The notes beneath the pieces are model-generated. The model was given only the letters and a program-made list of their open reading frames with translations, searched no databases and had not been told where the DNA came from. From Nemertoderma westbladi (taxonomy: Eukaryota; Animalia; Xenacoelomorpha): a DNA stretch of 52,258 bases. The position numbers were made by a program, and so were the translations under genes. Each line of letters opens with the position of its first letter. The first letter of the stretch is position 1. The stretch spans positions 1-52,258 of the forward strand of contig JAUCBJ010007065.1 of assembly GCA_032718475.1 (NCBI GenBank), given 5' to 3'. This document shows, one piece after another, positions 1-52,258 of this stretch.

Positions 1-194
1 ACTAAATATAATATAAGTAATTACGTACGTAATAAACACGAATATATTGCACTATTCTACAAAATAATCGCTAAATAATATTCTACTAAATTAAATAAAA
101 CGATTATAATAAAATTACATAGTAATCCATACATAAATATAAAGATGATAAAATAATATAAAATAATAGAGTCACACGCCCACTCCATATGTTG

Positions 195-3100
195 TTACGT
201 TATGGAGTCCCTAGATGTTTGAAGGATTAGGGAGGTGGTCGTGGGAAGAGAATCTTGCCTTCCACAGTTTCCGGAGAGTCCTCCATTCCCTTCCGGTAAA
301 CACAAACGACCGACTGGGTGATTGAGTCGCTGCATCCTGAATACAATTTCAGGTTTCCTCTTCGTCCTGGAATAGTGACGATAGAAACATCGCTCAAAGT
401 ATATGACGGCGTCACAAAGCCGATTCCAGGAGCTATAGTGGTCCGTCGCTCTCTGCAGGAGAGGTGAGAGTCCCTGCGAGACGTCTGATGTTCTAGAGCT
501 CCAATCGCTCTCTCTGATCTTCATGAAGGATCCACTCGCGGTGGGGAGGTCCAGATCCACGGCGTCATCCCTGGCAATATGCAATACCGACAGATCTATC
601 CCGGGTTCAAATAACTCCGCTCCACCCGTCCGGGTTTTAGGTTTAACTTTCTCCGCTCCCTTGGCTGGTCTAATCTCAGTCGGAGTAAGATGGGGAGGCC
701 ATTCATTCTCCTTACTCAGGAAGTCGGGTTCACCTAACCGGTCTATAGTATCTGTCAGTTCTTGAGGAGTTGCTCCTCTGGAAGCGATGTCCGTTGGATT
801 AAACTTCTTGGGGCAATATCTCCATTGATCTACATTGGAGCTAAGATTGTCATTATCTGAGGAGTGTGGTGTTCCCTCAGTTGGGTCGTCTCCCTCACTA
901 GTATCGTCTTCCCATTCACTCACCTGGCAGACGCGATCTTGAAGCAGTCTTTCCCTGAGCGTTCTACGGGAAGGTCCAGTAAGGTACCAACCTACTCTAG
1001 TTCTTACCGCATAGGTCTGTAGGGGCTGCGGTTGAGCAGGCCGTTTCTCTAATGTCTCCAGCGCCTCATGCGCGTTTTGGCCGATGAGTATTTGCACTCC
1101 AGGGTAATCAGTCTGGAATCGAGGTATGTTAAGATGTTGGATGCTCTCATCCTCGTCCCAATTATAAAGGTCTGCTTGAGTAGTAGCGAAGTTCTTTATA
1201 GCCACCATTTTCACTGACCTTATGCTATGTTCTCCTAGTTCGTCTTGTGGGGTGGACAACGCACCTACATAATAATAAGCTGTTATTGTAGATTTCCAAA
1301 CTTGCATAATGCCTGACATGTTGAGCTTAGTTTGGAACTTGGGTTGTCCAGCAAATATATCTTCGGCTAGCTCTTTATCGATGAATGTTCCTGTGCTGCC
1401 GGAGTCCAGGAGGGCGTTCACTACATAACTCCGTTTAGGTCCGTGCACCCTTACCTGCACCACAGGAAACTCTCGGATTCCTATATTGGAAGTTGGCGCT
1501 TTCCAAGATGGTTGTTGATCGGAAGTAGTTAAGGTAAGGTCGCTGTCTGTGTCTTTCTCATGTACGAGTGCTCGATACACTGCGGTGGTGTTTATTAGGT
1601 AACAGGATTCGTTTTGGTCGGAGAACTCGTCCGTATAGAATCCTTCCATCTCAGATTGATCAGTGTCGTTCACATCACTGAATTGGACATGTAGTTCGGA
1701 CTCACTTACCTGACTCGGGCTGTTTCGTTCGAATTCCGTGTGCAACAAGATATGATGTTTCGCACCACACTTTGCACATCTTATGTCCGAGAAAAAGGTA
1801 CGCCGTTGGTGTCCTTGTCTGAGGCAATTATAACATAACCGCTTATCCCACATAACTTCGCGTCTCTCCGTTAATGATTTCTTTAGAAATTCATCACACC
1901 TATTCAAATAGTGGGTCCCGTCACACAGCGCACATTTTGGTTTGATGTTACTTACCTTATTCTGAGTCACATTGTGTACACTTGCCTTTTCTTCGGGCTT
2001 TCTCACCTGAATTCTCTTGGGAGACGTGGGAGGAGTTTTTCTTACTTGTTCTCTCCTGTCATTTGTTCGAGACTTGAATTTACTTACCTGATCTTTAGGC
2101 ATTTTATTCACGTAATAAGATCTATCCGTGTCCTTCCCGCTATCTTCTCCTTGTGAAGTCTGGCTTTCGCCGTCATCGGTATAACATACTGGTGTTATTT
2201 TTCTCCTAGAGACGGGTTTTTCACTTACCTTGTTTTCCGGTGTTTTCTCCCTAGACAGTTTCAGGAGCTGTAATTTCACTTCTCCATCTAGGAATGACAT
2301 GAGATCAGCCATGGTAGGGTCTCGCTGTTGTTGTTCCATCATATATAACACTTTCTTATCCCAGCGTGTACCTACTCCACCTTTAGGTAAAGTAGAAGCC
2401 ACTGCTCTAATAACCATAGTGTTCTGATACTCATGAGACTTACCTAGCCAATCTAATTGTCTGCAGATCTCCTGGATCTCATCGGAAAACTCGATAATTC
2501 CGCTACTAATAAACTTTCGGGGCGCTACTAACTTTGCATACAAGTACCCAGCGATATTATTCCTATTACCATACCTGATGTTTAGTGTATCCCAAACTTG
2601 TCTTAATCCGTCTGGATGTCCAATAAACTTTAACGCCATTAACTTGGGAGATCCTTCCAAGCACTCGATGAGGTATCTAAGTTTTTCTCCATTAGATAGT
2701 ACAGAGTTCTGTATATTATCTTTGTAATATTCATTAAAAGGTAACCATTTCATCTCATCTCCATTGAACTTAACGATCTCTCCCACCTTTACCGCTTGCC
2801 GGGCTTCGGTTCTAGCCATTTGACGCGTAAAACTTTCTTGGGCCATCGTGCTATTTAATATCGAGTTATCGGTATATAAATTTCTAGGATTATGGTCAGT
2901 TCTATATGGAATATCATTATCAACAGGTCTATAATTACCCTTAATAGGGTTCACTATAGGAGTTTCTACTTCGCTAGCAGTATAAATGCGTGTAGGCTCC
3001 ACACCTTGCGCATGAGATACTTCAGACCTAACGGGTTGACACATTGTTACAGAGGGTGGTGGTATACCCTTTTGAGTATTTACTAATTTATCGCGCTCTA

Positions 3101-5216
3101 GCGCGATACTTTGCTGCACTTCTTGCAACTCTAGTCTACTTTCCCTTACTGTGCCCTTGAATTGCTGGACAGTTTCCTGCAACTGCCCGAGCAGGAGATC
3201 CATCCCCCGCCGTCTCTCGTCCACCCATTCGACCGCCGAAGCGGGAGTCGCCAACGTTGTAGCGGGCGGACGAGGGACAACGGGCGACAAATCCGGAATA
3301 TTTCGCTCGGGGTCCAGGACCTTAACTGTCGCCTGGGCAGTTCTACTGGGCACAGGTAGCTTAGTGCTATGTAGAAGGAATTTAGAAGTAGCTTCAGGGA
3401 GCACAGGTGTGTCTATCACCGAAGGGGTGATTTCAAGAACAGGCCTAATTATTTCAGGCTCATCTACTATAGTAGGGAGTCTTTCTATTGTAATTATTTG
3501 GTCTGTGGGCTCTGTACTACTTAAGTTGGTGTTATTTAGTTGCCTTCTAACAGCTGGAGGCAAATCAGGCAATTTCTGACGGTGGAATGTTCTTTTACGT
3601 CTGCTTAGGCGAGGTCGATTTCCTCCGCCTTCAGTGTCGGTGGTATCGCCTTCCTCAGATGATGTATACCCCTGTCTCTTGGGAGTAGATCGACTCATCA
3701 TCTGCATATTGCTCGCTGTTAAATGTTTATTGAAGTTGTCTTGCTTCTCTTGAAGAATTTCCAACTCTAGTTGGGTTGCCTCTTCAGATGCCCTCCGTTC
3801 TGCTTCTACCACTGCCTCTGCTGTTGCCAGTGCCGCCTTTCTTTCTGCTTCGGCCGCTGCCTTTGCTGCTGCTACTGCCGCTTTTGCCTCTGCCGCTGCC
3901 ACTGCCGCTGCCGCTTTTGTTTCTGCTTCTGCAGCTGCCTTTGCTGCTGCTACTGCCGCTTTTGCCTCTGCCGCTGCCACTGCCGCTGCCGCTTTTGTTT
4001 CTGCTTCTGCAGCTGCCTTTGCTGCTGCTACTACCGCTGCCTTTCTGTCTTCTATACGTTTTTTCTTTACTTGTTCTTCCTGGACCTTAACGACGCGGAG
4101 TTGTTCATCGAATTTAGCTTGATTAGCCGCTAACCTATCCACGTCGATGGCGTCAAGCACACGCTGTGCTCCTTCACTATTAGGGCTAAGTCCCTCTAGT
4201 CTTCTCCGCAACTCTTCATCACCTACAAAACGTTGATAGTCTGACAGATAGATGTCAATGGCATCCCTCTTATGCGGTTTCTCTGCCGTCGCTTCACTTT
4301 CCACTTGGGAAAAAGTAGCGTCTGTTGATTCTCCATGGGTTGATCGCTCCTCTAGCTGAGCTTTCCACTGAGCAGTTCCTTGAACCTGGAGATTCACCCT
4401 TTGAAACCAAGTCTTGACGGCGACTTGCAACGACGTGTCTTGTCTTCGTTTAGAAGCCTCCTCAAAGGCCGATAATATTAGCCTGATCCGCAGAACTCTT
4501 TCTCTAACTTGATAAAGCAGCGATCCCTGCTCTTGAGGTCCTTGAGGTTGTTGAAAAAGTTGCTTTTCTATTCGCTCCATAGAGCTGAAGAATCCCTGTG
4601 CGTATCCGGCTGCGGACCTCTTCCACACAGCTGGATCGATGGTTTCCTTGGCTACTCCCATCCGGTGTATGTCTTCCCAGGCAGCTTCTGATAAATCAAA
4701 CGGGAGTCCGGGTCCGGGGAAGTTCCATTGCGACTCGACAATAGACTTCAGTTCTTCACTCGTGTATCCCGCGTAACTATCTCTAGTTGACCGTTGACTT
4801 CTCGCCCAATCGATCTGGTGTTCTTCCACCGCGATCAATAACCCAGCGAGCACGGCTGCAGGAAGGATGAGAAGGGGATCCGTATAAACCGCATCCGTCA
4901 TCTCTGCTCCGCTCTCGGGTGTCAGCTCTACAGTATCCTCACTACTGGAGCTGCTGGGCCGCTGAGGAATAAGTTCTTGACTAGCGGGTTGTTGCTGTTC
5001 CGCTGCTTCTTGGTCCCGCTTGACCTGAGCTCGGGTGCCTATGATAGACCTACGATGTTGGACCAGCCTAGGTTCTTTTATTACTACTGGAGGGATGACT
5101 TTCCTCACAGTGGGGGGTGAACTGGACTTACGACCAGACGGTTCTACGTCTCTATCTGAGTCGCAGATAGTTACATCTAATAAACTGTCTGACAGGTTCT
5201 GCTTAGTATCAGACAT
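195..5216 (-). CDS. BEL/Pao Gag-aspartic protease polyprotein lacking RT and integrase (1673 aa)
   Basis: Capsid-like region (KFNGDEMKWLPF..LSNGEKLRYLIECLEG) and triple zinc knuckle CALCDGTHYLNRC / CYNCLRQGHQRRTF / CAKCGAKHHILLH. Protease ALLDSGSTGTFI..ILIG..RTRVGWYLTGP is followed directly by the RNase H tail remnant WRYCPKKFNPTDIASRG and HYSSWNRL. No YVDD or integrase motifs. Confidence 0.92.
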   Translation of the reverse strand: MSDTKQNLSDSLLDVTICDSDRDVEPSGRKSSSPPTVRKVIPPVVIKEPRLVQHRRSIIGTRAQVKRDQEAAEQQQPASQELIPQRPSSSSSEDTVELTPESGAEMTDAVYTDPLLILPAAVLAGLLIAVEEHQIDWARSQRSTRDSYAGYTSEELKSIVESQWNFPGPGLPFDLSEAAWEDIHRMGVAKETIDPAVWKRSAAGYAQGFFSSMERIEKQLFQQPQGPQEQGSLLYQVRERVLRIRLILSAFEEASKRRQDTSLQVAVKTWFQRVNLQVQGTAQWKAQLEERSTHGESTDATFSQVESEATAEKPHKRDAIDIYLSDYQRFVGDEELRRRLEGLSPNSEGAQRVLDAIDVDRLAANQAKFDEQLRVVKVQEEQVKKKRIEDRKAAVVAAAKAAAEAETKAAAAVAAAEAKAAVAAAKAAAEAETKAAAAVAAAEAKAAVAAAKAAAEAERKAALATAEAVVEAERRASEEATQLELEILQEKQDNFNKHLTASNMQMMSRSTPKRQGYTSSEEGDTTDTEGGGNRPRLSRRKRTFHRQKLPDLPPAVRRQLNNTNLSSTEPTDQIITIERLPTIVDEPEIIRPVLEITPSVIDTPVLPEATSKFLLHSTKLPVPSRTAQATVKVLDPERNIPDLSPVVPRPPATTLATPASAVEWVDERRRGMDLLLGQLQETVQQFKGTVRESRLELQEVQQSIALERDKLVNTQKGIPPPSVTMCQPVRSEVSHAQGVEPTRIYTASEVETPIVNPIKGNYRPVDNDIPYRTDHNPRNLYTDNSILNSTMAQESFTRQMARTEARQAVKVGEIVKFNGDEMKWLPFNEYYKDNIQNSVLSNGEKLRYLIECLEGSPKLMALKFIGHPDGLRQVWDTLNIRYGNRNNIAGYLYAKLVAPRKFISSGIIEFSDEIQEICRQLDWLGKSHEYQNTMVIRAVASTLPKGGVGTRWDKKVLYMMEQQQRDPTMADLMSFLDGEVKLQLLKLSREKTPENKVSEKPVSRRKITPVCYTDDGESQTSQGEDSGKDTDRSYYVNKMPKDQVSKFKSRTNDRREQVRKTPPTSPKRIQVRKPEEKASVHNVTQNKVSNIKPKCALCDGTHYLNRCDEFLKKSLTERREVMWDKRLCYNCLRQGHQRRTFFSDIRCAKCGAKHHILLHTEFERNSPSQVSESELHVQFSDVNDTDQSEMEGFYTDEFSDQNESCYLINTTAVYRALVHEKDTDSDLTLTTSDQQPSWKAPTSNIGIREFPVVQVRVHGPKRSYVVNALLDSGSTGTFIDKELAEDIFAGQPKFQTKLNMSGIMQVWKSTITAYYYVGALSTPQDELGEHSIRSVKMVAIKNFATTQADLYNWDEDESIQHLNIPRFQTDYPGVQILIGQNAHEALETLEKRPAQPQPLQTYAVRTRVGWYLTGPSRRTLRERLLQDRVCQVSEWEDDTSEGDDPTEGTPHSSDNDNLSSNVDQWRYCPKKFNPTDIASRGATPQELTDTIDRLGEPDFLSKENEWPPHLTPTEIRPAKGAEKVKPKTRTGGAELFEPGIDLSVLHIARDDAVDLDLPTASGSFMKIRESDWSSRTSDVSQGLSPLLQRATDHYSSWNRLCDAVIYFERCFYRHYSRTKRKPEIVFRMQRLNHPVGRLCLPEGNGGLSGNCGRQDSLPTTTSLILQTSRDSIT
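3856..4040 (-). repeat. 78-bp tandem repeat encoding an Ala/Glu/Lys-rich helix in A1 Gag
   Basis: Unit AAVAAAKAAAEAETKAAAAVAAAEAK occurs ~2.4 times; the segment is shorter in A2 and A3. Confidence 0.85.
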
Positions 5217-6544
5217 GACTATGTATACCGTTGAATGTCTACTGCTGTATTACAGTCTGAGCAAGTCTAGTAACTCAGTATTAACTGCTAGCCTAGTAAT
5301 TAATTACCGGTACTGCTACTCAGTGTAGCGTGATATATATAATATATTAGAATACCGGTATGCTTTGCTTATAGTATATATAACTATTATTACAGACTAG
5401 GTTTATCACAGAATACCGGTATAATTTTAGCACAAATATATATAAATATATAATAGGCCTATCGGAATACCGGTATACAGCTTACAGTTTGTAGTATATA
5501 TAATTCTGGACTAGAATTAATTACAAGTACCGGTATAATTTCAGCCTAAATTTATAGAAATAAAGATAATAGGCCTATCGTAAATACCGGTATATCAATT
5601 ATTTTAAATAATTGAATTTCTGAATTTTAGGGTTACTTGGTTACTTTACTTACTTTATTACCGTTGTTTGAGCAGTAATCCAACTGATATTGAGACCTAA
5701 TGGTTGTATGGTAGGCCTACGATTTATAAATCGTTAGATTTGATTTATAATATATATATACCCGTTTTAATGGGTTTTTTCAATGTTTGAAATAAATGTT
5801 ATTATTTCTGGGGTAATCACTACACAAAGCGGTGCGCTTTTAGTGAAGTGTTACGTATAGGACACTAAAACAAATAATACTAATTTACCTAAGTTACTTA
5901 ATACTACAAATTACGTACAATTCGGGTGAGATTACAATCTCTAAATAAACACAAAAATTTACAAAAACACAAATACGAATTTTTAGGGTAATTTTACAAG
6001 AAGTCTACAAACCAGCCTAACAAAGGGTTAGATAACCGGTTATTACAACGGACAGGGTACTACGGTATTTGAAATAATAAGTAGTAGTAAATACACTGCG
6101 TTGTCTAGATAGGAAAATACCACCGCCTGACGACCTATAGCCGTATCGCTATAGGTTCTACGTTATGTATCACGGAGTGTTCCTACCTAGAAGTTAATAG
6201 AGCTAATCGAATGTGCCTATCAACCACTTTACAACACAGATATAATGTCTACAATAATTACTTCGGAAAGTACTGTACACTAAACCCTAAATTAGGTACG
6301 AGTACTTATATAACAGATAATCAGTAGTTAAATATACTTGAACAGCTAAAAGAACCACGGCATCTGCTGGAGTGACCGATGCACAAAATCACCAGTCTTT
6401 ACCTACGCCGAGCAGCCCGTGTAGTACCGGAGTTAATTTAACTATAGCGGTATGTATAACAAACACAATTACTGTAGGAACAAACTTGGGGAATGAATGT
6501 TGCGGATAATCGCATAAACTCTGAATAATAAATATTACGCTACG

Positions 6545-7105
6545 CGTACAAACTACTCAAACAAAATACAGACCGAACACTGACAGACTACTATCAAGCC
6601 TAAACAAACTACGGTATATGCAGACTCCGAAATGATTAGGGAGTATGCGCTCTAACCCAGTAGTGCGACTTATTCTTTAGTTGGGGGTTTACCTTACAGC
6701 GTTCACTGCCCCTACTGCCTAACCGTACTTAATCGGACAGATGATCTACACACGCGGCAATCCGTTCAGACCTAATAACAGCCAGACAACTATCCAGCCT
6801 ACGAATTATCTAAATAAAATTATACGCTACCCGTACAGACTTACACAAACAAAGTACAGACCAAACGATGGCAGACTACTCTCAAGCCTAAATAAACTAC
6901 AGGACATGCAGACTCCGAAATGATTAGGGAGTATGCGCTCTAACCCAGTAGTGCGACTTATTCTTTAGTTGGGGGTTTACCTTACAGCGTTCGCTGCCCC
7001 TACTTCCTAATCGTACTTAATCGGACAGTTGATCTACACACACTGCAATCCGTTCGGACTTAACAGCAATCAGACAACAGCTCAGCCTACAAATTGTCTG
7101 TACAA
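6545..7105 (-). repeat. ~288-bp tandem duplication in the family A leader (also ~11975-12530 in A2 and ~14870-15430 in A3)
   Basis: GACTCCGAAATGATTAGG at 6623 and 6911, with near-identical sequence following each. Confidence 0.9.
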
Positions 7106-7367
7106 TCTGATCAGGCTTACACGCCTTCTGTTCAATACTGGCCTACAAACAAATAAAACTTGACAGAAATAAGTAAAATCTCAATAAAAAACCAGGGCGG
7201 GCCCTCCCTGATTAATTATTAAGGCCTACCGGTATATAATTATCAAAATCGAATAATACTGCTGTACCTGTACTGCTGTAGGTACCGGTCCGGGTGGTTA
7301 GGTAGTCAGGCCTACTGGGTACCGGTTGCCGGTACTTCAGCTTTATTGCCTACTGCAATACAGAAGC

Positions 7368-7379
7368 TATATCCTTTAA
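7368..7379 (-). promoter_or_regulatory. Non-tRNA primer-binding-site position of A1 (TTAAAGGATATA)
   Basis: Immediately follows the LTR end ..GCGCGAACA on the minus strand; perfect reverse complement of LTR site 8121-8132; no TGG. Confidence 0.75.
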
Positions 7380-8597
7380 TGTTCGCGCTTTCAGACCTTT
7401 GGCAGTTTAACCCGCCAAATTAAGATGTCTTCTAGATATTAAATCGCCTTTTAGCCTATGACAAGTATTTGATTAACTACACTAGTCGAAACCAATCTGT
7501 GCGCGACCATTCACCCGCTGGATATTCCCGGGAGATTGGGTTCGACGGTTTAATTTTATTGCTATGTAAGCTTAATGTATTATTCGACTGACAGTACTAT
7601 ATAATCTCTGACAATATTATTCACCTTCGGTAATATTAACAGTTCCTTTAGGATGTGGCGCTTTATCTATATAAACAGAGTTATGACTTAAACTACTCAC
7701 AACGATATGGCTTAATTATAATTCACATATATGGCGCATTCTTTAGGAATTGCTTCTTTAACAGACTCACTCATACACAATGCTGCACAATACTGCACAC
7801 TAATCTGCCAATCTTCACGGATTTTAGTCACATATAAAAGGAACACAGACTGACTCATGTAGGGTCTATCAAATAACATTAGATTCACTTCAAACCACTT
7901 TAACATAAGTCACAATCGTTTATCTGTAACCCTTCTCTCTTACCTTCGGTATATCAAGAATATTGGGTTTCGGGGTTATTTATCGTTATTCCAAATATAA
8001 TTATTCATCCACCATATTATGAAGAACTGACGGTAAATAGCAGTATAAAACAACAATGAAAACACTGATTGTTATGAGTTTGCAATGTTTCAGCAGTCAG
8101 CATGTATGATCAGTCAGCAGTTAAAGGATATATGTCCTTGTAATTAAACCTACTAGTGTAAGACTAAAAACAGTAAAGCACAAAATACTTCCAAGCCGTT
8201 CTTTCTTTGGCTCAGGACTGAATGTAAACACTGCACATAGGCATTGCGTCATTTCTCGGAAATTTTCTGTACAAGGAGCCACAAAAACGCTCTAATTGGC
8301 TGACTGAACTGAGAGACGCCGTAGAACAAAGGAAATCAACACGTATGAATGTCAGCTGTTAACCGTAGTCATAGTAACTACTGTTCAAGAGTAGCTATCA
8401 CCCCTTTGCGTCACGAATTGCCATAGAATCATAAAATATGCCTTTCACAGTACACATACGGAGGAAATAGGTCTTAGATCCTCTAAAAACACCGATACAG
8501 CAATAATACGGTCTCTTACACTTATTAAATCAACTACAGAGTATTTTAATGTAAAAGATAATAAAAATAACGGGGCAATTCAGCAAAGTCTTTTACA
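7380..8597 (-). repeat. 5' LTR of A1 (1218 bp, TGTAAAAG...GCGCGAACA)
   Basis: TG..CA termini; homologous along its length to the A2 and A3 LTRs; carries the uninterrupted CATTAGATTCACTTCA site that is split in A2. Confidence 0.92.
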
Positions 8598-10636
8598 CAG
8601 GTTGACACATTGTTACCGAGGGTGGTGGTATACCTCTTTGTGTATTTACTAATTTATCGCGTTCTAGCGCGATACTTTGCTGCACTTCTTGCAACTCAAG
8701 CCTACTTTCCCTTACTGTGCCCTTGAATTGCTGAACCGTCTCCTGCATCTGCCCGAGCAGGAGATCCATCCCCCGCCGTCTCTCGTCCACCCATTCGACC
8801 GCCGAAGCGGGAGTCGCCAACGTTGTAGCGGGCGGACGAGGGACAACGGGCGACAAATCAGGAATATTTCGCTCGGGGTCCAGGACCTGAACTGTCTCCT
8901 GGGCAGTTCTACTGGGCACAGGTAGCTTAGTGCTATGCAGAGGGAATTTAGAGGTAGCTTCAGGGAGCACAGGTGTGTCTATCACCGAAGGGGTGATTTC
9001 AAAAACAGGCCTAATTATTTCAGGCTCATCTACTATAGTAGGGAGTCTTTCTATTTTAATTATTTGGTCTGTGGGCTCTGTACTACCTAAGTTGGTGTTA
9101 TTTAGTTGCCTTCTAACAGCTGGAGGCAAATCAGGCAATTTCTGACGGTGGAATGTTCTTTTACGTCTGCTTAGACGAGATCTATTTCCTTTGCCTTCAG
9201 TATCGGTAGTATCGCCTTCCTCAGATGATGTATATCCCTGTCTTTTGGGAGTAGATCGATTCATCATCTGCATATTGCTAGCTGTTAACTGTTTATTTAT
9301 GCAGTCTTGATTCTCCTGAATGTTTTCCAATTCTAACTGGGTGATTTCTTCAGTCGCTCTCCGTTCTGCTTCTGCCACTGCCTCTGCCGCCTTTCTTTCA
9401 GCCGCTGCTTCTGCCGCTGCCGCTTTTCTTTCTGCTTCTGCAGCTACCACTGCTGCTTTCTTTCTGTCTTCTATACGTTTTTTCTTTACTTGTTCTTCTT
9501 GGACTCTTGTCAGGCGGAGTTGTTCATCAAATTTAGCCTGATTCGCAGCCCTCATTTCCACATCGATGGCATCCAACACAAGCTGAGTTCCTTCGCTATT
9601 AGGGCTAAGTCCATCTAACCTTCTCCTCAACTCGTCATCACCTAAAAAAACGTTGATAGTCTGACAGATAGATGTCAATGGCATCCCTCTTATGCGGCTT
9701 CTCTGCCGTCGCCTCACTTTCCACTTGGGAAAAAGTAGCGTCTGTTGATTCTCCATGGGTTGAGCGCTCCTCCAGCTGAGCTTTCCACTGAGCTGTTCCT
9801 TGAACTTGGCGACTCACCCGTTGAAACCAAGTCTTTACGGCAACTTGCAACGACGTGTCTTGTCTTCTTTTAGAAGCCTCCTCAAAGGCTGATAAGATTA
9901 GCCTGATTCGTAGAATTCTTTCTCTAACTTGATAAAGCAGCTGTCCCTGCTCTTGAGGTCCTTGAGGTTGTTGTAACAGTTGTTTTTCTACTCGCTCCAT
10001 AGAGCTGAAGAATCCCTGTGCGTATCCGGCTGCGGACCTCTTCCACACAGCTGGATCGATGGTTTCCTTGGCTACTCCCATCCGGTGTATGTCTTCCCAG
10101 GCAGCTTCTGATAAATCAAACGGGAGTCCGGGTCCGGGGAAGTTCCATTGCGACTCGACCATGGACTTCAGTTCTTCCCTTGTGTATCCAGCATAACTAT
10201 CTCTAGTTGAACGCTGGCTTCTCGCCCAATCGATCTGGTGTTCTTCCACAGCGATCAATAACCTAGTGAGTACGGCTGCAGGAAGGATGAGAAGGGGATC
10301 TGAATAAGCCTCATCCGTCATCCTTGCTCCGCGTTCGGGTGTCAGTTCTACCGTATCTTCACTACTGGAGCTGTCGGGCCGCTGAGAAATAAGTTCTTGG
10401 CTCGCGGGTTGTTGCTGTTCCGCTGCTTCTTGGTTCTGCTTGACCTGAGCTCGAGTGCCTATGATAGACCTACGATGTTGGACCAGCCTAGGTTCTTTTA
10501 TTACTACTGGAGGGATGACCTTCCTCACAGTGGGAGGTGAACTGAACTTACGACCAGACGGTTCTACACCTCTATCTGAGTCGCAGATAGTTACATCTAA
10601 TAAACTGTCTGACAAGTTCTGCTTAGTATCAGACAT
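8598..10636 (-). pseudogene. A2 gag N-terminal half, frameshifted and cut by the A1 insertion
   Basis: ORFs 9638-10636 and 8593-9756 are consecutive pieces of the A1 protein. One extra base at CCTAAAAAAACG (~9644-9650) versus CCTACAAAACG in A1. Ends at ..VTMCQP where the A1 LTR begins. Confidence 0.9.
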
Positions 10637-12881
10637 GTTTGTTTACACAGTTGAATGTCTACTGCTTATTACAGTCTAAGCAAGTCTAGTAATTCAGTAT
10701 TAACTGCTAGCCTAGTAATTAATTACCGATACTGCTACTCAGTGTAGCGTGATATATATAATATATTAGAATACCGGTATGCTTATAGTATATATAACTA
10801 TATAAGTATTATTACAGACTAGGTTTATCACAGAATACCGGTATAATTTTAGCACAAATATATATAAATATATAATAGGCCTATCGGGAATACCGGTATA
10901 CAGCTTACAGTTTGTAGTATATATAATTCTGGACTAGAATTAATTACAAGTACCGGTATAATTTCAGCCTAAATTTATAGAAATAAAGATAATAGGCCTA
11001 TCGTAAATACCGGTATATCAATTATTTTAAATAATTGAATTTCTGAATTTTAGGGTTACTTGGTTACTTTACTTACTTTATTACCGTTATTTGAGCAGTA
11101 GTCCAACTGATATTGAGACCTAATTGTTGTATGGCAGGCCTACTATTTATAAATCGTTTGAGTTGATTTATAATATATATATACCCGTTTTAATGGGTTT
11201 TGTCAATGTTTGAAATAAATGTTATTATTTCTGGGGAGTAATCACTACACAAAGCGGTGCGCTTTCAGTGAAGTGTTACTTATAGGACACTAAAACAAAT
11301 AATGCTAATTTACCTAAGTTACTTAATACTACAAATTACGTACAATTCGGGTGAGATTACAATCTCTAAATAAACACAAAAATTTACAAAAAACACAAAA
11401 TACAAATTTTCAGGGTAATTTTACAAGAAGTCTACAAACCAGCCTAACAAAGGGTTAGAAATCTGGTTATTACAACGGACAGGGTACTGCGGTATTTGAA
11501 AATAATACGTAGTAGTAAATACACTGCGTTGTCCAGATAGGAAAATACCACCGCCTGACGACCTATAGCCGTATCGCTCTAGGTACTACGTTATGTATCA
11601 CGGAGTGTTCCTACCTAGAAGTTAATAGAGCTAATCGAACGTGCCTATCAACCACTTTACAACACAAATATAATGTCTACACTAATTACTTTCGGAAAGC
11701 ACTGTACACTAAACCCTAAATTAGGTACGAGTACTTGTACAACATATAATCAGTAGTTAAATATACTTGAACAGCTAAAAGAACCACGGCATCTGCTGGA
11801 GTGACCGGTGCACAAAATCACCAGTCTTTACCTACGCCAAGCAGCCCGTGTAGTACCGGGGTTAATTTAACTATAGCGGTATGTATAACAAACACAATTA
11901 TTGTAGGAACAAACTTGGGGAATGAATGTTGCGAATAATCGCATAAACTCTGAATAATAAATATTACGCTACGCGTACAAACCACTCAAACAAAATGCAG
12001 ACCAAATACTGACAGACTACCATCAAGCCTAAACAAACTACGGTATATGCAGACTCCGAAATGATTAGGTAGTATGCGTTCTAACCCAGTAGTACGACTT
12101 ATTCTTTAGTTGGGGGTTTACCTTACAGCAATGGCTGCCCCTACTTCCTAACCGTTCTTTATCGGACAGATGCTTTACACACACCGAAATCCGTTCAGAC
12201 CTAATAACAGCCAGACAACTATCCAGCCTACAAATTATCTAAATAAATATTATACGCTACCTGTACAGACTACACAAACAAAGTACAGACTAAACGATGG
12301 CAGACTACTCTCAAGCCTAAATAAACTACAGGACATGCAGACTCCGAAATGATTAGGTAGTATGCGTTCTAACCCAGTAGTACGACTTATTCTTTAGTTG
12401 GGGGTTTACCTTACAGCAATGGCTGCCCCTACTTCCTAACCGTTCTTTATCGGACAGGTGATCTACACACACTGCAATCCGTTCAGACTTAACAGCAATC
12501 AGACAACAGCTCAGCCTACAACTTGTCTGTACAATATGATCAGGCTTACACGCCTTCTGTTCAATACTGGCCTACAAACAAATAAAACTGACAGAAATAA
12601 GTAAGCTCCAAAAGAAACAAGGGGTGTACAGTCCCTAATCTCTTAAACAGCCTACCGGTATACAACAATCAAATCGAATAATACTAATGTACTTATACGG
12701 GAAGTACCGGTTAGGACAGTTAGGCCTACGGACCTACTGAAGTACCGGTTCTGGCAGTTGGACCTACGGGCCTACGGCAGTACCGGTTCTGGCAGTTGGG
12801 CCTACTGACCTACAGATGCACCGTTCAGGTTTACCGGTTGACCGGTACTTTCAACTTTATTGCTTACGGCAATAAAGAAGC

Positions 12882-12893
12882 TATATCCGTTAT
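12882..12893 (-). promoter_or_regulatory. Non-tRNA primer-binding-site position of A2 (ATAACGGATATA)
   Basis: Directly after the LTR end; perfect reverse complement of A2 LTR site 25297-25308. Confidence 0.75.
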
Positions 12894-13399
12894 TGTTCGC
12901 GCTTTCAGACCTTTGGCAGTTTAACCCGCCAAATTAGGATGTCTGTTAGATAATAAATCACTTTTAGCCTATGACAAGTATTTGATTCACTACACTAGTC
13001 GAAACCAATCTGTGCGCGATCATTCACCCGCTGGATATACCCGGGAGATTGGGTTCGACGGCTTAATCTTATTGCTAGGTAAGCCTAATGTATTATTCGA
13101 CTGACAGTATTATATAATCTCTGACAATATTATTCACCTTCGGGGAATATTAACAGTTCCTTTAGGACGTGGCGCTCTATCTATATAAACAGAGTTATGA
13201 CTTAAACTACTCACAACGATATGGCTTAGTTATAATTCACATATATGGCGCATTCTTTAGGAAATGCTTCGTTATCAGTCTCACTCATACACAATGCTGC
13301 ACAATACTGCACACTGATCTGCCGATCTTCACTGATTTTAGTCACATATAAAAGGAACACGGACCGACTCATGTAGGGTCTATCAAATAACATTAGATT
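12894..13399 (-). repeat. A2 5' LTR, downstream (U5-side) part
   Basis: Matches A1 LTR 7380-7885; ends at AGATT (13395-13399) where A3 starts. Confidence 0.9.
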
Positions 13400-14570
13400 T
13401 GTAAAAGCTTTTGCGTCATTAACCGGTTATTTTCCCTTAAAGTACTCTGTAGTTGGTTTGCCAGGCATAAAAAGGCCGTGTCCTTGCTGTACTGGTGTTT
13501 TAGAGGACATAAAAGTCATTTCTTCTGTATTTGTACTGTATTTGTACTTTAGAGGACATAATCCGCAATCTTGTGACGCGATAAGCTAGATACTCTTGAA
13601 AACAGTGTCGCTACCATGACGACGGCTAGCAGCTGATATTGCCACGTCGACGTTTCTTTGTTTCTTTGTTCTCTCGTTGTTCGGTTGACCAATCAGAGCG
13701 TTTTTTGTCTCTGTGTTGGAGGTGTATACAGAACTCAGTAGTTCAGTGTTATGTTTTTGCCCAGAGCCTAAGAACCGGCTTTTGGCACCTCCGTGTTTCA
13801 GTCTTTAGTCTTACATTAGTAGGCTTAATTATAGAACGTATATCTGTTATCTGATTCACTACTTACCTACCGAGTTACCTTATCAATGCAATTTATACCT
13901 TAACTTTACTGCTTTTGCTGTTGATTATTCGTTATATTTGTTGATGAATTATTATATCGGAATACTGATCAATAGCCCGACATCCCAATCTTCTTGATAT
14001 ACTAAAGGTTAGAGAGACCGGTTACAGATAAACGATTGCGACCTATGTATGTTAAGTGGTTTGAAGTGAATCTAATGCTATTTCATATGCCCAACATAAA
14101 TTGTCTGTTGCTCTCTTTATACGTGACCAAATTTAGTGAAGGTCGGCAGATTAGTGTGCAGTATTGTGCAGCATTGGGTATGAGTGTAACTGATAACAAA
14201 GCATCTCCTAAAGAATGCGCCATATACGTAAATCTATAGCCTTTTCGTTGTGTCTAGTTTAAGTCATAACTCTGTTTACATATTTAGAGCGCCACGTCCT
14301 AAAGGAACTGTTAATATTTCCCGAAAGTGAATAATATTTGTCAGAGATTATATATTACGATCAGTCGAATAATACAGTAGGCTTACACCATCAATCATTA
14401 AGCTCCGAACTCAGTCTCCCGGGTATATCCAATGGGTTAATGATTGCGCATAGACTGGCTTCGGCTAATGTAGTGTATCAAATACTCGTCATAGGCTAAA
14501 GACTATCTATCATCCAAAAGACATTCTAATTTTGGCAGGTTAAACTGTCAAAGGTCTGAAAGCGCAAACA
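13400..14570 (+). repeat. 5' LTR of A3 (1171 bp, TGTAAAAG...CGCAAACA)
   Basis: Direct repeat of 23913-25048; differs by a 35-bp indel and about four substitutions seen by eye. Confidence 0.96.
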
Positions 14571-14581
14571 ATAACAGATAT
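14571..14581 (+). promoter_or_regulatory. Non-tRNA primer-binding-site position of A3 (ATAACAGATAT)
   Basis: The LTR end is fixed independently by the LTR pair and TSD. The next 11 nt are the reverse complement of ATATCTGTTAT at 13840-13850 (24318-24328 in the 3' LTR). Confidence 0.8.
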
Positions 14582-16663
14582 TGCTTCTGGATTGCGGTGT
14601 AAGCAATCAAGTCTAAAGTACCGGTACCGGTTGAACGGTAACCTGTACTGCTGTAGACCTGTAGGCCTGACTGCCTGATCACCCGAACCGGTACTTACAG
14701 TACAGGTACAGCAGTATTATTCGATTTTTATAATTATATACCGGTAGGCCTTAATAATTAATCAGGGACGGCCGCCCTGGTTTTTTATTGAGATTTTACT
14801 TGTTTCTGTCAAGTTTTATTTATTTGTAGGCCAGTATTGAACAGAAGGCGTGTAAGCCTGATCATATTGTACAGACAATTTGTAGGCTGGGCTGTTGTCT
14901 GATTGCTGTTAAGTTTGAACGGATTGCAGTGTGTGTAGATCACCTGTCCGATAAAGAATGGTTAGGAAGTAGGGGCAGCCATTACTATAAGGTAAACCCC
15001 CATCTAAAGAATAAGTCGTACTACTGGGTTAGAACGCATACTACCTAATCATTTCGGAGTCTGCATGTCCTGTAGTTTATTTAGGCTTGAGAGTAGTCTG
15101 CCATCGTTTAGTCTGTACTTTGTTTGTGTAAGTCTGTACGGGTAGCGTATAATATTTATTTAGATAATTTGTAGGCTGGATAGTTGTCTGGCTGTTATTA
15201 GGTCTAAACGGATTGCAGTGTGTGTAGAGCCTCTGTCCGATAAAGAACGGTTAGGAAGTAGGGGCAGCCAATGCTGTAAGGTAAACCCCCAACTAAAGAA
15301 TAAGTCGTACTACTGGGTTAGAACGCATACTACCTAATCATTTCGGAGTCTGCATGTCCTGTAGTTTATTTAGGCTTGATAGTAGTCTGTCAGTATTTGG
15401 TCTGCATTTTGTTTGAGTGGTTTGTACGCGTAGCGTAATATTTATTATTCAGAGTTTATGCGATTATTCGCAACATTCATTCCCCAAGTTTGTTCCTACA
15501 ATAATTGTGTTTGTTATACATACCGCTATAGTTAAATTAACCCCGGTACTACACGGGCTGATTGGCGTAGGTAAAGACTGGTGATTTTGTGCACCGGTCA
15601 CTCCAGCAGATGCCGTGGTTCTTTTGGCTGTTCAAGTATATTTAACTACTGATTATATGTTGTACAAGTACTCGTACCTAATTTAGGGTGTAGTGTACAG
15701 TGCTTTCCGAAAGTAATTAGTGTAGGCATTATATTTGTGTTGTAAAGTGGTTGATAGGCACGTTCGATTAGCTCTATTAACTTCTAGGTAGGAACACTCC
15801 GTGATACATAACGTAGTACCTATAGCGATACGGCTATAGGTCGTCAGGCGGTGGTATTTTCTTATCTGGACAACGCAGTGTATTTACTACTACTTATTAT
15901 TTCAAATACCGTGTTTGTGTTTATTTAGAGATTGTAATCTCAACCCGAATTGTACGTAATTTGTAGTATTAAGTAACTTAGGTAAATTAGAATTATTTGT
16001 TTTAGTGTCCTATACGTAACACTTCACTGAAAGCGCACCGCTTTGTGTAGTGATTACCCCCAGAAATAATAACATTTATTTCAAACATTGACAAAACCCA
16101 TTAAAACGGGTATATATAAATTATAAATCAAATCTAACGATTTATAAATAGTAGGCCTACCATACAACCATTAGGTCTCAATATCAGTTGGACTACTGCT
16201 CAAATAACGGTAATAAAGTAAGTTAAAGTAACCAAGTAACCCTTAAAATTCAGAAATTCAATTATTCTAAAATAATTGACATACCGGTATTTACAATAGG
16301 CTTATTATATTTATTTCTATAAATTTTAGGTTGAAATCATACCGGTATTCTGTAATTAATTCTAGTCTGTAATTATACTTATATATATACACTATAAGTG
16401 TAAACTGCATACCGGTATTCACGATAGGCCTATTATATATTTATATATATTTGTGCTAAAATTACCTACCGGTATTCTGTGATAAACTAGTCTGTAATAA
16501 TACTTATATATACTATAAGCATACCGGTATACTAATATATTATATATCGTGCTACACTGAGTAGCAGTATCGGTAATTAATTACTAGGCTAGCAGTTAAC
16601 ACTGAATTACTAGACTTGCTTAGACTGTAATATAGCAGTAGGCATTCAACTGTGTAAACGAAC

Positions 16664-19600
16664 ATGTCTGACGCAAAGCAGAACCTGTCAGACAGTCTAC
16701 TAGATACAACCGAGAGCGAAGTGACAGCAGAGAAACCGCATAAGAGGGATGCTATTGACATCTATCTGTCAGACTATCAACGCTTTGTAGGAGATGAAGA
16801 GTTGAGGAGAAGGCTGGAGGGGCTTAGCCCTAATAGTGAAGGAACCAAGCTTGTGCTGGACGCAATCGATGCGGAAATGTTAGCTGCGAACCAAGCTAAA
16901 TTTGATGAACTCCTCCGCATCACTAGAGTCCAAGAAGAGCAAGTAAAGAAAAAACGTATAGAAGACAGAAAGAAAATAGCAGCGGCCTTGGCAGATGCAG
17001 TGGCAGAAGCAGAAAGAAAAGCGGCACTGGCAACAGCAGAGGCAGTGGCAGAAGCAGAACGGAGGGCATCTGAAGAGGCAACCCAACTAGAGTTGGAAAA
17101 TCTTCAAGAGAGGCAAGACAACTTCAATAAACAGTTAACAGCTAGTAATATGCAGATGATGAGTCGATCTACTCCCAAAAGACAGGGGTATACATCATCT
17201 GAGGAAGGCGATACTACCGATACTGAAGGCAAAGGAAATAGATCTCGTCTAAGCAGACGTAAAAGAACATTCCACCGTCAGAAATTGCCTGATTTGCCTC
17301 CAGCTGTTAGAAGGCAACTAAATAACACCAACTTAGGTAGTACAGAACCCACAGACCAAATAATTAAAATAGAAAGACTCCCTACTATAGTAGATGAGCC
17401 TGAAATAATTAGGCCTGTTCTTGAAATCACCCCTTCGGTGATAGATACACCTGTGCTCCCTGAAGCTACCTCTAAATTCCCTCTGCATAGCACTAAGCTA
17501 CCTGTGCCCAGTAGAACTGCCCAGGAGACAGTTCAGGTCCTGGACCCCGAGCGAAATATTCATGATTTGTCGCCCATTGTCCCTCGTCCGCCCGCTACAA
17601 CGTTGGCGACTCCCGCTTCGGCGGTCGAATGGGTGGACGAGAGACGGCGGGGGATGGATCTCCTGCTCGGACAGATGCAGGAGACTGTTCAACAATTCAA
17701 AGGCACAGTAAGGGAAAGTAGGCTAGAGTTGCAAGAAGTGCAGCAAAGTATCGCGCTAGAACGCGATAAATTAGTAAATGCACAAAAGGGTATACCACCA
17801 CCCTCTGTAACAATGTGTCAACCTGTTAGGTCTGAAGTATCGCATGCGCAAGGTGTGGAGCCTACACGCATCTATACTGCTAGCGAAGTAGAAACTCCTA
17901 TAGTGAACCCTATTAAGGGTAATTATAGACCTGTTGATAATGATATTCCATATAGAACGGATCATAATCCGAGAAATTTATATACCGATAACTCGATATT
18001 AAATAACACGATGGCCCAAGAAAGTTTTACGCGTCAAATGGCTAGAACCGAAGCCCGGCAAGCTGTAAAGGTGGGAGAGATCGTCAAGTTCAATGGAGAT
18101 GAGATGAAATGGTTACCTTTTAATGAATATTACAAAGATAACATACAGAACTCTGTGCTATCTAATGGAGAGAAACTTAGATTCCTCATCGAGTGCTTGG
18201 AAGGATCTCCCAAGTTAATGGCGTTATAGTTTATTGGACATCCAGACGGATTAAGACAAGTTTGGGATACACTTAACATCAGGTATGGTAATAGGAATAA
18301 CATAGCTGGGTATTTGTATGCAAAGTTGGTAGCGCCCCGAAAGTTTATTAGCAGCGGAATTATAGAGTTTTCCGATGAGATTCAGGAGATCTGCAGACAA
18401 TTAGATTGGCTAGGTAAGTCTCATGAGTATCAGAACGCTATGGTTATTAGAGCAGTGGCTTCTACTTTACCGAAGGGTGGAGTAGGTACACGCTGGGATA
18501 AGAAAGTGTTATATATGATGGAACAACAACGACGAGACCCTACCATGGCTGATCTCATGTCATTCCTAGATGGAGAAGTGAAATTACAGCTCCTAAGGCA
18601 GTCCAGAGAGAAGACATTGGAAAACAAGGTAAGTGAGAAACCCGTTTCTAGGAGAAGGGTAACACCAGTGTGTTATACAGACGACGGCGAAAGCCAGACT
18701 TCTCAAGGAGAGGATAGCGGGAAAGACACTAAAAGATCTTATTATGGCAATAAAGCGCCTATAGAACAGGTAAGTAAATTCAAGTCTCGACCCAATGACA
18801 GAAGAGAACCGGTAAGAAAAACCCCTCCTACGTCTCCCAAGAGAATTCAGGTGAGAAAGCCCGAGGAAAGAACGAACGTGCACCACACAGCACAGGTTAA
18901 AGTAAGTAACATCAAACCCAAATGTGTGCTGTGCGACGGGCCCCACCGCTTGAATATGTGCGATGAATTCTTAAAGAAATCATTAAAAGAGAGACGGGAA
19001 GTCATGTGGGATAAGCGGTTGTGTTATAATTGTCTCAGACGAGGACACCAACGGCGAACCTGTTACTCCGACGCAAGGTGTGCAAAGTGCGGTGCGAAAC
19101 ATCATATCTTGTTGCACACTGAATTCGAGCGAAATAGTCCGAGTCAGGTGAGTGATTCCGAACTACATGTCCAATTCAGTGATGTGAACGACACTGATCA
19201 ATCTGAGATGGAAGGATTCTATACGGACGAATTCTCCGACCAAAACGAATCCTGTTACTTAATAAACACCACCACAGTGTATCGAGCACTCATGTATGAG
19301 AAAGACACAGACAGCGACCTCACCCTAACTACTTCAGATCAACAACAATCTTGGAAAGCGCCAACTTACAATATAGGAATCCGAGAATTTCCTGTAGTAC
19401 AGTTACGGGTCCACGGACCTCAGAAGAGCTATATAGTGAACGCCCTCCTGGACTCCGGTAGCACAGGAACATTCATCGATAAAGAACTAGCCGAAGTCAT
19501 CTTTGCTGGACAACCCAAGTTCCGAACCAAGCTAAACATGTCAGGGATCATGCAGGTTTGGAATTCTACTGTAGCTGCCGACTATTATATAGGTGAGTTG

Positions 19601-20662
19601 TCCACTCCACAGGATAAACTAGGAGAACACAGTATAAGGTCAGTCAAAATGGTGGCAATAAAGAACTTCGCTACCACCCAAGTGGAACCTTATAATTGGG
19701 ACGAAGATGATCATGTCCAACAACTTAACATCCCTAGATTCGACATCGATTATCCTGGAGTACAAATATTAATCGGTCAAAACGCGCATGAGGCGCTGGA
19801 GACATTAGAGAAACGACCTACTCAACCGCAACCACTTCAGACCTATGCGGTAAGAACTAGAGTAGGTTGGTACCTTACTGGACCTTCCCGAAGAACGCTC
19901 AGAGAAAGACTGCTTCAAGATCACGTCTGCCAGGTGAGTGAATGGGAAGATGATACTAGTGAGGGAGACGACCCAACTGAGGGAACACCATACTCCTCAG
20001 ATAATGACGATATTAGCTCCAATGTAGATCAATGGAGATATTGCCCCAAGAAGTTTAATCCAACTGACATCGCTTCCAGAGGAGCAACTCCTCAAGAACT
20101 GACAGATACTACAGACCGGTTAGGTGAACCCGACTTCCTGAGTAAGGAGGATGAATGGCCTCCCCATCTCACTCCGACTGAGATTAGACCAGCTAAGGGA
20201 GCGGAGAAAGTCAAACCTAAAACCCGGACGGGTGGATCGGAGTTATTTGAACCCGGGATAGATCTGTCGGTATTACATATTGCCAGGGACGACGCCGTGG
20301 ATCTGGACCTCCCCACCGCGAGTGGATCCTTCATGAAGATCAGAGAGAGCGATTGGAGCTCTGGAACATCAGATGTCTCGCAGGGACTTTCACCTCTCCT
20401 GCAGGGAGCGACGGACCACTATAGCTCCTGGAATCGGCTTTGTAAGGCCGTCGTGTACCTAAAGCAATGTTTCTATCGTCACTATTCCAGGACGAAGAGG
20501 AAACCTGGAATTGTATTCGGGATGCAGCGACTCAATCACCCAGTCGGTCGTTTGTGTTTACCGGAAGGGAATGGAGGACTCTCCGGAAACTGTGGAAGGC
20601 AAGATTCTCTTCCCACGACCACCTCCCTAATCCTTCAAACATCTAGGGACTCCATAACGTAA
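16664..20662 (+). pseudogene. A3 Gag-protease ORF with an in-frame N-terminal deletion and one premature stop
   Basis: ORFs 16664-18229 and 18314-20662 share a frame; TAG at 18227 corresponds to AAG (K) in A1. About 290 aa missing after MSDAKQNLSDSLLD. Intact triple knuckle and ALLDSGS; same C-terminus as A1. Confidence 0.92.
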
Positions 20663-21210
20663 CAACATATGGAGTGGGTGTGTGACTCTATTATTTTGTA
20701 TTTGTTTTATTTTTATATTTATGTATGTATTATTATGTAATTTTATTTTAATCGTTTTATTTAATTTTATTTAGTAGTATGGTATTTTAGAGATTATTTA
20801 GTAGATTAGTGCAATATATATTCGCGTTTATTATTTAATTACGTATATTATATATTTAGTGCGACGGCGAGAAATAATTCTTTTTCTCTTTCCTTACTGC
20901 CCGTATCATATTATAAATACGTGACTACAGTAAGATGAAATATCCGTACTTATTAAAGTACAATAAAGCTCCTACTATATTTAAGTATTATTGGTAGGCA
21001 GAGTATTAGGAATGCAAAGTTCAGATCCTCGTGTCTCGGCTAAACCAAGCTCTGGGTAGACCTTGGAAACGACTTGCCTCTTCTCACTGACATTGCTTCG
21101 TGCGATATTGCTCTCATACCGTATATTAAATAATACATATAGTAGCGTGATGTCCCTTTAACAGTAGCGTATAACGCAAAATAATTCTGTTAAACCCTTT
21201 GACCATCTGC

Positions 21211-21485
21211 AATTCTAGTCGATTAAGATATCGCGGCACCCACCGATATACTTGAAAGACAAAATTCTAGAATCAGTGGTTAACGTCCCCAGACAAGTTC
21301 TGGAATAAACTGGTGCCCATCCTAAATATTAATTATTAATATTTACAAAAATCTGTCAAATATCAGATCCTTTAAAATTCTAGTCGATTAAGATATCGCA
21401 GCACTTACCGATACTCTTAAAAGGACAAAATTCCTAGAATCAAGGATCCCAGTCCCCAGACACGTTCTGGAATAAAATTGTGTCT
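21211..21485 (+). repeat. Duplicated ~110-bp self-complementary element in the A3 3' region (period 165)
   Basis: AATTCTAGTCGATTAAGATATCGC..CTAGAATCA..GTCCCCAGACA.GTTCTGGAATAAA starts at 21211 and 21376. Confidence 0.8.
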
Positions 21486-22284
21486 ATTTAACATTAAATA
21501 ATAAAATTTACGGGAATAAATTTAAATTCATACTTTAAATGAATTTAATAAATTGTCATTTTGTACAATTTATAACATTCCCAAAATTCCATTAATTAAT
21601 AGATCATGGGAGCGGAGATTCACTATATTAAGTGTATTTGTGTGTGAGAATCTCCAATGTATAGTCAATAGCCGATAAAATTCATAAATTCATATATAGA
21701 GAGGATATTGACAATTAAAGAATTACTATTAAATAGCATCCCAGATCTGTATGCATGAGAATTACCCTAATTCTACCGCTAGCTTTCCATAATGTCACCA
21801 TGGCAACAACCACGCTAGAATTAGAAGTGAGTTAAAAGAACAATAAAAGGCTTGCGTATTGAATAGCATCCGGAATAAATAGCACACCGCTAGTATCCAA
21901 GGATACATAATAACAACGTGACATTCTGGAAGGCACTTGACTAACGGACAAATGACCCGAATGTGTGATAGAATGTGTACAATTTGTGACAGTTACGTGG
22001 AATTTGTGCGTTTGTAGGTGAATGTTACTACTAAGGTGTGTTTACAGTAGCGAGTCGCAATTGTGAAAGTAACCCTAACTCTCCAGTAAGAACCTGAAGT
22101 ATATCTAAGCCTTTGGGACGGACGGTGGAGTGGCTCGTGCTGGTTGTTGTAGTCGTTGTGCAGCTACGACGTTGGCGATAGGCACATCGGCGAAAGTACA
22201 CCAGCGCTGAGGATCTCACACTGTCCGGGGGCAGAGAGGGGTAGGCAGCGACGCCCGCTCGCCTAAATATAAACTCATTATAAT

Positions 22285-23760
22285 ATGGATAAACTTATAT
22301 AGCAGATATGATTGAGTTGATAGAAGATGATCTTGGTATCAGGGAGCGATATGCTCTACCTTTACAAGCGTTTGTTGATAGCCTGATACGCGGCGACGCT
22401 GGTCCAACTACTACGGAGGACGATGGTCGTTATATCTAACCGCCAATGTCCCGGGAGCAACTTGCGCATGGGTTAGACTGTAGAAAATTCATCGCTCGCT
22501 ATACGCATCGTAATGGTACGTATATGGACTTCTTAACTACTGGTCATCCTATCGACATCCTACACGATACGAACGATATAGACACCAAAGGGAAATGGTT
22601 TATTTAAATATCATACCCAGCGGAAGCGGAACGATAAACTGAGACTCGAACACGAAAATTCTATTCGAAACCGACTCGAAAGTGCAGATGTCGAAATGCC
22701 GGATAAACGCAGCGACTCCACCAAATACCTGGAATTTTTGAGAGAAACCTATCTCGATATTACCAGTCAACAGAATCTAGAAACTCGATATCCTCAAGGT
22801 ATACATCATGACCGCATGGTAGAACTCAAACGGCTCTATTCCACTATGATGTATCTTACCGCCGATCGATCGCTACCTGTTGTACCGGATAGCTTCGAAC
22901 GGATGGAGGAATATTCTAAGCTGGAGAAAGATCACTCGCGTTTCCCCTACAAGACGTGCGTTTTTGGTATTATTGCGATGAATGCCCAAGACCCAACCAA
23001 CAAACGGAAAGACATAAACATCCGCGGAGACGTTGCTTTAAACACGGTTTTACTCGCTATACTTACGGGAGTTTCGAGCGAAACTTGTTCGATGTATCAC
23101 CTACGATCGTTCGACTCAGACGATCCTTAAATAAACCAATGATCAGAGTTTCGGAATGCTCGATCAGAACTCCTCATTCCCTAGTGAGACTTCAGACTCT
23201 TGATCCTATTAGTATGACGGATCCTCCCGAGCTGTACTCACTGTTCAAAGATCTAGTGTTACCTGAACAATTAGTCGGTGGCACCCGGTTGTGGGCTTCC
23301 TAGATATTAGCCCATCCTACCTAGCCGGATTGGGACGCGGACATTTAATATCGCCGTTTAACCCTTACCATCGTCCCGGCTTAACACGATATAACCTGTC
23401 ACCAAAGTGGCGGAGAACGTTGTACCAAACGAGTTAAACGCTATTCTACAAAGATCAGAAAGGAAACCTGCGTTTGTTCAGATAAACGTAAGTTGTAACA
23501 GCAAGTCCAAGCTAGCGATAAACGAATTGTCTTTATCTCAGTTCGATTGTGAAATCCAGAATCTCTAAGAAGATATCGAACTTAGACAACCCCATTCTCT
23601 GCGAGAGTTTTTGGATGAACGTATCCAGCTACGAGCGGAGGAAAATCAGCTCGAGGAGAAGCATATCGAAACGGCGGATACCCCGACCATAATCCTACAC
23701 CTTCTGATGCAATTATATTGCACCCTTCACCCAGGATTTATAACCCTCCTAGTAAAGTGG
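22285..23760 (+). pseudogene. Decayed additional ORF of unknown family just before the 3' LTR of A3
   Basis: Coding-like, more GC-rich stretch giving consecutive protein-like fragments (MIELIEDDLGIRERYALPLQAF.., ORFs 22696-23130, 22956-23303, 23611-) broken by stops and frameshifts; no family recognised. Confidence 0.5.
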
Positions 23761-23904
23761 CTCGCCCCAAAGAGAAAAGGACTCTTGCTAGCCTCAAAAA
23801 ACTGCGTAAACGCCGTCTGCGTAAGAAAGACTAACTGTTTAGAGTATCTTTATGTTTTAGAAACTGTGATTTGTTATATTTTATAGACTTAAATCCCATT
23901 TTCT

Positions 23905-23912
23905 GGGAGCGG
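23905..23912 (+). promoter_or_regulatory. Short polypurine tract of A3 (GGGAGCGG)
   Basis: Directly upstream of the 3' LTR TGT; partly within a TCCCA/TGGGA hairpin. Confidence 0.65.
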
Positions 23913-25048
23913 TGTAAAAGCTTTTGCGTCATTAACCGGTTATTTTCCCTTAAAGTACTCTGTAGTTGGTTTGCCAGGCATAAAAAGGCCGTGTCCTTGC
24001 TGTACTGGTGTTTTAGAGGACATAAAAGTCATTTCTTCTGTATTTGTACTGTATTTGTACTTTAGAGGACATAATCCGCAATCTCGTGACGCGATAAGCT
24101 AGATACTCTTGAAAACAGTGTCGCTACCATGACGACGGCTAGCAGCTGATATTGCCACGTCGACGTTTCTTTGTTTCTTTGTTCTCTCGTTGTTCGGTTG
24201 ACCAATCAGAGCTCAGTAGTTCAGTGTTATGTTTTTGCCCAGAGCCTAAGAACCGGCTTTTGGCACCTCCGTGTTTCAGTCTTTAGTCTTACATTAGTAG
24301 GCTTAATTATAGAACGTATATCTGTTATCTGATTCACTACTTACCTACCGAGTTACCTTATCAATGCAATTTATACCTTAACTTTACTGCTTTTGCTGTT
24401 GATTATTCGTTATATTTGTTGATGAATTATTATATCGGAATACTGATCAATAGCCCGACATCCCAATCTTCTTGATATACTAAAGGTTAGAGAGACCGGT
24501 TACAGATAAACGATTGCGACCTATGTATGTTAAGTGGTTTGAAGTGAATCTAATGCTATTTCATATGCCCAACATAAATTGTCTGTTGCTCTCTTTATAC
24601 GTGACCAAATTTAGTGAAGGTCGGCAGATTAGTGTGCAGTATTGTGCAGCATTGGGTATGAGTGTAACTGATAACAAAGCATCTCCTAAAGAATGCGCCA
24701 TATACGTAAATCTATAGCCTTTTCGTTGTGTCTAGTTTAAGCCATAACTCTGTTTACATATTTAGAGCGCCACGTCCTAAAGGAACTGTTAATATTTCCC
24801 GAAAGTGAATAATATTTGTCAGAGATTATATATTACGATCAGTCGAATAATACAGTAGGCTTACACCATCAATCATTAAGCTCCGAACTCAGTCTCCCGG
24901 GTATATCCAACGGGTGAATGATTGCGCATAGACTGGCTTCGGCTAATGTAGTGTATCAAATACTCGTCATAGGCTAAAGACTATCTATCATCCAAAAGAC
25001 ATTCTAATTTTGGCAGGTTAAACTGTCAAAGGTCTGAAAGCGCAAACA
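23913..25048 (+). repeat. 3' LTR of A3 (1136 bp)
   Basis: Direct repeat of 13400-14570, followed by TSD AGATT. Confidence 0.96.
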
Positions 25049-25771
25049 AGATTCACTTCAAACCACTTTAACATAAGTCACAATCGTTATATGTAACCTT
25101 TCTCTCTTACCTTCGGTATATCAAGAATATTGGGTTTCGGGGTTATTTATCGTTATTCCAAATATAATAATTCATCAACCATATTATGAAGGACCGACAG
25201 TAAATAGCAGTATAACAATATAATAGTATGCACAGTGTTACACAGTATGCAGTGTCAGGTTTGGTTTGAGACAATCAGGTTTGTTATGATTTGCAGATAA
25301 CGGATATATGTCCTTATAATTAAGCCTACTAGTGTTAGGCTAAAACAGAAAAGCACAAAATATTCCCAAGCCGCTCTCTCCTGGCTCAGGACAGAATGTA
25401 AACACTGCACATAAAGCATTGCGTGATTTCTAGGTAATTTCTGTACAAGAGCCATAAAAATGCTCTGATTGGCTGACTGAACTGAGAGACGCCGTAGAAC
25501 AAAGAAAATCAACACGTATGAATATCAGCTGTTAACCGTAGTCATAGTAACTACTGTTCAAGAGTAGCTATCACCTTTTGCGTCACGGAATTGCCATAGA
25601 ATCATCAACTATGCCTTTTACAGTACACATACGGAGGAAATAGGTCTTAGATCCTCTAAAAAACACCGATACAGCAATAATACAGTCTCTTACACCTATT
25701 AAATCAACTACAGAGTATTTTAATGTAAAAGATAATAAAAATAACGGGGCAATTCAGCAAAGGCTTTTACA
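25049..25771 (-). repeat. A2 5' LTR, upstream (U3-side) part
   Basis: Matches A1 LTR 7881-8597; terminus ..CTTTTACA at 25771. Confidence 0.9.
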
Positions 25772-26414
25772 AACAGCCTTTGGAATATTTTTAAATTATT
25801 GTTATATTAGAAATTAGTTTCAATGTTCCTTAAATCAGAATCAAGGCCAAAGACCTCCATTGACGTAGCAGCGCGATGGCTGCCGTTGCATTGCATTTGC
25901 TTATACAGTAATTGTGTAAATTCGACAAGCTTCCTTCCTGCCCCTGTCTCTAAGTATACTAATAAATGTAAATAAAGAAATAAAAAAATCCAAGCCCTAG
26001 CGCCAGCGCACCCCCTAAAATACCTTCTAAAAATTTACGTAATTTAATTTTAATACACTGATAAGGTAATTTTATTGAAAACCTAATTTGTTTTAAAGTA
26101 AACTATGTTATGTACATTAGTTACGTATTTTTTAATTCAGTTTAACGTATTGTAATTATAATTTTGTAAATATTAAAAATCAAATTGGGTTAGTAATACT
26201 TATTAAATTATTAATTTTAATTTAAAAATTATTAATTGAATTTAATTAATTTCAAATTAATGGAGGGTTTTAACCATCCGGCCGACAAACCACACTTTTG
26301 CTCACAGGTCGTTGTAAGACAAGGCATCAATATAACCCCAGTGATCCCACACCCTCTCTTGTTATGGACTATTGCTACTGTATATCATTGTACAAGCTGC
26401 GGACCTGCACGCAC

Positions 26415-27500
26415 ACCCCCCCCCCCCCCCCCCCCCCATTATAATGTATTGTAGCCATCCACCCAACCCATTGCGTAACTCAGAATTAAACTCCACACAG
26501 CACAGCCCATACCATTGCTTTCATAACGCCACATCGCCAAGTGGAGATTCAATTGTGGCTGTTATTTTCTGATAATCGCTGTGAATTATTATAATCATAA
26601 GATTGACAACACAGTGTTGTGGTAGTGTACCAGTACCAGACCGAGTCTTGTAATACGCCCCACTAACAACTCAGGGCTACGTTCTGAAATACAGCCTCTG
26701 GAATATTATTAAATTATTCACTAGAAAGCCAGTATCAATATAAGTCTGCCCGACAGCGGTTGTGATTATAGCTTACTGATTTTTTCGTGGAATATTGGAT
26801 TGAACGAAGACAGATAATAACTATCAAATTCAGTGCGGGGTGGGGGCACTAATGACTCGCGGGCACTAACGTAGGTGTGCACAGTAAGAAGTCCTAACGT
26901 CTTTCTAATAAAGTTCCTTACATTTCCTTAGGTATTATTCACTTACGCAAAACGATCAAGCCTTTCTAAAATCATAGCGGAATGATGGTTAAATGAAATA
27001 AAATTTTGAGAAGATGAATATTATATATGAATATAATTATTATAATGTATGATCGATATATAATATATTTATAACATTATACCCCCCCCCCAAAGTAATA
27101 ATACACAATACAAATAACCTAATTAGACCACCCCACCCCCCCCCCCCCCCCCTTCTATCAAACAATTAAATCGTAGGTCATAGTAGGACTTTCAATCCAA
27201 TGTGGGGTGCGGGCACTAATGACTCGTATTATTTACTTCCGCAAAAAGATCAAGCCCTTCTAAAATAATAGCGGTGCTCATAGTATGCTTTCACATGGCC
27301 TCCCCCTCGGCACGCTTAGTTGCCCCCCCCCCCCCCCCCCCCATTATAATGTATTGTAGCCATCCACCCAACACATTGCGTAACTCAGAATTAAACTCCA
27401 CACAGCCACTACCCGCCCTTGCTTTCATTACAACCACATCGCCAAGTGGAGATTCAATTGCGGCTGTTATTTTCTGATAATCGCTGTAAATTATTATAAC
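26415..27500. repeat. Local duplication: poly-C plus ~165-bp segment (26415-26595 and 27323-27500), with shorter duplicated pieces between
   Basis: C-run followed by ATTATAATGTATTGTAGCCATCCACCCAAC..GATAATCGCTGT twice; GGGCACTAATGACTCG and GATCAAGCC.TTCTAAAAT also occur twice. Confidence 0.8.
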
Positions 27501-27608
27501 CTAGGCGGTCCGGTTTAAGTAACGGCTATAGCGTACAAACCTTATGGTATGATATGGACGTGGTGTCCTGTGTGCTCTGCAGACATCCTACAGAGCACAT
27601 GGAGCATT

Positions 27609-27648
<40 letters not shown>
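27609..27648. repeat. Compound (AC)n(AG)n microsatellite
   Basis: Direct reading. Confidence 0.95.
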
Positions 27649-28084
27649 TGAGGGCTGCTTGATTGACACACGGCTCAGTGGGAATCTAGACTTTGAAGTG
27701 CAGCGCCTTTGGTAGAACTCAATGGCAGGATTTATAAGCCTGGTTCATTTCAATATTTGATCAAAGTTTGATCAATGTTTGATCAAAGGAATGCTTTTTG
27801 AGAGCGGGACTGTAATAACACCCATTGTTAAGTTAACATAGTGCTAATCATATGAAAAGTCGTCAATATAGTTTGTGAGGTGTTGCGAAACGTCAATAAC
27901 AACCGTTGGCTATGGTTACCTGAAATATTCAAAATTTTGGTATTTAGTTAAGTTTTAGTTGAATTTTCAACTATTATTTAACTAAACACCTCAAAATTAG
28001 TTAAAATAATTAGTTAACTTGTCATTTATATAAATTTATTTGGGTTTAGTTAATTTGTCACTACAAACTTCGTTGAACTGCACT

Positions 28085-28306
28085 GAACACAGCAATGTTG
28101 AACACAGCATTGTTGAAAACAGCAATGTTGAACACAGCAATGTTGAACACAGCAATGTTGAACACAGCAATGTTGAACACAGCAATGTTGAACACAGCAA
28201 TGTTGAACACAGCAATGTTTTACACAGCATTGTTGAACACATCATTGTTGAACACAGCAATGTTGAACACAGCATTGTTGAACACAGCAATGTTGAACAC
28301 AGCAAT
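28085..28306. repeat. 15-bp minisatellite (GAACACAGCAATGTT, ~15 units)
   Basis: Head-to-tail units with no spacers. Confidence 0.95.
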
Positions 28307-28644
28307 TATAGAATTATATTCCCTAAATGCCGTGGATTTTCAAAATTTTATTTTATTCGAATTAACTTTGTAAAAGATTACATTGAGTCCTCATTTGTAT
28401 TGCTATTTCTATTTGTACGCCTATTGGTCAATTATTTATTTAATGTAAACAGCGACCTCGAAAACCTTTAAACCATTGAAATTATAATTTTTGAGCCAAG
28501 ATATAAACAAATGTCTAAAATGACCCCCCTCTGCCCCTCACCCCCCCCCCCCCCTGGGCCAATTGAGTAGTAAAATAGACCGGACCAGATAGGGTTAATT
28601 TATTTGGTCATATATGGCCATTGGTTTATTCTACACTGAAGATA

Positions 28645-28796
28645 ATCGCATGCTAGACACGTGCGATACGCATGGGTACTTCGCATGATATCCGCATGCG
28701 TATCGCTTCTAAAGGTCCCGACACTTTCCCATGCGATTCGCATGCGAATTAGATGCGTGACCCACATGCGATACGCATGAACATTTTTGACTGGGG
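28645..28796. repeat. CGCATGCG-rich palindromic repeat, possibly one end of a non-autonomous DNA transposon
   Basis: Repeated GCGATACGCATG / CATGCGTATCGC in both orientations, ending TTTTTGACTGGG; no second terminus found. Confidence 0.4.
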
Positions 28797-29010
28797 TTTC
28801 AATGGAAGTAGTTAAAATAATGTCATATTTAAAAATGAAAACCATACTTTTTTATCTACTTATAAAATAAATCATTTCAGCAATATGTCTAATGTTTTCA
28901 CATTTTTTTCTTTTTTTCTTCCCTTTTCCCTCTTTTCCCCTTTCTGTTTTTCCTTGTTTTCCTGCTGGTTTTCTTTTTTTTTTTCCCCCCTCCCAGCAGT
29001 CTGTTTCACC

Positions 29011-29085
29011 CCAAGCCTAGCTCAGTCGGTTAAGCGTTATTATGCGAAATTATGTGTAGTAGGTATCGAGTTCAAATCCTAGTAA
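29011..29085 (+). pseudogene. tRNA-derived sequence with Pol III A and B boxes
   Basis: TAGCTCAGTCGGTTAAGCG (29018-29036) and GAGTTCAAATCC (29068-29079) at tRNA-like spacing; T and acceptor stems do not pair. Confidence 0.55.
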
Positions 29086-29168
29086 GTGTGAATTATTTTT
29101 TGTGCTAAGTTTCAACTCATTTAAATTAACCGCTACGAATTAAATTGCATTTGCTCAAGGTAGATTAA

Positions 29169-29315
29169 CCAATAAGATTGCAGTTATTAGATAGTAACCA
29201 ATGTCGTGCAAGTTATATGTTCGCTGGACCAATGGTTATCTTTAAAAACCTATTAGAACTCATAGAACAATCTAGATTTATCTCGATTGATTGCAGCACA
29301 AATTTGCTATAAAAA
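29169..29315 (+). promoter_or_regulatory. Pol II promoter of element B: three CCAAT boxes plus TATA
   Basis: CCAAT at 29169, 29198 and 29229 (~30 bp apart); TATAAAAA at 29308. Confidence 0.6.
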
Positions 29316-32300
29316 GGTGCGATTTGTTCATTAGTTATCTTCTTACACATTCACTTCAGTTAGTTATTTCTATCCTCATTTACTTGTTACATTTATTGTA
29401 TAATAGTTATTGTTTAATTCTGTAATAAAGTTAGAAAATACTTGTTACATCTGTTTTTTACTATGCTTCACCACGGTGAACCCAACTGAGGGACAGATGG
29501 CTGGCTAAGCATCGGACCGCGGCAGTAGACGAGAACATCGGAGGAATGTAGAAGGAGACGACCCGCAATACTCATTCTTAGTTATTCGCCCATCGCCTGA
29601 AAGGTTAGACAGCGTTCGATGCCTTGCTACCTAAGTGTAGTAAGACCTAAGATCAAAGGTAGAGGTATTGACACGCTGTGCGCTAAAAAATTACATCTAG
29701 GGACTGTACTGTCTTAATTCAGAGAAAACCCGCAGTGGACCTTCACATTCCTACGGGGGGAGATCAGGCAGAAAGATACTAGTACACATATAGGACGCAG
29801 GCACACCAGTACAAGGCATACACATTGGTAGGGTGCAGCAAACTGTACGCCTAACTCTTGCTAAGTATAGGTGCGTCGGTGGCTTGTTTGTAGTACAACG
29901 GTGTCCATTTGCATTAGAACTTGTAGGCCAGGAAGGGTTACTGTGTTTTACCTGAATTGAGATTGTACCGTTCAGGCGGTAGGGCAGTTTATTACTAGGT
30001 GCAAATAAATTGAGGCTATTAGGGATACTAACATCTACCGTGTCCCCGCCGACATTCTGATAGGAAGTTGCCGTGCCCACCTAGGCAACCAAAATTCTAG
30101 ATAAGAACGCCAGGCTAGCTATTTGTAAATGTACGCCTACTGTAGTAAATTAACACATTTCTTCTTAGTATTAGGGACCTGGTAAATAAAATTGCCGAAT
30201 TCTGGGCGTAGTATTAACCTTATGTCTGAATTTGAGTCCTGGAAATACACAAAAGGGGAAGGAGCCTTATCATTCGTGAGTATTGGACCTACAAGCTATA
30301 AAATTAGAATATTTGTAAAATGCACACCGGACCCAGTAATTATATATGTGAAGGATCTAAAACTTAGTTTGACTGTTAGAATCAAGACACACGCGCATTA
30401 GAAATTATTTACACCTCAAAATATATAAAATAATTTTTGTCCGTACTGCACTTTGCCCGCTAGTTAGACATTTCTGCACCTAGCTAGCGTCTCTCTTGCC
30501 CACCCATATAAATCACACCGCGGCAAAGTATACGAGCGTCCTTAGTCCGTCAGTGAGTCAGCCTGATTTTAGGATTCGCTGCGCGGGATTTTGTTTTATC
30601 GAAGTTTGTCCGTTCGTAGACTGTTTTCTGCCTCACCGGTTATAAGAGACTAATACTGCAATAGTTTTGCTTACTTAGAGTTTACTGTTTTGGTGAGAAG
30701 GTCGGATTTATGATTTGATTCACAGACTTTACAGTAGGATATTGCAGGTATTAGGTACGTCTCTTCCAACAGTAGGAATGTGTTTTACTGAACTATGGTT
30801 CAGTAGGACTAAAATTATTTGAAAATTTTGTATTTTGAGGTAAAAATTTGTATTTGATTAGCTAAGTGCTAATTTTTTTTTAAATAAAATTTTGATTTGA
30901 ACCGCGTGTAAAATATTTGGAATTGAATACCGGTGTTTAAAAAAGGGTTTAAATACCATATTGTACCGGTACAAAAAATTTTCGTAAAAGTAAAACCTAA
31001 CTCTTTGTTTTTCAGGATTCAGAGCTCATTTCTAGACTGTAACGAGAGCAAGACCGTGTTTAGCAAGTTTGGGAGATAGATAACTCAACAACTTTGGTTG
31101 GGAAAATCGCACTTCGTCTGCAACGCTGGAAACGGAAAGGTTCACGTCCGGTTTGTATCTGGGAATCTGTTTTTCTGGAGAATTATTGGAGGGGGTGAGT
31201 TTGAAAAGTTGCATAAATCAGTTAGGCATTACCGTATTAGTTAAAATTATTGTGGGTTCCACTGTCTCAAGTATTTATGCATTCCGTACGATTTCTTTAT
31301 TTATTGCTGAATTAGTCCGTATTATTTGTGTTTGATTTATTTTTGATAACGTATATCGTTATCCGATTTATTTGTTATAAAATTGGCCGCCAGGCTAATT
31401 TTATTATATACTTACTCCGTGACATTTATTTGCTGTAAAATTGGCCGCTAGGCTAATTTTATCCATCTGCTATAAAATCGGCCGGTAGGCTAATTTTATA
31501 TGACTGTAATTAATACCGTTTAGATATAAATACGGTAAGTTTGATACTTTGACACTCACTTTACTTGACTTACAACTACCGAAATGAGTGACAAACAAGA
31601 CTATACGAAGAATACACCTACCGACTATGACTCATGTGACACGGATAAGTCAGTAGCGGAAGAACCACAGGGGAAGACTCGTGAGCCTACCGAACCTACA
31701 CCGTGCGCGTCACCAGTACATCCAACAGGAGTACCGGATGCCGTAGTACGAGGCGACGGCAGGACTAAGGATTTTCTAACGGTCCCGCAACCTAGACATA
31801 GGGAAACGGACATGGTAAGTTCAGTAGGAAGCCAGGAGAGTGTTGTTAGAAGCGTCGGAGGATACATGGCGCATATTACCAGGAGCATTGGAGAAGGCCA
31901 ACGCATATTAGACGAGTTGACCGCTCCGATGTCTCGGTTCGAGTTTTACACCCTACAGATTAGAGTACAGAGTAAAGTACATAAGTCCGTAGATAACCTA
32001 ATCGGTCTACAAGATCTAGCTAAACAGAGACAGGATATGGACACACAGTTCAGAATCCTCAAGAAATTAATGATCGCTAGGGAGAAACTGATTCAGTTTA
32101 AGACGACCGTTAGACAGATACAACAGGAACAAGCGGACCAGTTGCTAGGTGAGTCAGTTTCCGACGAGTTATTACAGCCTGAGGAAGAACAGGAACTGTA
32201 CCGACTGGATGGACAATTGAAACATCTGACAGATTACTTACGTATGTGCGGCGAAGACGTCGGCGATTTGGAAACCGTGCCGGAATATACGAGGGAAACT

Positions 32301-33171
32301 TCACCCGCACAAATCGAACTGGCACCGGGAATATTGGATCAATCATTGGTGAGTATTCGCAGCGAAATTGGCGAGGTAAGTATAGTGACGTCAGAAATTG
32401 CTCGGCAGCAACAACAGTACTACAGACAACAACGAGAAATTGAGGAACAAACTCAACTGCTGACGGTACAAGCGGCAGTAGAGGAAGAGAAACTACGCGT
32501 CGCAAATTTTGCGAGAATCTCTCATCTACAAGAAGCAGCCGAATTAGAAGCAGCTGAGATGGAAAGGTTGGAGCTAGAAATAGCACAACGAACAGCGGCA
32601 GCTGAGTTAGCGCAACGAGCAGCAACAGCTGAGTTAGAACGACAAGCTGAGTTAGTGCGACGGACGGCTGAGTTGGAGCAACAAGCGGCGACAGCCGAAT
32701 TGGACGAACAAAGGCGAGTTTCGGAAGCGAGAGCCGAGTTGAAAAAACAACAGATAAAGGCTCAATCAGCTATATGACTAGCGGAGTTCGAGGCACAACA
32801 ACAACAGACGGAACAATGCGAGAAAGAAGTTAAACTTCATTTCGAACTCGAAAGGAAGGCGAGGGAATTAGCCAACGCCAAGGAAGATCTGCAGTAGTAG
32901 TGGTATATCTCCTATACATGATGCGACGGAACACAGGTATGTTATTCCGGACAAGTTTGTACCGCCAAGAGCAACGTCATCGCCTATTCCGAAAGTCAAG
33001 GTAAGTAACCCGCCGATTACAGATCGTAGTAGTTTATTAGTCGGACCTACATTAATGACGACTAAACAGGTGAGTCAACCGTCGACACCAAAACCGGTCA
33101 CGCACAACGTAAACCCAACTGTGTTTAGACCTACGAGAACTTTGGACTCAAACGCCATTAAACGACCACGG

Positions 33172-33495
33172 ATTCAGTTTACATCGCAATCTACAACTTC
33201 GAGGAAGACTTGTGAGCCTACCGAGCAATGGAGACCAGTAGACACGCGACCGTTTAATCAGTTTACATCGTAATCTACAACTTCGAGGAAGACTTGTGAG
33301 CCTACCGAGCAACGGAGACCAGTAGACACGCGACCGTTTAATCAGTTTACATCGCAATCTACAACTTCGAGGAAGACTTGTGAGCCTACTGAACAACGGA
33401 GACCAGTGGATACGCGACCGTTTAATCAGTTTACATCGCAATCTACGACTTCGAGGAAGACTTGTGAGCCTACCGAACAGCGGAGACTAGTGGAC
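33172..33495 (+). repeat. 84-bp tandem repeat (~4 units) in element B gag
   Basis: GGAAGACTTGTGAGCCTA at 33203, 33287, 33371 and 33455; unit encodes QFTSQSTTSRKTCEPTEQRRPVDTRPFN. Confidence 0.92.
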
Positions 33496-35580
33496 GATGT
33501 TTCGAAACGGAATGTTAGAATTCGTACAACCCAACGGACGCGAGCACGTCGGCCACCGTATCCAGGTGATAGTAGTACTTCGAGCGAATCGGATTACCCG
33601 GAACGCGAGGTGTTTAGAACAGGAGCAGCCGATGAATGCAAACGCGAGCGTTCAACTAATTCCTTTATAGACAATCCTCCACAAAATACACCAACACAGA
33701 AAGCGTTACAACCAACGGACGCGATCAGTACACAACAATTCGCCGACATTCTGCGACCAGTTGTTAACAAGTTGGCCCAGATCGAGGAACGCTTAGAGGA
33801 AGTTCAAACTGATAGTTCGAGAAATATGGAATTCGAACACGTTAGAAACCCGAAGGATCCGCCAAGGGCGATACCTTCAAGGAATACTTCGTACCAAAGA
33901 AAAGCGCCAAGACGGGAGAATATCAACTTGATTGCCACCCAAGGATGCGAAACTTTGAATGTCGCTGAAGAGATTGCTAAATTCGCAGCCAGACAAGGAT
34001 TACCGGCGCAGCAACCACCTAAGTTTTCCGGTAACTCCAAACATTGGCATACATTCGTAGACTACATCGAATCTCAAATTGCGGCGTGCGCTTTTACATC
34101 AAGGGAAAAGTTCAACTACCTGCTTCAAACCTTGACGGGAGAACCCGAACGTTTAGCAGAGACTTTCGTTGGTGTACCAGATGCCTTCGAGTTAGCATAC
34201 GATCGCTTAACTTCAATCTACGGAGGTACGGTAAGCATGGCCAAGTCAGTAATAGAGGAACTCTGTAAGGGGGGGGCTATTACTAAACCCGTCGACTTAC
34301 TAAAACTGGCTGATGAAATTAAGAACGCTATCACTACATTACGATCTATTGGACAACTCGATTACGGAAACACCCCTACAGTCCTATTAAAAATCATAGG
34401 GAGACTACACCATCGACTTCGTCGGGAGTGGAGGAAAATAGAATATCAGCGAGAAGAAAGGGGTGGATTTTTGAAACTGGAGGATGTGTACCTATTAATA
34501 TCTAAGGAAGCAGTGGTGGAGACTCGATCCAACTACACCGACCAACACATTGTAGCAGAAGGAATCACCTTACCATCATCAAACCGACCAAAACCCCAGA
34601 CAACATCCACCAGGACGGCTACCTACGTCACACCGACAGAAACCCGACAATTTTCGGACGGTAGTAAAGTATCCGCACCTATTGGGATCAAACAGACCAG
34701 ACAGCAACTGAGTGCCGACTTTAGCGGTTGCCAATACTGCGAGCACTTAGGTAAGCGGCATACTAGCCACAAGTTAAGAGGTTGTCGGCTATTTCGTGAG
34801 TTAAACTCGGAAGAACGACGGCTACAGATACGGCCATTGGATTCTTGTTGGCGGTGTACGCAACACGGACACGTTCGCAAGGATTGCCCAAATACAGACA
34901 CCTGTCCTTCCTGTGGACGCAACCATGACGGTCTGCTCCATACGGATAGTCATACGCCGACAAAACGCTTCACTAGGGAACACCCAGAAGCAGCAGCGAA
35001 ATGCAATACTGCGTACAAGAATTGAGAATCGAGAACAACACCAACTTTCGTGACACATATTCGGGATTGTTTCTCAGAACAATCCGGGTCTTCTGATGAA
35101 GAATCCGAAGACGACGACATATACTCAGATGGAGACGAACAACCATCGATTGCGCTTCTGACGCCTGACCAACTAAAGGGATTTAGCGTAATTCCTGTCA
35201 AGATTACTGGCACAAAAGGGAGCAAACGGATTTACGCTATTTTAGATTCAGCCTCATCTCACAGCTATGTGGACGAGAAGGTAGCTGATGTCGTGACGGA
35301 TCTCCGACAAGGTAAGAACGTCAAATACACTGTAAGTAGTATGCATGGACAACGTGCAATACCAGTGACACGAGTTAAGTTAAACTTAGACACTCTTCTT
35401 CCGAAATCGCAACATAGCGAAAGGGAGAGGTCTTTGTTACCCTTTAAGGATTTAACTTTTGCGGCCACTAAGGACTTTAGTAATCTACTGGGTCCAGTGC
35501 CAGAACAGTCCTTAGAGGACCGTAAGTATTTCAGACACCTTGGTGTACCTGAATGTCCTGTTAACTATTGATCAGTAGCA

Positions 35581-36981
35581 ATGCTGATCGGGACAGATCA
35601 ATTCAACTTACATCAAGTGTGGGAAACCAGACCATCGGTAGTCGTAGCAGGAAATGCATACGCCTGTCGAACACCGATAGGTTGGTATACTCGAGCGCCT
35701 GTGCGCACACTAGATATAAGTGATGAGGAAGACGATGTACAAAGTACATGTAGTTTATTAACTACAACTTCAACTCATTCTTTTTCACACGACAAGGACT
35801 ATACTACACTACGTTCGACAAAACACAACAACGTTACAAGTACGACGTGCGTAGCGAGTACGATAAGTCACAAAGAGCAGTCAATCCACAAGGTTAGTGT
35901 AGAGATTGAGAAGGAGCGGAGTCAGGCAGAGGATCCATCAACGATAGATGATAACGCCGGAAGGCTTGTGAGTCTACCTCAACCAATAACCTCAACAACG
36001 CCCGTCGATGAAGACGCGTTAAGAAATCATCAAGTGGAACAAGCCGCGCTAGACAAAGAATTAACAGAGAAAACTATCAGATGGTTGGAACAAGATACAG
36101 CCGAACCTGGTAGTTACGAACCATGTATGTCGGAACAAGAGAAACAATCTTTAAAGATCATGGAAGATACTATCCGCCAGACGAAAGACGGATATTATGA
36201 GGTAGGGATGCTATGGCATAACCAAAGTCCTAAACTTATAAATAACTATCCGTTAGCCTTAAGACGTTTAAACTCAATAAGACAACGTTTACTAAAGGAC
36301 GAGAAAGCCCATCTGCAGTATAATACTCAGATGGAGATGTATTTTACAAAAGGATACGCTATCAAAATGACAAACCCAGAGATTGTAACAGACCAGACAT
36401 ACTACTTGCCACATCACTACATGAGACACCCCGACAAACCTGATAAAGTACGTGTGGTTAATGACTGCGCGGCTCTGTTTGAGGGAATGTCTCTCAATAG
36501 TGAGTTGATGGATGGACCAAACATGAATAATTATCTCATGGGGGTGATTATGCGCTTCCGTCAGCGCCAAGTAGCATTTACTTGTGACGTAGAAGCGATG
36601 TTTCACCAAGTGCGAGCGTTAGAGCGAGACAGAGACAGTTTGAGGTTCCTCTGGTACCCGGATGGAGACTTAAGTCAACCACCGGCGACTTACCAAATGC
36701 AAGTTCGCGTTTTCGGTGCCAGGGACAGCCCAAACTGCACTATGTACGCCCTAAAACAGACCGCTAGGGACCAGAAACATAAATATGACCCAGAGGTAAT
36801 CCAGATCGTAGAACGAGATTTTTATGTGGACGATGGATTACAAAGTTGTGACACAGTAGAACGTGCTATAACAGTAGCACATCAATTACGGGACTGTTTA
36901 GCAGGCGGAGGTTTTAACCTCACCAAGTTTGCCTCAAACAGCGCCGAATTAGTGAATTCGACTGAACGACTGAACGACTGA
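35581..36981 (+). CDS. BEL/Pao reverse transcriptase segment
   Basis: YYLPHH..KVRVVNDCAA..SLNSELMDGP..RFR..DVEAMFHQV..LRFLW..VFGARDSP..DFYVDD..GGFNLTKFASN. Confidence 0.93.
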   Translation: MLIGTDQFNLHQVWETRPSVVVAGNAYACRTPIGWYTRAPVRTLDISDEEDDVQSTCSLLTTTSTHSFSHDKDYTTLRSTKHNNVTSTTCVASTISHKEQSIHKVSVEIEKERSQAEDPSTIDDNAGRLVSLPQPITSTTPVDEDALRNHQVEQAALDKELTEKTIRWLEQDTAEPGSYEPCMSEQEKQSLKIMEDTIRQTKDGYYEVGMLWHNQSPKLINNYPLALRRLNSIRQRLLKDEKAHLQYNTQMEMYFTKGYAIKMTNPEIVTDQTYYLPHHYMRHPDKPDKVRVVNDCAALFEGMSLNSELMDGPNMNNYLMGVIMRFRQRQVAFTCDVEAMFHQVRALERDRDSLRFLWYPDGDLSQPPATYQMQVRVFGARDSPNCTMYALKQTARDQKHKYDPEVIQIVERDFYVDDGLQSCDTVERAITVAHQLRDCLAGGGFNLTKFASNSAELVNSTERLND

Positions 36982-37003
36982 ACGTGGGGGTGGTGACATT
37001 GAC

Positions 37004-40000
37004 TTGGAATTCGAACCACTACCAACGACCAAGGTGTTGGGACTATTTTGGGACCCGAACACAGACAACTTTCGAGTGAAAGTAAGACTGGACGCTCAAG
37101 GGGATTCTCTGACAAAGAGGTCTTGCTTGTCGAAACTAAGTAGACTGTTCGATCCATTAGGTTTCATCAGCCCAATAATATTGCAAGCAAGAATATACAT
37201 GCGCAGTATTTGGAAAGATGGACTGACATGGGACGAACCGATCTCATCTGAACAAGTAGACTTATGGAAAACTTGGGAGGCGCAATTGTCTTCACTAGAA
37301 GATTATTCCATACCCCGGGTATATTTTCCATTACAGACGACATTTCCTGACAACTTAGAATTACATTGTTTTTCCGACGCCAGTGACAATGGCTTTGGAG
37401 TGACAGCGTATTTGCGCAGACAAGTAGACTCAGATGAGTTTGATGTTTCGCTCATTACTTCGAAGGCTAAAACCATGCCTACTAAGTATATGACGACACC
37501 ACGCGCTGAGCTACAAGCCGCAACTCTGTCAACCACCATTGTAAACCTCATACAGACTGAACTACAGTCAAGTTTACAGATATTTTATTGGACTGACGCG
37601 ACGTTAGTTTTATTTTATATAAACAACGACACACTTGAATTTAAGACATTTGTAGCCAACCGTCGCGCAGAAATTCTAGACCGTTCAATAAAAGAAGATT
37701 GGCGACATTGTCCCGGACCACAAAACCCAGCTGATATTGCGTCGCGAGGAATGATGCCTGAGGAATTCTGTAAACCGGAAAACAAGGAATTTTGGCAACA
37801 CGGACCACAATTCTTACAAAGAGCAACACAACATTGGCCGCCACTATACGATAACAAGTCTAACACTATTCCTAAGGACGCCGAAATTAAAAAACCAAAG
37901 AAAGGTAAAGCAAAGAAAAAGACAACGGCGAAACTTAAGAAGGAACCGAAGGCGAAATGGAAAAATATAACTCACAAAGTTAAGGCAGGAAGACTTGCGA
38001 GCCTTTCTCAACCAGACGTATCGCCAGACGGTCAACCAGACATGTTACCAGACGATAAACCAGACGTATCGCCAGACGGTCAACCAGACATGTTACCAGA
38101 CGATAAACCAGACACGTTACTAGACGGTCAACCAAACATTTTACCAGACATTTCACAAGATGTTCTACCAGACACTAGTAACATACTAACACATAGTAAA
38201 GCCGCAGTTTCCCTATTGGAGCGGCCTTCCATTGACAAACTACCAAACTTGACACCCTTGAGTAACCATAAGTACAGTGAAACCTCATGTATTACAGATG
38301 TGGGTAGTACCTACGCAAATGTAAATACAGGTGTTACTTTACGCTCAAGAGACATACCAACCTTACAACCTACGGTGAAACCTGGGATCGACACACAAAG
38401 AACTGACAATCAAGGTAAGAAGACAAAGATGGAAAAATTACTTGTAGACCCGGACGGATCAACAGTTAACAAGGGAATACCTACAGGCGGACCCGTGGGC
38501 CCATCTAGTAAAACAAAACCTTCCAAATTCTCCATTGACTTACCTGATGACGTCATAAATACTTACGTCGACCGTATTGTGAACTTAACAGATTCTTGGA
38601 CAAACGCGTGCCGAAAATTAGCGTGGATTGTACGTTTTGTACAATACGTTAAAGGCAAACGCGACTTTACACGTCGACTTACATTGACTGAGATTGACAG
38701 ATGTGAAATTAAATTAATTCGCCATTACCAATTGCGATATTTCGCACGCGAATTCACATCCATAAGTCAAGGTCAACCAATCAAGTCGTCACCAATATTG
38801 AGTTGGAGTCCGATAATTTATAATGGCTTAATTTGTCATAAATCTCGGCTTCAAAACATTGACTTTAATACCGATTTTAGGTACCCAATAATAATACCGC
38901 AACATCACGAATTACAACGTGCAATGATACTGGACGCACATTTACATCTGAAACACGCTGGAAGACACCACTGTCTTTCCTACTTACGTACAAGATTTGT
39001 ATTAATTAGACCCAGTAAAGCACTAAGTTCGGTGACACGCATGTGTATTATTTGTAAAAAGGTACATTCTAGAATAAGTACCCAAGAAATGAGTGAACTT
39101 CCACAAGCACGACTACAGGCATACAGACCAGCTTTCATAGAGACTGGAATTGACTGCTTTGGTCCCATACATACGAAACGTGGACGTATACTAGTAAAAC
39201 GCTGGGGACTGATTTTCACATGCATGTCCAGTAGGGCAGTTCATATTGAACGTGTGATGGATCTTTCCACCAACGCTTTTATACTAGCATTGCGGCGATT
39301 TATCGCTAGACGCAGACTAGTAAAATGCTTGTACTCAGACCAAGGTACAAACTTTGTTGGTGCTCGAAATGAAATTGCTAGAGCCTTTAAGAAATTAGAT
39401 CATGATCAAATCTCAAACGAACTACGTCCTTACAAGATTGTTTGGAAGTTTAATCCTCCAGATAGTCCATGGAGAGGCGGAGTCTGGGAGAGATTGATTA
39501 GATCTATAAAAACAGCCATGGCAAAAGTAATTCCAGTAAACCACATCTTGACAGACGACCAACTGACCACATTGTTTGTTGAAATCGAGGCAATACTAAA
39601 TAATAGACCAATAGTGTTATTACCCGATGACAAACAATCCCAGTTTGCTTTAACACCTGCACACCTGCTAATGCAGGCACCGACTACATTAATGCCTATT
39701 TCGATTCCAATAGAAGACGATAGCTACTGTAGAAAAGCATGGAAAATCACGCAACTACTGGCTAACAAATTCTGGGAAATATGGCAAAACCATTATTTGC
39801 CCTCTATTTCTGCCAGAACTACTTGGTACAACAAGACTCGCGCTTTAAAGCCGGGAGATCACGTACTGTTAGCAGAAGTGAATTTAAAAAGACGCTTCTG
39901 GATAACAGGTGTTATTTTAGACACACATCCATCTATGGATGGAGTGACAAGAACTGTGACGGTACGGACAATTGACGGTCGTACAGTAGACAGACCGACT

Positions 40001-40075
40001 CAACGTCTCGTACTTCTTGAAGAGACTCGTAACAAGTCTGGAGATTACAAGTCTCCAACTAATGTTAGTAAATAG
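37004..40075 (+). CDS. BEL/Pao RNase H plus integrase segment
   Basis: KVLGLFW, LFDPLG, LHCFSDAS, TPRAELQAA, YWTD, FVANR, WRHCPGPQNPADIASRG. HHCC (HLHLKH..CIIC), GIDCFGP, YSDQGTNFVG, PWRGGVWERLIRSIK, EAILNNRP, FWEIWQNHYL. Confidence 0.95.
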   Translation: MEFEPLPTTKVLGLFWDPNTDNFRVKVRLDAQGDSLTKRSCLSKLSRLFDPLGFISPIILQARIYMRSIWKDGLTWDEPISSEQVDLWKTWEAQLSSLEDYSIPRVYFPLQTTFPDNLELHCFSDASDNGFGVTAYLRRQVDSDEFDVSLITSKAKTMPTKYMTTPRAELQAATLSTTIVNLIQTELQSSLQIFYWTDATLVLFYINNDTLEFKTFVANRRAEILDRSIKEDWRHCPGPQNPADIASRGMMPEEFCKPENKEFWQHGPQFLQRATQHWPPLYDNKSNTIPKDAEIKKPKKGKAKKKTTAKLKKEPKAKWKNITHKVKAGRLASLSQPDVSPDGQPDMLPDDKPDVSPDGQPDMLPDDKPDTLLDGQPNILPDISQDVLPDTSNILTHSKAAVSLLERPSIDKLPNLTPLSNHKYSETSCITDVGSTYANVNTGVTLRSRDIPTLQPTVKPGIDTQRTDNQGKKTKMEKLLVDPDGSTVNKGIPTGGPVGPSSKTKPSKFSIDLPDDVINTYVDRIVNLTDSWTNACRKLAWIVRFVQYVKGKRDFTRRLTLTEIDRCEIKLIRHYQLRYFAREFTSISQGQPIKSSPILSWSPIIYNGLICHKSRLQNIDFNTDFRYPIIIPQHHELQRAMILDAHLHLKHAGRHHCLSYLRTRFVLIRPSKALSSVTRMCIICKKVHSRISTQEMSELPQARLQAYRPAFIETGIDCFGPIHTKRGRILVKRWGLIFTCMSSRAVHIERVMDLSTNAFILALRRFIARRRLVKCLYSDQGTNFVGARNEIARAFKKLDHDQISNELRPYKIVWKFNPPDSPWRGGVWERLIRSIKTAMAKVIPVNHILTDDQLTTLFVEIEAILNNRPIVLLPDDKQSQFALTPAHLLMQAPTTLMPISIPIEDDSYCRKAWKITQLLANKFWEIWQNHYLPSISARTTWYNKTRALKPGDHVLLAEVNLKRRFWITGVILDTHPSMDGVTRTVTVRTIDGRTVDRPTQRLVLLEETRNKSGDYKSPTNVSK

Positions 40076-40733
40076 TAAGGAGTTTACAAATAGATTTCCA
40101 CGTACCTGTACACCGTAGTAAGGACAGCGGTAGAATTCCATTGTCTTTATATGTGAACATTGAGGGTAGTACCCTTATGTGTCACATAGGAGCGGGATTT
40201 GTAGGTATAAGAAATGGAATTCTACTTGGAACTCACAATATTGAGACATTTTCGAAAATTTAGACAATCCATTTGGATTTGAAAAATTTTTTTAAACATT
40301 TTTTCTCCAGTTGAATAGATTTCAGGGTACAGTCGGGTGGAACTTAAAATTAGAGAAACAAGAGAATGGAAGACTCGCGAGCCTTTCTTAAATTTTAATT
40401 AAATTTTACACGGTCTTGTTTCAATAAGTTACGTCAACAAATAGACTTCCCTATATTTATTACTAACTCTCGATTGCTTATTTTCTGATAATAGTTTGGG
40501 ATCAAAAAAGTGAGTATTTTAGACTCACAGCCAGTTTAGCCCAAATTCGTTTTTATTTCGGCAAAAAATTTTAGATAAGAAACAGTGTGTCATTAAAGAA
40601 ACCCTAGATCTTAGGCTATGGGTAGGAGGTTAGAGCGTTGTCGAGCCAAAAGGGCAGACGAAAACTCTCACATCTCCTCACAACTAACAATAAACTCTGT
40701 TGTATTCCCTCTAGTAGCAATGATTATGTAACC

Positions 40734-42362
40734 ATGCCTCTAATAATGGCGAAGGAGATACATGGAGAGCCGAGATGGGGATATGATATCCAAGAGGAAA
40801 CAGCAGCGCCATTCGAAAGATTCGGTGCAAAGGATTTAGTATATTTCGAGACGTGTATCTTCGCTGTGCGGGATCTCTTATCGAAAGACCATCTATGTTT
40901 ACATTGTTACCTTATGAAGGAGAACGTATCGTGGAGGTTACGGACGAATCACGGCAGACGCGCGCGCCTATCGGTCACTTAGGTGATGATTCCGACTTAA
41001 CGACGAACATCGATGATCCTCTAGAGGAACTTCTTGAGATTGAAAGGAACCTCCCGAAGAAATCTCAGACGGAGATTCGACAACTTGAAGCAACAGATGC
41101 TGTAGTTTGCATACAACCTTCTGAAACATTCCAACCTATCGATCCAGATGATTATGACTATAGTGTGGGAGGAAGCGCTCGACCCATTGGAGATCTCATA
41201 TATGAGCGAGTGTGGTACCCTGCCAATACGATGTTGTAAATGTGGCGTCGCTGGACATCATTCGACAAAGTGCAGTGGAAAGCACATTACTACGACTCAA
41301 CTAATCTGTGGATGGTGTGGGGATCAAGGGTCCCATACATTTTATACTTGCTGGAGATTTATGGCTCAATGCACATATTGCAATATAAAGGGACATCAAG
41401 CATCTGAATGCCAACTGCGAGACATACCATACGAACACGAATCTGTAAAACTCGTGAGAAAACTATTCGACGATTGGGAAGATTTAGTTGACAAACATGT
41501 ATCGGCACAAAGAAGGCGATTCCCGATGAGAGCGCATCTTGGATTTTGGGCGGTAAATCCCCAAACGATGATGTCGGAAGGATATATCTCCGCTATGCCG
41601 CAATATGATGAACTAATTGAGGTGGTTGATATTTTGCCTCATGATAGTGGATTTCGAGTTGTGCGCGAATATTTGTTACAGATTCACCCCGACAATAAGA
41701 ATACATGGAACTTCCAGAAAGTAGTCAATCGTATTACATATGGTGAATTTGATCGTTTCCGAACGGAAAAGCGGAACAAGGGAGCTTGGTTAACCGTCGC
41801 ATGGGCATACCGAGCCGCGTTCTACCATAAACTCATACGAGCGAGCGTATTCGAGGAAGAGGAGGTCCTAGAGGCGACTAACATATCAGCAACTCCGGTC
41901 GCGCCGTCTGCACGTCACTCTCGGGAGGACGGACAGAATAGGATCATAAGGGTTCAGAAAGTGGGCCAACAATTAAAGAAAACTATCAATGTTGAAGAAC
42001 GAAGGGGATACGAACCGACTATTCGAATTACTCGAGATACGGTATCGCTTCCCAGAGAACCGCAAGGAGGATCGGGACATATACCAGAAGATTAAAAGGG
42101 GGCGCAAGTTTCTCTTGGGTCTGCGTCGTCCGCTTCCCGCGCGTTCCCAGACGTTTTACCAGCGGTAGACACAACCGATCGGTCACGAGGAATCGGACGA
42201 GGATTTGGGATAACTAAGAGACGAATATGTGAGGAAATGGTCGTACCATCTCCCAACGTCCAAGGTAAACCGGTGACTCGCCCCACAAGTCCCATATCAC
42301 GAGCTAAGTCACCGATACGCAGTTTTCGAGGACGCGGCAGGGCTCGATCAGCTAAGCGATAA
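40734..42362 (+). pseudogene. Accessory 3' ORF of element B: triple zinc-knuckle protein with Arg/Gly/Ser-rich tail (disrupted)
   Basis: Overlapping ORFs 40638-40982, 40853-41239 and 41148-42095; CCKCGVAGHHSTKC / CGWCGDQGSHTFYTC / CTYCNIKGHQASEC. The frame stays open past TAA 42093 to 42362, ending RSFRGRGRARSAKR. Splice acceptor-like site at 40684-40714. Confidence 0.75.
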
Positions 42363-42614
42363 ATAAAGTATTATATTTAAAAGGACTAATTATTCCGAAC
42401 TCGCACGAACTCACAAGTGGGGAAGGAAAGAGTGGACGGAAGACTCGTGAGCCTTTCTTATGTATTGTTTATCTTATGTATTGTTTACGTAATTTGTTAT
42501 TGCTCCAAGTTTATGTATTTGTATTGTTCCGATTTTATGAAATTCAGAAAGTTTTATATTTAGAAGGAATTTATATTTGAAAGATTTATATTTTATATTT
42601 GAGATGCTAAAAGA

Positions 42615-42851
42615 GTTTATATTGTTCTAAACTTATGCAGTTTATATTGTTCTAAACTTATGCAGTTTATATTGTTCTAAACTTATGCAGTTTATATTGT
42701 TCTAAACTTATGCAGTTTATATTGTTCTAAACTTATGCAGTTTATATTGTTCTAAACTTATGCAGTTTATATTGCTCTAAACTTATGCAGTTTATATTGT
42801 TCTAAACGTATGCAGTTTATATTGTTCTAAACTTATGCAGTTTATATTGTT
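42615..42851 (+). repeat. 25-bp minisatellite (ATTGTTCTAAACTTATGCAGTTTAT, ~9 units) in the element B 3' region
   Basis: Exact period of 25 from 42621; degenerate units on both sides (~42390-43105). Confidence 0.95.
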
Positions 42852-43396
42852 ATTTAGTAAGATTTATATTTAGAAAGTGCTATATTTGTAGTCATTCCAA
42901 ACTTACGCAATTTGTTGTTCGAATACTATGCAATTTATATTGTATAAAGAAGCAGTACTTGTATTCGCAGTAAATAGAAGGCAAGAGCAGACGGAAGACT
43001 TGTGAGCCTTTCTTGTGACTTATTTGAAATTATTCCGAACTTATGTAATTTGTGTTATATTTAAGTAGCATTTGTATTTGTGATTGTTCGAATTTATGCA
43101 ATATTTGAGATGCAATAGTGTTACGGTATATGGCGCTGTATCCACATTATTAGCCATTATACAGTACAATATATTAGTCCATTATACCGTACGCAATATT
43201 AGTCCGTTATGCAGTATAATATTTTAGATAAGGTATAATAGCGCAATGACATTTAGATAAGGAAATTGAAACGCCCATATATTTGAATTCATCCATTTTG
43301 TATAGTATGTAGCTCTACCTATGTAATTTTGTATTAATATATAAGTAGATAGTTCCAGGGTAGCAAGTTCAGTTGGACCCTGGATTTTGGGCTTGC

Positions 43397-46300
43397 TGTT
43401 ATTAGTCTTGATGGGCTAGCTATCACGTGTCGTAATTTCCTATAATTGTGCTAAATTAATGTTTGTGCATCATGTTATTAGTACCGCTAAATTAAGCACC
43501 GGCAAAATTACCTTATATGGTGACGTTTTGAGGGTTTGAGAAGCAATAGGGCTACAATCCGGCTTTCTTATTGGACTAACGGCTTCCAGGTTGGTCTAAT
43601 GATAAGCGCGGATTGAAGAGCCAATGAGTGAGCGATTGCATCACCCTTCTCGGATCACCTATAAATTGGCGGTTTGCCGGTAGAGCTGTACGACAATACC
43701 CCAATAACCTTACCCACTCACTCAGACATATTTAGTACCATTAAGTTAGAAGTATAATTTGCGTATTTTCTGCAATTTTCTACCTTTTGATTAATTTTCT
43801 TGGAATGATTCGTTAGTGCTATTATTCTCAATTGTGTTTCTCAATCAATCCTATCGATTACTGCTAATTACAACCGGAACTATGATTTCTACCCCTTTTG
43901 TAAATGGTTCTATGTGATTCATTTCTACGCAATAATCCTAAGGGATTTTCTGGGACAGGCAGACTTTTGTGATTTGCATGCGCCGCTACGGTAGCTATTC
44001 AATAAATGGAGGGCTAAGGTGCCGGTAGGCGGTGGGCGCATCGGGGGGTTGGGCGACTAAGGGAGAGCGGAGGATTCAAAAGTGGGCAACGCTGGCGGGG
44101 GGTCACCGTTGCGGTCGGGCGTTTCGCACTGTAGCATGCAGACCATTCGCCGGTACAGTAATTAGGGGGCTGATGATCCAGGTTTTGTCTCTATTTAGTA
44201 TTAGGGGGGCAAGAATCGGGTTAGTTAGGAAGCCTAGATGTACCCGGGAGAGGCCTGCACGTATTACAGTGTGAAGTGTGGAGTACGAATAGTGAATTGC
44301 ACAACTTTGGGCAGTGAACTGCATAATTGCGAGCTGTGATTGCTGACGCTGATTGGTGTGTTACTGAAGTGTGCCTATGATTACGAATGCTTAGGTAGGC
44401 GCCTTTTCCCTTTGATTGATTTCTATTTCTTAGTTTACAACAATTAATTACTGATTAGGTCAAAGTAATACGGTATTTTAGGCTATTACTAGCGAAACCT
44501 AGTTTGTAATAAATTAGAATTGCGCATTCTGGAACTCTTAGTAATTAGTACGCTGTTACATATTTGTGACTGTAATTAGTTAGTGAAATTAAGAATTAGT
44601 ACGCAGCATAGCGGAGAGTAGCTAAGGTAATAATTAGGGTACTGTAAACTATTCACGCTGAGCGGTTATTTGCATTAGCGGGCAATAAGCTAGATCGCAT
44701 TATTCAGTACGCACAACACACTAGTAATTTGCTGGCCTAAAGCCAGCTGCAGGCAAGCTTAGACCCAGAGCGGTATTACCCACGTAGAGACAAAATACTG
44801 TACCATTTTTGATTATTTAAATATTCTCGCATTCATACATTCCGTTAGGGAACCCCCAGTATTCGCGATTAGAAAAGACGTAGGCATTATCGTATTTCAA
44901 TAGTAAAATTAGGCATAAGAATACTCTGAGTGCAAAGCCTCTCGCACTCGTCTTAAGTAAGCTTAGGGAGCCGACTCGGGTTTATTGTTTTGGTTATTCC
45001 CGCGTGGCTCATAGATTCGAACAGTTAGCTCTCTGTCGAGCGATCGGCAGAGAAAGGAACAAGCGATTTTGCAGGAGCCGTATAAATTTAGTAAAATATA
45101 TTAGCGGACGGCAGATTAGCGCCATCCAACGGTAAGTAGCGGTTTTGTATTTAGCAGCCCTACAATTTAGTAATAGCACGATGCTGATCGCCTTTACTTA
45201 ACAGTAGAGCAGTCTTTGTGTCTTATTGGTTAGGCGGGAACTCATTAGGTTGGCAGAGAAGTATACGGGTATTTGTCTGTTCAACAGTTCTGCTGTTAGT
45301 ATAGGGGTCGCGGTTGTTTATCAGTAATACGTGTATATTGTTTTGCTGTACTGCATACAGTAAATACGAATTAGATTACTGCATTAGGCACTGTACTGCG
45401 TACAGTAAGACAGATAGAGTATTCTTAGGCTGTTAATTTAGATTACTGTATTCATTGGTCGCATGCAGTGGTACAATAGTACAGTAGTACATTAGGCTGA
45501 TTGCTGTTACTGCGTATGGTAGAAAGGACAATTGTTTTGCTGTACCACATACAGTATTCATTAGGCACTTAGGTTACTGGTGTACTGTTTTACTTACTGT
45601 ACTGCATACAGTGGATGTACAGTAGTGCGTTTTACTAATTGCGAATACAGCAGTTCCTTAGGCCTTAGGGCAAACTGTAATTAGTAAGTTTTGAAAATTT
45701 TAGCTAGGTTTGCGAGAATTCAGTTTCGGTCAAAAATATTTGTAAAATTCTAGAGTTTTGTACCGGTATGTTAGGTAACCGCTTAGTTATTTTATACCAT
45801 CTGGAGATACATGGCAAGACGGAACTTCTGAGTTTGGGGTTCGTGTGGGTCTGCGGGTTCGGTTTGCAATCAGCGAAGAGCCTGAATCTTTGGACGCGGA
45901 CGTGGAATCTCACAGCAAACAAGGTTAGTTGTTCTGTTGGCACCATTGTGTTTGTGGAAGCAGTAAAAAATTATCGGTTGTTTAACTGCGAAGCTGAACT
46001 CAATTTATTAGTTAGGTTATTTAGGTTTAGCCAGCCATGGTTTTTTTGAATCGCTCAAGTTAGAGAGAGAGTTAGAGAGAGTCGCAACCCGAAGATGTAG
46101 CCACGCGCTAGTGGATACATATAATATTTGAAATTAAAATTACATTGATTAGAGCTATATATGTAAAATTAGAAATATTCGGGTGGCAAATTTATTTTGA
46201 ATATTTTGTATTAGATTCAGAAATTATTTTGTGTCATACCGGTATTTAATTGCTATATAATAGCTATATAATAATATTTTTGTTTAAATATTGTGCTAGT

Positions 46301-49300
46301 ATTTGCTATAACTATACCCCATTAAATTCACAATATTGCATTGCGAATTTATTTTGACATTTTGGACTATCTGATTATTATACAAATAATTTGACCGTAT
46401 TTTCGATTAAATTATATATATATCTCGAACTTTTGCGAGATATTTTTGCCGGAAGGCAAACATTATTTAGACTATGATTGCCTCAGAGAAGGATGCACTA
46501 GAGGACAGCTATGAGACGGCGGCTGGACCGCCGACTGACGATAGCGTAAATATTACTGTTGACGACAATGCCGACTATGACGACGCAGCGAGCGACGCTG
46601 ACGTAAGTGAACAGGAGGACGAGACAGTGACTAGAGAGGAAGAACAACAACCTCAAGTAATAGTATTAGGATCCCCTACCGCTACTGTAAGGAAGGACTG
46701 CACAGCAGCCCGGACAGAGGTGAGTGATAGGGAGGGTAGTGTAGCAGAAGCGAGAGCCCAGAGCCCGGTTTCCAGACCTGTGGGTATGGTAAGTGCCGTG
46801 GTCCCAACGGCTGTTAGGAGTACCCGTAGTTCCCGAAATAATCCTTCAAGTCCACCGAGTGTGAGTCAGGTAAGCGAGAGAGAACTTGATATCGCGATAA
46901 AGAAGAAACTTCGCGCGCACGCCGGACATATAACTCGGACGACAGACAAGGTAAGGAAGATGTTAGCAGACTCAGCGAACATCGAAAGGGTAGGGTTAGT
47001 AGAGATTATAAGAGGATATAACTCAGCGTTATTCAAGCAGACGGAGGAGCTTGCAGTCCTAGCGAAGAAGGCAGTAGAGTCTCAGTCGAGCGACGTAGCG
47101 ACGAGGAATTACGATAGGGTTTTAGCAGCCTTGTTAGAGCACCGCGAGTTATCGGAGCGATTTCGACGAGTTAGGACGGAGAACTGGCTGCTATGGGCTT
47201 CACAAGCGCAGGCGACTCAGGTGAGTGACGCAGAGTTGAGAGACTTAGTGGAGCGAGAAGAGACGCAAGATAAGGTGGAGCACCGTTATCAAAGGGAAGT
47301 TACTAGCTGGCTGATGCAGAATGGAGTGGTGGTACCGGGCCAGGTGCTACCGACAACGGAGAACATCCAACAGAGGATGTTAACTCCACCCAACGACGCA
47401 TCTAGAGACAGTGGTGATTCCCAGGTTAGTCACGCGCGAGGGAAGGTTATATGTGCTAGATCCCTTGTTTCTCACAACTCGGCGGAGGAGAGAAGACGCC
47501 GACTGGATGAACAACAGGCGGAAGTTTTGCGTGCATCGGAAGCACGGAAGGAAGCCGAGCGGGAAAGGGAGCGAACACATAAGTTAGACGCGAAGTTGCG
47601 CGAGCTGGAAGATAAAGGTAAGTGTGAACGAGCGGAACGCGAACAGAAGGAACGCGAACTCCAACTCGAACGTGAACGCAAGGAACGCGAACTCGAACTT
47701 GAACGTGAGCAGAAAGAACACGAACTCCAGCTCGAACGCGAACGCAAGGAATGCGAACTCCAGCTCGAATGCGAACAGAAGAAACGCGAATTCCAACTCG
47801 AACGCGAACGTAAGGAACGCGAACTCGAGATCGAGAAAGAGCGACAAGCGTTGTATGAAGAAAAGGCGCGAGTGGAAGAAGAGAGCGCAGCGAGACGAGT
47901 GAGGGAAGAAGAAGAACGTAAACTGGCGCAGTTGGAAAGTGCGAGATTAAGTTTAGAGAGCAAAGAACGGACTAGAAAGGCGAATGAAATCGCCGAAAAG
48001 GGGATGCGAATGATCGAAGAATGTGGGGCGAGTGTAGGGACCGAGTTGCGAGAACTGTTCGCACTGCAGAAGGCCGAACAGGAAGCGAGTACTCCGACCA
48101 TACGCGAGTCGACGACGACCAGAATTCCTATACCCGGTCCAGCTATTACGAGTACACGGATCGCTAAACCGTTCTCTACATATCGCACGCCAGTTGGTAT
48201 TAGTGCTTCACCTATCGCGCAGAATCCACGGCATCATCGCACTGCAGCACTATACACCGAACGTGACAACGAAGAGTTTAGAGGAGAAACTCCGACGGGC
48301 CGAGTATTGGGCGAACCGAACCCGCGGGTTTGGAATACGCGGACGGAACGCCGACCCAGTTCGACGGAGAACTTCCGGGTTAAACCGGAAGAGGGATCAT
48401 ATGAGAGACAGCAGATTACTCAGATAGAGCCGACTATACAACAGAACCCCAGCCAGGAATTTATTACGAGGGATGAGTTGAGTGCTAGTTTAGCGCAAGC
48501 TATATCGCCGCACATCCAACCTATAACGGACATGCTTAGTAACCTACGGTTAAAGGAAGCAGCCCAGGTAAGAAGTAATTCTAATCCTAGCAGGCCTGAG
48601 TTAGATAAAGTCCAACCCAGTCAACGAGTACGCATATCGGAGGAGACTATACCACATAGACCTCAGGTAAGGACGCCTGTCCCGAATATCCATAATCCCG
48701 ATTTCGAAAACTCAGCCGAGAAATTTATTCAGGACGCTTGGGTCAGGGCCTCAGCACGCAAACCATCGCGAGCGCTAAGGACTGACACTGAATCAAGCGA
48801 TGAAGAGGAAGACATGAGACGTCAGAAGTCCCGAAACTATAAGGAAAGAAGGACGGACGCGGAGCAGGTAAGTTTGAACCACCGGGAAAGGACCAGACTT
48901 AACAACCCTGCAGAACTAAACCATTTGTTAACCCGGAACGACGCAACCCTTAGGGACATAGGTAAGTTTGCTGCTAGGCAAGGACTGCCGACGCAACAAC
49001 TCCAGAAGTTTATGGGCAACCATAAGCACTGGAGGACGTTTAAAACCTATGTCGACGAGCAGCTAACCAACAGCACCTTTACTCCCAACGAGAAGTTCAA
49101 CTATTTGCTTCAGATGCTCCATCGAGAACCTAGAGCTATTGCTGACAACTTCGTCGGCAATGAAAGGGCATTTGAGTTGGCAATGAAGACGCTTAGCGAC
49201 ATCTACGGGAATAAAACCAAGATGGCACAGTCGATAGTAGAAGACTTGGGTAAGGGCGGAAGGATTACAACTCCATTAGAGCTGTTGAACTTAGCGAACG

Positions 49301-50730
49301 CTATTTCGAACGCATTGGACATCTTGAGGACGGTGAATCTACCTCATCATGGTGATCACGCCGAAGTCTTGAAAAGCGTAATAAGACGTCTAAACATGCG
49401 TTACAGACAGAAATGGCGCAAATTAGAGAATAAGTTGGAGGGCCAAGGTAAAGTATTGACACTTCAACACATCCATGACATGATAGCCACGGACGCAGTA
49501 GCAGAGATGAAATCAAACTTCTCAGAGGAGAATATGAGAGAGTCTAAACCTGTTACCGGTAAGTCTATGGTAAGTTTTGACGATGACAGGACCACTGTGA
49601 CATTTAACTCAGTAGACAGATATAATTCGAATACCCCAGCCTTTAGATCAGACTCACGAGTATGGTCAGGTGAGCGGTTAGATAGACCTAGGTTAAAGCA
49701 ACAGGAGTTGCCGGATGGATTTGTAGGTTGCCAATACTGTTTACTAAAGGAGGTAAGATCTGACGACCATAAGTTAGATAGTTGCAGACGGTTCAAAGAA
49801 TTAAATTCGGAACAGAGAAGAGTTCAAGTGCGGACATTGGATACCTGTTGGGCATGTCTTGCGCCAGGTCATGTACGGCGGCAGTGCCCGAACAGCAAGG
49901 ACGGATGCATGGAATGCGGCAGACTACATCACAAGTTGCTACATGCGGATTTCCACACCCCGATGGACCGTTACTTACAGCGAAATCCTCACAGGAAGGG
50001 GAGCAAAGAACCCGTATCGATAAGGAGAAATACGTACACCGGCATCCAGGACGATGGTTATCAACCAGGTTCATTGGACGAGGATGGCGAGTCGAGCGCG
50101 AGAGAGGTGACCTGCCAAGGTTTCACCGCGGATAGTTCATCAACCAGCGCGCGGACGTATCTATCATCGGCAACGTCGGAAATATTTAGCGTGATTCTGG
50201 TGAAACTTACTGGAGATAAGGGATCAAAGCGAATATATGTGATGTTGGACACTGCGTCCACATTGTCATATATCGACCAGGAAGTGGCGAGAGCCGTTTC
50301 TAGCTTCCAGGACGCAGAGGAAATCCAAATAGAGTTGAAGTCTATGCACGGGGTAGGAGACCTCAAGGGACACAGAATTTCGGTGGAACTAGACTCCCTA
50401 CTTCCAAGAGACCAACATACTCGACAAGAACGGAAAGCTTTGCCATTGGACGGATTTAAGTGTCTAGCTATGAAGGGATTCGGCAGGCAGTTAGGTAAGG
50501 TGCCGCCGATGAGTCCCATAGCACAGGAGTATTTTGACAAGCTCAGGATACCCAGACACCAGGTAGGTTATAGGAATGTTTCTATGTTGATTGGTGCAGA
50601 ACAGCTGATCGCACACCAAATATTGGAAACGAGACCAGCTGAGCCGCGTGTCAATGGACCACATGCCCATAGGACTATATTAGGTTGGTATACACGAGTA
50701 CCCATGTCTTATGAGTTTACAGGTGGCGAC
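43397..50730 (+). mobile_element. BEL/Pao LTR retrotransposon C (related to B), cut by a Gypsy insertion
   Basis: Putative LTR start TGTTATTAG, promoter boxes, ~3 kb leader, gag-PR homologous to B (KFAARQGLP, EKFNYLLQ, KGSKRIY). Left boundary inferred. Confidence 0.78.
43570..43666 (+). promoter_or_regulatory. Putative LTR promoter of element C
   Basis: ATTGG at 43570, CCAAT at 43621, TATAAAT at 43660. Confidence 0.5.
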
Positions 50731-50778
50731 TGCTGTGATCTTAATAATATAGTTAGATCATGCAAAAAGGTAAATTAA
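46474..50778 (+). CDS. BEL/Pao Gag-protease (1434 aa; last ~15 codons read into the inserted LTR)
   Basis: Coiled-coil 33-bp repeat ERERKERELQL (~47630-47840), capsid-like region, CQYCx9Hx4C / CWACLAPGHVRRQC / CMECGRLHHKLLH, YVMLDTAST, MLIG, RTILGWY. Confidence 0.92.
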   Translation: MIASEKDALEDSYETAAGPPTDDSVNITVDDNADYDDAASDADVSEQEDETVTREEEQQPQVIVLGSPTATVRKDCTAARTEVSDREGSVAEARAQSPVSRPVGMVSAVVPTAVRSTRSSRNNPSSPPSVSQVSERELDIAIKKKLRAHAGHITRTTDKVRKMLADSANIERVGLVEIIRGYNSALFKQTEELAVLAKKAVESQSSDVATRNYDRVLAALLEHRELSERFRRVRTENWLLWASQAQATQVSDAELRDLVEREETQDKVEHRYQREVTSWLMQNGVVVPGQVLPTTENIQQRMLTPPNDASRDSGDSQVSHARGKVICARSLVSHNSAEERRRRLDEQQAEVLRASEARKEAERERERTHKLDAKLRELEDKGKCERAEREQKERELQLERERKERELELEREQKEHELQLERERKECELQLECEQKKREFQLERERKERELEIEKERQALYEEKARVEEESAARRVREEEERKLAQLESARLSLESKERTRKANEIAEKGMRMIEECGASVGTELRELFALQKAEQEASTPTIRESTTTRIPIPGPAITSTRIAKPFSTYRTPVGISASPIAQNPRHHRTAALYTERDNEEFRGETPTGRVLGEPNPRVWNTRTERRPSSTENFRVKPEEGSYERQQITQIEPTIQQNPSQEFITRDELSASLAQAISPHIQPITDMLSNLRLKEAAQVRSNSNPSRPELDKVQPSQRVRISEETIPHRPQVRTPVPNIHNPDFENSAEKFIQDAWVRASARKPSRALRTDTESSDEEEDMRRQKSRNYKERRTDAEQVSLNHRERTRLNNPAELNHLLTRNDATLRDIGKFAARQGLPTQQLQKFMGNHKHWRTFKTYVDEQLTNSTFTPNEKFNYLLQMLHREPRAIADNFVGNERAFELAMKTLSDIYGNKTKMAQSIVEDLGKGGRITTPLELLNLANAISNALDILRTVNLPHHGDHAEVLKSVIRRLNMRYRQKWRKLENKLEGQGKVLTLQHIHDMIATDAVAEMKSNFSEENMRESKPVTGKSMVSFDDDRTTVTFNSVDRYNSNTPAFRSDSRVWSGERLDRPRLKQQELPDGFVGCQYCLLKEVRSDDHKLDSCRRFKELNSEQRRVQVRTLDTCWACLAPGHVRRQCPNSKDGCMECGRLHHKLLHADFHTPMDRYLQRNPHRKGSKEPVSIRRNTYTGIQDDGYQPGSLDEDGESSAREVTCQGFTADSSSTSARTYLSSATSEIFSVILVKLTGDKGSKRIYVMLDTASTLSYIDQEVARAVSSFQDAEEIQIELKSMHGVGDLKGHRISVELDSLLPRDQHTRQERKALPLDGFKCLAMKGFGRQLGKVPPMSPIAQEYFDKLRIPRHQVGYRNVSMLIGAEQLIAHQILETRPAEPRVNGPHAHRTILGWYTRVPMSYEFTGGDCCDLNNIVRSCKKVN

Positions 50779-50904
50779 GTTTATCCTGTATATCGGTAAT
50801 CCCGTAGTATATTAGTCGTACTTATCCTAAGCTAGAATACATTTTGAATTTCCCGCCACCTGCATTTAAATGTTACATAAACATAATAAGGGTAGAACCC
50901 ACCA
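50731..50904 (-). repeat. Putative 3' LTR of the Gypsy element (~174 bp, TGGTG...CAGCA)
   Basis: Starts 1 nt after the PPT; imperfect inverted termini; the end could be 50734 instead. Confidence 0.6.
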
Positions 50905-50905
50905 A

Positions 50906-50920
50906 CTCCCTCCCCCCTTT
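50906..50920 (-). promoter_or_regulatory. Polypurine tract AAAGGGGGGAGGGAG
   Basis: Pure purine run 30 nt after the integrase stop. Confidence 0.85.
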
Positions 50921-50949
50921 AAGATTGAGTTTGTCTAACGAGATCTGAG

Positions 50950-52258
50950 TCAGTATTTTGTAGAGTCATAACGGATGGGCTGGTGTCGAATTCTACTACT
51001 CCTACATAACATGGCGGTAGGAGGCTCATCTTTCTGGAATACCACAACATCCGTTGCTGGGTTAAGAGTGCACTTATTTTTCTGATTGTTGTTCGGTGGA
51101 ATTCTATTTTTATGATTTTCTTTTAGTATACCCTTTGGGAGTAATCGTGCTGAATACTTCATTTGCGGTTCCTGTTCCAGAATATTACGTCGAATATGGC
51201 GACGGTTGCGCCACAGAACACGGCCACTTGGTAAACGTATATGGTAATTGCGGCCACTGGCTCCTATAATAGAACCAGTACGATCCCACAGTTTAGTCTT
51301 TGCATTCTGAATGTGAACCGGTGTACGTACAGTTAGGGCCTTTAGTGGACGGTTCTGGATTTGGGGAGGGGGTGTCACCATAGTGTCAAGAGTGTCGAGA
51401 TGTTTGGTCCACTGAGATGAAAAATTTGTATGGTGAGAAGGCACACGTGTCCTAGTTTGGCGTCCGAACACAAGCTCAGCGGGAGAAAATCCATTTACCC
51501 GTGGCATATTTCGCAGTTCGAGTAAACCTTTATGGAAACTATCAGTTTGTATATCCCCGTGATGTGATGCTGTGGCGACCAGGTGTTTGAGTGTTTTAAC
51601 AGCCGACTCCGCGAGTCCGTTACTTTGAGGGAAATGAGGGGCAGAGAACGACTGATTGACTCCCCAATCCTGGAGGAATGATCGGAATTCCGCCAAATCG
51701 AATTGTGGACCTCCATCAGTCCGCAGTTTAATGGGAATTCCCAGGTTACTGAAAAGACGGCGAAGTACTGTAGCAACTTTTGCAGAATTAGGGTCATGCC
51801 GTCCGAATGCATGGATTTCAGGCCATCCTGAAAAGCGGTCAATATATGCTAAATAATGTTGACCTGCGTAGCTGAAAAGATCCGAACCAACCTCTTCGAA
51901 TGGACGTGTAGGTTGAGGGTCAGAAAGTAAAGGCTCCGGTGGTAAAGATGGTTTACGTTGTTGACATGGCATACATTTCCCAACTTTGTTTATTATGTCA
52001 ACGGTTAAACCGGGTCAGAATACAGTTTGACGGGCTCGTCGTTTAGAACGTTCAATCCCCTGATGAGATTGATGTAAGAGTTCTAGAACGTGGCAACATT
52101 GAGATTGTGGAATAACAATACGGGATAAATACAGGACAAGCCCATCATCAACTGACAAATCATCTCGTAATTTCCAATATGGTTGTAGATCGTGAACTAA
52201 GTTCGTCGGCTTTACTGGGAATCCATTCTGGATTAGATAGATCAGTTTCTGGTATTCT
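50950..52258 (-). pseudogene. Ty3/Gypsy integrase with a premature stop
   Basis: Upstream in-frame LHQSHQGIERSKRRARQTVF*PG..CMPC (TGA at 52015-52017 where W is expected); VGSDLF, IDRFSGWPE, LRTDGGPQF, PQSNGLAESAVKTLK, SPAELVFGR, LWRNRRHIR. Confidence 0.92.

Follow-up and report, generated by a model that had tools for sequence, protein, structure and literature searches.

The window analysed here, a 52,258-nucleotide stretch of Nemertoderma westbladi DNA (contig JAUCBJ010007065.1 of assembly GCA_032718475.1), contains three copies of an LTR element, family A, of which A3 is inserted within the 5′ LTR of A2. A3 is complete and lies on the forward strand, with a 5′ LTR of 1171 nt at 13400-14570 and a 3′ LTR at 23913-25048 (99.6% identical over aligned columns), flanked by the target duplication AGATT at 13395-13399 and 25049-25053. 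The bases before its 3′ LTR are purine-rich, and A3, on which the family was judged, thus shows the TG...CA LTRs, purine tract and short target duplication of BEL/Pao elements. It should be noted that the LTR end of A3 is fixed independently of any pairing, because it follows from the two LTRs and the AGATT duplication. A1 and A2 lie on the reverse strand; the window contains only their 5′ LTRs, and we placed the ends of these by homology to A3. The A1 5′ LTR (1218 nt, TG...CA) occupies 7380-8597, while that of A2 is separated by the A3 insertion into an upstream part at 25054-25771 and a downstream part at 12894-13399. The A2 leader and gag (8598-12881) are truncated at the start of the A1 LTR.

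The family was initially assigned to BEL/Pao, and this holds on the strength of its DUF1759 Gag and protease. A1 carries an uninterrupted ORF of 1684 aa (195-5249, reverse strand) encoding a Gag with DUF1759 (Pfam, E 2e-11) and zinc knuckles, a protease and a short RNase H-end remnant, the last being the sole part of family A that matches a BEL/Pao Pol. The A3 Gag-protease ORF (16658-20662, forward strand) has a single stop at 18227-18229 and likewise lacks reverse transcriptase (RT) and integrase; the absence of both from family A was missing from the preliminary description. DUF1759 was present in 18 of 18 Gag-protease matches. No relative of more than 39% identity was found among the proteins of length 920-2928 searched. 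Viral contigs contained no relative. Pfam detected no chromodomain, the domains found being those of BEL/Pao.

As the preliminary description had reported, no TGG follows the 5′ LTR of A1, A2 or A3, and the bases that do follow pair perfectly with a site in the same LTR, over 12, 12 and 11 nt, respectively; all six sequences lie where it had placed them. In A1, the PBS TTAAAGGATATA (7368-7379, reverse strand) adjoins the LTR end and is complementary to the LTR site TATATCCTTTAA (8121-8132, reverse strand), likely the 3′ segment of the primer. The corresponding PBS and site of A2 are ATAACGGATATA (12882-12893) and TATATCCGTTAT (25297-25308), both on the reverse strand, and those of A3 are ATAACAGATAT (14571-14581) and ATATCTGTTAT (13840-13850), both on the forward strand, with a second copy of the site in the 3′ LTR at 24318-24328. 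The distance from site to PBS is about 730 nt, and the three LTR sites occupy homologous alignment columns. Family A thus has a PBS complementary to 11 nt of its own 5′ LTR, as do elements of the Tf1/Sushi type. Within the window, each 11-mer occurs at its PBS and LTR site(s) and nowhere else, and the longest perfect complement in a sister copy's LTR is just 5-7 nt, compared to 11-12 nt in the copy's own LTR. Shuffling the post-LTR sequence of A1 and A3 gave a match as long as that observed in 2 of 300 and 0 of 300 trials, respectively.

The copies had been said to differ at PBS positions 1, 5 and 6, with every change mirrored in the LTR site. Indeed, these three changes are mirrored, but position 12 (T in A3) differs too and is not, and for this reason the co-varying core is 11 nt, position 12 being excluded. 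The CTG after the LTR site and the small extension helix were also both present; in A3 the latter would be formed past an internal loop by AGAA at 13833-13836 and TTCT at 14585-14588 (forward strand). Although the LTRs of A1 and A2 share 90-95% identity, 2 of the 12 site positions differ between them. Both differences are transversions, each mirrored in the PBS, and since these offer no G-U intermediate, they appear to favour templating over two-step selection. Co-variation in family A is known from these three copies only. The family is very abundant in contigs of sequencing runs, but when contigs of four runs were compared with 13330-14860, the PBS and site positions were absent among the 40 matches listed of 250, and these contigs are too short to phase a site with its PBS.

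Folding of the whole site-to-PBS stretch of A3 gave the site-PBS helix a probability of 0.00-0.01. In A1, the helix reached 0.75-0.84 only with an RNA start no more than 8 nt from the site, compared to 0.05-0.09 with a start 40-200 nt upstream. The predicted pairing energy of the A3 site was similar with the post-LTR bases of A2 and with its own (-16.4 vs. -15.6 kcal/mol, respectively). A hairpin is predicted just 3′ of the A3 PBS (14590-14608, forward strand; z -0.9 to -1.9, weak alone); it is common to A1-A3, with one pair compensated. All three copies also conserve a second 11-nt complement, between U5 and the leader. Neither a conserved TATA nor AATAAA was found in family A, and in the window there is no tRNA gene, nor does any Rfam family, ribozymes included, reach the gathering threshold.

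Two neighbouring families lie on the forward strand of the same window. Family B has a candidate LTR at 29444-30771 (putative ends) containing a candidate site, CACATTCCTAC, at 29744-29754, and a candidate PBS, GTAGGAATGTG, at 30772-30782, after ...CCAACA and before a hairpin with a z of -3.8. This 11-nt match was equalled by 11 of 200 shuffles. Its gag-pol (31569-40075), interrupted by stops and frameshifts, encodes DUF1759, Peptidase_A17 and DUF5641; the order is PR-RT-RH-IN and the RT groups with BEL/Pao, while the Gag-protease is 22% identical to that of family A. In a quick RT tree built without named references, family B grouped with non-insect rows, the only exceptions being five insect proteins; clades named in PMC6238403 include the Sailor lineage (Sinbad, Sparrow, Surcouf) and the Suzu clade. 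In family C, a weak candidate site, CACGTATTAC, at 44258-44267 faces a weak candidate PBS, GTAATACGTG, at 45324-45333 beside a putative LTR end; 71 of 200 shuffles equal this 10-nt match and it was not counted as evidence. Pairing across a splice junction was rejected for the window's own families, the candidates being 8-10 nt long, with non-consensus donors, and shorter than the contiguous match.

Distant BEL/Pao relatives were fished with the family B RT as bait, giving a resolved set of 14 relatives from 12 families with a resolved LTR end. In 13 of these, the PBS pairs over 10-15 nt only across a predicted GT...AG junction within the LTR (contiguous match 5-7 nt); the fourteenth, L078, has a contiguous 10-nt site, as in family A. 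The search required only a GT donor, and 11 of the 13 donors nonetheless read GTAAG, a motif that occurs 1-3 times among the 26-64 GTs of each LTR. At each locus, 0-2 of 150 shuffled PBSs paired over as many nucleotides as the real one, and the flank after the 3′ LTR, used as a control, gave 0-9 nt and never GTAAG (13 of 13). A blind scan recovered junction pairing in 15 of 32 further loci and no match in 17, while the controls gave none among 32 reverse complements and one among 96 block shuffles; 34 loci with too little upstream DNA were left out. Three relatives, L037, L054 and L059, were kept out of the resolved set because their repeat edge is not at CA/TA. L037 was regained by the blind scan and L054 by eye; L059 was recovered in neither way. 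No TGG lies within 8 nt of the LTR end in 13 of the 14 resolved relatives, the exception being L079, with TGG one base past the LTR and the weakest donor.

The predicted LTR introns of the relatives measure 66-574 nt, and the loci with junction pairing are scattered across the non-insect side of the quick tree, where family B is also found. Family A is tied to the spliced relatives by 22-23% Gag-protease identity, on long branches. In the spliced relatives, the counterpart of the PBS would arise only once the LTR RNA is spliced, and this is much stronger support for the original reading of LTR RNA as the primer than the preliminary description had. TATA-like motifs precede the donor by 140-142 nt in two of 11 relatives and by 36 nt in one, and are absent from eight. 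In view of this mixed spacing, the RNA start predicted earlier at 13833-13840 may be too Tf1-like. In 9 of 11 relatives, poly(A) hexamers follow the primer site, as required for strand transfer.

The best explanation, to which we give a probability of about 0.83, is that family A primes its minus-strand DNA with its own LTR RNA, in the manner of Tf1, instead of with a tRNA. Weighing against it are the low helix probabilities in the long-range folds, the equally good pairing of the A3 site with A2, the small number of co-varying copies, the missing TATA and AATAAA motifs of family A, the TGG and weak donor of L079, L059 and the 17 blind-scan loci without a match, and the distant link between family A and the spliced relatives. 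We infer the start site, splicing, cleavage and priming as follows. Transcription would begin in the 5′ LTR, at the site or upstream of it, and the LTR site would anneal to the PBS, which lies some 730 nt further downstream, a pairing seen in the sequence and for which folding is predicted. By analogy with Tf1, the RNA would then be cut directly 3′ of the site, before the CTG, freeing a 3′-OH; the RNase H responsible would probably come with the RT of a helper element. RT would copy back just to the cut and jump to the 3′ LTR. Plus-strand synthesis would quite probably copy the attached primer, rewriting the PBS from the LTR site in every cycle. For the majority of relatives, removal of an intron from the 5′ LTR RNA would put the primer together. 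Such an intron would be heritable, because copying would halt before reaching it, leaving that part to be templated by the 3′ LTR in its unspliced form. The odds are slightly better than even that family A is the form remaining after loss of the LTR intron. More broadly, we lean towards a scenario in which a large, mostly non-insect BEL/Pao branch gave up tRNA: the spliceosome would join the primer from two LTR exons, the PBS would record the joined RNA in DNA form, and the intron would have been lost repeatedly, as seen in family A, L078 and perhaps B and C, with primer and PBS thereafter drifting together in each copy.

An LTR-derived primer could also act in trans, as a short separate transcript, for example a small RNA or one terminated by a solo or 5′ LTR's poly(A) signal, rather than as the 5′ end of the template. 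The abundance of family A, the combination of start region, intron and poly(A) signal in the LTRs of relatives and the unfavoured long-range helix in A3 would all suit such a primer. However, every PBS matches its own LTR and not that of a sister, whereas a shared primer pool would often write sister sequence into the PBS; we consider this explanation unlikely. Slightly less likely still is a structural helix under selection for packaging, dimer formation or translation control, in which case priming would rely on another molecule, for instance a fragment from inside a tRNA. The second U5-to-leader complement of A1-A3 shows that such helices occur, and half-tRNA primers are described in Copia (PMC6317226). 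Against this, the pairing always begins 0-5 nt past the LTR end, and the PBS differs between copies and families and tracks the LTR even over a splice junction. The LTR end is set by the position of the primer. A DNA-level inverted duplication without a priming role (template switch, gene conversion or assembly artefact) might be suspected from the inverted family A copies that adjoin in the nest, but is largely refuted and very improbable: three different sequences share one homologous place, and the complement in relatives is split by the introns and therefore absent as DNA. Mature tRNAs end in CCA. Least probable of all is conventional priming from the 3′ terminus of a host tRNA, which the ICTV profile describes for Belpaoviridae (PMC8742986) and for which the TGG at offset 1 in L079 might speak, but TGG is missing after A1-A3 and within 8 nt of 13 of the 14 resolved ends, and for family A this mode is refuted unless the LTR end is misplaced, since the two LTRs of A3 and the duplication fix that end.

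Should family A and its relatives indeed prime from their own LTR RNA, a third superfamily would join those in which self-priming is known or predicted. BEL/Pao is one of three LTR superfamilies in animals. A primer made by splicing would couple element replication to host splicing, and the elements would lack a tRNA-type PBS, presumably the target of tRNA fragments. Self-priming would also explain why annotation seeking a tRNA PBS comes up empty; tRNA priming of BEL/Pao is assumed rather than shown (PMC8742986). Family A provides a cheap test case, being abundant and having a site that is both contiguous and variable.

In the literature, we found self-priming for Gypsy and Copia only. Cer7 of Caenorhabditis elegans, a BEL/Pao element, bears its own tRNA-like primer as a gene inside the element. 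Like family A, it would supply its own primer. In the window, by contrast, no tRNA gene was found, and it is the LTR that contains the primer site. According to the ICTV profile of Belpaoviridae, the PBS spans 18 nt and pairs with the 3′ end of either tRNA-Arg or tRNA-Gly (PMC8742986). Family A shares with this family (Semotivirus) the DUF1759 Gag, protease, RNase H remnant, TG...CA LTRs and 5-bp target duplication, and family B shares Peptidase_A17 and DUF5641. In contrast to the profile, family A and most of the relatives examined lack an 18-nt tRNA PBS, and family A also lacks the RT and integrase of BEL/Pao.

For the TAR lineage of plant Ty1/Copia (Houba, Osr-1), PMC6317226 reports predicted self-priming with a 5′ LTR complement of at least 10 nt. 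As described there, this lineage resembles our elements in taking the mechanism beyond Gypsy, but belongs to another superfamily and kingdom and has contiguous sites only. Tf1/Tf2 of Schizosaccharomyces pombe, Tj1, and the Tf1/Sushi and Tcn1 chromoviruses (Ty3/Gypsy) are described as self-primed, with no tRNA (PMC7175516, PMC4600332, PMC6317226). They are primed by the opening 11 nt of their RNA. In family A, some 730 nt separate the site from the PBS, and the primer may be the 3′-terminal part of a longer fragment from the RNA 5′ end; that of the relatives would be built by splicing, for which we found no description in Tf1-like elements. As in the Tf1 group described in these sources, the PBS beside the 5′ LTR of family A is complementary to 11 nt of LTR RNA from the element itself. 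Family A probably works like Tf1 but, with proteins of BEL/Pao rather than chromovirus type, is no member of the Ty3/Gypsy chromoviruses.

The three copies of BEL/Pao family A in the window (A1, A2 and A3) each carry, within their own LTR, a perfect complement of the bases that directly follow the terminal CA of the 5′ LTR (the PBS). This complement, or site, is 12 nt long in A1 (site 8121-8132, PBS 7368-7379, minus strand) and A2 (25297-25308 and 12882-12893, minus strand) and 11 nt in A3 (13840-13850 and 14571-14581, plus strand); all six stretches lie where the preliminary description had placed them, and the three sites occupy homologous columns. Matched to the LTRs of the other copies, the same post-LTR bases gave a perfect complement of just 5-7 nt. 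Shuffled post-LTR sequences equalled the observed length in 2 of 300 trials for A1 and in 0 of 300 for A3. A3 is a complete insertion (13400-25048) within the 5′ LTR of A2, with LTRs that agree at 99.6% of aligned columns and with AGATT flanking both ends, so that its LTR end could be set without recourse to the pairing. Only the 5′ LTR is visible in A1 and A2, whose LTR ends were placed by homology. The proposal that PBS variation is mirrored in the LTR site held at positions 1, 5 and 6 and failed at position 12, where A3 differs with no matching change; the co-varying core is therefore 11 nt. Although the A1 and A2 LTRs are 90-95% identical, they differ by two mirrored transversions within this core, the co-variation being seen in three copies, a small number.

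The family A ORF carries the BEL/Pao Gag domain DUF1759 and a protease motif. Compared with the Pol of family B, one of two other BEL/Pao families in the window, it matched at the protease end and the RNase H end, 135 nt apart, with no match to RT or integrase. Lacking both, family A is by its coding content a non-autonomous element. It is highly abundant and variable in contigs of four public runs, which are too short for joining site to PBS. In A1 (195-5249, minus strand), a Gag-protease frame of 1684 aa that includes a long alanine-rich repeat is still open, again with neither RT nor integrase; such a frame in a very abundant element suggests that family A produces its own particles with borrowed Pol. 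About 288 nt are tandemly duplicated in the 2-kb leader of all three copies (14873-15446, 6520-7099 and 11949-12528).

In family B, the CA at 30771 is followed by 11 nt pairing with 29744-29754 and then by a hairpin; 11 of 200 shuffles equalled this match at some CA. The match in family C is 10 nt, equalled by 71 of 200 shuffles. Because each family has a single LTR in the window, B is a suggestive candidate for self-priming and the C pairing was discounted as evidence. Downstream of the family B pol lie extra ORFs of 150 and 329 aa (40787-42095, plus strand), the latter without a Pfam match, and directly past the family C gag-protease ORF is an integrase (rve) fragment of another element, probably Gypsy-type (50950-52014, minus strand). 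At least six LTR insertions are nested in the window, which also has tandem arrays at 28084-28306 (15 nt), 33163-33495 (84 nt), 42564-42900 (25 nt) and 47635-47860 (33 nt); the 84-nt and 33-nt arrays fall in the gag regions of families B and C.

Relatives were found with the family B RT as query (45-52% identity to the top matches), taking the best 80 of 521 confirmed loci. These are for the most part short contigs, in which repeats may have been collapsed. In 17 loci we inspected where the repeat shared by the two LTR copies stops; it does so at CA or TA in 14, which form a resolved set of 12 families in the RT tree. In one of these, L041, the 3′ LTR stops at the contig end and the LTR end was borrowed from a near-copy, L052. 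TGG was absent within 8 nt after the LTR in 13 of the 14, the exception being L079 (TGG at offset 1). In a long-branch relative (L059:7600-8500), neither test settled the LTR end or primer site.

Contiguous complements in the resolved loci were just 5-7 nt, except in L078 (10 nt), and these short matches start immediately past a pyrimidine tract and AG. When one GT...AG gap was allowed, a complement of 10-15 nt appeared in 13 of the 14 loci, composed of 4-9 nt before the donor and 3-7 nt after the acceptor and beginning 0-4 nt past the LTR end. The donor was GTAAG in 11 of these 13, in a search demanding just GT. With shuffled PBS sequences, 0-2 of 150 trials per locus gave a match as long as the real one; the flank after the 3′ LTR yielded 0-9 nt (13/13). 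The acceptor picked by the script in L053 is poor, a better one requiring one G-U pair. Cross-pairs between families reached at least 10 nt in 17 of 178 cases, several among families with a common primer sequence. A blind scan took in 32 further loci with sufficient upstream DNA and called a match only where consensus splice sites and ACA/ATA were present. Fifteen loci matched, nine of which do not closely duplicate a resolved family or L054; the controls gave matches in none of 32 reverse complements and in one of 96 block shuffles. L044, L054 and L076 fit the pattern by eye. From these sequences we infer an LTR intron in the relatives. The original observation was real, and the pattern is more general than the first three copies show, extending to relatives with a PBS match across a predicted splice junction. 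The PBS core opens with GT/AT in nearly all matching relatives (L007-L079), A2, A3, B and C, with A1 (TT) and L025 (AG) as exceptions, and the base after the predicted primer is usually C.

A tRNA end as source of the complement is ruled out by its variation between families and copies. A DNA-level repeat is likewise ruled out in the relatives, since the complement forms only once the predicted intron is removed. The minus-strand primer must sit where the complement falls, 0-5 nt after the LTR. Being neither DNA repeat nor tRNA end, and lying at the primer position, the complement points to the element's own LTR RNA as the likely primer, and we put the probability that family A self-primes reverse transcription in this way at about 0.83. 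By analogy with Tf1, cleavage of the LTR RNA would fall immediately 3′ of the site, and RT would extend back as far as this cut before transferring to the 3′ LTR. Nine of 11 relatives have poly(A) hexamers downstream of the site, 40-127 nt short of the LTR end. The LTR portion upstream of the cut, intron included, would be copied from the 3′ LTR, so that the intron would survive while that copy is unspliced; were it spliced a single time, the progeny would inherit the contiguous kind of site that family A and L078 have. Plus-strand synthesis would copy the attached primer and rewrite the PBS every cycle, which would explain mirrored transversions between close copies.

RNA folding tells against self-priming in part. 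Folded as contiguous RNA, A3 gave the site-PBS helix a probability of 0.00-0.01; the helix reached 0.75-0.84 in A1 only with a start at most 8 nt from the site, and 0.93 in B only with a start at the site. The PBS region of A2 is as good a partner for the A3 site as A3's own. The relatives show no uniform spacing of TATA-like motifs, and the RNA may start further upstream than in Tf1, as is hinted at by an extension helix and a hairpin upstream. U5 and leader share a second complement of 11 nt (14365-14375 with 14714-14724, plus strand), with the identical sequence at the corresponding positions of A1 and A2. Its helix would cross that of site and PBS; for the two to exist together, the RNA would have to adopt a pseudoknot or the primer would already have to be released by cleavage. 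Of the LTR stretches compared, the 100 nt following the site (13851-13950 and homologous stretches) diverge most, with 53-58% between copies versus 78-93% ahead of the LTR end. Contig depth is lowest there, and the sequence is C/A-rich, a bias also seen past the site in many relatives.

A quick RT tree scatters the predicted-spliced loci over its non-insect side, where B (on a long branch) and L078 also fall. A Gag-protease tree puts L078 together with L027 and L043, both spliced-match loci. Families A, B and C lie in the latter on long branches beside an insect row and have no assignable position, so that intron loss as the origin of the contiguous site in family A is a guess.

Cer7, a BEL/Pao element of Caenorhabditis elegans, has a tRNA-like primer of its own. 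Self-priming has been described in Tf1/Sushi and Tj1, and predictions of it exist for Tcn1 and the Copia lineage TAR (PMC6317226, PMC4600332, PMC7175516, PMC3601003, PMC5443660); in Tf1, the first 11 bases anneal to the PBS, with RNase H cleavage falling between bases 11 and 12 (PMC7175516). The ICTV profile gives BEL/Pao elements a tRNA-Arg or tRNA-Gly PBS and calls their replication poorly understood (PMC8742986). A word search of BEL/Pao or LTR surveys found tRNA and priming unmentioned (PMC3118150, PMC554778, PMC6238403, PMC8556966), and the PBS appears in general terms only in another (PMC8220671). Our search of openly available literature returned no report of BEL/Pao self-priming or a spliced primer; subscription papers, supplements or repeat-database entries may hold one. 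Family A is a BEL/Pao element, yet it departs from the tRNA PBS of the profiled members; though not a member of the Tf1 group, it would work like Tf1 self-priming.

Follow-up and report, generated by a model that had tools for sequence, protein, structure and literature searches.

Probable Tf1-like self-priming in a BEL/Pao retrotransposon of an animal genome

In a window of 52,258 nt of animal DNA (the whole stretch that was analysed), which is packed with nested BEL/Pao LTR retrotransposons, the element termed B probably initiates reverse transcription by Tf1-like self-priming and would represent the unsplit-primer version of such a mechanism within the Belpaoviridae. The evidence for the lineage is strong as far as sequence data go, and that for B alone is moderate. 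In B, the 11-mer GTAGGAATGTG (30772-30782, forward strand), a candidate primer-binding site (PBS) that begins with GT, stands directly 3' of ..TTCCAACA, which ends in ..CCAACA at 30771. As an earlier note on this DNA had reported, it is the exact reverse complement, over 11 of 11 nt, of 29744-29754 (forward strand), the candidate self-primer. With the B LTR taken to end at 30771, none of 100 nulls equalled this match. The same note had drawn attention to an alternative LTR-like end, GAGAACA (29537), whose 3' flank pairs imperfectly with the same region; this pairing was recovered, with a duplex energy of -22.2 kcal/mol against the segment 29735-29765, versus -28.4 kcal/mol for the site at 30771. 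Neither candidate end (30771 or 29537) is followed by TGG, again in agreement with that note.

Perfect 11-nt inverted repeats occur three times in total in 28900-31590. Just one of 130 CA, one of 39 ACA and one of 6 AACA sites immediately precedes an 11-mer that has its complement upstream, and at least one such site appeared in 9.6%, 3.0% and 0.8%, respectively, of 1000 second-order Markov simulations. Taken alone, the match in B is no more than suggestive. Complementarity of at least 10 nt between the sequence after the LTR and the LTR interior, as used to recognize Tf1-type elements, is found in B conditional on the end at 30771. A primer built by splicing for B's own PBS was rejected; the best candidate reached 8 nt and was equalled in 71 of 100 nulls.

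Ten copies of a 17-nt motif mark the extent of B, which begins at about 29.0 kb and reaches at least 43.0 kb. Stops and frame changes divide its gag-pol region of BEL/Pao type (31584-40075, forward strand) into several ORFs; the region carries, in order, the Pfam domains DUF1759, zf-CCHC, Peptidase_A17, Integrase_H2C2 and DUF5641; the Gag domain DUF1759 is present in families A, B and C of the window alike (Pfam). The reverse transcriptase (RT) shares 41-55% identity with BEL polyproteins, and those that are named come mostly from marine invertebrates. Judged by its predicted proteins, B is a BEL/Pao (Belpaoviridae) retrotransposon; it is decayed and multi-copy. It is not a member of the Tf1/sushi chromoviruses, its Pol being of the BEL/Pao and not of the Ty3/gypsy type. 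In a placement tree containing unnamed BEL relatives only, B occupies a long branch far from the tested relatives. No relative of B was found in viral contigs, and a 22-nt B LTR pattern had no exact match in metagenome contigs.

The 17-nt motif, GGAAGACTYGYGAGCCT, occurs in 10 copies on the forward strand between 31672 and 43009, spanning gag, pol and the 3' region of B; it is expected 0.01 times by chance and is absent from the window outside B. It is possibly a repeated cis-element, such as a packaging signal. Two extra ORFs in the 3' region (40787-42095, forward strand) have neither a Pfam match nor a match in 80 related loci, and the post-pol ORF at 41106-42095, likewise without either kind of match, is Cys/His-rich. 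A long in-frame low-complexity insert with 12-nt repeats (37986-38560) lies between RNase H and integrase of B pol.

For the 5' LTR of B we infer both ends, giving a putative TG..CA repeat of about 1770 bp (29002-30771, forward strand). A TATA box that may serve as start signal (TATAAA, 29308-29313, forward strand) lies where the earlier note had placed it, with CCAAT at 29169, 29198 and 29229. An AATAAA at 29424-29429 (forward strand) is upstream of the primer site, and more are found downstream of it at 30004 and 30185. Self-BLAST at word size 9 or 7 revealed no second B LTR in the window and no target-site duplication (TSD) was found for B, the LTR end not being fixed by a second LTR. Contigs from four public runs (X1-X4; three samples, X1 and X2 being one) were aligned to 28700-33100, and those of three runs were aligned more finely to 30660-30880. 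Depth goes up at 28994-29140 and drops in the bins 30758-30904 of the coarse alignment, and across 30748-30780 in the three finely aligned runs. The mean depth of 28994-30757 over that of 30758-33100 is 1.97, 2.22 and 1.81 in X1, X2 and X3; summed contig depth is noisy and not a copy number, and a ratio of 1.8-2.2 is about that expected for two LTRs per element. A split at 29581, as for a short LTR, gives 0.84, 0.75 and 0.78 in the same runs. Against the first five bins past the step, the ratio in X1 is only 1.32. For X4, depth in 29582-30757 over the rest is 4.8, and the contig depths listed are 716, 950, 48 and 90 to the left of 30752 and 20, 60, 41 and 16 to the right of 30760.

One X1 and one X3 contig cease aligning at 30771, the former with one more unaligned letter; these ends could be bubble closures. 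Among the contigs listed for 30660-30880 in three runs, no bundle with diverse flanks is present at 30771, and the window copy differs from most contigs just upstream of this position, which may hide diverse flanks. One X4 contig is without the CA at 30770-30771, and 30760-30772 is also readable as a splice acceptor. The apparent invariance of the PBS among B contigs was set aside as evidence, since no more than 3 variant rows were listed for 221 nt, and the contigs, being unphased, yielded no covariation for B itself. The earlier note had cautioned that its LTR end was picked by means of the match. Depth favours an end at 30771 over one at 29537 independently of the 11-nt match, and the LTR of B likely ends at 30771. 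Tests were run with LTR starts at 29005 (B) and 43399 (C), the TGs being at 29002 and 43397, and the results are unaffected. At the start of the putative LTR lie motifs (29018-29080) that we take to be a tRNA-like A-box and B-box; ARAGORN and Rfam found nothing there, no tRNA gene was found in the window and no Rfam match in 28500-31700. The segment 28994-29434 is much deeper than the remainder in run X4.

Family A provides a control with fixed ends. The 5' LTR of copy A1 (13400-14570, forward strand) has a 3' counterpart at 23913-25048 and a 5-bp TSD (AGATT), so that A1 shows the two TG..CA LTRs and 5-bp TSD typical of BEL/Pao. Its PBS (14571-14581, forward strand) directly adjoins the LTR end and is the complement of the self-primer site at 13840-13850 (forward strand), which gives A1 the Tf1-type complement of at least 10 nt unconditionally. 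On the reverse strand, the self-primer site of A2 (8121-8131) is the complement of 7369-7379 and differs from that of A1 at 3 positions, on both sides of the pairing, and that of A3 (25297-25307) is the complement of 12883-12893; the two A3 sites are separated by the insertion of A1, which split the LTR, and self-BLAST is the basis for assigning both to one LTR. All three copies thus carry different 11-mers, each a perfect complement to the homologous site in its own LTR, and the 3 variable positions are all compensated; the A1 and A2 LTRs are 78% identical. No TGG follows the LTR in this family. The copies (195-25771) contain gag and protease without an RT match, are long, have 1.17-kb LTRs and are nested, with A1 inside the LTR of A3; they are likely to be non-autonomous elements that retained the self-primer. 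Near the 3' end of A1, an extra ORF (22582-23130) has no Pfam match and no match in related loci.

Similar complements recur in distant relatives. Of 80 BEL loci found by scanning metagenome contigs (RT 41-49% identical), 14 had an LTR 3' end set by a direct repeat; the other 66 were left out of the count. Complements were tested both contiguous and spliced, at offsets of 0-6 after the LTR end. TGG within 8 nt after the LTR end was found in none of the 14. A self-complement of 10-13 nt is present in 11 of the 14, compared with 8 of 170 swapped PBS/LTR pairs; two of the 14 (L049 and L062) have doubtful non-CA ends, and neither has a match. Ten of the 11 (L010, L016, L029, L034, L041, L047, L050, L056, L060 and L067, about seven separate groups on the tree) match only across a GTAAG..AG splice junction, with a GTAAG..YAG intron of 67-168 nt in the LTR. 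Each of these spliced matches was equalled by 0-5 of 200 nulls, and all ten have a GTAAG donor, though the search demanded only GT. The remaining locus, L077, has a contiguous 10-mer and is sister to L060 (support 90/84), a hint that its unsplit primer arose by intron loss. L052 was scored as a miss on its 3' LTR, and its 5' LTR carries the matching donor-side letters. As in B, the PBS begins with GT in 10 of the 11 matching relatives. A YAG ending 18-20 nt before the primer 3' end occurs in six of the 10 spliced relatives (mean YAG frequency 0.025 per base), the window having been picked after looking and three of the six loci being related; the CAG at 29733-29735 in B (forward strand) ends 19 nt before the primer 3' end, and A and C do not fit the pattern. 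The suggestion in the earlier note that the mechanism may be lineage-wide is supported, as regards the geometry, by the compensation in 3/3 family A copies, by these relatives (11/14) and by the depth step of B.

Element C was considered as a third instance and is kept as a weak one, since its LTR end is not fixed and its candidate PBS also matches the unrelated A1 LTR over 10 nt. The weak candidate primer (44183-44194, forward strand) pairs with 44784-44795. The sequence before the first TG of C (43384-43397) resembles the purine-tract context of the relatives and of A. It may be that the C LTR also serves a B/C chimera as its 3' LTR; alternatively, C may have inserted near the 3' end of B. 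On the reverse strand, an rve-type integrase fragment of another LTR element (50770-52258) truncates C.

The earlier note had put the putative primer about 400 nt inside the transcript. An upstream exon, which would fit the TATA box at 29308, is implied by one X4 contig (depth 250; shorter side 22 nt; intervening letters not known) that joins 29603 to 31016; such a spliced contig would come from RNA, or a copy of RNA, with an exon upstream of the primer, although X4 is labelled DNA, by guess. The corresponding GT..AG intron of 1412 nt (29604-31015, forward strand), with its donor, CTAAC motif and pyrimidine-CAG visible in the sequence, spans the primer site, the putative LTR end and the PBS, and its removal would take away both primer and PBS. 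Predicted folding points the other way and favours a start within about 20 nt of the primer. For RNAs starting at 29723, 29734, 29736 or 29744, all 11 pairs are predicted to close, spanning 1028 nt; they are not predicted at seven starts in 29336-29700 or in four virtual upstream splices, and A1 shows the same predicted behaviour. This folding evidence is weak, because RNA ends have a tendency to pair in any case: among 12 control starts, 3 closed 8-9 long-range pairs and none closed 10. On these models, a start or splice no more than about 20 nt from the primer is more likely for the priming-competent RNA than a start 400 nt upstream. The need for an internal cleavage, which the earlier note set against Tf1, was overstated: in the available text of PMC7175516, Tf1 RNA is itself cut, between nucleotides 11 and 12, so a cut is no difference between the two. 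The sole difference of B from Tf1 in this respect is possibly a long 5' tail on the primer.

As regards the remaining steps, we infer the cut, the priming and the start site. In the unspliced RNA of B, 29744-29754 would pair with 30772-30782 in place of a host tRNA, and a nuclease, by analogy with Tf1 perhaps the element's own RNase H, would cut 3' of 29754. RT would then extend from 30771 back toward the cut, so that the minus strand begins exactly at the LTR end, and the product would jump to the 3' end. A genomic RNA ending at the AATAAA at 29424 would have no shared repeat for strand transfer from 29744, and the model therefore needs a poly(A) site downstream of 29755 (AATAAA at 30004 or 30185). 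Plus-strand synthesis would copy the primer and regenerate the PBS; a PBS rewritten in this way would lead to compensatory changes. Tf1 has an extra R/U5 stem beside its primer duplex. A stem of this type (8-9 bp) is predicted in B, its G-rich arm (29756-29763, forward strand) pairing with 30760-30767, and was rejected as a conserved feature, being not significant: 26 of 200 shuffles were as good as B, and A, C and 11 relatives showed no significant stem.

A more far-reaching proposal, which we hold to be rather unlikely, is that a BEL/Pao branch dropped tRNA priming and that host splicing controls its self-priming. In the relatives, removal of the LTR intron would be needed to build the primer. 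In B, the unsplit primer inside the transcript would be part of a block of roughly 19 nt behind a YAG acting as a cis- or trans-splice acceptor, and the 1412-nt intron, by deleting primer and PBS, would sort RNAs into translation-only and copy-competent ones.

Other readings of the B region were weighed against self-priming from 29744. It is improbable that the LTR is short (29002-29537) and that the first 25 nt after the TATA box pair with a PBS-like site after GAGAACA (29538-29558, forward strand) in a decayed Tf1 geometry, 29744 and 30772 being joined in a leader or intron pairing. Such an LTR of 536 bp would have the textbook order of TATA, AATAAA at 29424, GAGAACA at 29537 and, 66 nt later, a donor at 29604. 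Its candidate primer, a pyrimidine-rich segment past the TATA-predicted start (about 29335-29363, forward strand), is the best upstream partner of 29538-29558 (-18.8 to -21.6 kcal/mol; next best -11.1). However, this pairing is imperfect at the priming end, where 6 nt are perfect (71 of 200 nulls), whereas family A and the relatives are perfect over 10-13 nt. In X4 the stretch 28994-29581 has about 20 times the depth of the rest, and depth falls past the AATAAA at 29424, in line with a short LTR, but an RNA library or a separate abundant repeat would account for the pattern equally well; X1-X3 show no excess over those bins (0.75-0.84), and the step sits near 30771.

That the match in B is due to chance or to a structural pairing without a role in priming, with ..CCAACAG at 30772 kept as a splice acceptor and the real primer site elsewhere, seems more improbable still. 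The three perfect inverted repeats in the region, the 9.6% obtained if any CA is allowed, the X4 contig that retains AG without CA and the 10-nt match of the C candidate PBS to a foreign LTR would all suit this explanation, yet the depth step falls at the same place, the same geometry is seen in family A and in relatives with fixed ends, and the sole intron observed uses the acceptor at 31015 and not that at 30772. Least credible of all is priming of B by a host RNA (a tRNA, a tRNA half or some other small RNA) whose 3' part matches by luck, or at a TGG site elsewhere in the leader. Priming by tRNA-Arg/Gly is described for the family by the ICTV (PMC8742986), Achilles has a tRNA-Tyr PBS according to the available text of PMC4580426, and there are five sites of the form CA+0-3+TGG in 29002-31584; none of them coincides with an AACA end or lies close to the depth step. 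Moreover, the PBS in family A and the relatives varies freely and tracks the element's own LTR, a pattern incompatible with a fixed host RNA. Self-priming from 29744 is retained as the preferred reading for B.

If this is true, self-priming evolved once more, in a third LTR superfamily; the mechanism is widespread in these animal elements, and many of them couple it to splicing. Such priming would also account for BEL annotations that lack a PBS, offer a rule by which LTR ends can be located, and predict an escape from silencing by tRNA 3' fragments. For the B locus alone the gain is modest, namely one more, less well-bounded example. To our knowledge, self-priming has been proven only for fission-yeast Tf1, and it is predicted for some gypsy and plant copia lineages. 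In the available portions of the literature, descriptions of it cover Tf1/sushi and Tj1, and predictions extend to Tcn1 and the plant TAR copia elements (PMC6317226, PMC4600332, PMC7175516). Belpaoviridae are tRNA-primed according to their description, their replication being poorly understood (PMC8742986). Two BEL surveys (PMC3118150, PMC554778) contain no mention of primer, PBS or tRNA, and the accessible text of three further papers (PMC2774666, PMC3601003, PMC6934838) holds nothing on BEL priming. No report of BEL/Pao self-priming emerged from a literature search at the level of titles and the openings of abstracts, and one may exist in subscription journals, in Repbase entries or in supplements.

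Among known systems, the chromoviruses of the Ty3/gypsy group (Tf1/Tf2/Tj1, Tf1/sushi and Tcn1) resemble B, in the available accounts, in having no tRNA PBS, in the 11-nt complement between a site after the 5' LTR and the LTR interior, and in requiring a cut 3' of the primer (PMC7175516, PMC4600332), which B would need as well. The Tf1 primer is the first 11 nt of the RNA (PMC7175516, available text). B differs from Tf1 in belonging to BEL/Pao, in a primer that lies 1017 nt from the LTR end and may not form the first 11 nt of the RNA, and in an LTR of roughly 1.8 kb. The BEL relatives differ in that their primer would be built across a splice junction, which does not figure in the accessible descriptions of Tf1 (PMC7175516, PMC4600332). 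For the TAR lineage of plant Ty1/copia elements (Houba, Osr-1), in which self-priming is predicted, the accessible text of PMC6317226 asks for a complement of at least 10 nt starting 0-5 nt after the LTR; such a complement is present in B, in A and in 11 of the 14 relatives (in 10 only after virtual splicing), although TAR elements are plant copia and of separate origin. With the Belpaoviridae (Semotivirus: Tas, BEL, Achilles), B shares the DUF1759 Gag, zinc knuckle, Pao peptidase A17, integrase and DUF5641, and family A shares the TG..CA LTRs and 5-bp TSD. In contrast to the ICTV description of that family, with an 18-nt PBS for tRNA-Arg/Gly, LTRs of 0.2-1.2 kb and genomes of 4.2-10 kb (PMC8742986), B has no TGG at either candidate end, a putative 1.8-kb LTR and a length of at least 14 kb. 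Its sequence suggests that B departs from the tRNA priming described for its family and is likely to work like Tf1.
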